A stretch of 64,000 nt of DNA from Octopus sinensis (GCF_006345805.1 NC_042997.1:14446001-14510000), one strand, 5' to 3'; shown: positions 1-64,000, counted from the first letter of the stretch. Translations and numbers: made by a program. The notes: generated by a model not told the origin, from the letters alone.

Positions 1-17
1 CAATAGTGTGTATGGAT

Positions 18-400
18 GGAAGCACTCCGTCGGTTACGACGACGAGGGTTCCGGTTGATCCGAATCAACGGAACAGCCTGCTCGTGAAATTAACGTGTAA
101 GTGGCTGAGCACTCCACAGACACGTGTACCCTTAACGTAGTTCTCGGGGATATTCAGCGTGACACAGAGAGTGACAAGGCCGGCCCTTTGAAATACAGGT
201 ACAACAGAAACAGGAAGTAAGTGTGAGAGAAAGTTGTGGTGAAAGAGTACAGCAGGGATCACCACCATCCCCTGCCGGAGCCTCGTGGAGCTTTAGGTGT
301 TTTCGCTCAATAAACACTCACAGCGCCCGGTCTGGTAATCGAAACCGCGATCCTATGACCGCGAGTCCGCTGCCCTAACCACTGGGCCATTGCGCCTCCA
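18..400 (-). mobile_element. tRNA-derived SINE, family A
   Basis: Minus-strand tRNA-like head (TGGCCCAGTGGTTAGGG A-box, GGTTTCGATT B-box). Near-identical copy at 29881-30245 (+); 3' half shared with family B at 32006-32326. Confidence 0.85.
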
Positions 401-411
401 AGGTTCCAATA

Positions 412-606
412 GTGTATGTATTCCCGAGCTGGACGGGACGCCAGTCCATCGCAGCGTTACTCATTTTTGCCAGTTGAGTGGACTGGAGCAACGTGAAATG
501 AAGTGTTTTGCTCAAGAACACAACGTGTCGCCCGGTCCAGGAATCGAAATCACAATCTTACAAACATGATGCTGACACCCTAACCACTAAGCCACGCGCC
601 TCCACA
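412..606 (-). mobile_element. tRNA-derived SINE, family B (CORE-like body), partial
   Basis: Head TGGCTTAGTGGTTAGGG, body TGTGTTCTTGAGCAAAACACTT resembling the CORE-SINE motif. Homologous to 32006-32326 and about 2745-2870. Confidence 0.75.
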
Positions 607-1214
607 GATTGTATAATACACAGAGAAAACTGGGAAGATTGCAGTTTTCTTAGCATTTACACATGATCACTTAAATCAGAAAAATCAAAACATATCCATG
701 GAAAACGTTCGTGTTACGATAAAAGTACTTGGAACAACACCAAGCCAGGTTTTCAAGAGAGCGATGTTGAAATCGAGAACTGAAAAGGTATTGCAAGTAA
801 ATCTATTACTATATCGTGTCAATGAAAGTTGAAAGACCCTTGTTTTTGAGAAATATTCCGATACATCAAGGCACAAAAAGGGGCTTTCTATTAAGTGACA
901 CTTTGGGCAGAATGTCTTCTAGCATAGCCTTTGGTTGAGCAATACTTTGTGGATGGAATCTATTATACTGAAAATGTGAGAAAACCTATGTTCTGTGTGC
1001 GTATATGTGTGTATCGCCAGTGTATATGAGTGAATGATATACACATCGTCGGCAAAATTGAAAAGAACTGGTGCTTTGTGGATGATATCCTTTGAGAGAG
1101 TCTGCACTAAGGTACAAATTCTCTCCTATCACTCTTACCGACAGACATCTTGTTAGACTTGCTGAAAATCTAATGCTAACGACGCTATTGTTCGCAAACT
1201 GTGATATAAAATGA

Positions 1215-1258
1215 ATGTGGGGGATAATTTCGGTCTTATTAGACCTCATCAGAAAAGT
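1215..1258 (-). ncRNA. hammerhead ribozyme-like core, helix I not evident
   Basis: CTGATGA-GGTC-TAATAA-GACC-GAAA on minus strand; perfect helix II, no helix I partner found. Confidence 0.4.
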
Positions 1259-2368
1259 GAGAACTTCAACATGCATGACGAAGTGGTGATGAGAGAACCA
1301 CTAAGCACATGTTCATTTGTTACTGTTAAAAAACTCATTTTTATCTAGAATTAAAAAAAAGTGAATGTTGCAAGATTCATATGTTTTTCAAGGTTATTAC
1401 GAGTGTCAGTTAAGTTGAGACAGCTTCTCTCGGTCATCGAAACTTCATCACCAACTCCATCTGAATAAAGAAAATAAATTCTTTTTTTTAAATCATGAAA
1501 ATAATTATAAAAATAAAAGGAAGTAGATTTTCTACTTCAGAGGTGAGGACTTGTTACTGGATAAAAGTTGAACCTGGTTGTTATAAGAATCATTATTTTG
1601 GAAGTAAACGATAATAATAACTCTCATTAAGACAGAAGTAATAGACCAAGTGGAAGACTGAACAACAGTGTTTAAGAGAAATCAGACCAGCATGGAAAAG
1701 GGGATATTAGATGATGATGATGATGATGATGATGATGTAATTGAAAATATTCTCAGCCAAGAGCCGCATAATTAACCAAACTTAACATAAAAGTAGTTTT
1801 CAGTATATTAAAAGATCAAGAGTTCATCATTTTCACATTCTAGCATTGTCCTTCATCATCATCATTTAATGCCTGCCTTCCATGCTGGCATAGGTCACGA
1901 TGGTTTGACAAAGAACCAACAAGCTGCAGGGCTGCGTCAGATTCCAATGTCATCTTTGGTAGGGTTCCTATGGCTTAATGTCCTTCCTAATGCTAATCAC
2001 ATTACAGAATGTACTGGATACTTTTTTCATGCCACCAACACTAGTGGGGTTGCCATGTAACTTGCAAGACAGAAAAAGAACACGAAAAAAGGAATTTTTA
2101 CTTCAGTGGACCATCCAGCTGGTGTTGTTAAGCCCCAGGTTTGTCCTAACTGAAGAAACAAATTTTTGATCAAAGCCATTCCAGTTATGATTATCGTAGC
2201 ACAGTGAATCAAGAACTACATTATCCAATGTTCTTCCAAGAATTGGTTGCTGTTTCAAGGAAACATTTACGCGGTTTCCTTGTTGACAAATAAACCAGTT
2301 TCGCAAGTATGATCAGGTTTTTAAATTAGAAATATAAAATGGCGAAAATTTACCCATCGCACCTTGTA

Positions 2369-2406
<38 letters not shown>

Positions 2407-2947
2407 AACTTTCGGTTAGTCTTAACCCGACTGGAAGCTGAGATGTTGATGCTGTTCAATCCCAATTCTAAGTTCGATTTCCGGCGGGGATCAGTTTTAC
2501 CTTTCATCTCTCCTGAATAGATAAAATAAACACCAATCAAGTACTGTGGTCGATATAAATAACAGACCTCCTCACCTAAAATTACTGGCCTTGTACCAAA
2601 ATGAAAAATAATTATATACGTGTTTTCGTTTGTGTATACATATTTGTATTTACACATCGAACCGAACGATCGAAGGCTCTTCATGAAGCATTGGTTCATA
2701 AGGCTGGCTTCGTGAATTTTGTGGCGTAAATATTCCACCACCCACCCCCACTGCTCCGTCGCAAGATTACTGATTTTTGCCAGCTGAGTGGACTGGAGCA
2801 ACGTGAAAAGAAGTGTTTTACTCAAGAACACAACGCATGGCCCGGTCCAAGAATCGAAACCACTATCTTAAGTTTGAATCGTAAGGTGTATATTTTTACA
2901 ATAATTACTCTATTTAACCTCGCTACGTTTCTCCCTACTTCCACCTC

Positions 2948-3017
<70 letters not shown>

Positions 3018-3186
3018 ATTAAGGGTTTAGCAACAAGTTGCTTCACCACATACCGAAAAATTAGAAATAGCAGCCAAAAGCCCGTTATTTCTTTTCATTG
3101 CAAAATATGACACCACAGATAACAATATCTGTAACTCACATAGGTAAAAAGAAGGAAGATAATGAAATCAAACAGTCTTCGATTAA

Positions 3187-3318
3187 TTATGGACGCGTTT
3201 CTGGATTAGAATTATAAAAATTCATTTCCTTTGTCAACATAATATTTCGAGAATTATAAATTTTAATTTATAATTTTCGAAATATTATGTTGACAAAGGA
3301 AATGAATTGTTGTAATTC
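3187..3318. repeat. inverted repeat containing a decayed type I hammerhead (3187-3242, minus)
   Basis: TTATG-TTGACAA-A-GGA..GAATT/AATTC..TCC-A-GAAA-CGCG-TC-CATAA; about 50-bp inverted arms. Confidence 0.6.
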
Positions 3319-3342
3319 AAATTGAAAGATATTTTACTGGAA

Positions 3343-3712
3343 TCTCTCTCTATATAAACGGCAGTTTGTCTGTGTGTGTTTCTGTGTGTCTGTTAGGTTG
3401 TACCCTCACCCTGACCACGGCTTTCAACCGATTCTGATGAAACTTGACACACACATAGCCCAATGTCATAATTCAAAACTAACGCAGCGAAAATTTTGAA
3501 AAGTTCCCCCAGTTCTGAAAAAAATCGATAAATTCGACATGGGGTCGAGAATCAGAAACACAAACCACAGACTGTCTAGGGGACGCAACTCGACCTTTTT
3601 AACTAAAAAAAGATTTACCATCATTTTTTTCCATTTTTTGGCTATAACTCGCTAAAAACGCTTTATAGTTATTTCCCTTACAAACCCGAGCAACGCCGGG
3701 CGATACTGCTAG
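3343..3712 (+). mobile_element. non-autonomous Helitron
   Basis: A^TC 5' end, GC hairpin CCCGAGCAACGCCGGG just upstream of terminal CTAG^T, no TSD. Same termini recur at 47-48 kb, 52 kb and 58-60 kb. Confidence 0.8.
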
Positions 3713-5074
3713 TACAAAATACAGAGTTCACAAGCTGTGGTTTACAGAACATAAATGCGTGTATGGAAAACATCAACAAAGCTAATAATAATGTCCACAA
3801 GAAAGTCTGTTTACATTTTAACATAATACAGTCATTTCAAACAAGTAGATGTCAACGTCCGACGAGGCAATGCTATTAAAATGGTACAAGATACATTAAC
3901 AGAAAAAACCATGAAATATCTAATAACACCAGAACTAAATAACAGTTTGAAGTTAGAACGAAACTGAGAAGAATAACATTTAAAATGATTTTAATTCAAG
4001 GACTGAAAGTATTCTTAGTGAGCTTCGTGAGTGTTATTCTTCATGAACCAGCTATTCTTCGTGAGCTCCTATAGTTAAATTTCATGTGAAGATAAGTTTC
4101 TATTCTAACATAGTATCGACGTTCAGGCTGATGAAATCACAGCTGTGATTGCCGTCGTGGTGGCCATTTCTTTTTTTCATTCTCAGTACGACATTGAAGT
4201 GGTGTGTTTGCAAATTTGTGGGCAGCAACTAGTTAGTGGAATAGTGTGTCTTCAGAACAAAGTGATGACAGTCTGCTGTCATCTGATGGTAGAAATATTG
4301 GTGAGGACGGATAACCATTAGCCTTTATTAAAACTGTGTCCTTCACAGACAAGTAAAGGGTCTGATAGCAACTTAACAAGTCTTGGTGTCTGTGTAGCTA
4401 AAGTATGTGACACCCGTGTTTGCCCTTGTCTTGCCGCCCAAGTGCTGACCCATCGAAGCATCGCCCTTACCGGATCTCCACCCGCACCTGCCAGCTACGC
4501 CACCGTGTATTAATAAGATATAAGAGCTCAAAAAGGTTAGTTTCTTCTCTGTGTAAGTTTAGGCATCAAAACGATGTTGAAAACATCGGCCGCTGATTGA
4601 TCGAAAATCACTTAGCCGGCATGGCCTGTCCACAAAAAGTATTTGCTTCAAAAGTAAGTCTCATTGGATGAATAGCTAAGAAATGATAGAGATAAAAACA
4701 ACCACTCATGTAACGCCTCTCTATATTCACTGCTACATCCGCCACTGATGAAAATAGATTCAGCTGGTTATGTTCAATGTTTTAAATTATTTCTATAGAG
4801 CAAGATAAACTGTTTTGTTGATAGTTAATGGAATTTATGGAATTTTATAAGCATTGCCCATTCATATATGGTATCTAGGCGAACATAGATATCTTCGGTT
4901 GTCATGATTTATTTGAGTTTTGTCAGCTTAGCTAGTAATTAAAGCCAATTAATACGGATTCGTCTAACAACATAAAGTTGAAGCAGATAACCGTCCGCGA
5001 ATTCGAATCTGGAATGCTTGAGTTCGAAATCCAAAACCGCTGCCGAATAATATTGCTATAGTTGATTATCACGA

Positions 5075-5365
5075 GATCACGGGACCGACCAGACCATCAG
5101 ATGTTGTCACACATCGCTGGTCACAATGCTTTCGCATTGTTTTAGCCTTCAAATGACGCCACCCCGCTGGCTAAGCGAGCAGGCCAACAGAAGAAAGAGT
5201 GGTGAAAGAGTACAGCAGGGATCACCACCCCCTGCCGGAGCCTCGTGGAGCTTTTTAGATGTTTTCGCTCAATAAACACTCACAACGCCTGGTCTTGGGA
5301 ATCGAAACCGCGATCCTGCGACCGCGAGTCCGCTGCCCTAACCACTAGGCCATTGCGCCTCCACA
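5075..5365 (-). mobile_element. SINE with family A head and an alternative 3' tail
   Basis: Head matches 18-400; tail matches 57425-57540. Confidence 0.7.
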
Positions 5366-5454
5366 TAGTTGATTATAGTGGTTTCAAATTTTGGAACGGG
5401 GCCAGTAATTTCGTGTTGTGTGAGGCATAAGTTGATGACATTGACTCATTTTAT

Positions 5455-5735
5455 CGACCTTGAAATGATTAAAGGTAAAGTCGGCCTCGGCGGAATTTGA
5501 ACTTGGAACGTAAGGACAGACGAAATGCCGCTAAATATTTTGCCCGGCGTGTTAACGATTCTGCCAGCTCGCCGCCTTACCATATTTGTTTATATCGGTT
5601 TCAAATTTTGGCACAAGGCCAGCAAGTTCAGGGAGGGGGAAGTTGATGACATCGACTCCAGTGTTCAACTGGTACTTGTTTCACCGACCCCGAAAGGATA
5701 AAAGACAAAGTTGACCTCGGCGGAACAGGAACTCA
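5455..5735 (-). mobile_element. SINE family C copies
   Basis: GGCGGCGAGCTGGCAGAATCGTTA head and GTCGACTTTGCCTTTCATCC body recurring throughout the window. Confidence 0.75.
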
Positions 5736-5879
5736 AATATTTAGTTATATTAACTAAGAGATAATTGCTGCTGGTGAGGAATTCAGATTTCTAACCTCAC
5801 TTCATATTGTGAGGAGATGATTTCTTCCCTTTATAATTTTGGTTATCAAGAGACCACCACACGTGAATAACAATACTTT

Positions 5880-6052
5880 CCAATTCTATATTTAAACGAT
5901 GAAAGATTATTTACATTATTTACATTTGACGGATATTTATCCTCGTCTTGTTTGTTGTTAACACAACGTTTCGGCTAATATACCCTCCAGCCTTCATCAG
6001 GTGTCTTGGGGAAATTTCGAATCTGGGTTCTCATTCCTAAGATATTTTTCGA

Positions 6053-6102
<50 letters not shown>

Positions 6103-6345
6103 TCACTGCCTGGAATCGAACTCGGAATCTTGGGGTTAGTAGCCCGCGCTCTTAACCACTATGTCTGGCATAGTGGTTAAGCGTGCGGGCTACTAACCCC
6201 AAGATTCCGAGTTCGAATAATAATAACAACAACAACAACAACAACAACATCGAAAAATACCTTAGGAATGAGAACCCAGGTTCGAAATTTCCCCAAGACA
6301 CAATGAACAAGATGAGGACAAATATCCGTCAAATGTAAATAATGT
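5880..6345. mobile_element. head-to-head inverted dimer of a tRNA-headed, hammerhead-bearing SINE-like element
   Basis: Arms 5880-6163 (-) and 6167-6345 (+); 13-bp direct repeat ATAACAATACTTT at 5867-5879 and 6346-6358; tRNA-like A/B boxes; internal (AAT/AAC)n. Confidence 0.8.
5960..6005 (-). ncRNA. minimal type I hammerhead ribozyme
   Basis: GACAC-CTGATGA-A-GGCT(12 nt)AGCC-GAAAC-GT-T-GTGTT: helix I, core, helix II and palindromic ACGT helix III. Confidence 0.75.
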
Positions 6346-7305
6346 ATAACAATACTTTATTTGGTAATATTCAGTCAAACATCTGTGACGCCTCTTTGTG
6401 AAAGGCGGAAACAGTCATAAAGGAAAGTGTATTTTTGTGTGCTAAGAGCGAATTTTGTACTCCTAATAGTCTAGAACATGATAGTTGGCTTATTTCTCTT
6501 TAGATATATTTCTAATTGCTATTTGTCTTCAGATCAACATCTGATAATATAATTTTAATCCCTCAACCTTCTCTCTAAGCTATTATTTCTATTGTAACAA
6601 TCAAATATGTTCTAATTTATTAGATACGTTTCAGATCTTATCTTTTAACAATTTGTCAGAATTGTTAGTACGTCGGACGGCATTTTTTCCGGCTTTTTAC
6701 GTTCTGAGTTCAAATCCCGCCCAGGACAACTTTGCTTTTATTTCTTTCGTCATCGATAAAATTAAGTACTTGTGATAGGAATAAAATACTGGAGATAGCT
6801 ATAATCAACTAGTCTCTTGTTTCCAAATTCCAGACCTTGTTAGAAAGCAATTATTTTTTGATTCACTTGTTAGAAAGCAATTATTTCTTGCCTATGTTAG
6901 AACGTAATTATTTCTTGATTCACACACATAACATACATGTAACCAATTATACATAATGTATATTTATTTCTTTATTACCCACAAGGGGCTAAACATAGAG
7001 GGAGCAAACAAGGACAGACAAACGGATTAAGTCGATTACATCGACCCCAGTGCGTAACTTGTACTTATTTAATCGACGCCGAAGGGATGAAAGGCAAAGT
7101 CGACCCCGGCAGAATTTGAACTCAAAACGTAACGGCAGACGAACATACCTATTTCTATTTCTTTACTACACACAGAGGGGACGAACAAGGACAGACAAGT
7201 GGGTTAATTCGATTATATCGACCCCAGTGCGTAACTGGTACTTCATTTATCGACCACGAAAGGATGAAAGGCAAAGTCGACCTCGGCGGAATTTAAACTC
7301 AGAGC

Positions 7306-7308
<3 letters not shown>

Positions 7309-7347
<39 letters not shown>

Positions 7348-10300
7348 TTCGTCCTTTGGGTTCGATGATGACCATTGACATCATTTGGTGGAATTGCTGC
7401 TATGAGACCGGAGGTGGCTGGTGAGGCCAATCCGGGCAAGAAAGCCCCTCGCACAGGTGGGGCAGAAGTGGGTAGGGGCTGTGCTATTGGTGCAGGTGGC
7501 TCTGGCTTTCCGCATCTGGCGTTTCTGTTCTGCTGACTGAATCCGTCTCTGCTCGGCTGTCTTTGCTCCTGTGGTGATTACGCTGCGCCAGGATGAGCGG
7601 TCGGCAGCAAGTGTCTCCCAAGTCTCTGTGCCGATGGAGAAGTCTTTGAGAGAGACTTTGAGACTGTCCTTGAAGCGCTTCTTCTGCCCTCCGACTTTGC
7701 GTTTGCCCTGGCTGAGTTCACCGTAGAAGAGCTGTTTTGGGATGCGAGTGTCGGACATGCGGGAGACGTGGCCTGCCCATCTCAGCTGGGCCTTGCGCAT
7801 GATCGTGATGGTGCTAGGGAGATCTGCCTGCTTCAGAACTTCCGTGTTTGGGACTTTGTCCTGCCAGCGGATGTGAAGGAGGTTCCGAAGACACCTGAGG
7901 TGGAAGTGGTTTATCTGGCGCTCGTGCCTTCGGTAAGCAGTCCACGTCTCGCAGCCGTATAGTAGGGTGGTAAGCACGACTGCCCGGTAGACTTTCAGCT
8001 TGGTGTTGAGGCTGATTCCTCTCCGCTCCCAGACTTTCTTTCGCAGTCTCCCAAACGCGCTGCTTGCCTTGGAGATTCTGTTGATGATTTCAGCATCTAT
8101 GTTGGCATTGCAGGAGAGAGTGCTGGCCAGATAGGTGAAGTTTTCCACCGCTCGTAGGATCCGTCCGTTCACCTTTATCTGAGGCTCATGGTATTGTTTG
8201 CCGGGGGCTGGCTGAAACATCACTTCGGTTTTCTTGGCACTGATGGTGAGACCGAAGTTGTCACAGGCTAATGAGAACCTGTCCATCCCGAGCTGCATCT
8301 CCTGCTCATCGATTGCGTTAAGGGCGCAGTCGTCAGCAAAGAGAAAGTCTCTGACGACTGTCTCCTTCACCTTTGTGACGACCTGCAATCTTCTGGAGTT
8401 GAAAAATTTCCCGTCCGTCCTGTACTTGATGTCGATACCGGACTTGCAGTCCCTGAAGGCGTCGGACAGCATTGCCGAGAACATGATGCTGAACAGTGTT
8501 GGGGCCAGGACACAACCCTGCCTGACTTCGTTGGTCACCTGGAAGACTTCAGATGAGTTGCCGTCTTCAAGGACTCTGGCTGTCATTCCGTCGTGGAACT
8601 GGCGGACAATTGCAATAAATTTGCTGGGGCAACCAAATTTTCCCATGACCTTCCAGAGTCCCTCCCGAATGACTGTATCGAAAGCCCTGGTGAGGTCAAC
8701 AAAGGTCATGTAGAGGTCAAGGTGCTGCTCCATGCATTTCTCCTGGAGCTGGCGGGCGGCGAATATCATGTCAGTGGTCCCTCGACCCGCGCGGAAGCCA
8801 CACTGGCTCTCAGGGAGAAGGCCTTGCTCTAAGTGTTCCAGAAGGCGGTCAAGCAGGACTCGGGCCAGGATCTTGCCTGCTATGGACAAGAGGGAGACTC
8901 CTCGGTGGTTGTCGCAGGACTGCCGATCTCCTTTCCGCTTATAAATGTGGACGATTGTTGCGTCCCGGAAATCTTGAGGGAGTTGTTCCCTGTCCCACGT
9001 CGACTGGAACAGGCTGGTGAGCTGACTGATCATGGTGGGGCCGCCCGACTTGAACACCTCTGCAGGGATGGCGTCAGAGCCTGGAGCTTTGCCGGTGGAC
9101 ATTTTTTTGATGGCTCTGCTCACTTCCTTGACTGCAGGGGGAACAGCCAGCTCGTGGTTTGTCGGTACCTGGGGGATTCGTGCGATGGCTTCCTCGTTGA
9201 TCTGGGCTGGTCGGTTGAGCACGATGTTGAAATGCTCCGCCCATCTCTCCAGTATCAGCCTCTTGTTAGTCAGGACTGAGGTTCCATCCGAGCTGAGCAG
9301 GGGGGTTGATCCAAAGGAGGACTGCGGTCCATAGACAGCTTTCAGCGCCTCGTAGAATTTCTTGGTGTCGCGTTTGTCTACATATCCCTGAATCTCATCC
9401 GCCTTGGCGCTTAACCAGGCGTCTTGCATGAGGCGGAGTTTTGCCTGGACTGTGCTGCGAATGTTGTTGAAAGCAGCCTTCTTTGCCGTGCAGGTGGTGT
9501 CATTTTGGTGGGCCCGCAGCAGACGGCGTTTCTCTTCCAGGAGATTTTGGATTTCCTGGTCGTTTTCGTCGAACCAGTCCTGGTGGTTCCTCGTAACTTG
9601 GCCTAGAGTTTCAAGGGCGATGGAATGAACCATGTCCCTGAATGATTCCCACTGCTCATCGATGCTAGACTGGTTATTCCGAATGTCCAACAGCTTGCTG
9701 TCCATACGTGACTGGAGATCTTGTGCAGTCAGCTGGTTCTTTAATTTCGTGATGTTAAGCTTCCTCGTCACTTTCTGACCCTGTGGTCTTCTCTTATGTT
9801 GGATGTAGAAATCCATCCTGGAGATGATGAAGCGATGGTCCGTCCAGCAATCAGCTCCACACATGGCTTTGACCAGCCTCACGTCCCGCCTGTCTTTCGC
9901 CCTGACGATGACCTAATCTATCAGATGCCAGTGTTTGGAGCGTGGATGCATCCATGATGTCTTGTTGCGTGTTGGCAGACGGAACAAGGTGTTGGCGATG
10001 GTAAGATCATGAGAGGCGCACGCCCGCAGGAGGAGCTGCCCGTTGTTGTTGCGCTTTCCGATTCCTTGCTTTCCCAGTACGCGATGCCAGGCTTGGTGGT
10101 CAGTCCCGACACGGGCGTTAAAGTCCCCAAGGAGGATGAGCTTCTCAGGCTGGGCTGACGTGATGAGGGAGTCGAGTTCCTCATAGAACCTGTCCTTAAC
10201 TTCTTCAGGGTTGGTCATGGTGGGGGCGTAAGCGCTGATGATGGTCGCACTAGTCTTGTTTCCAAGTGGGAGCTGCATCTTCATCAGCCGATCGTTGATA

Positions 10301-10866
10301 CCCTCGGGAGAGCTTTCCAGTTTCCGCGCGTATACTGACTTGATGGCAAAACCAACACCAGCCTCACGACACTCTTCGCCGCTGCGACCACTCCAAAAGA
10401 AAGTGTAGCCGCCGCCTGTCTCTGTCAGCTGGCCTTTGTCCGCAAGGCGGGTCTCGCTCAGTGCTGCGATATCGACATTGTATCGGCTCAGTTCTCTGGC
10501 CACCAGGGCAGTTCGTCTCTCTGGTCTGTCCGCTTTGGTGTTGTCAAGCAGAGTTCTCACGTTCCAAGTTGCGAAAGTGAGCACCTTTGTTCGTTTTCTT
10601 TCTTTGTTTCGACGGCTTGGAAAGGATCCCCGCCAGCCGCGGTTTGCTGACCAGGGTGAGGTGAGGCAGGCTATGTTTAGAGCAACCTTTTCTAGCCCCG
10701 TCCTCATGCTGCGGAGGCGAGCAGAACGATCCTGAAGAGGGCTGCTCGGTCACTCAGGAGGCTGCCGGACTCCACTGCTTCCTCAGTTCAGTGAGGGGCG
10801 ACCACATGTCCTGAGCCGCCTGTGTGTGGGTTCACGACTGCAGCTCCCAGTGTATCCTCACCTGCT
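7309..10866 (-). mobile_element. full-length RTE/BovB-clade LINE
   Basis: 13-bp TSD AACTCAGAG(C/A)GTA at 7296-7308 and 10867-10879; (ATT)n 3' tail; about 160-nt 5' UTR; single APE-RT ORF. Confidence 0.95.
7381..10707 (-). pseudogene. RTE ORF (APE endonuclease + RT + C-terminal C2H2) with one in-frame TAG at 9913-9915
   Basis: Motifs TWNVRTL, ALSETR, LILLGDFNARVG, HWHLID*VIVR, QGCVLAPTLF, FADD, CPTC..HLRSH. The two track ORFs are in the same frame, 30 nt apart. Confidence 0.95.
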
Positions 10867-11437
10867 AACTCAGAGAGTAGCGACAGATGAAATACCTATT
10901 TCTTTACTACCCACAAGAGGCTAAACACAGAAGGGACAAACAAGGACAGACAAACGGATTAAGTCGATTATATCAACCCCAGTGCGTAACTGGTACTTCA
11001 TTTATCGACCACGAAAGGATGAAAGGCAAAGTCAACCTCGGCGGAATTTAAACTCAGAGCGTAGCGACAGACGAAATACCTATTTCTTTACTACCCACAA
11101 GGGGCTAAACACAGAAGGGACAAACAAGGACAGGCAAACGGATTAAGTCGATTATATCGACCCCAGTGCGTAACTGGTACTTATTTAATCGACCCCGAAA
11201 GGATGAAAGGCAAAGTCGACTTCGGCGGAATTTGAACTCAGAACGTAACGGCAGACTAAATACCGCTAAGTATTTCGCCCGGCGTGCTAACGTTTCTGCC
11301 AGCTCGTCGCCTTAATTATACATAATGTATATCAAAAGCCCTTAATATTCAACATATGAAACATAAATATAACTACACTGTGAAACAAAAGATGTCTAAG
11401 ACAGTATATTGAGGTGATGCTGAGCTTATTACTACAG

Positions 11438-11468
<31 letters not shown>

Positions 11469-11734
11469 AGGGTGAAGTGATAATTTTCTTTTCCCCGATT
11501 TCTAGATAAACTTCTGAAATCAAAACTTTGTATCGGAGTATCAGCTGAAACCAAGCGAAGTGTAATGCTCATTTCTATTTCTGTCTATCCTTGTTGCTTA
11601 TTTTGATTATAATCACCTTATCTTAAATTGTATGGATAACACCATACTAAATTTTGGTGCCTTCAACTTAAGTACCATATCCATCTGAAGCTAAATATTT
11701 ACTGAACTTATATATATATGTAAAAGTAAAAAAA

Positions 11735-11960
11735 TATACAAACTGGGACAAGAACGAGAAACATTTAGAAGACGACACAAAAAACACGGACGGGACATTC
11801 GAAGCCCTCAATCATCAGTCAAGAACCGGATCATCTTCGCAATTTCGGCTGATTAATCTTGAGATTGCTCCGATCTGGGCAGCCCCCAAGGGAAATCTAA
11901 GCCAAGCGCATTAGATTCCTTGGAAGAAAGCCTCGAATGTATACAAGGGACGGAAAACGG
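11735..11960 (-). repeat. unclassified dispersed repeat
   Basis: Homologous copy at about 55840-56135 (+). Confidence 0.65.
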
Positions 11961-12254
11961 ACGATGTTACACGAATAAAAATACAAAAATACGTAAAAAC
12001 AATAATGATAGCACGAATAAGAATACAAAATACGTAAAAACACTAATGGTAATAATAACAACAAAACCAGGACGTCAGTGTGTGTGTGTGTGTGTGTGTG
12101 TTATGTGAGGTAATTGTGTCAATAAGACCCAAAGGTATCAAGTAATGCTGAGTAAGTGCTATGGACAGACTATAGTTAAGCTCCAGGTTCTGTGATTATG
12201 CGAATAAGGAGTCCAACGTAGGTCATATATCAGCATATGTATACATAAAAAAAT

Positions 12255-12475
12255 TTTTTCAGAATGAGATAAAAATCCAAGGCTGTGAAAGATTTTAGAA
12301 CATTTATAAATAGGTCTTACAGCTGTTTCCAGGATATTTTATTTACCTCTTCATCGAAGACGGTGTGAGATGAAGGGATATATAAAATATCCTGGAAACA
12401 GCAGTAAGACCTATTTATAAATGTTCTAAAATCTTTCACAGCCTTGGATTTTTATCTCATTCTGAAAAAATTTTA
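12255..12475. repeat. about 105-bp-arm palindrome of a hammerhead-bearing Penelope-like terminal repeat (cores decayed)
   Basis: Near-perfect inverted arms, each with GATGA..ATATCCTG-GAAA-CAGC(T/A)G-TA-AGAC. Confidence 0.75.
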
Positions 12476-12604
12476 TATTTAAATATATATATAGATATAT
12501 ATAGATATATATAATTATAATTAGGGCTTAGAAAGAAAATTTTCTAGCTTATATGCTGAGAAATAGACACTAAATCGTCTTATTAATAATAATAATTAGT
12601 ATTT

Positions 12605-12645
<41 letters not shown>

Positions 12646-12717
12646 ATGTGTTAAATAAAATGAGACAACAAAGCCAAGGCTGTGTGGAATTTATAGGATA
12701 TTATAAAGAGAAAGGCA

Positions 12718-12767
12718 GTCTTAGAGCTGTTTCTAGGATATTTTGTCGATATCCCTTCATCAGAGAC
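12718..12767 (-). ncRNA. type I hammerhead ribozyme (helix III mismatch)
   Basis: GTCT-CTGATGA-A-GGGATAT(7)ATATCCT-A-GAAA-CAGCTC-TA-AGAC. Confidence 0.65.
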
Positions 12768-13291
12768 GATATATATAGGATAAACATATATATAGTTGAC
12801 TCTATATATAAGGTTGTACAATTGCATAGCGTGTTGAGGACGGTGCATTTGTAAAATATGTTAGACCTTCAGCAACAGGTTTGTAGAGGGCAAATGGTCC
12901 CAGGGCGGTAGTTACATGGTAGTGCATTGTGGGGATTATTCTCAGGAATGGAGGAAGTAATGTTAAGGAGAGGTTAGAGATGGGGGTAGGTTGGTCTATG
13001 TTATTAAGAATATTATTACTATTTTTATCGTTGTAATTCTCTTTTTCTATCGTTTATTCTATTCAACTATTTCTATCGTATGTATATATATATATAAGTA
13101 GTTGAATGAATTATCTTATATGGATAATTCGGTTAACCGATACCTGGGTAGCAAATTCACGTCAGAAAAACACGGTTGAAGTTACATGCCAAGGGCAGAG
13201 ATCACGTGCTTTCGTGTGGGAATTTGTGTGTTTTTTTAATACAAATAACTGAAAGAATGGAGTTGACCGACGATTTAACAAAATTCCTTTA

Positions 13292-13374
13292 TTCTCGACA
13301 TATGTTTCGAAGGCTGCATATTCCTGATTTCGAAGGAATAAGGGGTGCATTATGCCGCTTTCTCATCAGGAAAG
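13292..13374 (-). ncRNA. type I hammerhead ribozyme, extended helix II
   Basis: CTTTC-CTGATGA-GAAAGC..GCCTTC-GAAA-CATATG-TC-GAGAA; inverted homolog of 14293-14375. Confidence 0.7.
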
Positions 13375-14292
13375 ACAAGGAACTTATGTCAGCATAAGTT
13401 TCTTCCGGTACCGATGTCTTCTTCTACATTGGGGCAACTACTTCTAAATTATCCCAGGGGATCTCCAATCATTATTCAACTTTCCGAGATAAGAGAAAAC
13501 AACAAAGCACAGGACTAAGTAAATTAGTTTGGTGTCTTAAGGACAGCAATATAACTTTCAAGCTGGAATGGTCCATATTGTCTGTATCCTTTCCGTTTGA
13601 TAAGGGCAGAAAATTTTGTGGCGTCTGTAATTCCGAACTTTTCCATATATTGCTCGCCAAATTCCCTTTAGTTAATACAATGGTTAAAAAATCCCATAGG
13701 TGCATGCACTGGCAGAAACATACCTTTCACTCATATGAATGATGATTAATATAGATAACCTCCTTGAATTTTATTAATTTGGTTCCATTTATACATCACC
13801 CCCATAGACAAAGTTTTATACTCATAAAGGACTACTACCAAATTCGTTGAGGTATGTTTTACCTTTGTCTCTCTACCTCGCCCTCCCCTCTCTCTATCGT
13901 AAGCACAATCAAACACACAGACACAAACCTGTCACTTCACCACTGTTTGCTTTTGGCATCTACCCAACCACACACACAATCACGCACATACATACACACA
14001 CATAGACACGAATGCAGTTATATACATACACACACATAGGCACTCAATCACAAAAGCAAACAACACATCACCATTCATATGACTTGCACCCTATCACCTT
14101 CCTATTCTTAGATCTCTCCCCTCCAACCTCGTTTGAACCCTTGAACTTTCTAGAATCTTCTACATTCAACCATTTTTGACATCACTGCTTATAACGGAAT
14201 ATTTTAAAGAAACACTCATTATCGCTATGGACTCCGTGTGGGCAGTCATCTAAGAGTTTTTGTTCATCTTGATGCTGACATAAGTTCCTTGT

Positions 14293-14375
14293 TTTTCCTG
14301 ATGAGAAGGCGGCATAATGCACCCCTTATTCCTTCGAAATTAGGAATATGCAGCCTTCGAAACATATGTCGAGAA
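14293..14375 (+). ncRNA. type I hammerhead ribozyme with canonical core and GUC cleavage triplet
   Basis: TTTTC-CTGATGA-GAAGGC..GCCTTC-GAAA-CATATG-TC-GAGAA; palindromic ACATATGT helix III; predicted cut after 14370. Confidence 0.8.
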
Positions 14376-14416
14376 TAAAGGAATTTTGTTAAATCGTCGT
14401 TCAACTCCATTCTTTC

Positions 14417-14482
<66 letters not shown>

Positions 14483-14483
14483 G

Positions 14484-14536
<53 letters not shown>

Positions 14537-14539
<3 letters not shown>

Positions 14540-14850
14540 GGTGAGGCGCAATAGCCCAGTGGTTAGGGCAGCGGACTCGCGGTCGGAGGATAACGGTTTC
14601 GATTCCTAGACCGGGCGTTGTGTGTGTTTATTGAGCGAAAACACCTAAAAGCTCCACGAAGCTCCGACAGAATGGGCGGGGTGGCGACCTCTGTTGTGCT
14701 CTTTCGCCACAACTTTCTCTCACTCTCTCTCTTCCTGTTTCTTGAGTAACGCTGCGATGGACTGCCGTCCCGTCAAGCTGGGGGGAACACATACGCCACA
14801 GAAACCGGGAAACCGGGCCCATGAGCCTGGCTAGGCTTGAAAAGGGCGAC
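14537..14850 (+). mobile_element. SINE with family A head and Deu/Nin-like tail
   Basis: Head as 18-400. Tail GCTGCGATGGACTG(C/G)CGTCCCGTC is shared with 412-450 and resembles the Deu/Nin SINE domain (from memory). Confidence 0.65.
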
Positions 14851-15299
14851 GTTTTTATATATATATATATATAGGTAATGTGTAAGCATAAATAAAAATA
14901 TATCCCCGGTAATTAAAAGCTCCATTAATATTCCTTTCTACAATAGACACAAGGCCAGCAATATCGGGGAAGCGGGGGCTTATCGATTATATCGACCCAG
15001 TACTTAACTGGTACTTATTTTATCGATCCCGGAAAGATGAAAAGCAAAGTCGAATTCGGCGGAATTTGAACTCAGAACGTAAGGACGGACGAAATGGCGC
15101 TAAGCATAGTGCCTGGTGTGCTAACGACTCTGCCAGCTCAACCTTAACAGCTTGGTTAATAACGCATCGTTAAACTCCAGTACATTCGTTTTATTTTGTT
15201 CTCCCTGACTTTCTGTTTCCTTTGTATTTAGATCAATAACGCTTGCCAGATTAACACGTTTTCTCCCTACGATATGGGTAATTCATCACTTTTGCATTA

Positions 15300-15701
15300 A
15301 TTACTCTTTTTACTCTTTTTTACTTGTTTCAGTCATTTGACTGCGGCCATGCTGAAGCACCGCCTTTAGTCGAGCAAATCGACCCCGGGACTTAATCTTT
15401 GTAAGCCCAGTACTTATTCTATCGGTCTTTTTTGCCGAACCGCTAAGTGACGGGAACGTAAACACGCCAGCAATGCTAGGGGGACAAACACAGACACACA
15501 AACATATACACACACATACATACATATATACATATATACGACAGGCTTCTTTCAGTTTCCGTCTACCAAATCCACTCACAAGGCATTGGTCGGCCCGGGG
15601 GTATAGCAGAAGACACTTGCCCAAGATGCCACGCAGTGGGACTGAACCCGTAACCATGTGGTTGGATAGCAAGCTACTTACCACACAGCTACTCCTGCGC
15701 C
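15300..15701 (-). mobile_element. SINE family D (internal TA/TG microsatellite, TAAAAGAG tail)
   Basis: Head GGAGTAGCTGTGTGGTAAGTAGC..GGGTTCAGTCCC; many homologous copies in the window. Confidence 0.85.
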
Positions 15702-16029
15702 TTGATTATTGATTATTTGATTAATTGATTATTTTAGTTATAAATTTATGTAAATAATGATGTTTTATGCCTCGGAAACAGCTGTTGGGCACAGTTTAAT
15801 TATGGACTATATGTGGAATTAATGCTTTCCTGAATTTCATTCTCTCTCCCTTTCGTCTCTCTCTTTTCCTCCCTCCCCCTCTCTCTCTTTCTCTCTCTCT
15901 GTCTCTTTCTCTCTCAACGTGTGTATGTGCGTATGCGCGCGCACGTACAGTCGATACGATTTTAGGAGAACTGATAAATCAACGGAATTAGCAAAATTAT
16001 TGCAAATTCCACCTTCCATTGTTGGACTC

Positions 16030-16740
16030 ACAGAATTGTTACCATGCCGGGAAAATTGCTTAGCAGCATTTCTTCGGACTTTATGTTCTGAGTTCAAATA
16101 CTGCCGGCATCGACTTTGCCATTCATCCTTTCGAAATGCTTAGCGGTTATTTCCCCCGTCGCTACGTTCTGAGTTCACATTCCGCCGAGTTGGACTTTAC
16201 CTTTCATTCTTTCATGGTCGATTAAATAAGTACCAGTTACGAACTAGGGTCGATATAATCGACTTAATCCGTTTGTCTGATCTTGTTTGTCCTCTCTGTG
16301 TTTAGCCCCTTGCGGGTATTAAAGAAATAAATATTTAAAATGGCGGCGAGCCGGCAGAGTCGTTAGCACGCCGGGCGAAATGCTTAGCGGTATTTCGTCT
16401 GCCGCTACGTTGTGAGTTCAAATTCCGCCGAGATCAACTTTGATTTTCATCCTTTCGGAGTCGATTAAATAAGTACCAGTTACGCACTGGTGTCGATATA
16501 ATCGACTTAATCCGTTTGTCTGTCCTTGTTTGTCCCCTCTGTGTGTAGCCCCTTGTGGGCAGTAAAGAAATAGGTATTTCACCGGTCGCTACGTTATGAG
16601 TTCACATTCGGCCGAGGTGGACTTTACCTTTCATCCTTTCAGGCTCGATAAACGTACCAGTTGTGTACTGGGATCGATGTAATCGATAATCTCCTCCCCA
16701 AAATTTCAGGCCTTGTACCTATTAGTAGAAACAAGTATCT
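16030..16740 (+). mobile_element. cluster/multimer of SINE family C
   Basis: Repeated heads and bodies, ending in the alternative CCTCCCCAAAATTTCAGGCCTTGT tail. Confidence 0.8.
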
Positions 16741-17881
16741 AATATCATATGATAAATATCCGGGTGCTATCTCTAAGAGATAACACTAAGGTAAACAGAG
16801 ACACCATAACTGCTTTCATAGACCCATAAATCTATTGGCCTACTTTTATTACTTGTGCTGATTTGCTGAAGCGAAGCTTATCTAAAGCCAAACAATACAA
16901 ATGACTCTAAAAATTTGATTTTCTTAATCTTTGTTGCCATTGTGTAAGTTATTTGTAAACCTTGATACGGATGTAACCATATCGAGTTGTTTGGTGGAGT
17001 AGTTTGTACACAAATGAAACAATATTATTTCAGTGGTTGTTGGAAAAGGCGGATTCAAAAAAAAAAAAACATGCATTTTAATTCTCTTTATTCCGTGTCC
17101 AAATCATTCTCGTATTGCCTTACCTGCTCTCTCTCTCTCTCTCTGATAGTTTAATTGAATAAGTGTCCAATATAGCTTCAGATGTAGACCTTCTAATACA
17201 CCCCCCTCACACACTATGTTAATCTGGTGTTCCTCTGTAGCGTAAATGCAGGTGAAGTGGTAGAGGTGCAGGGCGGTTCGTCTCGGGCGATTATTTTAGG
17301 GGGAGCAGCACTTTTGGGTTTGCTGTTTATAAACCTGTGTAGGTTTAGGTGCCCGGTGGGGGTGGTAAATTTCAAGACCTGTCTCTAAGGAACCCAATAT
17401 ACGAACAATCTCTCTCAAATAATTCTACCATCTTAATTTAGGTACATGGTCTGAAATTTGAGACGAAATGTTAGTCGATTATATCGATTCTAATACTTAA
17501 CTGCTACTTTATTTTTTTTAACCACAAAAGGATGTAAGACCAATATGATCCTTGAGTTGTTTGAACTCTAGACGCAAAGAGGTGGGGATAAAATACTGCG
17601 TGGTATCGACGGAATCGGTGGACCGATTATGCTACTTCATTGCCATTCCTTTGTCTGTTATCATTTACTTGTTTCAGTCATTAGACTGAGGCCTGGTGCG
17701 ACACCGCCTTCAAGAATTTTTTAAACAAATCAATCGACCATAATATTAATTTTTTTAAAGCCTGGTTCTTATTTTATTAATTTCTTTTGCTGACCGCTAA
17801 GTTACGTGAGTGACAATGGTTTATCAAGAAGTGGTGGGAAACAAGCATAAACACAAAGGCACACACACACACACATGTATA

Positions 17882-18305
17882 TCTATTATATGAAATCCGT
17901 TCTGTCTGTCTGTCTGTTTGTGTGTCTTCTCGAATCTCGGGCATCCTCCATCCGATTACGCTCAGATTTGATATGTAAATACCGAGGGTATCAGGGCGTG
18001 TATAAGTCTTGAAAATATTATAAAAATCGATTCCAGGTGAGAATGAGATCGATAAAGCCGTTTTTGTCCTGCTTTTCTTCTGTGAACCTGTACATAAATG
18101 CACCTTCCATTTTTTGTTGTTTTTGTACTGCTTAAAGGCACATTTCTTTCCTGCCAAGCTTACTGTTTAAACCATGTTTGTGTTCTCCCAGTCAACAGCC
18201 TTATCATTACTGGTACTTTAAACTCTCCGGTTGCATATTTGTGTGAATAAAATCGTTTTTCTTTGGAACAGGAAAAAAGTCTATCTTTATTTCTTCTTTT
18301 GCTAG
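17882..18305 (+). mobile_element. possible non-autonomous Helitron remnant
   Basis: A^TCTATTATATGAAA..(TCTG)n start as in the other Helitrons; CTAG^T at 18302 but no clear hairpin. Confidence 0.35.
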
Positions 18306-18440
18306 TGTCTCAAATTTAGGTTAAATCAGTGTTTCTCAAAGGGGAGGCCTATGGGACGGTCGGTCAAGTTGTTTTGGGAAAATTTGGTTTAAATGTTTGA
18401 CAACTCAGCACCATCCATTGGAGAGGGGGGGCGTTTTGCT

Positions 18441-18472
<32 letters not shown>

Positions 18473-19466
18473 CGATGGGCATCTTTCAGCTTTCGTGTGG
18501 TTGGGAAGCAAGCTTCTTACCACGCACAAATAATTTAGAGGACAAGTCCAGCAATTTGGTGGAGATAGTGTTATGATATATTTATACTATCGACACCCGT
18601 ACCTAACCGGTTCTTTAGTTTATCGACCTCGAAAGAATGAAAAGCAAAATTGGGCACCGTGAGATTTGAACACTGGACGTAAAGAGACAAAAGAAATTCT
18701 GCAACGTATTTTCCAGCATTAACGATTCTGCCGAGGTACAGAAATCTCAGTTAAAATTGGAATTATGCAATGCAGTTCAGAGAAGAAATATTTGATATTT
18801 GGCAGATGCAGGTTGAGAAGGTAGAGTGTCGAACAAAATGCTTTGCAGGAATTATTTGAGGCTTTTTAAGTCACAAGTTCAAATCTCTGTCTTGGTGCGG
18901 TAAATGTAACTGATGTTCAGTTTGAAATTATGCTGAATGATCCCAGGGGCAATAACTTAAAACACGTTGTGAGTTCTAGAATATTGAATCACTTTATAGT
19001 ATAGTGTGAACAAAATGTTTAGTGTGGGTTTCGTGGGATGAACATGTATTATTTAGACCTGAGTATACATATATTAGTTAGACTTGAGCGGTAGTAATAC
19101 GGTTCGTTAGATCACAGGAGAAAGTTGGATCTGAGTAGCAGAGACGGTGAGCTTGGAATATAACGTACCGTTTTCAGTTTCACAAAGGAAATGCTCATTT
19201 TCTCTGGGGTCTTTTCACAAGTAATTTATTTATCAACTTTCTGTTTGCTGGTGTTTTACCACAACGTTTAACTTTCATTTTATCTAAGACTGTTGCTTTT
19301 TTTCTGAATAGAAGCAATAGAAATGTCATAGACGGGAGACAGAACAAAGGAGGTAAGAGATAAAACGTCGGCGGACTCAATGCGTTTTATTATTTCATAG
19401 ATTTTCTATTCCATGATATAAGATATTTTGAGTTATAGCAAATTACACATATTAACTTGGTTATAT

Positions 19467-19856
19467 ATTTCTTTATTGCCCACAAGGGGCTAAACATAGA
19501 GGGGACAAACAAGGACAGACAAAGGGATTAAGTCGATTACATCGATCCCAGTGCGAAACTGGTACTTTATTTATCGACTCCGAAAGGATGAAGGCAAAGT
19601 CGACCTCGGCGGAATTTGAACTCAGAACGTAACGACAGACGAAATACCTATTTCTTTACTACCCACAAGGGGCTAAACATAGAGAGGACAAACAAGGACG
19701 GACAAAGGTATTAAGTCGATTACATCGACCCCAGTGTGTAACTGGTACTTAATTTATCGACCCCGAAAGGATGAAAGGCAAAGTCGACCTCGGCGGAATT
19801 CGAACTCAGAATGTAACGGCAGACAAAATACCGCTAAGCATTTCGCCCGGCGCGCT
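19467..19856 (-). mobile_element. SINE family C dimer
   Basis: Two tandem bodies joined at GAAATA|GGTATTTCGTC. Confidence 0.85.
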
Positions 19857-20755
19857 TTTTAAAGATAATGGATTTATGATAGAAAAGAGGCTTGTGTATG
19901 TATATTTCCTTCAGCATTTATTTTAATTTTTTTTTCCTTTTGTATAATTCAGTCCAATCACTAACCAGGTAGTAAGGGCTCTTTTACTCATTCCAAGACA
20001 GCTCTTTGAGTTTGAAGTTACCTGGATCTGTTATTGTACGTGTGTTCGTGTTCATAAATGTATTACGTATGTATATGCGTCATGTCGTTCGTGAGCATTA
20101 CAAGGAACGTGTAATCCTATACTTGTCACGTGTTCGGGGTGTTGGCTGCCAAACTGACACATCCTATTCCAGGCTAGCCAGGTGGGAAAGTTTGCCAGAA
20201 ATCCAGCTTAACAAAAACGATACCTATTAAAACAGCGACTGAATCCAGTTTGGGCACAACAATTACATAAGAAATAGTGCAGAAACTTGAATTCCGGCTT
20301 GGTGTCTTACAAACTGTAAAACCGCTGATACCCCTTATCTTACCCTGATATAAATCCCGCTCTACAGGGGATGGGCTTTACCATTTGGGTCTCCCCAGTG
20401 ACAGCTAAAGTTCATAATTCTCTCTTACTCTATCCACGAGACTGTAACCTTTATTGACACAAAGTCTCATTCTTCAGTTCGTTTCTGGATCATGCTAACA
20501 GAACGTTGGAACTTTGTAAGTTGTTGTACATGCCCGATTAAACCCAGAATTCTGCATGAGCATTGCTGACACTCCGTTGACTAGTGATGGTCTTCTTTGC
20601 TGACGAGTAGGAAAATCTTGTTTTTCAAATTACAGGATGCATCAAGCATACTTGGTAGGATTGCTAGTTTAGTTAGTGACTACGTGGTCATACAACAGGA
20701 TGTGCTGCGTTAAATTCTACCAATAGCAATCACGAACGACTTGAAACTCATTTAC

Positions 20756-20952
20756 ATACATACCACACATGTATGTATGTATGTATGTATGTATGTAGGT
20801 AGGTAGGTATGTATGTATGTATGTATGTATGTATGTATGTATGTATGCATGTATGTATGTATGTATGTATGTATGTATGTATGTATATGTGATACACTGA
20901 CGATATATAGATATATATATATATACATGCACACGCATACACACACACACAA

Positions 20953-21048
<96 letters not shown>
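20756..21048. repeat. compound (TATG)n/(CA)n/(TA)n microsatellite
   Basis: Directly visible. Confidence 0.95.
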
Positions 21049-21050
<2 letters not shown>

Positions 21051-21223
21051 ATAAGAAAATGGAGGGGATCAAGAGATGGTATTCATCAACTTTTAGACAT
21101 TATATTATGTTTATTTATTTAAAAAAAATTTTTTTTTTTAATATTCATACATGTATAACAGATAATACTTTACATAACACTAATTATTAAAATATATAAC
21201 GTAAAACGTAGAAAGCAGAATAG

Positions 21224-21288
21224 TTTCTTACAGCTGTTTCAGCGAAGAGGTCATAGTACACCACTTTAGCTCCATCCCTTCAGTGAAA
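21224..21288 (-). ncRNA. decayed hammerhead relic
   Basis: TTTCA-CTGAAGG..GAAA-CAGCTG-TA-AGAAA; core mutated. Confidence 0.4.
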
Positions 21289-21379
21289 TGAAGTATTTGT
21301 TAGATAAAATTAAGGCGCATGGGTGTGCCGCTGGGCTTCGTCAAGAGTTTAGAAAGTTCATAATTTTAAGTTATGAATA

Positions 21380-21534
21380 TAAGTACATACATATATACAC
21401 ACTTCAACATATACATATATATACATAAACACATAACCTATATAATTATATATAATATATTTATATATATATATATATATACATATATATTATATATACA
21501 CACATATATATTATATATATATATAATATATACC

Positions 21535-21605
<71 letters not shown>

Positions 21606-21635
21606 TATATATATATACAATATATATATACATAA

Positions 21636-21667
<32 letters not shown>

Positions 21668-21835
21668 CCACACACATTATATTATATATATATACACATA
21701 TATATATATATACATATATATAATATATAATATATACACATATATATATATGCTATATATATATACATATATAATATACACATAATATATATACATATAT
21801 CTATGCATACATATATGTATATATATATATATAGG
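21380..21835. repeat. degenerate (TA)n tract
   Basis: Directly visible. Confidence 0.95.
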
Positions 21836-21879
21836 TACGTCTAAATCAAATATCAATTATCAGATAATACTCAATCACA

Positions 21880-22130
21880 TACTTTATTAAACCACCACAT
21901 AAGAGGAACTCTTCTGGGTTAAGTACGTATATCTGGGAACTCAAGAGTAAAAACATAGATTTTAAATTAGATTGGGAAATACTAACATCTGCACCTGTAT
22001 ACAACAGTAGAAATAAAAAATGCTCTTTATATATCAATGAAATTTTCTTCATCATCAAAGCCGGCCAACCCATTATTAACAGCATTAATGAGCGAAATTT
22101 TTTTTTGCCTTCACAAATTGGCGTACACTT
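21880..22130 (+). pseudogene. Penelope-like element GIY-YIG endonuclease C-terminal relic
   Basis: Translation from 21904: RNSSGLSTYIWELKSKNIDFKLDWEILTSAPVYNSRNKKCSLYINEIFFII, then a frameshifted CLHK. Matches the PLE pattern LSKYIWELK..W.IL..Y..C.LC..E..CRH as recalled. Confidence 0.7.
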
Positions 22131-23995
22131 TCTCTAGATTTAAATAACATCTAATTCTTCTACCAGTAATCTTTTAGCATTCCTCTATGTAGGACGGTAT
22201 TATTGGTCCTTACAATTTATAATTTATAACTTTGTGTCTCCATGTATGTTTTCTATATTGATTGTTTCTGTCCCGACTGAAAAATATACAAAAATATATA
22301 GTTATTCTGATATATGCATGATATTCAGAACCCCACAAAGTCTTTTATCTGTGTAGGGTGTATAAGCGCATCATATCTTAGGGCACCAGTTTGAGTTTTG
22401 CTATACCAATATGTAATATGTGAGAGTCTATAATTAGTATTAGTTGTTTATCCCGATGAGCATATAAGTTTTTTTTTTTTTTACGGTTGGATGTTGGGGG
22501 TTGTTGTATTTCTGCTGCACAAGCATGGGCTCGGGTGGCGCTGCACCGGAGTTTGTGCGTCCGCGCATGTGCATCAACGTGTGCACTCTCGCGCGCTGCG
22601 CTTGCGGACATTCGCGTGTACTTGTACGCGTGTTCTGGTGTGCATCTCGGTGATCGTGCGTGCGGGAGCGACGTGTGCGTGTGGGCCCGGCCAAGAATTC
22701 ACGTGTCCGTGCGAGGGCGTGCATGCTCATGTATGTGCATGTGGGTGCATTTCGGCGTATCCACTTATATTTACTATATTAGGTTTATCTTTGTGCTCTT
22801 CTTAATTTGTAGTCCATTTTATTTATCTATTTATCTATACATGGATATATATATATATATATATATATATTTAATTATTTATGTTTGTTTATTTGGCACT
22901 TACTAACTTATAATTAATTTAATTTAATTTATAATTAATGAACTTATATCTAAGTTAATAGTAACTTCTGTTTACTTTTTGTGTATGTATATATACGTCT
23001 TTGGATGGGCAGACATATATATATTTAATTTATGATTTAGTGGTGTGGGTTGAGGTGTCGAGGTGTATGAAAATGTGTATGTATACGTATGTATGTTTTT
23101 GTACGTATAGGTATGTTCGTGGGTGGATGTACGGATGTATGTTTTTCTTGTACATATGAGTACGCAGGTGCGTATTTGGATGTGTATATATGTATATGCA
23201 AATATTTATTCATGGGTGGATATAAGTATAGGTTTTATTTGTACGTATGAGTGCGCAGACATATATTTAAATATGTATATATATGTGTGTGCTAATGTTC
23301 CCAGATACAGTATATGAGATTGTATTAATATCTATGAGTATATGCGGATGTGCGTGTGAGTGTGTGTGTTAGTGTATAGACACTGCGGCCGGTACTGATT
23401 TATCTATAAGCCATGCGATGACAGACATGCACTCTGCAATCTAGTGAATGTGTAGCGATGTGTCGGGGTTTACTCATGTGTGTGTGCATGTGTGTGTGGG
23501 TCTTTATGTGGACGTGTCGGTTTAGGGTTGGATGGGGATGTGTATGTTTTTCTTGTGTGGTGGGGGGCGGCTCTCAACGGACCAACCATTAGAAGCAATG
23601 ATATTTAAATTCAAATCCATAGTGTATTTATATCATAAGGGAAAATTACTAAATGGAACCCGGACATACATATGTGCCACTTTGGATCCTAACGTAAGCG
23701 ATATTAACAATATTATGAATGATAATGATTGTAGCATAATGGTATTGACAACGATAATGATGCTAACTTTATGACATTTGGAAATTATAGGAAGTAATAT
23801 AATGTACTATTGACTATGTATATTTGCATCTAGGTACTAATATGTGTATGTTTATTATCACAATATTAAGTTGAAAAACGAAACATTGAATGTGGAACAA
23901 TATATGTTTACTAATTATATTAATTATTACATTATTATGTATATGTATATTTTTAATGTATAGGAGTGTGAGTATATGCACTCATATGTATATGT

Positions 23996-24126
23996 ATATC
24001 TCCGAAAGAGGCCTTATGATACTTTTGTAAATGTCTCATTTATATCCATATATTGACTTACCATAAAAGGCTAATATTGGTAAAATGAGACATACATATC
24101 TACATGGCCGAAACAGCTGTAAGATG
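23996..24126 (+). ncRNA. decayed hammerhead with about 100-nt helix II insert
   Basis: ATCT-CCGAAAGA-GGCC..GGCC-GAAA-CAGCTG-TA-AGAT. Confidence 0.45.
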
Positions 24127-24539
24127 TAATCTATACTTATATTTATATTAGCTTAATTTATATCTCTTTTTTATATATATATTCTACTTATTATACAACA
24201 TTACTCTTTTATGTACACTTTTTATGTACATTCCCTTTGTGTACACTGATTTGTTCTGCTTTTTTATGTTTAACCCTACAGTCTCTTATGTGGTGGTTTA
24301 ATTAAGTATTGATTGAGTATTATCTGAATATTTGATATTTGATTTAGATGTATTTCTCCATTTTCTTATCTTGTATTAGTAATTTGTGGTAAATCATTTT
24401 ACCTTTGCCCATATGATATAGTAAATGAATTGATTGCATCGCAATCCTTAACATTTATGTATTAACTTGTTGGGTACTTCACTAGCAGTATTTGGATATA
24501 TGTTATCCCATGGAGGGTGGCATTTACAACCCCTATCTC

Positions 24540-24565
24540 AATTTGTATATATATATTATGATATG

Positions 24566-24612
<47 letters not shown>

Positions 24613-24996
24613 ATATATATGTATACATATATATTGTATATATATATATATATATGATGTATATATATATATATGTATACATATATATGTATATATAATA
24701 TGCATACATATATATATATATGTATATATATATATGTATATAGTGTATATATATATGTATTATGTATATATGTAATACGTACGTATATGGTTATATATGT
24801 ATATATATAATATATATATGTTATTGTATATTGTATATATATGTGTGTATATATATATGTATATATATATTGTGTATATATATCATGTATATATATATGT
24901 GTATATATATGTATATATATATGTATATATATGTATATATATATGTATATTATATATATGTATACATATATATATATATGTATATATATATGCATA
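24540..24996. repeat. degenerate (TA)n/(TATG)n tract
   Basis: Directly visible. Confidence 0.95.
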
Positions 24997-26022
24997 TCTT
25001 TATATATATAAAACTGAGAATGTGTGTCTGTCTGTCTGTCTGTGTGTGTGTGTGTTTCCCTAAAACTTGAGAACTACACAACTAATTTCATTCAAATTTT
25101 ACACATGCCTTACTTAGGGTCCATGTAGTTTCATGGGCAAAAGAAATGTTCAACTTCTTGCCTAGAGCGAGCCCATAGCAATATAATATCTTCTCCACTA
25201 TTTCAGTATTACCTGTTAAAAGTGAAGCAAAACGTTTCTCTATTTTATGTCAGATACTTTCACTTTAACAATAAAAATAATAACAATTGAATTATATGTA
25301 GTAAGTAATAATTTAAACCAAACTAAAGTAAAATGACAAAAGTAAAAATAGCAATTGGTATAAAATTGCATCAATGATTTGAACTTGAATAAGTGGTTTC
25401 ACATGAATGGGAATAAATTAAAAATAAAATTAGCGTGCAGAAATGGAATAGTCCAGATGGATAATAAAAAATTAAATTAAAGAAAAGACTATTGTCTATA
25501 AAGTATACAATGTAGAGAAAAAAGAATATTTGAACACATTGAGGAAAGCACCTTCGTAAAGTGTCTTGGTGCGACTATGAAAGGTTCCATCTTTCTAATC
25601 AGAGGCGGTAAATTCGCCACAATAGAAGCAAGGTTCGAGTCAACGGAACGTGCAAGGGAGTACTCGACTCGAACTTGCAAAGTGGAAATATTTTATTTTT
25701 ACTTTTATATCTGGGACGTAGGACGTCCCGGAAAAACATTTTAAATGCTCCCCCCCCCACCCCGAAGTAGAGATGGGCTGGATTGTAGCCACACTTGTAT
25801 ACAAGAGGGAGAACAAGATACAATTGATCGAAATTACAAGAGACGGGCTAACAATTCCAGTCTGTTATATACTTTGAGTATTGTTATCACTAGCGATATC
25901 AAGATATAACTTTGTATTTTGTATTTTATGTGTAGATGTATATATATAGAAGTACATGTAATATGTACACATATATACGTGCTCTAGCACTATGACCCGC
26001 AACGACGGGTCTTTAATGCTAG
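24997..26022 (+). mobile_element. about 1-kb non-autonomous Helitron inserted in TA microsatellite
   Basis: A^TCTTTATATATATAAAA start; hairpin GACCCG-CAACGA-CGGGTC 7 nt before CTAG^T. Confidence 0.75.
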
Positions 26023-26339
26023 TATATATATATATATTATATTATTATATATATATATACTATGTATGTATATATATATATATATATATGTATGTATATA
26101 TTTATATCTATATATCATATATATATGTATATATAAATACATATATATATGTATATATATATATGTATATATATACATATGTATACATACATATACATAT
26201 ATATATATGTATATATATATACTTATATATATTATATACATATAATGTATAATATATGTTATACATATATATATATATACATATATATATGTATATATAT
26301 ATGTATATCTATATATATGTATACATATATGTGTATACA

Positions 26340-26402
<63 letters not shown>

Positions 26403-26480
26403 GTTATATATATATATATGTATATGTATGTATACATATGTATATAATATATATATACATATATATATGTATTTATATAT
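26023..26480. repeat. degenerate (TA)n tract
   Basis: Directly visible. Confidence 0.95.
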
Positions 26481-26700
26481 GAATGAAATAAAACGATTTC
26501 TGTTCAATCTGCGTTCAGCTCCATTTCTTCAATTCACCAATAATGTTTTAATTTCAATTATCCGCCGCACCAACGCACGGTTGCAACGCCAGATGGTTGT
26601 ACCTCCAACCGTGCTGTTTACTGCTGTGATTTTTGGCTACTAAGTATCGGTTTAAACTTTTGATTAATCTACTACAAGATTATTCATCTTTCTATTTCAC

Positions 26701-26764
<64 letters not shown>

Positions 26765-27029
26765 CATATGCATGCAACTGAATCAGTTATTATTATTATT
26801 AGGTGTATTAAATTATTCTTTATTCTTATTAGATAAAGTATAAACAGAGAAAGAATTATCAAAAGAGAAATAATAGTGGAATTTAAATAATCAATCTAGC
26901 TTAAAGGTATTGTAGTTTTGTAGGAATGAAAAGGTATATAAATTGCCACGCAATGAAAAACACTTGTGTACTAATAATTGGGTATTCTACCAGCAGTATA
27001 TTGGATAGATATCATCCCCTAGTTGGTTG

Positions 27030-27290
27030 GATTCACAACCTCTAACTCTCTTGGAATTTGCAACCTAATTTCTTTTCCTCAACAGGCCCTGCCCTATTTA
27101 ACATTGTCCCGAAAGAGATCAAGGAGGAAAAGGATCCCATCAACTTTAAACGGAGTCTGGATAGATTCCTTCAAGAATACCAGATAAGCCACCCATAATT
27201 GGATACAACTCACCCAACAAAAAACTCACTACTTGACGGACCACAAACATAAACTTGACTTAAACAGGATTCAGATAATCCTATCAGGTG
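27030..27290 (+). mobile_element. CR1-like LINE 3' end relic
   Basis: Frameshifted FKRSLDRFL..PDKPPIIGYNSP, comparable to FKMKLDLFLSGVPDEP of the neighbouring CR1. Confidence 0.5.
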
Positions 27291-27350
27291 GTACTATTAA
27301 GTTAGACATGGCCTGGAACAATCTTTAGTCGAAACATATCTAAGTTTCTC

Positions 27351-27354
<4 letters not shown>

Positions 27355-27424
<70 letters not shown>

Positions 27425-27624
27425 CATATATATATATTTACAATATATATATATACATATTTTTACATTATATATATTTACACATATATATATATACATA
27501 TATATACATATATATATATATACATATATATATATACATATATATATATAATACAATATATACATATATATATATATACATATAAATATATGTATATATA
27601 TATATATATATATATACATATATA

Positions 27625-27660
<36 letters not shown>

Positions 27661-27664
27661 ATAC

Positions 27665-27728
<64 letters not shown>

Positions 27729-27748
27729 TATATATATATATATATATA
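27355..27748. repeat. degenerate (TA)n tract
   Basis: Directly visible. Confidence 0.95.
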
Positions 27749-29293
27749 TGATTGATTGATTCTAGATTCAGCTTATGAGCTGTGGCCATGCTGGGGCACC
27801 GCCATTTGGTGTTGCTACTTGGTTTCACTTCATGGAGGCTTTCTAGCAACTGCTATTTGGTGCATGAGAGAGTTCGATGCAGCTGCCCTCATCTGCCCCT
27901 CCTGCCGTGAAGTTGGTTCATCTGGGACACCTGACAGGAAGAGATCCAGCTTCATTTTAAAGACATCTGTATCCACCCCATGCAGGTCTCTCAGGTTCTT
28001 CGGGAGGATATTGAAGAGCTGTGGGCCTCGGAAGCCCAGGCTATCACAGAATCTTGTCCTACATCTTGATGGCAGGTTTGGAGTCCTAGGCACCACGCAG
28101 TGGCGCCCAGTTCTGGCATTTGCGTAACTCTCGATGCCAAAGTTCAGGACACTTCCCTCCAGGAATCTCCAGATGTATATTATGGCATATCTTTCCCGCC
28201 TACGCTCCAGGGAATATAATTTTAATCTCTTGAGTCTTTCCCAGTAGCTTACATTCTGCATAGAGGCTATCTTCTTTGTGTAGCTTCGTTGGATCGCCTC
28301 AAGTTCTGTGATCAACTTGACACTGGATGGTGACCATAGCTGAGAGCAATAGTCAAAGTGGCTTAGGACAAGTGTCTTCCAGAGGACCATCATGGTTTTT
28401 TGTTCTCTTGTTCTAAAGGTTCTAAGAATCCATCCAGCCAGCCGTCTACATTTCATTGTCAGTTTAGCAACATGTACATGAAAGGTCGCGTCATCACTCA
28501 TGTGAATACCCAGGTCACGCACTGATTGTGCCTCTGGGATTGCAATCCCTCCGGGTCCAGTGTATTCATTGGGTATTGCATTCAGTTTTGCATGCTGATA
28601 GTATAAAGCTTGAAACTTTCCAGCATTGAACTGCATGCTATTCTTTTCAGCCCTTGTATATTTCGTCCAGCTCACATTGCAGGTGTTTAGTGTCCTCAGG
28701 GTTCTGTATTGCCTGTGAAACTTTTGTATCATCTGCATAACTTGTGATCGTGGCTCTCTGCGTGGCTGAGGGCATGTCTGAGAGGGCCATTATGAACAGT
28801 AGTGGTCCCAGAACAGTGCCCTGCGGAACACCGCTCACTATTTGTGTGTTAATGGAAGTGGCCCCATTGGCTACTACCACCTGACTTCTATCCTTTAGAA
28901 AGTCATGAAGCCATTCTCCAGTTTTCCAACTATGTTGAGATCACGCAGTTTGTGACATATCATTCCATGATCGACTTTATCAAAGCCTTTGCAAAGTCGA
29001 GATATATCACTTCCACATTTGAGTGGTTGAGCAACCGTTTCAGCACCCATTCATAGTGTTGTAGGAGCTGAGTTAAACAGCTTCTCCCTGGTCGGAAACC
29101 ATGTTGGGTGTCGGGCAGCAAGTCATTCTCTTCAAGGAAGGTGATCAGCTTCCTTCTGACTATTCGTTCCATGACCTTGCTGATGTGTGAGTCAGAGAGA
29201 TAGGTCTATAGTTCTTGGCTTCCGCTCTGCTACCTCCTTTATGAATGGGGCATATTTTACCTTCCTTCAGTTTTCCTGGAAGTTTGCCAGCTG
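27749..29293 (-). mobile_element. 5'-truncated CR1-group LINE with frameshifted RT
   Basis: QHGFRPGRSCLTQL, YLDFAKA, SGVPQGTVLGPLLF, YADDTK, YWERLKRLKLYSLERRR split over three frames; (AATC)n tail. Confidence 0.92.
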
Positions 29294-29360
29294 CATATAT
29301 ATATGTATATATATATATGTATATATATATATATTATAGATATATTATATATAATATATG

Positions 29361-29391
<31 letters not shown>

Positions 29392-29633
29392 ATATATATA
29401 TATAGTATATATATATATATACATATATATTATATATATATATATACATATCTATATGTTATATATATATATACATATATATATGTATATATATATATGT
29501 ATATACATATATATATGTTATATATATATTATATTTATGTATATATATATATATAGATAATATGTTATATATATATATGTATATATATATATGTATATAT
29601 ATGTATATATATATGTAAATATATATATATATG

Positions 29634-29692
<59 letters not shown>

Positions 29693-29720
29693 AAATATAT
29701 TATATATATATATATAATCT
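29294..29720. repeat. degenerate (TA)n tract
   Basis: Directly visible. Confidence 0.95.
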
Positions 29721-29880
29721 TGGAGCTAATCAGCGACAGCCTTAGTCTTATATTTAGACTGCCATATTAGTATGGCGATAACTATTAATATCCAGTAACG
29801 CTGCCGTAATCTCCTTTAGAGAGACTTAGTAATTTTAATATTTCTATTGTATATATATATGTATATATATGTATATACAG

Positions 29881-30245
29881 TGGAGGCGCAGTGGCCCAGT
29901 GCTTAGGACAGCGAACTCGCGGCGTCGATTCCCAGACCGGGCGATGTGTGTATTTATTGAGCGAAAACACCTAAAGCTCCACGAGGCTCCGGCTGGGGGT
30001 AGTGACAAACCCAGCTGTACTCTTTCACCGCAACTTTCTCTCATTCTTTCTTCATGTTTCTGTTGTACTTGTAATTCAAAAGGCCAGCCTTTTCACACAC
30101 TGTGACACGCTGAATCTCCCCGAGAATTACGTTAAGGGTACACGTATCTGTGGAGTGCTCAGCCACTTACACGTTAATTTCACGAGCAGGCTGGTCCGTT
30201 GATCGGATCAACTGGAACCCACGTCGTCGTAACCGACGGAGTGCC
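29881..30245 (+). mobile_element. SINE family A
   Basis: Homologous to 18-400 over its full length. Confidence 0.85.
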
Positions 30246-30297
30246 ACATTATATATATATATATATATAGATATATATATATATATATCTATATATA

Positions 30298-30336
<39 letters not shown>

Positions 30337-30339
<3 letters not shown>

Positions 30340-30914
30340 GAAGTTTACAGAAAACAAAAGACGAAGACAGGTGTATAAACAACAAATAGGTGTATTAGTT
30401 TAGCGCTCGAGAAGGTGAGAAAGTCTTTTACGTTTCGAGCCTACGCTCTTCAACAGAAAGGAAACGATGAAATATACAGAGAGAGAATTAAAAAGTTGAC
30501 CCGAGCTGACAACAGACACAATGAACAATCGGGGGACGAAAGATATTATTGGTTAGTAAGCACACCAAGCAGTTACCCACACTTTGACTGCTGTTAAAAT
30601 CACACCAAGAACATTAAGATTCAAACTTTCTCGATGTTTTATCGTTCGTAGTAACAACAGCATTTTTCTTTGTGTACTCTTTTACTCTTTTATTTGTTTC
30701 AGTCATTTGACTGCGGCCATGCTAGAGCACCGCATTTAGTCGAGCAAATTGACCCCAGGACTTATTCTCTGTAAGCCTAGTACTTATTCGATCGGTCACT
30801 TTTGCCGAACCGCTAAGTTACGGGGATGTAAACACACCAGCATCAGTTGTGAAGCGATGCCGGGTGGGGGGGAGGCAAACACAGACACAGACGCATAAAC
30901 ACACACACATATAT

Positions 30915-31001
<87 letters not shown>

Positions 31002-31560
31002 GAAGTTTACAGAAAACAAAAGACGAAGACAGGTGTATAAACAACAAATAGGTGTATTAGTTTAGCGCTCGAGAAGGTGAGAAAGTCTTTTACGTTTCGA
31101 GCCTACGCTCTTCAACAGAAAGGAACACGATGAAATATACAGAGAGAGAATTAAAAAGTTGACCCGAGCTGACAACAGACACAATGAACAATCGGAGGAC
31201 GAAAGATATTATTGGTTAGTAAGCACACCAAGCAGTTACCCACACTTTGACTGCTGTTAAAATCACACCAAGAACATTAAGATTCAAACTTTCTCGATGT
31301 TTTATCGTTCGTAGTAACAACAGCATTTTTCTTTGTGTACTCTTTTACTCTTTTATTTGTTTCAGTCATTTGACTGCGGCCATGCTAGAGCACCGCATTT
31401 AGTCGAGCAAATTGACCCCAGGACTTATTCTCTGTAAGCCTAGTACTTATTCGATCGGTCACTTTTGCCGAACCGCTAAGTTACGGGGATGTAAACACAC
31501 CAGCATCAGTTGTGAAGCGATGCCGGGGGGGGGGGAGGCAAACACAGACACAGACGCATA
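30337..31560. repeat. 662-bp tandem duplication
   Basis: Units start at 30337 and 30999; near-identical, separated by (TA)n. Confidence 0.92.
30425..30460 (-). ncRNA. minimal hammerhead variant (CUGUUGA core); duplicate at 31087-31122
   Basis: CTTT-CTGTTGA-A-GAGC-GTAG-GCTC-GAAAC-GT-A-AAAG. Confidence 0.6.
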
Positions 31561-31725
31561 AACACACACACACACACATATATATACATATACATATATA
31601 CGACAGGCTTCTTTCAGTTTCCATATACCAAATCCACTCACAAGGCTATAGCAGAAGACACTTGCCCAAGGTGCAACGCAGTGGGTTGGTAAGCAAGCTA
31701 CTTACCACACAGCCACTCCTACGCC
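31342..31725 (-). mobile_element. SINE family D
   Basis: Homology to 15300-15701; 5'-truncated duplicate at about 30680-30905. Confidence 0.85.
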
Positions 31726-32005
31726 TATTACGAAAAAGATAAATATTTTGTTTACAAAAGTTTTGCAAATATACGTCTTCTTCCTAACAACTCTATTAAG
31801 GCTTAGAGAACTTTAACAAATAGGAAAGGACTGAGAACCATTGAAACCCAGCTGCATTTATTGAACTTATTGCCATTCCTATATATTGCTTGCACGGCTC
31901 TCACTCACTATTCATCTACACTTAGGTTTCTTAACGACCACCAGACTACAGAATGCAGAACCATATCAAAGATCTCCAGATCGACAAATACTAGATGTAA
32001 TGGGA

Positions 32006-32326
32006 GTGAGGGCGCGTGGCTTAGTGGTTAGGGCATTCGGCTCATGATCGTAAGGTTGTGAGTTCGATTCCCGGCGACGCGTTGTGTCCTTGAGCAAGAC
32101 ACTTTATTTCACGTTGCTCCAGTCCACTCAGCTGGCAAAAATGAGTTGTACTTGTATTTCAAAGGGTCAGCCTTGTCACTCTCTGTGTCACGCTGATTAT
32201 CCCCGAGAACTACGTTAAGGGTACACGTGTCTGTGGAATGCTCAGCCATTTGCACGTTAATTTCACGAGCAAGCTGTTCCGTTGATCGTATCAGCTGGGA
32301 CCCTCGTCGTCGTAACCGGCGGAGTC
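32006..32326 (+). mobile_element. SINE family B, full length
   Basis: tRNA-like head, CORE-like TGTGTCCTTGAGCAAGACACTT, 3' tail shared with family A. Confidence 0.85.
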
Positions 32327-33038
32327 TTTAAGAAGATGTAATGGGTTATACTAACCTAAAAATTTTGCTTGTAATTATCACACAGTTAGATTTGTGCAGC
32401 TCGGTAAAAACATAAACGGCATTTCATTTAAGCATAAGCTTGTTCAGTTCCTAATTAGTTGAGCTAAAATTCTTTCCATTAGCGTCATATGTTTTTCATT
32501 AATTTGATATTTCAGTATCTGCATCTTTCTAGACCATTTCCTTTGTCCGTGTGACTGTTGATGACGATATTATTGCGTCAGTCATTTAATGTATCGTCGC
32601 CCTAAACTACTTACTTGGCTTTGCGAGTGACTGGCCGAACCCGGATGTTTTATTCTTGATGGCTGGCCACTTTCTCATGCCTTCACATCATTAGTCGGTC
32701 TGCACAGCTGTCGATTTCAGTAGCTACCCCCACCTGTCGGATCTACAATACAGTAGTTTTTCAATCTTGCAAGCGTTCACTACATTCGGAAATCTCTCCA
32801 AGTAGCACTTTAAAACCTCTTTTCTATATGGTGAGGGTAAGTGTTCTACTGTCGTTATGGAAACACGTTGCCTCTAACAACTTCTTGATTCATACTGACA
32901 AACTGCTTAGTAATGCTTCAAATCCTTTCATCGCAGAATATGGGCAAATCTCTTAATTCTACCTTATCTCCAAGCTACGTGTACTTTATAGCTAGATTCT
33001 CATTATGATGATGATGATGATGATGATGATGATGCAAC

Positions 33039-33084
33039 GCAGTCTGACGATGACTAAACTGGCTGAAACTTCGAAGTTACAGTC
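33039..33084 (+). ncRNA. hammerhead-like motif, weak helix II
   Basis: GCAGT-CTGACGA-TGACTAAACTGGCT-GAAA-CTTCGAAG-TT-ACAGT; perfect palindrome ACTTCGAAGT. Confidence 0.5.
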
Positions 33085-33090
33085 AAAAAC

Positions 33091-33121
<31 letters not shown>

Positions 33122-33218
33122 TGTGTGTGTGTATGTATGTATGTATGTATAACCGCGTGTGTATCATTGGCGATTTTCTTTCTCCGTCTTCCCTTCCTTG
33201 GACCTTTCCTTTTTCTAT

Positions 33219-33253
33219 GTTTCTGACGAAGAGCTCCGCTTGAAACGTTAAAT
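33219..33253 (+). ncRNA. minimal type I hammerhead ribozyme
   Basis: GTTT-CTGACGA-A-GAGC-TCC-GCTT-GAAAC-GT-T-AAAT; rest of the element recurs at about 58895-58985. Confidence 0.65.
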
Positions 33254-33646
33254 CCTCCTTCTTTCTTTCTTTCCTTTCCTGAGCGTCCAATAATACTATA
33301 CTTGTTCCACGTCCTCGCATTGTTGTGTTTTCTCTTTGTTCATGTTTGGATTAACTATGTATGTATGTATGTATGTATGTATGTATGTATGTATGTATGT
33401 ATGTATGTATGTATGTGTGTGTGTGTGTGTGTCTGTCTGTGTGTGTATGTATGTATGTATGTATGTATGTATGTATGTATGTATGTATGTATGTATGTAT
33501 TTAGTCGGCTAAACACGGGTTGACTATGTTTAAATGACGCCTGGTGAGTCTGGAAATTCGCATATGGCCAGTGGAAAGATCCAGTGGAGGTGGGGTGCAT
33601 TGAAGAAAATTTTGGGATGATAATGAGGTGGCCAAGATGGGATGAT

Positions 33647-34098
33647 AGGTAGGAGTGGCTGTGTGGTAAATAGCTAGGTGTAGGAGTGGCTGCATGGTAA
33701 GTAGCTTGCTAACCAGCACATGGTTCCAGGTTCAGTCCCACTGAGTGGCACCTTCTACTATAGCCTTGGGCCGACCAAAGCCTTGTGAGCAGATCTGGTA
33801 GACAGAAACTGAAAGAAGCCCGTCGTATATATGTATGTATGTATATATATATGTGTGTGTGTGTGTATGTGTGTGCGTGTGTATATGTTTGTGTGTGTGT
33901 GTGTGTCCCAACATCACTTGATATCGATGCTGGTGTGTTTACGTCCCTGTAACTTAGCGGTTCAGCATAAGAGACCGATAGAATAAGTAGTAGGCTTACA
34001 AAGAATAAGTCCTGGGTCGATTTGCTTGACTAAAGGCGGTGCTCCAGCATGGCCGCAGTCAAAATGGCTGAAACGAATAAAAGCAAAAGATAAAAGAA
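33647..34098 (+). mobile_element. SINE family D
   Basis: Homology to other D copies; duplicated head. Confidence 0.8.
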
Positions 34099-34425
34099 AA
34101 AGGCTAATTAGGTTTAAGTTTAATTTCTGAAATACAGTTATTTTGAATTTGCTGCAGAAAGTGGTCTATATTTGTGGTGGGGAGGAGGAGGGGGCGCTAG
34201 GAATGTGGCCGGGTGCCAAGGGGGCGGCAGCCTGAAAAAGTTTGGGAACTACTAGTGTACAGCAACAACTCATAGAAGTTGCTTCTTTCATTGTTACGAC
34301 CAAATAAAGGTCATAACAAATAAATATTTTTCTTCCAGTCATTTATCAGCAACATATAAATCTTTACAAGGTAGTACCATAGCATGACCACAGTCTAATA
34401 ACTGAAACATGTAAAAGATATATAC

Positions 34426-34640
34426 TCTTTACTCTTTTACTCTTTTACTTGTTTCAGTCATTTGACTGCGGCCATGCTGGAGCACCGCCTTTAGTCAAGC
34501 AAATCGACCCCGGGACTTATTCTTTGTAAGCCCAGTACTTATTCTATTGGTCTCTTTTGCCGAACCGCTAAGTGACAGGGATGTAAACAGACCAGCATCG
34601 GTTGTCAAGCAATGCTAGGGAACAAACACAGACACACAAT

Positions 34641-34680
<40 letters not shown>

Positions 34681-34845
34681 CATATATACGACAGGCTTCT
34701 TTCAGTTTCCGTCTACCAAATCCACTCACAAGGCATTGGTCGGCCCGGGGCTATAGCAGAAGACACTTGCCCAAGATGCCACGCAGTGGGACTGAACCCG
34801 CAACCATGTGGTTGGTTAGCAAGCTACTTACCACACAGCCACTCT
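34426..34845 (-). mobile_element. SINE family D
   Basis: Homology to other D copies; inverted relative to 33647-34098. Confidence 0.85.
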
Positions 34846-34889
34846 TCAAATTTTGCTGTGCCTAGGGAGAGTCATCATGCCAACACATA

Positions 34890-35650
34890 AGGCAATGAGC
34901 TGGCAGAATTGTTAGCACGCCAGGCGAAATGCTTAGCAGTATTTCGTCTGCCACTACATTCTGAGTTCAAATTCCACCGAGGTCAACTTTGCCTTTCATA
35001 CTTTCAGGGTCGATTAGATAAGTACCAGTTACACATTGGGGTCGATATAATCAACTTAATCCATTTGTCTGTCCTTGTTTGTCCCCTCTGTGTTTAGCCC
35101 CATGTGGGTAGTAAAGAAATAGGTATTTCGTCTGCCGCTATGTTCTGAATTCAAATTCCACCGAGATCAACTTTGCCTTTCATACTTTCGGGGTTGATTA
35201 GATAAGTACCAGTTACACATTGGGGTCGATATAATCAACTTAATCCATTTGTCTGTCCTTGTTTGCCCCCTCTGTGTTTAGCCCCATGTGGGTAGTAAAC
35301 AAATAGGAATTTCGTCTGCCGCTATGTTCTGAATTCAAATTCCACCGAGGTCAACTTTGCCTTTCATACTTTCGGGGTCGTTTAGATAAGTACCAGTTAC
35401 ACATTGGGGTCGATATAATCAACTTAATCCATTTGTCTGTCCTTGTTTGTCCCCTCTGTGTTTAGCCCCATGTGGGTAGTAAACAAATAGGTATTTCGTC
35501 TGCCGCTATGTTCTGAATTCAAATTCCGCTGAGGTCAACTTTGCCTTTCATAAATAAATTAAGTAGCAGTTGCATACTGGGGTCGATCTAATCGACTGAC
35601 CCCCTCCCCAAAAATTTTTGGCCTTGTGCCTAGAGTAGAAAAGAATATTA
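34890..35650 (+). repeat. SINE family C array, 184-bp period
   Basis: Unit starts at 34938, 35122, 35306 and 35490; private variants shared by the units. Confidence 0.9.
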
Positions 35651-36056
35651 TTAGCACATACACTTGTTCAATTCAACTCCTTTTTTATTAGCCAGGAATT
35701 GAACCCGTGTGTGTGTTAATTATATTGGCATAATGACTCTCCCTAGATACAACAAAATTTGTTTCAGCACATGAATTCACATAAAGAATCTAGCAAAACA
35801 GATACAAAAACGAAGTATATTTCAAACAATATAACAAATCAATATAAAGAGTACAGAGACAGGTACAAAATAAGTACATAAGGTGCAAACGTGGCTGTGT
35901 GGTAAAAAATTTGTTTCCAAACCACATGGTCCCAGGTTCAGTCCCACTGCTGGGCATCTTGGGCAAGTGCCTTCTACTATAGCCTAAGGCCAACCAAAGC
36001 TTTGAGAGTAGATTTGATAGACAGAAACAGAAAGAAACTTGCCATATATATATATG

Positions 36057-36103
<47 letters not shown>

Positions 36104-36279
36104 TATAATAAAACGAATGGTTTACACCTGGTAGCTTACTGGTAAAGCATGGTCACTTTCAGAGTGATCGTTAGGTAAATAACAAATGAAAGACAGAAGA
36201 TGGAATATATGAGAATAAATTATTAATAATATGATTAATAATATATTCTCGTATATTCTATCTTCTGTCTTTCATTTGT

Positions 36280-36313
<34 letters not shown>

Positions 36314-36365
36314 AGTTACCAGGTGTATACCATACAATTATCTAATATATATATATATATATATA

Positions 36366-38470
36366 GTTCATAATGGAGTCATACTCAATGACTGGCGTAG
36401 CAGCACCATAGTCAACTGCTACAAGGATAAGGGTGATGCTCTAGATAGAAATAACTACAGGGGAATCAAACTGTTGGATCAGGTGATGAAGGTCATAGAG
36501 AGGGTCATAACCCATCTCATTAGGGAGAGGATTTGCTTAGATGAGATGCAGTTCAGTTTTGTGCCGTGTAGAAGCACCACTGATGCTATATTCCTGGTCC
36601 GACAACTGCAGGAGAAGTACCTAGCTAAAGATAAACCCCTCTACATAGCTTTTGTGGACTTGGAGAAAGCCTTTGACAGGGTTCCCCGGTCCCTTATCTG
36701 GTGGTCGATGCGGAAACTGGAGATTGACGAATGGCTAATAAGGGCTGTACAGGCTCTATACAGAGAGGCTGTCAGCAAGGTTAGGATTGGCAACGAATAT
36801 AGTGAAGAATTCCGGGTAGAAGTAGGTGTACACCAAGGCTCAGCCCTCAGTCCCCTTTTATTCATCATAGTCCTCCAGGCAATAACAGAGGAATTCAAAA
36901 CAGGTTGCCCCAGGGAACTCCTCTATGCTGATGACCTGGCTCTCATAGCAGAATCACTACCGGAACTAGAAAAGAAATTTCGGGTGTGGAAACAAGGGTT
37001 AGAATCAAAGGGCCTTAGAGTAAATGTAGCGAAGACCAAAGTTATAGTAAGCAGGAAGGCGAACTCAGCACACACCCCATCGGGCAGGTGGCCCTGCTTG
37101 ATCTGTAGGAAAGGTGTAGGTAGAAACTCCATAAGATGCACCCAGTGTAAGCTATGGACGCATAAGAGGTGCAGCAACATCAAAGGGAAATTAACTGATA
37201 AGATAGCTTTCATGTGCGGCAGATGCACAGGGACAATAGACACCACAAATACTCAGAAAACAGATTCCATCACACTCCAGGGGGAGAAACTAGAAGTAGT
37301 TGATAGTTTCCGCTACCTGGGTGACCAAGTTAGTAGTGGAGGTGGACGCTCAGAGAGTGTCACCACTAGAATACGAATAGCCTGGGCAAAGTTTAGAAAG
37401 CTCCAACCCCTACTGGTGACAAAGGGTCTCTCACTCAGAGTGAAAGGTAGATTGTATGATGCATGTGTGCGAACTGCCATGCTTCACGGCAGTGAAACAT
37501 GGGCAGTGACTGCAGAGGACATGCGTAGACTTGAAAGAAATGAAGCTAGCATGATCCGCTGGATGTGTAATGTCAGTGTGAATGCACGATAGAGTGTAAG
37601 CACCCTGAGAGAAATGCTAGATATAAGAAGCATCAGATGCGGTGTGCAAGAGCGATGCTTGCGATGGTATGGTCATGTACTGCGGATGGATGAGGAGAGA
37701 TGTGTGAAGAAGTGCCGCTCCCAAACAGTTGAAGGAATCAGGGGGAGAGGTAGACCCAGGAAGACATGGGATGAGGTAGTCAAGCATGACCTCAGAGCGT
37801 TGGGCCTCACTGAGGCAATGGCGAAGGACCGAGATCTCTGGAGATGTGCTGTGACAACAAAGACCCGGGATGCTTCCGGCACCAGTTCCGCATAGCCCCT
37901 GCCCATTCAAAGTATCTTGGATCCCAGAACATCTCGCTGTGCTTGAGGAGACCTGTTGAGTCAAGTGCATGTACATGAACATCGAAACAAATATCGATGG
38001 AAATAGTAATTGTGATACCTGTGCCACATAAAAAGCACCATCCGAACGTGGCCGTTGCCAGTGCTGCCTCGACTGGCTTCTGTGCCGCTGGCACATAAAA
38101 AGCACCATCTGAACGTGGCCGATGCCAGCGCCGCCTCGACTGGCTTCTGTGCCGGTGGCACATAAAAAGCACCATCCAAACGTGGCCGATGCCAGCCCCG
38201 CCCTGGCTGGCTTCCATGCCGGTGGCACGTTAAAAGCACTAACCGGGCCGATGCCAGACCCCCCCCCTGGCACCTGTGCAGGTGGCACGTAAAAAGCACC
38301 CACTACACTCTCGGAGTGGTTGGCGTTAGGAAGGGCATCCAGCTGTAGAAACACTGCCAGATCAGACTGGAGCCTGGTGCAGCCCTGGCTTCCCAGACCC
38401 CAGTCGAACCGTCCAACCCGTGCCAGCGCGGAAAACAGACGTTAAACGATGATGATGATGATGATGATGA
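36366..38470 (+). mobile_element. 5'-truncated RTE-like LINE with PHD finger in the RT region; source family of E tails
   Basis: RT motifs FVDLEKAFDRV, GVHQGSALSPLLF, YADDL, FRYLG, LRWYGHVLRM; 3' UTR with 67-bp repeats; (GAT)n tail. Confidence 0.92.
36474..37895 (+). pseudogene. RT-PHD ORF fragment with one in-frame TAG at 37590-37592
   Basis: Track ORFs 36474-37592 and 37614-37895 are in frame (21-nt gap, NAR*SVSTLREML). Confidence 0.9.
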
Positions 38471-39103
38471 TATATATATATATATAAGGACAGCAAAAAG
38501 GCAGAATCGTTAGCATGCCGAGCAAAATACTTAGCGGTATTTCATCTGCTGCTATGTTCTGAGTTCAAATTCTGATATGGTTGACTTTGTCTTTCATCCT
38601 TTCAGGGTTGATTAAATAAGTACCAGTTATGCACTGGGGTCGCTGTAATCAACTTAATCCCTTTGTCCTTGATTGTCCTCTCGATGTTTAGCCCCCTGTA
38701 GGCAATAAAAAAATAAATATATGTGTGTGAGTGGCTATATATATATATATATATATATAATTGTGTGTATGTGTCTTTGTGTTTGTCACCCACCACTGCT
38801 TGACAACTGGGGTTGCTTTGCTTACATCCCCATAACTTAGCAGTTCAGCAAATGACGCTGATAGAATAAGAACTAGGCTTCAAAAAGATAAATAAGTACT
38901 GGGGTTAATTCATTTGACTTCAAGGCAGTGCCCCAGCATGGCTGCAGTTTAATGACTGAAACAAGCAAAAAATAAAAGATACTGGTTTTCATTTGTTCAA
39001 ATAAAACCCTACAAGGTAGAGCTCCCACATGGCCACAGTCCAATGACTGAAACAATCCAAATAGATAATAGAAAAAGATAAACAAACAAAATTGAGATAA
39101 AAC

Positions 39104-39109
39104 TTTATT
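39104..39109 (-). promoter_or_regulatory. candidate polyadenylation signal of the minus-strand gene
   Basis: AATAAA followed about 15-30 nt later by U/GU-rich TTTTGTTTGTTT, at the end of a U-rich tract. Confidence 0.45.
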
Positions 39110-39612
39110 TAAAAAACAACAAATATTAAATTAACAATAAAACAACAATATAGATTTGTGCAAATAAATAATAGGAAGAATAAACCTGTACAGTTTTAAA
39201 TTTTGTGTTAAAATAATTTTAATTTAATTTAAACTGTATTTGATAAAAAAAAACTTTTTTTATGTGACAAAAGAAGCTGAGACAACATTCTTTTATTTTT
39301 TTGTTTTTATATTTTTTTTTTTTTTGTTTCTAAATTGAAAAATTAGAATTATTCATAACCATTAGAATCAAGTGCATGGCGTTAAAGCCAGTGAAGGAAA
39401 TTTGATTCTTAACTGTCCAGGACGAAAAAACAAAAGAAATAACTGGTTGCTTTATTACTGTGGAGAACAGTAAAACAGCTCGTATCATTTGTATCTTGGA
39501 ACTTGTATTTTTCAGTGACTAACACCCGAGGCACGGCAGCAGCAGAGGCAACAGTAACAGTAGGAGTAGGAGGAAGAAGCAGGAGAGGAGAACGACGACA
39601 ACAATAAGGATA

Positions 39613-39643
<31 letters not shown>

Positions 39644-41210
39644 GGATATCAGTGTTGAATTGATACTTTATCTATCAACCCTGACATGTTGTATTTTGAA
39701 TAAAAGGAGGAAAAAAAAAAATGTGAATTATTGAATTTTCTTTTTTTCATATGTTGAGTCTTGAGGGTCGGCAGAAAGAATCCCTGAGCAGTGCTCATGG
39801 CTTTCCATGGGCCCTCTCTAGACTGGTAAGATTGATCCTATTAATGTTCGTCTCAAACTTCTGCAAGTCAACAACTGCATGAAAGATATGAGCAAGGAGG
39901 GAATTTCAGAGGACCGAGTTTCTAGGAAGGAAGGGATAGGCATAGTGATTAGTGCAGGGTCTGTTAGGGTTGGACATAAGAAGGGTGATAGAAGGAGAGA
40001 CGTGTGGGGGATGAAAATGCCTGAGCAGAAACAGTATGAAGTCAGACAGTTCCAGAGAGCAAAGGCCATTATAGTAGCAGTAGGGAAGGCAGAGAGAGAG
40101 AGAGAGAGAGAGAAGACACAGCATGTCTGTGGGCCAAAGACTGGAAGGTATCTGTGAGTAACTTTATGCCAGTTGGTCAAGTGGCCTAGGAGGCCTATAT
40201 GTACAGTAACAGAACTGTCCCATATGTAAGAGCAATACAGGCCTCACCTGAGTTTTGTAGAGAATATTACAAATGTTCTTTACTGACAAGTGAAAAATTC
40301 AAGAAATTTGTGAATTCTAGTTTTTCGACAATAGGAGGAGCTGCCATTGAAGGATCAGAAAACATCATTACTACAAACATTTTATTACCACAGGTTTGGT
40401 CCACGTGTGGTGACATTTCTGACTGTACTTGGCAAGAACTAAGTCCCTCCTTTCATAAAACAATGTTTCGTGACTAAAGTTGAAATTTCATTTAAGTATT
40501 TCCCAGTGTAAGCCATTAGAAGATTCTGGTCCATATTTTAAGATACACAGAAATAAACATAAACCATTGTACTCAAAAGTACATTTATCACAGCTTTCTA
40601 TCACAGATTGTAAAATGAAAGAGAATATTTACCAATGACAGATAAACTTTCTTTCCAACAGTTAACATTTCTTATTTGTGAAATAAAAAATATTTTTGCT
40701 TTACTTGGAAACTGAAGCTGCTCACACAAGCCTGTCTATAACATAATTACCTTCTACACTGTTAGTTATCCAGCAAATGATTTAGGGACTATTAATGTGC
40801 TACAGCAGGCAAGAGAAGATTTTTGTTTTTTTAGGGAGCCTCCAATGTGGCCAGTTGCCCTGTGAGAAATAGTAGCTAAATCACCCCCAAATGACATCCA
40901 ACAGTCATAAAAAATGAAATTGTATGTTGGAGGTTAGACCTGATTGTACGATGTTTGGGAGCAAAAAACAAGATATCATGGCTAAAATGCTTTTAACCAT
41001 TGCGGCTAAACAATAGCTAATTTTTTTAACATTTTCATAGAGTTCACTTATGGATTCCAGTAAACTTGATATTTGTGAACAGCTGTATTCAAGGATTCAG
41101 TATCCTTACTGATGTTGCACTCACAGACATAGAAAAGAACAACAACAACAATAACAAAAACCAGCAAGGTAAGCTTTAAGCTTTCCTAGTACATGTACAC
41201 ATACATGAAA

Positions 41211-42754
41211 TTAACATATTTCAGTTGATTGAGATGGGACATTGTTGGAAACGGATTCAGTTTCAGGGGTTTCAGTATTCAGTAACATCTTTTGGTTACC
41301 CTTCATAACAACTTCAATAATATTCACACCATTAATATCTTCATTCTGAAGTGGTTCTCGTTGGTTCATCAGTTGTTCCACATCCAACGTCTTTAATGTT
41401 TCCCATGACGCATTGTAGGCAACCACCTGTGACTCACGTTTGCAGCTATTTTCTGCACTAGCTATAAATTGATCAGACAGAAATAGCATGCACTTCACAA
41501 TGTTGTTGTTGATGCCAACCCGTTGGTACACCACTGTAGGATTTAAGAAAACTTCAATTGATTTAGTGTCAATTGTGCATACAATGCTATTTTTAGGTGC
41601 GGCATTACAGTTCCTCACATACTTAATTAGTGATCTGAATCTTTCTTCAAGAGGTGGAATGGTATTGTGCAGACTAAAAACATCTGTGTCAGGTTCTGGT
41701 ATATCAGAATCTTCTATTCCTTCACCAACTTCTTCAGGGGGCAATTGTTGCAGTCTTGAGATGGCTTTAAAATAAGTCTTTTGTCGTGTTTCCTTTTTCT
41801 TGAATGCCCATCCAATAGATAGAATTATGTCATTCAGCTTCAATGTCCCTTTATAATAAGGGCGTCCATGAATTATAAATTTGTCCTCCACTTTGTAGTC
41901 GAGGTCTATCTTAGAACCTGTCTTCATACAAGCCTGTTTTAGTACAGACACAGAGATATTCTCACTGAAAACTTTTTCAGCAAAAAATTTCTTGAGTTGA
42001 ACGATAACTGGAACCAGCTTGTTTCCACTAGCATTGTAATCTAGACAGGGTTCAGAATCTTCAGGCACATCTTGTTCTTCATAAGGTCCAGGATCTTTCA
42101 GTTTTAAAATATCATCAACAGGTGTTGTTAGCAACAATTCGTAAACTTTAGAATATATTTTGTGCTTAAGGTCTTTCTTGTGAATTCCACAGCCACGGGC
42201 AATAAATAAACCATCAAGGTGAAAAGATGCACTATACTGGTTGCTCCCTCCTGGTAATTCATGACTGCAATCCAAACTATAGTGTGGATTCATCAAATCT
42301 TTACCAAATTTAGAAAGCAAGTTTTCTATAAGCATTATTTTATTGGGTTTGATATCTTCTTTCTTTAACTCATCAATAAATGCACACAGTTTTTCATCAG
42401 GTGTTCCAAGGTGTTGATATTTTGTAAATTTCCCTTCTTGTTTTAGCTTCATTTTAGTTGTTTTTTTTATACTTTTCTGATTATCTGATTCATCATTTTC
42501 CAGAGATTTTCTCTGTCTATCATTAGGCGGCAATAAAACTTGTAACTGAGGTTGGTTTTCAGTTGCGGTGTATTTAAAAGGATCAACAACATCCCTATAA
42601 TGACAATGAGTATCATTTGAAGATAATTTTGAATATTCTGTATTAGAGGAATCAAAACGGTTTCTGTTGGCACTTGCAGTCCCTGCAGTTGTCGTTCTTT
42701 CTAAAAGTTGCATGAACAAGTTTACATTCATATCTTTCAATTTTTCATGACAGG
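41211..42754 (-). CDS. terminal coding exon, NKRF/CARF-like protein with three dsRBD-like domains
   Basis: 1.5-kb open frame; acceptor TTTTGCAG at 42755, phase 1. Three alpha-beta3-alpha repeats (GCGIHKKDLKHKIY, GWAFKKKETRQKTY, AENSCKRESQVVAY); the third resembles an NKRF dsRBD as recalled. Confidence 0.8.
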
Positions 42755-42859
42755 CTGCAAAATAATGGGAAAAAAAAGTAGTACTTTACTAGATATTTTA
42801 AATATATAAAAACAGGAAACGTTTACATTTAAACAGTTTAAATTTAAAATATATTTACA

Positions 42860-43260
42860 TAGGAGTGGCTGTGTGGTAAGTAGCTTGTTTACCAACCACA
42901 TGGTTCTGGGTTCAGTCCCACTGCGTGGCACCTTGGGCAATTGTCTTCTACTATAGCCCCGACCCGACCAAAGCCTTGTGAGTGGATTTGGTAGATGGAA
43001 ACTGAAAGAAGCCTGTCGTATATATGTATATATATGTATGTGTGTGTGTTTGTGTGTCTGTGTTTGTTCCCCTAGCATTGCTTGACAACCGATGCTGGTG
43101 TGTTTATGTCCCCATCACTTAGCGGTTCGGCAAAAAGAGACCGATAGAATAAGTACTGGGCTTGCAAAGAATAAGTCCCGGGGTCGAGTTGCTCGATTAA
43201 AGGCGGTGCTCCAGCATGGCCGCAGTCAAATGACTGAAACAAGTAAAAGAGAAAAGAGAA
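42860..43260 (+). mobile_element. SINE family D (intronic)
   Basis: Full-length homology to other D copies. Confidence 0.85.
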
Positions 43261-43716
43261 ATATATGCACTACCAAACTAAGTATTTTCTGAACACTATT
43301 AAAGAAGATGCGATTTGTCTTCTCTTTACGTCGCCTATTTCCTTACGGCCTCAATTGAAGGGAAATAACTCTTTCAAAGTTCATAGCCAGAAGTTCTTTT
43401 TTTTCCTTCTTTTTTTGACATTTTGAACAAAAATATTTTAGCATGCTTCGCTCAGAAAGTAAAAATAAAAAGAAAATACAGAACACATTTATATATTTTA
43501 GCCAGTAAATATAGATAAATCTAAGCTACACAGATTTAGTACTTACTTCTTAAAATATGAAGCATTGTTTTGGATTTTTTTCATATTAAATTTTTTTTTC
43601 ATTGGTGATTAATGTGCCGTGACACATCGTCTATGGAATTATGGTCTCGAATAATAACTACTTTATTTAATAAAAATAATTTTCTTATATAATGCAAGGT
43701 TGTTATTTCGAAATCA

Positions 43717-44180
43717 AATTCGATGACTGGCACCTGTGCTAGTGGAGCGTTAAGAGTACCATATGAGCATGAGATCGGGGCCAGAGCAACAAGCTGGCCT
43801 CCGTGCCTGTGGCACGTAAAAACACCATTCGAGTGTGATCGTTACCTGTGTAGCCTTACTAGCACTTGTGCTGGTGGCACGTGAAAAAACATCCGAAGGA
43901 GGTCGTTGCCGCTGGACTGGCTCCTGTGCAGGTGGCACATAAAAAGCACCATTTGAGCGTGGCTGTTGCCAGTACCACCTAACTGGCCCTCATGCCGGTG
44001 GCACGTAAAAGCACCCACTACACTCTCAGAGTGGTTGGCGTTAGGAAAGGCATCCAGCTGTAGAAACTCTGCCAGATCAGACTGGAGTTTGGTGCAGCCA
44101 TCTGGTTTGCCAGACCTCAGTCAAATCGTCCAACCCATGCAAGCATGGAAAGCGAACATTAACGATGATGATGATGATGA
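43717..44180 (+). mobile_element. E-family LINE 3' UTR fragment
   Basis: Ends in CCAACCCATGC..(GAT)n like 38300-38470. Confidence 0.8.
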
Positions 44181-44516
44181 TAGCAAGACACCTGCGTTTG
44201 TTCCTTTATCATACTTTTTAACATCTGGCATAAAACCACCTCCATCCCCTTTCAAATATTCCCCAACTTAACCCAGGAGGCTTTTTCTTTTTCTTCTTCT
44301 TGTCTTGTCTTGCAAGTTAATAGGCAACTTCATAAGTGCTAGTGACACAAAAAAAATGCACCCAGTACAATCATTTAATGCCATTCACTGTAAAGGGATT
44401 GACATTAGAAAAGGTACCCAGCTGTAGAGGCCATGCCATAGCCAATGTTGGAGCACAATGCACCCTGGTCAAATCTTCCAGCCCATGCCAGCATAGAACA
44501 TGGATGTTAATTCACC

Positions 44517-44750
44517 TATTTCTTTATTACCCACAAGGGGCTAACACAGAGGGGACAAACAAGGACAGACATAGGTATTAAGTCGATTACATCGACCCCA
44601 GTGCGTAACTGGTACTTAATTTATCGACCCCGAAAGGATGAAAGGCAAAGTCGACCTCGGCGGAATTTGAACTCACAACGTAACGCAGACGAAATACCGC
44701 TAAGCATTTTGCCCAGCATGCTAACGTTTCTGCCAGCTCACCGCCTTTTT
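44517..44750 (-). mobile_element. SINE family C monomer with TSD
   Basis: GATGTTAATTCACC at 44503-44516 and 44757-44770. Confidence 0.88.
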
Positions 44751-44877
44751 TACATAGATGTTAATTCACCACCACCACCACCACCATGATGAGTACAAGG
44801 TTTATAAAGTGAAAGACTTTGCCTTTCATCCTTTCGGGGGTCGATAAATTATGTACCACCTGACTGGGTCTCGTGCT

Positions 44878-45068
44878 GGTGTCATGTAAAAGCACCCACT
44901 ACACTCTCAGAGTGGTTGGTGTTAGGGAGGGCATTCAGCTGTAGAAACTCTGCCAGATTAGACTGGACCCTGGTGCAGCCATCTAGTTTGCCAGACCTCA
45001 GTCAAATCGTCCAACCCATGCTAGCATGGAAAGCAGACGTTAAACGATGATGATGATGATGATGATGA
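44878..45068 (+). mobile_element. E-family fragment
   Basis: Homology to 38290-38470. Confidence 0.8.
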
Positions 45069-45542
45069 TCTCAACAAATATAAGCAGGTATTTGTGTGTG
45101 TATGCATACACATGCAGGCATCAATGTAAGCTTATCATCCCAATTATTGGCCTTATCTTCAGCATCATCACTTTATTTTTTCCCAAGATGGCATGAGTTA
45201 AGCAAATCTACAGTGGAGTAAATCTTGGCTCTATGTTATCACAATAAGGCCTGTTAGGTTCTCAGATACTGACACAATTTTATTCGTTACCTTGCCATGT
45301 ACATAATTTACTGAAGAGTATCACAATATCACAGAATCGACTAGACTATTTGATGTTATACATCACTTGTCTCAATGCAATTCACATCGTTTTAGCTTTC
45401 GAATGATGCCATCCTGTTTGGCTAGGCAAGCTGGCTAATATTCCTCTTGATCAGAAGGCTAGTCCATTGTGGGGTTGCCCATTTACAGCTGAGCAGACTG
45501 GAGAAATATAAAACAAAGTGTTTTCCTCAAGAACATAATTAA

Positions 45543-45775
45543 GGCAGCGAGCTGGCAGAAACATTAGCACGCTGGGCAAAATGCCTAGCGGGATTTCGTC
45601 TGTCTTTACGTTCCTAGTTCAAATTCTGCCGAGGTCGACTTTGTCTTTCATCCTTTCGGGGTTGATAAATTAAGTACCAGTTACACACTGCAGTCGATGT
45701 AATCGACTTAATTCCTTTGTCTGTCCTTGTTTGTCCCCTCTATGTTTAGCTCCCTGTGGGCAATAAAGAAATAAG
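45543..45775 (+). mobile_element. SINE family C monomer
   Basis: Homology to other C copies. Confidence 0.85.
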
Positions 45776-46577
45776 AACATAATCATAATCATCACTATAA
45801 TCATTTAACATAATAAATCCATGCTGGCAAGGGCTGAACAGTTTCACAGGATCCAGCAACCCACAGAGCTACATCAGGCCCCAACATCAGGTTTCACATG
45901 GTTTCTATAATATGTTGATCTTATCACTAACTAACGGTTGTTAGTTGTCGGAGCACTGCATCCTTCAAAACTTCCATGCTTCCTGAGATTCGCCAACACT
46001 ACACCTGATTTTCTCCCCTCCATACACACACAAGCATGTATCTGACTCATACATTGTTCGCTTTCCAGACATTTCTACATTACTGCATGTACTTTATATG
46101 CACTTTCTGACAAGTTGTGGTGCACCTCAGCACTGTATACAATAATTTCATTATTATTATATTATTTACAATGTGTACTTGGTAGTCTTTTCATGAGACC
46201 GAGCACTATTAAGGTCTCCAGGTAATTTGCAAAACAAAGTGAAGAAAAGAAAAGTTAAAAGCCACCTTGATTCAGTGAGTGAAATATACTAACGAAGGTG
46301 ATGATGGCAGTAACACCATGTTCATCACTCAGGTGCAATTGATAAGTTAGTTCAAGAGCTGGACAACTGATCACATGATCATGAGTCCAAGCCTTGCTAT
46401 AGCCACATTGTGTTACACAGCCAGAGGAAGCACATTACATTTACTCTCTTAAATTGAATGGTTAACAATATGAAGAATATAGGAATGTATAAATACTTGC
46501 CCCGATACCCACCACTTTCACATTAGCTATGGATATGAAACAACACAAATATCATTATAATTAATAATTATATAACA

Positions 46578-46950
46578 TCATCATCATCATCGTTTAACGT
46601 CCACTTTCCATGCTAGCATGGGTTGGATGATTTGACTGAAGACTGGCGAACCAGATGGCTGCACTAGGCTCCAATCTTGATCTGGCAGAGTTTCTACAGC
46701 TGGATGCCCTTCCTAATGCCAACCACTCTGGGAGTGTAGTGAGTGCTTTTACGTACCACTGGCATGAGGGCCAGTCAGGCAGTACTGGCAACGGCTACGC
46801 TCAAAGAGTGTTTTTTATGTACCACCTGCACAGGAGCCAGTCCAGTGGTACTGGCAACAACCTCGCTCAAATGCTTTTTCACGTGCAAGTAAGGCAACAC
46901 TGGTAACAATCACGCTTGAACAGTGCTTTTTACATGCCACTGGCATGGAA
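46578..46950 (-). mobile_element. E-family fragment
   Basis: Homology to 43717-44180, inverted. Confidence 0.8.
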
Positions 46951-47134
46951 GCCAAAATTACTATATTATGTCACATGTAAACAAACATAAGTTTGTTTTT
47001 GAAGCATTGAAATGTATTGTAGTATAAGAAGAAAGATATATTTTTCAATGTGTAAATACTGATAAAACAGCATATATAGGATAAAATCCTTTTAGAGCAG
47101 AAAAATTTGTCAGCAACCGCTATTTATACTATAG

Positions 47135-47524
47135 CTAGCAGTATCGCCCGGCGTTGCTCGGGTTTGTTTTGACCCTTTAGAATTGGAGTTTTTGAAAAGT
47201 AAAAATTGTGCATTATGTAGCTTGTTATTCTCTTTAAGTGAACATTTTTCTGGTTGAAATACACCGAAAAATGGCGACACAGCAGTCAAAAAATTGTAAA
47301 AAATAGGGATTTTCATAGAAAAAAAGCACCTTTTTGATGTAAATAATTTTTGGTATTAACATGGTCCGATTTGAATTTTTTCTTCTATGGAAGGAAGAGC
47401 AAGCCTTCTTCTATCATACTATCAAGTTTGGTCAACTTGTGTCGCAGGTCTCGAGGAGATAGTGTTAGTTGAAGGCTACCAAACCTGCCAAACACAGACC
47501 ACTTCAGCTTTATATATAGAGAGA
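47135..47524 (-). mobile_element. non-autonomous Helitron
   Basis: TC start, CCCGAGCAACGCCGGG hairpin, CTAG end; inverted homolog of 48309-48696. Confidence 0.8.
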
Positions 47525-48308
47525 TTACTATATTATAATGAAGTTGCAGGAGTGGGTGTGTTACACTTTGCAACCAAGTGGTTTTGGGTTCAAGTGTAAT
47601 CCAGGCAAGTGCTTTCTACTATAATCTCAGGCTGACCGGTGCTTTGAGTGAACTTGGTTGATGGAATTGTAAAGAACCCATCATAAATGTATTTATGTAT
47701 GCATGTACGTGTGTATGCATGTTCCTCTTGTCTTAGCATATGCATGCTGATTGTAAACAGATTTCTTGTACAACACTATCATTTGTTTGCAATCTTCTGT
47801 GAAAACATGTCTAGCCACTGAGCAGCTGGTCATTGACCTGTTCACCGTTTGAAGGACCAGGGGAAATATTACCTTGCTTGGAAATAAAAGTGAGGGTTGG
47901 TGACAAGCAGAACATCTGGTCATAGAAAAACTGCCTCAACAAGTTTCATCTGATCCATCAAGCATGGAAAAGTGAAAGTTGAAACGATGATGATGACGAG
48001 GAGGATGACGATGATAATGATAATGGTGGTAGTAGTGATGGCGGTGGGTGATTATCTCTGTTGCATGTTTGGAACAGTAGAGTAATGGCCCAAATTATCT
48101 GGCTGTATTCAGTTATCCCCCTTTATAAATTCTGAGTTCAAACTCTGTGTAGGCTAGTTTTGTCTTCCATCCTCCAGCAATAGATAAAATAGTCACCCAT
48201 CAATTACTGATGATCTATATAATCGATGAGATTTACCATCAAATTTCTAGTCTGAAGCCTATGTAAGAAATTATCCTTTCTATTTTTAAAATCTTGTGTT
48301 TATATATA

Positions 48309-48696
48309 TCTCTATATATATAAAGCTGAAGTTGTTTGTGTATGGCAGGTTTAGTAGCCTTCAACTAACACTATCCCCTCCGAGACCCTGCAGCGCAAGT
48401 TGACCAAAATTGAGAGTATGATAGAAGGCTTCCTCTTCCTCCTGTAGAAGAAAAATTCAAATTGGACCATGTTAACACTAAAAATTATAGAAAAAAAAGG
48501 TGCTTTTTTTTCTATGAAATTTCCGATTTTTTACGATTTTTTTTTACTCCTGTGTCGCCATTTTTCGCTGTATTTCAACCAGAAAATTGTCACTTAAAGA
48601 GAATAACAAGCTACATAATGCAAACGTTTTACTTTTCAAAAATTCCAGTTCTAAAGGGTCAAAACAAACCCGAGCAACGCCGGGCGATACTGCTAG
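48309..48696 (+). mobile_element. non-autonomous Helitron
   Basis: A^TC..hairpin..CTAG^T. Confidence 0.82.
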
Positions 48697-49133
48697 TATT
48701 TTATAAAAATGTCACTAGCTATCAAGGTTATCACCAAACTACAACACTGCTTTCAGAATCATACAAAACTTATTACTGTGGTATCCTTTTATATTCATCA
48801 TCATTTTAATATTTTCTTTCACACACTTGCATGGATTAGACAGAGTTTATATATTGAGACAAATTTTCTGCAACTGGACAGCCTTCCTGTCACCAATCCT
48901 TACCCTTTTCTTAGCAATATTTCCCCATGGCCAAGTAATATTTCCCCATGGCCAAACATGTTTTCACAGAATATTGGAAATGACTGGCATTCATTTTCAG
49001 CAATCACATAATGTCAAGACAAGAGGACATAAACATACAAAGACACACACACACACACACATGCGTACACGTGCGTGCACACACATGTACGCGCACATGC
49101 AAAAGCGCATGTATGCACACACACATCAATCAT

Positions 49134-49612
49134 ATCATCATCATCATCGTTTATCATCCGCTTTCCATGCTAGCATGGGGTGGACAATTTGGCTGAGGAC
49201 TGGCGAACCAGAAGGCTGCACCAGGCTCCAATCTGATCTGGCAGAGTTTCTATAGCTGGATGCCCTTCCTAACGCCAACCACTCCGAGAGTGTAGTGGGT
49301 GCTTCTACATGCCACCAGCACAAGAGCCAGTCAGGCGGTGCTGGCAATGGCCATGCTCAAATGTTGCTTTTTATGTACCACTTGCACAGGAGCCAGTCCA
49401 GGGGCACTGGCAACGACCTCGCTCGAATGTTTTTTCACGTGCCACCAGTACAAGTGCTAGTAAGGTAACGCAGGTAACGATCACGCTCAAATGGTGTTTT
49501 TAACATGCCATTAGCATGGAAGCCAGCTTGTTGCTCTGGCTAGGATCCTACTCATATGGTACTCTTAGCGCTCCACTAGCATGGATGCCAGTCATCGAAT
49601 TTGATTTCGATT
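49134..49612 (-). mobile_element. E-family fragment
   Basis: Homology to 43717-44180, inverted. Confidence 0.8.
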
Positions 49613-50204
49613 GGACTATATGTACAAAAATCTTTTTTCGATTTCATTCAACCAAAATCTACTTGTAAGGCTTCAGCCAGCTCAGAGTTGAATGTATAAA
49701 ACACTTGCCCAAGGTACCACACAATGGAATTAAACCTGATACTTTGTGATTGGGAAGCAAACTTCTCACCACACAGCCACACCAGCACCTACCTTATATT
49801 TTCATATTATTTTACTGCTTTCAGACATTAGACTCTGACCATGCCAAGAAATTGTCTTTAATAGTGTTGGTTGATTGCATCAACTACATTACTCTGTCTG
49901 GGATTTATTTTATCAACCTTCTGATGTAGAACAACCAAGTCAGCCTGGATATAATAGGACATAACCAATACAGAACATAATATCTACATCCAATGCGCTT
50001 CTATGCAGTTTTCACTTACTAAATTTCCCTTTGACTTAAATAGAAGGCATTAACACAGTTAGTGTGAATATAGAACCTTATGGTTGTAGAGCAAACTTCT
50101 TAACTATCATTCCATGTGGTCAGTATATATATTTTGCTGCAAGACAATCTTTCAAATATCATCACTAAATTGTTACTGTTATCATTAATATTCTTTTCTA
50201 CTCT

Positions 50205-50405
50205 AGGTACAAAGCCCGAAATTTTGGAGGAGGGAGCCACTCGATTAGATTAACCCCAGTATACAACTGGTACTTAATTTATCGACCCCAAAAGGATGAA
50301 AGGCAAAGTCAACCTCGGCAGAATTTGAACTCAGAACATAGCGGCAGACGAAATACCGCTAAGCATTTCACCCGGCGTGCTAACGATTCTGCCAACTTGC
50401 CACTT
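50205..50405 (-). mobile_element. SINE family C (alternative tail)
   Basis: Homology to other C copies. Confidence 0.78.
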
Positions 50406-50646
50406 TGTTGTCATTAATATTCACTATATTAACCTGCTCAAGATCATCCCCATAATACAATCATTTTAAAGTGATCTAAATTAGCACCGTCCATAAAAAT
50501 TTTGTATTAATGAATGTTCCAAAAACCAACTCAGTAATGGCAAAGTGATTTTACTGAATTCTTTACTGTTTTCTAATTGAAACAAAAGCTGTGCATTTCA
50601 ACAGAAATATATTAGCAAAAGAGTTAAATTAAAAATGCAAACTTAC

Positions 50647-51562
50647 TTGGCATCTGTAGGGCTGCTAATACAGCTTCTTCACCTTTTGAAGAAATTTCAT
50701 TGATTAAAAAATCTGAAAGTTGTTGTAGCTTTCTCCCTGTAATTGCAATCATCAATGACAATTTTGCAAAACAAGAGTCTGTATCACATATATTCTGAGA
50801 AATATTATTATCTTTCAGAGCAGCAAGAGGGCCAAGAATATCTTTTAACCTACTGTTCACTTTCAGAAGTCTTGTAAGATCATAATTATTTTTTATCATT
50901 AAATCAAGCTCTTCTTCAAAAACTCTACCAATTTCTTCATTAGTAATTAAGGAATCACAAGCCTCAGTTCGTGTTAATCCTTCTTCACAGACACTTTTTG
51001 ATTCTTTCCTTGAACAGTTTTCCTTACTAAAATTATTCCCTTTTGAAATCCAGTTATTTTTAGTAATCCTTGAGTTTTTGTAACTGAAAGGTTCTTCAAA
51101 ATCATTTAAGATTGGTCTTTGATATTTCTTACTCCTATCTCTTTCGCCATATGATGTTTTAAGACCTCTAAAATCAGTAGTGCCACAAAACGAACTGTGG
51201 AACTTTTTCTCAGTTCCAGGTCTGCCATTTTCCAAATTATCCATAATTTGCTTGGTTTCTCTTTGAATAACATGATTAATATTTGTCCTTTTAGGAGAGA
51301 AACCAGAACTTTTGTTTCCATCATTCTTGAAATTGCGGTTTTCTCCATAATTTTTAGAATATAGAGTATGAGGATTTTTATATTCTTTTCCTCCTATATA
51401 ACCATTACATTTGTTCATAGGATTAGGTCTTAAGTGAAGATTTTTAGAACTTAAAAATTCATTTTTTGAGGTGGAATTTCCCCAAGAATAATTCTTACTG
51501 AATTTCCAGTTCTTCAACTCAAAACTCTTCTCACTCAGTTTAGCCATAATCCAAACCCACAT
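50647..51562 (-). CDS. upstream coding exon of the same gene (K/N/S-rich region plus helical domain)
   Basis: 916-nt open frame; acceptor TTTTGCAG|ATG at 51563; donor CCAA|GTAAGT at 50646, phase 1, matching the downstream exon (A+CC = Thr). Confidence 0.78.
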
Positions 51563-52241
51563 CTGCAAAAGTAAAATAATATAATAATAAATAAAATTGT
51601 TTTGAAAAATGATTTTTGATATTATTAACTTTTATTCAAAATATTAGATTTAATGATATTCTGAAACATGTCGGAATAATTTTTTCCTTCTAGAAACTAA
51701 TAAATGATGTATAACTAAATATATTTTAATATCATCATTATCATTTGATACCTGTTTTACATGCTGGCATGGGTTGGATGGTTTGACAGGAACTGGCAAG
51801 CCAGAGAGCTGGACCAAGCTTCAATTGTCTGTTTCAGCATGGTTTTTACAGATGGGTGTCCTTCTAATGCTAACCACTTTACAAAGTATTCTGGGTGCTT
51901 TTTATGTAGCACCAGCACAGGAGCTTTTACATGACACTAACACTGGTCCGTTTTACATGACACCAGCATGGGTGCTTTTTACATGGTGTCAGAATGGGTG
52001 CTTTTTACGTGGTGCCAGAATGGGTGCTTTTTATGTGGTGCAAGTACAGATGTTTCTTACATGGCATCAGCACAGGTACTTTTACATGGATATTCTATTA
52101 TATAGTTGCACAACTATATATTTAGAGATGCACACACTCATTGACATCAATTTGCTGAGTACAATGGTAAAATGTTATCACATCTACTTCTATTTGCATT
52201 CTCCAAAATTCTATTCTAGGAACCCTTTAATTTATTATGCA

Positions 52242-52640
52242 CTAGCAGTATCACCTGGCGTTGCTTGGGTTTGTAAGGGAAATAACTATATAAGCATTTT
52301 TAGAGAGTTATAGCCAAAAAAATAGCAAAAAAATGCATTAAAAATGGGGAAAAAATGATGGTAAATTTTTTTTTAAATCGTTGACTCATCGTAGACATTT
52401 TTAGAGAGTTACTTCCCTTATATAATAGCGAAAAATTGCATTAAAATGGAAAAAAATGATGGTAAATTATTTTTAAAATCGTAGACTCATCGTAGACGCG
52501 TGCTAATACCCAGAAGGGCTCGATATGAATCACGACTATAAGATACCCGCTTTTGGTTAAACTGCACCGCAAAATGTGGGAGTAGTTAGGAATCTAAATC
52601 GTAGGAGACAGACACCCAACTTCACTTTTATATATAAAGA
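52242..52640 (-). mobile_element. non-autonomous Helitron
   Basis: Same subfamily as 58194-58587 and 59565-59954. Confidence 0.8.
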
Positions 52641-52685
52641 TATGGATAGCATATCTTAAGCCTCAAAATTATTTACTTTTAATCT

Positions 52686-53097
52686 TATTTCTTTACTGCC
52701 CACAAGGGGCTACACAGAGAGGGGACAAACAAGGACAGATAAACAGATAAAGTCGATTATATCGACCCCAGTGCGTAACTGGTACTTAATTTATCGACCC
52801 CGAAAGGATGAAAGGCAAAGTCAACCTTGGCGGAATTTGAACTCAGAATGTAACAGCAGACGAAATACCTATTTCTTTACTACCCACAAGGGGCTAAACA
52901 CAGAGAGGACAAACAAGAACAGGCAAACGGATTAAGTCGATTATAACGACTCCAGTGCGTAACGGGTACTTATTTAATCGACCCCGAAAGGATGAAAGGC
53001 AAAGTCGACCTCGGTGGAATTTGAACTCAGAACATAACGGCAGACGAAAGACGGCTATGCATTTTGCCCGGCGTACTAACGATTCTGCCAGCTCGCC
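52686..53097 (-). mobile_element. SINE family C dimer
   Basis: Two bodies joined at GAAATA|GGTATTTCGTC. Confidence 0.85.
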
Positions 53098-53124
53098 AAC
53101 ATGTTCTATATCATGATGGTAGTG

Positions 53125-53955
53125 GTGGTGGTGGTGGTGGCGGCGGCCTATACCAGGTGTGTAGCCAGCCCACTTATGTGTACCTTTCTTCCATTTGCTT
53201 GTGAAAACCTGTTGAGGCAAGTGAAACCGAAATCAAATTTGATGACTGGCATCCGTGCTAGTGGACCGCTAAGAGCACCATCCAAACATGATCGTTGCCA
53301 GAGCGGCTAACTGGCTTCCGTGCCGGTGGCGCATAAAAAGTACCATTCGAGCGTGATCAATACCTATTTCTTTATTACCCACAAGGGGCTAAACACAGAG
53401 GGGACAAACAAGGACAGACATAGGTATTAAGTCGATTATATCGACCCCAGTGTGTAACTGGTACTTAATTTATCGACCCCGAAAGGATGAAAGGCAAAGT
53501 CGACCTCGGCGGAATTTGAACTCACAACGTAACGCAGACGAAATACCGCTAAGCATTTCGCCCGGCGTGCTAACGTTTCTGCCAGCTCGCTGCCTCAGCG
53601 TGATCAATACCAGCAGCACCTTACTAGCACTTAGGCCAGTGGCATGTGAAAAAACATTCGAGTGAGGTCGTTGCCAGTGCCACTGGACTGGCTCCTGTGC
53701 AGGTGGCACGTAAAAAACACCATTTGAGCATGGCCATTGCCAGTACCGCCTGACTGGCCCTCGTGCCAGTGGCACATAAAAGCACCCACTACATTCTCGG
53801 AGTGGTTGGCGTTAGGAAGGGCATCCAGCTGTAGAAACTCTGCCAGATCAAGATTTGAGCCTGGTGCAGCCATCTGGTTCACTAGTCCTCAGTCAAATCG
53901 TCCAACCCATGCTAGCATGGAAAGCAGACGTTAAACAAAGATGATGATGATGATG
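53125..53955 (+). mobile_element. E-family fragment interrupted by a SINE C monomer (53365-53596, minus)
   Basis: 15-bp TSD AGCGTGATCAATACC at 53350-53364 and 53597-53611. Confidence 0.88.
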
Positions 53956-54718
53956 TCCCTGAAATATTCAGGAAATCTATAAAAGATAATAACCATCCAA
54001 ATTGCACACAAAAGACTTCAAGACAGAAAGCATTGCTTCCAACTTGTTCATTGAACTTTTAATACTTGTTATCTGCAGATGCATTTATCACTTCTATTGT
54101 ATTGGTATTTTTTTTGTCAGGTTATTCTTATTGTTATTGATAACATGTAATTCAGTACAACCTGCTGCAAAAATCGGGCACTGGTGTAGCTTGAATGAGT
54201 GCAGCTTGGAGTGGCCCTTCAGTTGGCCACCCCAACAAAATGTACATATTGCTTATAGCAGACACAAAAGTGGTGCCACCCCCATAAAAGTGCCACCCAG
54301 AACAGACCGCTTTTCTGCTCCCCACTAGCTATGCTAGTGCAGTCAGGTGTTGGCGATCAAACTAATTATTCTACTAAGACAGCTTTGTAAGGAGGGTGGT
54401 TTCCACAGGACACCCCTGCAGGATAAAAAACAAAACCTACCGATGGCCATCCATCAGCCGAGAGTGAGTGACCCCTAGCCTTTATTTAGACATCTCTCAT
54501 GAATGAAAACTCTGATGTAACACCTGTGACTTTGTTTGCATCCAATGATGTTGAGTAGTTCTAACTGGGCAAGTACATTCTTGATTTGAGCAGTGGTTCT
54601 CAACTAGGGTCCATAGGGCCCTGGAGGTCCATATAATATTTTATTGTCAAAATATATGTGCAATAAATTGGTTATACTTCTACAATACATTAAATAAAGC
54701 TATGATTATATAAGGAAA

Positions 54719-54872
54719 TTCTGTTGTGTCTGGGGAAAGTAATTTTCTTTTTGTGCCTTATAATGTAACACACTCACTGGTAAAATTTCCACTTTTTTCT
54801 TATTTTTATTTTCCTAAAATTTTCGTTACATTTTAAGGCACAAAAAGAAAATGACTCCCCAGACACAACAGA
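54719..54872. repeat. foldback repeat, about 50-bp arms
   Basis: TTCTGTTGTGTCTGGGG..ATGTAAC and its near-exact reverse complement at about 54824-54872. Confidence 0.8.
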
Positions 54873-55036
54873 ATATGCTTCAACACACGAACTCATATAA
54901 AGAATCTTGCAAACCAAATCCAAAAAACGAAATATATAAGGAAAGCCTAATACCAATACTCAGGGTTAGACAACAAAAAAAAGAGGTTTATTTCACAAAC
55001 TTTTTAATAATCTCGATTACAACAATATACGTTTAA

Positions 55037-55257
55037 CCCTTTAGCATTTAAACCGGCCATATCCGGCCAAAAGTATTCTGCTTGTTTTATGTTAAAACTG
55101 GCCAGATGTGGTCTCTCACACCAACCCTACAATATCATTTTAAAAATTAACAGCTACTGCATCAAAATCTCATAGCTACAAGATAATGCATGATTAGTTC
55201 AAAACAATGTGAATGAAAAAGCATTAATTTTAGCAGAATAATGCGAACACTAAAGGG
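55037..55257. mobile_element. piggyBac-type MITE
   Basis: TTAA|CCCTTTAG ... CTAAAGGG|TTAA (TTAA TSD, CCC/GGG ends). Confidence 0.7.
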
Positions 55258-56212
55258 TTAAGAAACAATGTTAAATAAGTCCTTTGTTTAACTGAATGTG
55301 TATGCCAAAGTACACACGCGAGATGCAAGAAATATTTATCAGTAAGAGCACATTGAACTTTGCATCTCAAAAACTGCATTGTTTTTAAGTTTATTAGTGC
55401 AAACTAATTTACTTCTTATGCATACATCAACTGTCTCCTTATACCATACCTCAATAAAAAAAGGAATAACTGAAAAAGACATGAATTCCGCAAACTGCAG
55501 TATATACCACCCATCATGGAGAGAGTCATGAAGGAAAGCCAAAACAAAATATAAGAAACCCTTTAGTGTTGGTGTAGAAAATCTTAATGGCTGATGGCTC
55601 AATGAAAGGCATCCAGTTCATGCTGTGAATGAGTTGGTTACTTGGTTACCTTGTCGGTGCTGTTGCCATGTAAAAAGCATCCTGTACACTCTGTAAAGTG
55701 GTTGGCATTAAGAAAGGCATCCAGCCATAGAAACCATACCAAAACAGACACTGGAGCCTGGTGCAGCTTCCAACTTTACTAACTCCTATCAAACCGTCCA
55801 ATCCATACCAGCATGGAAAACAGACCATTATTGCCTTTTGTATTTCATTTTTGTATTTTGGATTTCATTATTGTTTTTTGTATTTTATATTCGTGTGGCA
55901 TCGTCCGTTTTTCTGTCCCTATTTCGTATACATTCGATCCTTCTTCCGAGAAATCTAATGCTCGTAGCTTAGTTTTTCCTTGGGGCTGGCCAGATCGGAG
56001 CGATCTCAAGATTAATCAGCCGAAATTGCTACGATGATCCGGTTCTTGACTGAAGATTGAGGGCTTCGAATGTCCCGTCCATGTTTTTTGTATCGTCTTC
56101 TAAGTGTTTTGCGTTCTTGTCCCAGTTTGTATTTTTCTACATATAATAATAATAATAATATATATATATATATATATATACTTTATTTAAAAGCAGCATA
56201 AATTTTAAAAAG

Positions 56213-56250
56213 CTGTTACTCGGAGTTTCACGTTCCCGTTTGTCGGACAG
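56213..56250 (-). ncRNA. decayed minimal hammerhead
   Basis: CTGT-CCGACAA-ACG-GGAA-CGT-GAAA-CTCCGAG-TA-ACAG. Confidence 0.55.
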
Positions 56251-56335
56251 TTTTGTTAAAATAGTTTTGTTACTCTACCTCAGGTATTTGAGTACTCTTT
56301 TTTCCACCTTGTTTCACATTTATGTGTTTACTCCG

Positions 56336-56366
<31 letters not shown>

Positions 56367-56874
56367 CTATGGTGGGCACAGTGGTGTAGCCAGTTGCTGC
56401 AACCATGGGCAAAGAAAGCACACCAGCCCAGCATTGGCAATGTGTTTGCCCAAACTGCTGACATTGGCATCCGTCAGTCTATGGTGGACAGAAGGACTGT
56501 AGACCTGTTTGTCAACAACATGCTACTGCTGCATTTAGAGGAGTTCCCCACCAAGATCAGCTGAACCCTAGCAAGATGCCGATGTCTTGCCGCACTCTGG
56601 CCAGTTCTATATGGGAACCGGTGTTAAGGAAGGATAGGAAAATATTAGACTTATAAGCCCTAAACTTCACTCAATAATTGCCCACGGGTATAGTAGTAAA
56701 GAGCGCAGGCTACTAACCCCAAGATTCCAAGTTCAATTCCATGCAGTGACCTGAACAACAACAACATTTGTTTCTTTCGCTGTCGCTAAAAAAAGTTCAT
56801 ATTCCATGAATTCGTTTTTCGTATCTCATGTTTTCGTTTTTTAATATTGTTTACATTTTGTGAGATCCTGTGCC

Positions 56875-57380
56875 CACATATGCATGCCCATTCAAAGTAC
56901 CTTGGATTCCAGAACATCCCGCTGTGCTTGAGGAGACCTATTGAGTCAAGTACATGAACATCGAAATAAATATCAATGGAAATAGTAGTTGTGATACCTA
57001 TGCAGGTGGCACATAAAAAGCACCATCCGAACGTGGCCGATGCCAGCGCCGCCTCAACTGGCTTCTGTGCCGGTGGCACATAAAAAGCACCATCCAAATG
57101 TGACCGATGCCAGCACTGCCTTGGCTGGCTTCTGTGCCAGTGGCACATTAAAAGCACCAACCGATCGTGGCCGATGCCAGACTCCCCTGGCACCTGTGCC
57201 GGTGGCACGTAAAAAGCACCCACTACACTCGCGGAGTGGTTGGTGTTAGGAAGGGCATCCAGCTGTAGAAACACTGCCAGATCAGACTGGAGCCTGGTGC
57301 AGCCCCTGGCTTCCCAGACCCCGGTCGAACCGTCCAACCCATGCTAGCACGGAAAACAGACGTTAAACGATGACGATGAT
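56875..57380 (+). mobile_element. E-family LINE 3' UTR copy with 67-bp repeats
   Basis: Colinear with 37900-38470. Confidence 0.85.
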
Positions 57381-57540
57381 ATATATATATATATGCACAC
57401 ATACATATGTATATATACATATCACCGTGATCACTGTGACCGACCAGGCTATCAGATGTTGCTACACATCGCTGGTCACAATGCGCTTCGTATTGTTTTA
57501 GCCTTCAAATGATGCCACCCCGCTGGCTAAGCGAGCAGGC

Positions 57541-57575
<35 letters not shown>

Positions 57576-57576
57576 T

Positions 57577-57608
<32 letters not shown>

Positions 57609-57676
57609 ATGTTAAATAAAGCGAGACAAAAGCCAAGGCTGCATGGAATTTTCAGGGCATTTATAAGAGAGAGTTA

Positions 57677-57723
57677 GTCTTACAGCTATTTCTGGGATAT
57701 TAGGATATCCCTTCATCAGAGAC
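57677..57723 (-). ncRNA. type I hammerhead ribozyme, near intact
   Basis: GTCT-CTGATGA-A-GGGATAT-CCTA-ATATCCC-A-GAAA-TAGCTG-TA-AGAC. Confidence 0.72.
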
Positions 57724-57794
57724 AATGTGACATGGTTAAATGGAGGGAAATATTAGAGTTCAATATAAGGAGTTATTTGGGAAAAGGAAGGAAA

Positions 57795-58193
<399 letters not shown>

Positions 58194-58587
58194 CTAGCAA
58201 TATCGCCCGGCGTTGCTCGGGTTTGTAAGGGAATAACTATATAAGCATTTTTAGAGATGTAAAGTATAATAGCCATCTCAATATGGCTAACCACAAAGGG
58301 GAGGTGTTACTGTAGCTTTTTACGTTCTGAGATTTAATAATACATTTTTAGAGAGTTACTTCTCTTATATAATAGCAAAAAATGCATTAAAAATGGGGGA
58401 AAATGATGGTAATTTTTTTTTTAAATCGTAGATTCATCGTAGACGTGGGCTAATACCCAGAAGGGCTCGATATGAATCACGACTATAAGATACTCGCTTT
58501 TGGTTACACTGCACCGCAAAATGTGGGAGTAGTTAGGAATCTAAATCGTAGGAGACACACACACAACTTCACTTTTATATATAAAGA
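58194..58587 (-). mobile_element. non-autonomous Helitron
   Basis: TC..hairpin..CTAG termini. Confidence 0.8.
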
Positions 58588-58669
58588 TATATATATATAT
58601 ATACATAAGAGTAATCACATAAATGTGAAACAAGGTGGGGAAAATAGTACTCAAATACAGGAAGTAGAG

Positions 58670-58821
58670 TAATATGCTTTATTAATAAAGCTGCGAAGAT
58701 AAAAACTTACTCAGTTTCATGTTCTTGATTGTCAGACAGTTTTGGTTACAGTCTAATGAACAGGAGCATGAAACTCTGAGTAACAGTTTTTGTGATGTCT
58801 TTGCAGCTTTATTAATAAAGT

Positions 58822-58822
<1 letters not shown>
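58670..58822. repeat. inverted pair of decayed hammerheads (58703-58740 minus, 58748-58788 plus)
   Basis: CTGT-CTGACAA..GAAA-CTGAG-TA and CTAATGA..GAAA-CTCTGAG-TA-ACAG; arms end in GCTTTATTAATAAAG. Confidence 0.6.
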
Positions 58823-58857
<35 letters not shown>

Positions 58858-59564
58858 TACATATATATAATATATATACATATACATATATATGTATTTC
58901 TTTCCTTTCCTGAGCGTCCAATAACACTATACTTGTTCCACATCCTTGCGTTGTTGTGTTTTCTCTTTGTTCATGTTTGGATTAACTATATATACAACAT
59001 ACATACACACATATATACATACATACAAAAATACATACGTACATACATACATACATACATGCATGCATACATACATATCATCCTCATCATCATTTAACAT
59101 CCATTTCTCAATGCTAGCATGAGTTAGACAGTTTGACAGGATCCATTGAGCTGCAAGGCTTTCCCAAGCATTGATGTCAGCTTTGGCATGGCTTCTATGG
59201 AGACGGAGCCCTTCCTAATGCCCATCATTTTACAGTGTCTACTGGATGCTTTTTGCGTGTATGTGTGTGTGTGTGTGTGTGTGCATGTGTGTACCACCAG
59301 TACTACTGAAGTTGACAAGTAACTTGCAAGACAGAAAAGAACAGAGAAAAACCGAAAGGAAAAAGCTCCGACTACTAAGTGTGTGTGTGTGTGTGTGGTG
59401 TGTGTGTGTGTGTGTGTGAGTATGTACATGTGTGAAGTGAGTAGTATTTGAAAGGAGGTAGCTTATGTCAGGTATTGAAAAAGCATGTACATAATCGTTA
59501 ACTTTTATGTGTTTTCCATAGTCTTTGCTTCTAGGGATACAAATCATTAACTTATCAAATGATA

Positions 59565-59954
59565 TCTTCATATATAAAAGTGAGGTTGTGTACTGTCTGT
59601 CTCCTACGATTTAGATTCCTAACTACTCCCACATTTTGCGGTGCAGTTTAACCAAAACTGGGTATCTTATAGTCATGATTCATATCAAGCCCTTATGGGT
59701 ATTAGCGCACGTCTACGATGAGTCTACGATTTAAAAAAAAAATTACCATCATTTTTTTCCATTTTAATGCATTTTTTCGCTATTATATAAGGGAAGTAAC
59801 TCTCTAAAAATGTCTACGATGAGTCAACGATTTTTAAAAAAATTTACCATAATTTTTTTTCCATTTTTTTGCTATTTTTTGGCTATAACTCTCTAAAAAT
59901 GCTTATATAGTTATTTCCCTTACAAACCCGAGCAACGCCAGGAGATACTGCTAG
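59565..59954 (+). mobile_element. non-autonomous Helitron
   Basis: A^TC..hairpin..CTAG^T; inverted homolog of 58194-58587. Confidence 0.8.
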
Positions 59955-60375
59955 TACAACATATTAAGTAAATCCAAAGATTGTGACATGAACTTCTGAT
60001 ACTGAATGAACATCACGTTCTTCTTGATGGGACTAAAAAAAGAGTATTAATTTGAACTAGAATTAGAATCATTAAAATAACATGAGCTGATCTGTTATCT
60101 TTTATTTCTTACTTGTTTCATTTGTCAGACTGTGGCCATGCTGAAGCACTGCATTGAGGAATTTCAGTCACATGAATCTACCCCAGTACTTTTTTTTTTT
60201 GTTAAGCCTGGCACGTATTCTGTCCATCACTTTTGTTGAACCGCTGAGTAACAGGGTTGTAAACAAACCAGTACCAGTTGTCGTGCTTACATGTGTTAGA
60301 CGGAATTCATTTTGGTTGATTTTTTTCCACAGCTGGATGCCTTTCCAGTTGCCAACCTTCACCTGTTTCTAGGTT

Positions 60376-60757
60376 ACTCTTTTTACTCTTTTATTTGTTT
60401 CAGTCATTTGACTGAGGCCATGCTGGAGCACTGCCTTTAGTCGAGCAAATCGACCCCAGGACTTATTCTTTGTAAGCCTAGTACTTATTCTATCAGTATC
60501 TTTTGCCGAACCGCTAAGTTACGGGGACGTAAGCACACCATCATCGGTTGTCAAGTGATGTTGGGGGGATAAACACACACATATATACATACAAACGACA
60601 GGCTTCTTTCAGTCTCCGTCTACCAAATCCACTCACAAGGCTTTGGTCAGCCTGAGGCTATAGAAGACATTTGCCCAAGGTGCCACGCAGTGGGACTGAA
60701 CCCGGAACCATGTGTTTGGTAAGCAAGCTACTTACCACATAGTCACTCCCGCGCCTA
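60376..60757 (-). mobile_element. SINE family D
   Basis: Homology to other D copies. Confidence 0.82.
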
Positions 60758-60777
60758 TGTTAGGAAATATTTCCCAC

Positions 60778-61035
60778 AGCCGGTGGCACGTAAAATGCAC
60801 CAATCCGACCGTGGCCGATGCCAGCCTCGCCTGGCACCAGTGCAGGTGGCACGTAAAAAGCACCCACTACACTCACGGAGTGGTTGGCGTTAGGAAGGGC
60901 ATCCAGCTGTAGAAACATTGCCAGATAAGACCGGAGCCTGGTGCAGCCCAGATCCCCGGTCGAACCGTCCAACCCATGCTAGCATGCTAGCATGGAGAAC
61001 GGACGTTAAACGATGATGATGATGATGATGATGAT
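60778..61035 (+). mobile_element. E-family fragment
   Basis: Homology to the E tail; (GAT)n end. Confidence 0.8.
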
Positions 61036-62127
61036 GAAAACGTGATTCTATGAAAGACAACTGGAAACGAACAACATTGCTTCTATGACAGCAGTGATGC
61101 TCATTTACAATCATGTCAAGACAAGAGTACACATACACACATATATATATCATCATCACTTAACATCCATTTTTCATGCTGGCATGGGTTGGATGATTTG
61201 ACAGGAGCTGACATTGTCCCACTCATGCCACCATGAAAGGCAGACGTTAAATGATGACGATGATGATGATGATAAGCCAGGGGGCTGCACCATATGTTTT
61301 GGCATGGTTTCTATGGCTGGATGCCCTTCCTAATGCCAACCACTTTACACAGTGTACTTTTACATGGGTGCTTTCACATGGCACAACCATGGGTTTTTTT
61401 TTATATGTGGCACCAGCAGAGGTGCTTTTCATGTGGTGCCAGCATGGTTGCTTTTTTTAGTGGCACCAGCATGAGTGGTGTGTATGATGGGCTACTTCCG
61501 GTTCTGTCTGCAAAATCCATTCACAATGTTTTAGTCAACCCAAGGCTAAATTAGAAGACACTTACTCAAGGTTCCACACAGTGGTACTGAACTGAAACCA
61601 CATGTTTAAGAAGTAAGCAGCTACACCTGTGCCTATGAATATATATTCCATGCTTAAGGATATGTGTTCCTACTAGCGACCAAATCTCTCTCAAACCATA
61701 TCCTACCATTCCCCCCAAAAACCCACAAATATACAAAGGAGAGACACATTGATAATGTAGCCCTAAATAAACTATGTCTGGAAATATGATAGGTCTCCTT
61801 TATCAAGAGCAACAAGATAAACTTTATTCAACATATAGAAAGTATTATGCCCCAAACTATTAATACAGTATAATCACAAAGGAACCATTTTCCTCCACAA
61901 TAACATGAGGCCATTTACTCAAGATAATATTTTCAACCTAAGATATCAAAGGTTATCACACTCCCCTATTGTGCTGATATTTTGTTACAAGATTTATTCT
62001 CTGTTCTTATCATTCTTTGGCTGAAGAAAAAGTAGTCTATTTTAAGAGAACTTCACTAAGAATTTATAGAAAGAAATTTACAAAAATTCTCTTATTTTTT
62101 CTGAAATCATTAAAATAGTAATATTTA

Positions 62128-62415
62128 TTTGAGCGAGGTTGTTGCCAGTGCCACTGGACTGGCTCCTGTGCAGGTGGCACATAAAAAACACCATTTGAGC
62201 ATGGTCGTTGCCAGTACTGCCTGACTGGCCCTTGTGCCAGTGGCACGTAAAAGCACCCACTACACTCTCGTTGTGGTTGGCATTAGAAAGGACATCCAGC
62301 TGTAGAAACTATGCCAGATCAGATTGGAGCCTGGTGCAGCCATCTGGTTTGCCAGTCCTCAGTCAAATCATCCAACCCATGCTAGCATGGAAAGCAGACA
62401 TTAAATGATGATGAT
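62128..62415 (+). mobile_element. E-family fragment
   Basis: Homology to the E tail. Confidence 0.8.
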
Positions 62416-62417
62416 AA

Positions 62418-62880
62418 ACGCAGCAAGCTGGCAGAAATGTTAGTACGCCAGGCGAAATGCTTAGCAGTATTTCCTGTCTTTGCGTTCTGAGTTCAAATTC
62501 TGCCGAGGTCAACTTTACCTTTCATCCTTTCAGGGTCGATAAATTAAGTACCAGTTGCATACTGGGGTCGATCTAATCGACTCCCCCCCCCACCAAAAAA
62601 TATTGGCAGCTTTGCACCTAGAGTAGAAGAGAATATTTATTTAGATAAAGACTGCAAGCTAGCAGAATCATTAGTGCTCCAGGCAAAATGCTTAGTGGCA
62701 TTTCGTACGTCTTTACATTCTGAGTTCATATTCCACCAAGGTCAGTCTTGCCGTTCAACCTTTCAGGGTCGATAAAATACGAGTTGAATGTTGGCGGGGG
62801 AGGAGTCAATGCAATCAACTTAGCCTTCCTCTGAAATTCCTGGCCTTGCACCAAAATCTGAAACCAATATTTATTAAGGT
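62418..62880 (+). mobile_element. two SINE family C copies (alternative tail)
   Basis: Homology to other C copies, CpG-decayed. Confidence 0.75.
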
Positions 62881-62977
62881 AATGTTGTCTTCTCGTTATA
62901 TAAGTATTTCTAGTGAGATTTTTTCATGTTCATTACATTAATTGTTAACACAGACTATTAACTAAGGAATTTCACAG

Positions 62978-63162
62978 GCATGGCTGTGTGGTAAGAAGCT
63001 TGCATCCCCACCACATGGTGCCAGGTTCAGTCTCATTGCGTGGCACCTTGGGCAAGTTCCAGGTTCAGTTCCACTGCGTGGCACCTTGGTTCTACTATAA
63101 CCTCGGGGCAACCAAAGCCTTGTGAGTGGATTCGATAGAAGGAAACTGAAAGCTCATCAAAT

Positions 63163-63213
<51 letters not shown>

Positions 63214-63412
63214 CTATTTGTGTGTCTGTGTTTGTACCCCTACCATCTCTTGACAACCAATGTTGGTGTTTATGTCCCCATAACTTAATGGTTTGGCAAA
63301 AGACACTGATAGAATAAGTACTAGGCTTACAAAGAATAAGTCCTGGGGTCGATTTGTCTGACTAAAGGCAGTGCTCCAGCATGGCCACAGTCAAATGATT
63401 GAAACAAGTAAA
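62978..63412 (+). mobile_element. SINE family D
   Basis: Homology to other D copies. Confidence 0.8.
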
Positions 63413-64000
63413 AGAACTAGGAAACATCCTACATGTATTTTACTGAATAAAATGTTTTATAGAATCTTTATTTCTTTTTCTTACTTTTTTTTTAATGCTG
63501 AAAATTATCAATTATATTGGCCTAAAGTAGTTATTTTAGGAGCCCCAGAAGGATGAGAGACAAACTTGGCCTCACTGGGATTTGATCTCAAAATGTAAAG
63601 GGACATAACAGAATACAGGAAGTTATTATGTTTGTACCAATTCTACCAAATCATTGTCCTTATTATTGGTTTCAAATTTTGGTACAGGACCAACAATTTT
63701 GGGGGATGGAGCAAGTCAATTATATCGACCCCAGTACTTGAGAGGTACTTCATTTTACCAACACCCACCACCACCACCACCACCAACACACACACACCAG
63801 AGTAATGAAAGGCAAAGCTAGAAGAAATGTCACTAAGATTTTGTTCCCAGTATTCTGAGTTCTGTCAGCTCACCTTAAACACTGCCCACAACATTAAGAT
63901 CTATGCAATTCATTTCCCTTAACGATGTATATATATCAATCATCATGTCATCCCTCATTGAGTGAGTTTATGATCAAAAGCATTGAAGTTGTGACCATGC

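What the first reader, a model, noticed from the sequence alone, without database searches (positions are those of the whole stretch)
37095..37226. C4HC3 PHD finger inserted inside the reverse transcriptase of an RTE-like LINE
Seen: C-x2-C-x10-C-x2-C-x4-H-x2-C-x14-C-x2-C with the PHD-typical WxH (CLIC..CTQCKLWTHKRC..CGRC) sits between the KTKV and FRYLG motifs. The spacing is about 93 aa, versus about 32 aa in the BovB element at 7-10 kb. Established: PHD fingers read histone H3 tails and are known in ORF1 of CR1/L2 elements. Inference: a chromatin reader fused to the RT thumb region could steer integration. Consistent with that, E-tail copies of this family are concentrated right of 36 kb (over a dozen, versus about one left of 33 kb), in the putative gene body.
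Basis: partly seen in the sequence, partly recalled or inferred. Interest (0 to 1): 0.8.

Follow-up and report, generated by a model that had tools for sequence, protein, structure and literature searches.

The report
PHD finger inside a LINE polymerase
A dead octopus jumping-gene copy carries a small zinc-binding "chromatin reader" domain inside its reverse transcriptase; thousands of relatives from jellyfish-like animals to lancelets share it, I found no paper describing it, and its function is untested.

Summary
Window 37095-37226 (+) encodes a C4HC3 motif that is the only such match in all six frames. It reaches the Pfam PHD cut-off when scanned alone, and its model's 50 closest solved structures are all PHD fingers, Pygopus best.

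It lies between the GLxVNxxKTK and FxYLG motifs (RT motifs 6 and 7). That is a palm loop about 40 residues before the thumb, not the thumb itself.

The host element (36367-38460) is a dead copy: 5'-truncated, with one in-frame stop. It belongs to an RTE-like LINE family with an AP endonuclease. All 120 best relatives carry the insert, from Cnidaria, Mollusca and Cephalochordata. The eight zinc ligands are invariant in a 115-sequence alignment. A finger-only profile finds 4,288 protein clusters.

In R2 cryo-EM structures the loop called motif 6a, which I take to be this same site, wedges into target DNA. My best reading is an essential target-engagement module whose ligand is undecided between the histone H3 tail and nucleic acid.

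The 13-to-1 skew of tail copies is real, and several lie in or beside a predicted host gene. It is one post-hoc locus and says nothing about the finger.

Ten literature searches found PHD fingers only in ORF1 or at the ORF2 N-terminus of CR1/L2 elements.

The parts
36367..38470 (+). 5'-truncated, dead copy of the PHD-bearing RTE-like LINE: RT from motif 0, C-terminal domain, 3'UTR and terminal (GAT)n
   Evidence: tblastn with P0014 residues 201-694 gives 52% identity, E 1e-171. The copy is flanked by (TA)n on both sides (36345-36365 and 38470-38486), which is consistent with a target-site duplication in a TA microsatellite.
36369..37589 (+). Open part of the RT reading frame, 407 codons, containing the PHD insert
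   Evidence: Pfam RVT_1 E 1.6e-28. AlphaFold model has mean pLDDT 83.8. Best Foldseek matches are R2 and LINE-1 ORF2p.
36924..36935 (+). YADD catalytic motif of the RT (motif 5)
   Evidence: D188 is invariant and D189 nearly invariant in alignment A1.
37029..37043 (+). AKTKV, the end of RT motif 6 and upstream border of the insert
   Evidence: K222 invariant. This segment aligns with GYKINVQKS of human LINE-1 ORF2p.
37095..37226 (+). C4HC3 PHD finger core, C243 to C286 of the translated fragment
37308..37322 (+). FRYLG, RT motif 7 (primer grip) and downstream border of the insert
   Evidence: Y316 invariant. It lies in strand 313-316 of the model.
37590..37592 (+). In-frame TAG stop that breaks the ORF
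37593..37895 (+). Remainder of the ORF in the same frame, including the terminal stop codon at 37893-37895. It holds the C-terminal domain with the RGRGRPRKTW ... DRDLWR motif.
   Evidence: The motif is shared with relatives P0003, P0014 and P0335 and, in weaker form, with the RTE-type LINE at 7.4 kb.
38021..38300 (+). Tandem repeat of a 67-bp unit, 4.3 copies, in the 3'UTR
38448..38470 (+). Terminal (GAT)n microsatellite of the element
   Evidence: The same repeat ends most of the other tail copies.
43794..62415 (.). Thirteen tail-only copies, 50-496 bp, on both strands: 43794-44176, 44873-45058, 46579-46954, 49136-49527, 51731-51924, 53244-53355, 53635-53949, 55657-55825, 56885-57380, 60779-61024, 61216-61265, 61274-61344 and 62127-62415
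   Evidence: The copies at 43794 and 49136 share an unrelated 5' sequence, so they are a non-autonomous element that uses this tail.
1853..2036 (-). The single tail copy in the left half of the window

Best explanation
The locus is a fossil. It is a 5'-truncated copy, broken by one stop codon, of an RTE-like LINE that has an AP endonuclease. Nothing functions here now.

The family's reverse transcriptase carries a roughly 60-residue module in the loop between RT motifs 6 and 7. The module is a two-zinc PHD finger of the Pygopus-like kind on two poorly conserved linkers. This much is shown.

The finger appears to be an obligatory part of the enzyme. This is inferred from conservation as strict as that of the catalytic core across at least three animal phyla.

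Its likely role is inferred by position. In R2 cryo-EM structures the RT loop called motif 6a protrudes into the target DNA upstream of the nick. I equate that loop with this site from its name and my own knowledge; it was not checked by alignment. A finger there would help hold the polymerase on its target during target-primed reverse transcription.

My split on the ligand is about 45% the N-terminal tail of histone H3 on a target nucleosome, about 40% DNA or RNA directly, and the rest another protein or a purely structural role.
For: Identity as a PHD finger:
- The pattern is unique in the window.
- Pfam PHD scores 27.2 bits on the isolated segment, and 28.1 and 28.5 bits in relatives P0014 and P0003.
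- A profile of the finger matches Pygopus PHD chains at E 2e-7, then PHF23, KDM5B, PHF13, PHF2, ALFIN-like, BPTF and TAF3.
- The model of the finger alone has mean pLDDT 77. Its 50 best Foldseek matches in the PDB are all PHD fingers, with TM 0.5-0.7 and rmsd mostly 2-3 A.

Position:
- The family profile aligns with human LINE-1 ORF2p up to residue 766, just before KYLGI, and stops where the finger begins.
- In the model, strands 219-228 precede the finger. Strands 300-322 and the thumb helices from 327 follow it.

Selection:
- All 120 best relatives have the insert.
- C243, C246, C257, C260, H265, C268, C283 and C286 are invariant in 115 sequences, and W263 is present in 114.
- Mean column conservation is 0.69 for the finger, 0.76 for the RT core, 0.66 for the thumb and about 0.5 for the two linkers.

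Breadth:
- 3,828 proteins match at E<=1e-10.
- The finger-only profile finds 4,288 clusters at 50% identity.
- Named sources are Hydractinia, Mercenaria, Dreissena, Elysia, Branchiostoma and Octopus.

Element type:
- L002 holds both halves of an AP endonuclease, then the RT with the finger, then the C-terminal motif. P0335 gives the same order.
- A relative's N-terminus matches the endonuclease of the in-window RTE-type LINE by BLASTP at E 8e-12.

Role at the target:
- Motif 6a of R2 contacts and wedges into upstream target DNA (PMC11204384, PMC12180492).

For a histone ligand:
- The counterparts of human Pygo1 Y341, V350, A356, I357, W366 and L382 line its K4me, T3 and A1 pockets (PMC2726290). 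They are among the best conserved finger residues here: an aromatic at 241 in 100 of 115 sequences, V250 in 106, Ser or Ala at 254 in 112, I255 in 113, W263 in 114 and L275 in 110.
Against: - No binding experiment exists, and the model coordinates could not be inspected. The zinc geometry and the finger's orientation relative to the active site are therefore unknown.
- Foldseek E-values for the small domain are weak (0.017 or higher).

Against a histone ligand:
- The Pygo loop carrying D352 is two residues shorter and has no acidic residue. The counterparts of E360 and Y379 are not conserved (PMC2726290).
- Aligned to PHF13, two positions are Gly/Val and Ser instead of Phe and Met. I recall these as PHF13's methyl-lysine cage residues; that rests on my own knowledge, not a tool result.
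- The finger core is strongly basic, with mean net charge +5.8 and a conserved HKK/HKR. The Pygo histone face is acidic.

Against a DNA ligand:
- None of the nearest solved relatives is described primarily as a DNA binder.

On position:
- R2 is a distant LINE with a different endonuclease. Transfer of the motif-6a role is by position only.
Confidence: 0.6

Rival explanations
1. The finger is a nucleic-acid clamp, not a histone reader. It would be an enlarged version of the motif-6a wedge that grips target DNA or the template/primer duplex next to the primer grip.
For: It sits in the loop I equate with the R2 loop that inserts into target DNA (PMC12180492, PMC11204384). The core is strongly basic, with a conserved HKK/HKR. 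The acidic residues that Pygo uses for the H3 tail are missing (PMC2726290).
Against: The closest sequence and fold relatives are nearly all histone H3-tail readers, most reading methylated K4 and some the unmodified tail. The residues lining their peptide groove are the ones conserved here. Net positive charge also occurs in the H3K4me3 reader PHF13, by my count from the alignment.
Confidence: 0.3
2. One reading: the finger reads a chromatin mark and steers insertions into gene bodies. The clustering of tail copies right of 36 kb would be the trace of this.
For: Thirteen of 14 extra tail copies lie at 43.8-62.4 kb. By my own binomial arithmetic this is about 2e-4 under a uniform model, chosen post hoc. 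A predicted host gene has exons at 41214-42755 and 50645-51589 on the minus strand, and four copies lie in its intron. (TA)n sites are densest at 20-32 kb, where there is no tail copy at all, so the availability of such sites does not explain the skew.
Against: This is one 64-kb locus examined after the fact. The copies span 72-91% identity, so they come from many events over a long time. Some belong to a non-autonomous element. The region at 20-32 kb is mostly microsatellite. There was no comparison with a LINE family that lacks the finger. The element's own copy lies outside the mapped exons and inside a TA microsatellite, which points to sequence preference.
Confidence: 0.15
3. The finger is a protein-protein adaptor or a regulatory or folding module. 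Examples would be recruiting a host factor, as Pygo PHD binds BCL9, or stabilising the palm. It would have no direct contact with chromatin or nucleic acid.
For: Pygo-type PHD fingers use their rear face to bind a partner domain (PMC2726290). PHD folds are versatile.
Against: There is no evidence for any partner. The conserved surface residues map to the histone-groove side rather than to the loop-2 and beta-5 side that Pygo uses for BCL9.
Confidence: 0.1

Closest known systems
PHD fingers of CR1/L2-type LINEs (Kapitonov and Jurka 2003; Metcalfe and Casane 2014, PMC4120745; PMC3708506)
   Same: A PHD finger is encoded by an AP-endonuclease LINE. Those authors likewise suggest a role in targeting the host genome, and no functional study exists.
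   Different: There the finger is a separate domain in ORF1 or at the N-terminus of ORF2, upstream of the endonuclease, in the Jockey superfamily. Here it is nested inside the RT catalytic domain of an RTE-like element. PMC4120745 describes ORF2 architecture as highly constrained.
Pygopus PHD finger (PDB 2vpe, 2vpg, 4up0; PMC2726290)
   Same: It is the best sequence and fold match. Shared features are the YPCG(I/V)C start, the (I/L)xC strand, the KW(V/F)H motif, and the counterparts of Y341, V350, A356, I357, W366 and L382.
   Different: The Pygo loop (EVNDDQD) is replaced by the shorter GVGxNS with no Asp. E360 and Y379 have no counterpart. The finger is basic rather than acidic. The BCL9-binding surface was not examined.
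RT motif 6a of R2 retrotransposons (PMC12180492, PMC11204384)
   Same: By my reading it has the same topological position, between RT motifs 6 and 7. In R2 it protrudes into upstream target DNA during target-primed reverse transcription.
   Different: In R2 it is a short loop, not a folded zinc domain. R2 uses a restriction-like endonuclease and N-terminal zinc-finger and Myb domains for site specificity.
RTE-2_OV, the octopus RTE-clade LINE (PMC9115989); a near-intact relative lies at window 7384-10749
   Same: Same genus of host and same overall plan of endonuclease, RT and short C-terminal domain. It is collinear with the PHD family at 25% identity over about 700 residues.
   Different: It has no insert between motifs 6 and 7 (about 31 residues against 92). 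It carries a C-terminal C2H2-type finger instead.

Membership tests
PHD finger (Pfam PF00628) | C4HC3 ligand pattern with canonical spacing | tested here: met
   C-x2-C-x10-C-x2-C-x4-H-x2-C-x14-C-x2-C at 37095-37226. The pattern is kept in 114 of 120 relatives. The other six have decayed or slightly respaced versions.
PHD finger (Pfam PF00628) | Profile score at or above the curated cut-off of 24 bits | tested here: met
   27.2 bits on the isolated segment and 21.4 bits within the whole translation. Relatives P0014 and P0003 score 28.1 and 28.5 bits. Competing models C1_1, C1_2 and RING all fall below their cut-offs.
PHD finger (Pfam PF00628) | Interleaved two-zinc (cross-brace) fold | tested here: met
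   AlphaFold model, pLDDT 77. All 50 best PDB neighbours are PHD fingers, with TM 0.5-0.7. This rests on a model: coordinates could not be inspected and E-values are weak.
PHD finger (Pfam PF00628) | Conserved Trp two residues before the His ligand | tested here: met
   W263, present in 114 of 115 sequences.
PHD finger (Pfam PF00628) | Binds the histone H3 N-terminal tail. This is typical of the family but not universal. | not testable with these tools
   Residue mapping onto Pygo1 is mixed: six pocket residues are kept and three are lost (PMC2726290).
Pygopus-type PHD subfamily | EVND 'Pygo loop' with D352, and the invariant E360 | tested here: not met
   The loop is two residues shorter (GVGxNS). 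Position 258 is Ser, Gly, Thr or Asn. It resembles Pygo but is not a member.
RTE-group LINE | AP endonuclease N-terminal to the RT in one ORF | tested here: met
   Absent from the window copy because of 5' truncation. Present in relatives: L002 gives Exo_endo_phos over profile positions 1-210 of 225, E 4.6e-4, 20.5 bits, below the cut-off of 24.5. P0335 shows the same order. BLASTP to the in-window endonuclease gives E 8e-12.
RTE-group LINE | No RNase H and no CCHC knuckle after the RT; short C-terminal domain | tested here: met
   Pfam finds only RVT_1 and PHD in P0003, P0014, P0116 and P0335. The C-terminus carries the GRPxKTW ... DRxxWR motif.
RTE-group LINE | 3' end made of short tandem repeats | tested here: met
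   (GAT)n ends the element and most tail copies.
RTE-group LINE | RT groups with RTE, RTEX or Proto2 references in a phylogeny | not tested
   No reference set (Repbase or Dfam) was available. The only evidence is collinear similarity to the in-window RTE-type element (E 3e-56). The exact clade name is open.
RTE-group LINE | No separate ORF1 | tested here: inconclusive
   In L002 about 110 residues precede the endonuclease in the same ORF, and no upstream ORF is evident. That copy is decayed.
CR1/L2-type PHD-bearing LINEs | PHD in ORF1 or at the N-terminus of ORF2 | tested here: not met
   Here the finger is between RT motifs 6 and 7.

The most novel reading that the evidence does not exclude
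This LINE family has a histone-tail reader built into the DNA-contacting loop of its reverse transcriptase. The choice of insertion site would then be set partly by chromatin state, for example methylated H3K4 in active genes. It would be a non-LTR counterpart of the chromodomain integrases of chromoviruses, conserved since before bilaterians.
Probability: 0.2. Interest if true: 0.8.

Novelty: new variant of a known kind. Interest (0 to 1): 0.5.

Why it matters
LINE ORF2 proteins are regarded as architecturally constrained, and accessory domains are expected at the ends or in ORF1. A folded reader-type domain nested in the RT palm, at the loop that touches target DNA in R2, is a natural experiment in coupling reverse transcription to target recognition. 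It is conserved across phyla and present in thousands of clusters.

If the finger binds histone tails, it gives a direct and testable route to chromatin-guided LINE integration. That is also relevant to current efforts to engineer non-LTR retrotransposons for gene insertion. If it binds DNA, it shows how the motif-6a contact can be elaborated.

In either case the family is abundant in molluscs, cnidarians and lancelets. It provides many sequences for reconstruction.

Tried and rejected
- Literature: ten full-text searches combining PHD with RTE, RTEX, RTE-X, Proto2, ORF2, RVT_1, RT domain and non-LTR found no description of a PHD finger inside a LINE RT. Most hits were 'PhD' in acknowledgements. 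Kapitonov and Jurka 2003 is not held.
- The C1 (phorbol-ester) domain and RING were considered. Pfam C1_1 and C1_2 score 18-22 bits, below their cut-offs, and cover half the motif. RING gives E 0.16. All structural neighbours are PHD fingers. Both were rejected.
- Chance occurrence was rejected: no match in 60 shuffles, and the ligands are invariant in relatives.
- A host gene exon or exapted domain was rejected. The frame is continuous with the RT, and the top 150 hits to the finger-only profile look like LINE RT fragments on inspection. A strict motif pattern confirmed only 38 of 71 upstream flanks and 44 of 78 downstream flanks that could be tested.
- The search for the endonuclease first failed. 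The P0014 contig is another 5'-truncated copy, and P0126 alone gave no Pfam hit. It was resolved with L002.
- No tRNA-derived heads of the tail copies were found.
- Availability of TA microsatellites as the explanation of the tail-copy skew was rejected. The TA-rich 20-32 kb stretch has no copies.
- The orientation of the finger relative to the active site could not be read, because model coordinates and predicted aligned error are not exposed.

Full report
**1. What is in the window**

Bases 36367-38470 (+) are one copy of a LINE.
- The reading frame opens right after a (TA)n run at 36345-36365 and runs for 407 codons (36369-37589).
- It is broken by a single in-frame TAG at 37590-37592 and continues in the same frame to a stop at 37893-37895.
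- A 3'UTR follows, with a 67-bp unit repeated 4.3 times (38021-38300). Then come a terminal (GAT)n and another (AT)n run.
- The (TA)n on both sides is consistent with a target-site duplication inside a TA microsatellite.
- The translation starts at RT motif 0, so the endonuclease and the linker are missing.
- The copy is therefore 5'-truncated and dead.

**2. The observation**

The C4HC3 pattern is encoded at exactly 37095-37226.
- It is the only match in six frames, and 60 shuffles of the window gave none.
- Pfam PHD scores 27.2 bits (E 3.9e-6, cut-off 24) on the isolated segment and 21.4 bits in the whole translation.
- C1 and RING models score lower and stay below their cut-offs.
- The motif lies between AKTKV and FRYLG, 92 residues apart. 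The corresponding distance in the other LINE of the window is about 31 residues.

**3. Is it a PHD finger?**

- By sequence, the segment's best PDB matches are the PHD fingers of PHF13, PHF23, SHPRH, KDM5B, MLL and BPTF.
- A 47-sequence profile of the finger (A2) matches Pygopus PHD chains best (E about 2e-7). PHF23, KDM5B, PHF13, PHF2, ALFIN-like 3, BPTF, BRD1 and TAF3 follow.
- A model of the finger alone has mean pLDDT 77. Its 50 nearest PDB structures are all canonical PHD fingers, with TM 0.5-0.7 and rmsd mostly 2-3 A. Foldseek E-values are only 0.017 or higher, as is usual for such small domains.

**4. Where it sits**

- The 407-residue model has mean pLDDT 83.8 and pTM 0.74. It matches R2 and LINE-1 ORF2p structures best.
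- The finger (about 241-288, pLDDT 81-89) is flanked by two low-confidence, poorly conserved linkers (229-240 and 289-305).
- The strand after motif 6 (219-228) precedes it. The strands carrying FRYLG (300-322) follow it. The helical thumb begins at 327.
- The family profile aligns with human ORF2p up to residue 766, just before KYLGI, and breaks off where the finger begins.
- The insert is thus in the palm loop between motifs 6 and 7, not in the thumb.
- From the nomenclature, which I know but did not test, this is the 'motif 6a' region of LINE RTs.
- In cryo-EM structures of Bombyx, zebra finch and turtle R2, that loop contacts and wedges into target DNA upstream of the nick (PMC11204384, PMC12180492, PMC12247875).

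**5. The family**

- A search with the 407-residue fragment found 3,828 proteins at E<=1e-10.
- Most of the 120 listed have RVT_1 plus PHD precomputed.
- All 120 carry the insert. 114 have the exact pattern, and six are decayed or respaced.
- Named sources are Hydractinia symbiolongicarpus, Mercenaria mercenaria, Dreissena polymorpha, Elysia chlorotica, Branchiostoma belcheri, Octopus bimaculoides and O. vulgaris.
- In a 115-sequence alignment the eight zinc ligands are invariant, like the first catalytic Asp. W263 is present in 114 sequences.
- Mean column conservation is 0.69 for the finger, 0.76 for the RT core, 0.66 for motif 7 plus thumb, and about 0.5 for the linkers.
- The finger-only profile finds 4,288 representative clusters at E<=1e-3 and 1,033 at E<=1e-10. 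On inspection the top 150 look like LINE fragments, although a strict motif pattern confirmed only about half of the flanks that could be tested.
- Upstream of the RT, relatives carry an AP endonuclease. L002 shows both halves, then the RT, the finger and the C-terminal GRPKKTW motif. P0335 shows the same order. The endonuclease part matches that of the in-window RTE-type LINE.
- No RNase H or CCHC knuckle is present, and the 3' end is a simple repeat.
- This is RTE-group architecture. The precise clade (RTE, RTEX or Proto2) was not tested, because no reference set was available.

**6. What the finger may bind**

I mapped the family onto human Pygo1 using the published pocket residues (PMC2726290).

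Conserved counterparts:
- Y341: an aromatic at 241 in 100 of 115 sequences.
- V350: V250.
- A356: Ser or Ala at 254.
- I357: I255.
- W366: W263.
- L382: L275.

Not conserved:
- D352 lies in a loop that is two residues shorter here and has no acidic residue.
- E360 has no counterpart.
- Y379 has no counterpart.

Other points:
- Aligned to PHF13, two positions are Gly/Val and Ser instead of Phe and Met. I recall these as PHF13's methyl-lysine cage residues (my own knowledge).
- The finger core is basic, with mean net charge +5.8 and a conserved HKK/HKR. The Pygo histone face is acidic.
- PHF13's PHD is also net positive by my count, so charge alone does not decide the matter.

I therefore leave the ligand open between the H3 tail (about 45%) and nucleic acid (about 40%).

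**7. The integration-bias argument**

- The tail (37866-38460) has 14 further matches: one at 1853-2036 and 13 between 43.8 and 62.4 kb, on both strands.
- Their identity to the reference tail is 72-91%. Most end in (GAT)n.
- Two (43794 and 49136) share a different 5' sequence, so they belong to a non-autonomous element that borrows this tail.
- A 524-codon ORF at 41214-42785 (-) has a dsRBD domain. It is 99% identical to an 853-residue hypothetical protein of Octopus vulgaris.
- That protein maps to 41214-42755 and 50645-51589 on the minus strand. Its first 34 residues are not in the window.
- There is therefore a predicted gene to the right of 41 kb. Four copies lie in its 7.9-kb intron, and the others lie towards its 5' side.
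- The PHD-bearing copy itself lies about 2.7 kb beyond the stop codon.
- TA microsatellites are densest at 20-32 kb, where there are no tail copies. Availability of such sites does not explain the skew.
- The skew is real, about 2e-4 under a uniform model by my own arithmetic. It is post hoc, from one locus, and spans many ages.
- Short retroposons accumulate around genes for many reasons. It is no evidence about the finger.

**8. What is known**

PHD fingers in LINEs are documented in ORF1 and at the N-terminus of ORF2 of CR1, L2 and Crack elements. PMC4120745 proposes a targeting role for them and notes that no functional study exists. PMC3708506 reports the same placement. That paper also calls ORF2 architecture highly constrained. 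None of ten searches found a description of a PHD finger nested in the RT. The combination is, however, plainly visible in precomputed Pfam annotations of thousands of database proteins. Specialist repeat libraries could not be consulted.

**9. Verdict**

The locus itself is an ordinary dead copy. The family-level architecture is a widespread and apparently undescribed variant of PHD-bearing LINEs, and worth a bench test.

Noticed in passing
window 7384-10749 (-): An almost intact RTE-type LINE. It is a 1,122-codon frame (AP endonuclease, RT, C-terminal C2H2-like finger HFCPTCARGFLARIGLTSHLRSH) interrupted by a single in-frame stop at 9913-9915 (..HWHLID*VIVRAK..). It fits the published description of RTE-2_OV, the LINE reported as expressed in octopus brain (PMC9115989).
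   Followed up: partly
window 41214-42755 and 50645-51589 (-): Two exons of a predicted host gene. They are 99% and 97% identical to residues 340-853 and 26-340 of an uncharacterised Octopus vulgaris protein with one dsRNA-binding motif (P0390). The window is therefore from O. vulgaris or a very close relative. Residues 1-34 are not in the window.
   Followed up: partly
window 38021-38300 (+): A 67-bp unit repeated 4.3 times (83% matches) in the LINE's 3'UTR. The number of units varies among the tail copies elsewhere in the window.
   Followed up: no
window 43734-43793 and 49528-49587: Two tail copies are preceded by the same unrelated sequence (..gctagtggagcg(t/c)taagagtaccatatgag..). This indicates a non-autonomous element that shares the LINE's 3' tail. 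ARAGORN found no tRNA-like head.
   Followed up: partly
window 20000-32000: A long stretch dominated by (TA)n and (CATA)n-type microsatellites, with GC down to 0.26. It has 66 runs of (TA) of six or more units in 12 kb and no copy of the LINE tail.
   Followed up: no
window 28963-29181 (-) and 31797-32015 (-): Two short RT fragments of other LINE families. They are 27-38% identical to the two families studied.
   Followed up: no
proteins P0048 and P0002 (database relatives): P0048 is an O. bimaculoides gene model that fuses a fragment of this LINE, including the finger, to a LETM1-like domain. It is probably a prediction artefact. P0002 is 71% identical to the window protein but is labelled as a Herbaspirillum metagenome-assembled genome protein. 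It is probably animal DNA in a bacterial bin.
   Followed up: no
precomputed annotations of relatives: Many family members carry a hit to Pfam PF27108 next to PHD. That family is newer than the Pfam copy available here, so I could not find out what it is.
   Followed up: no
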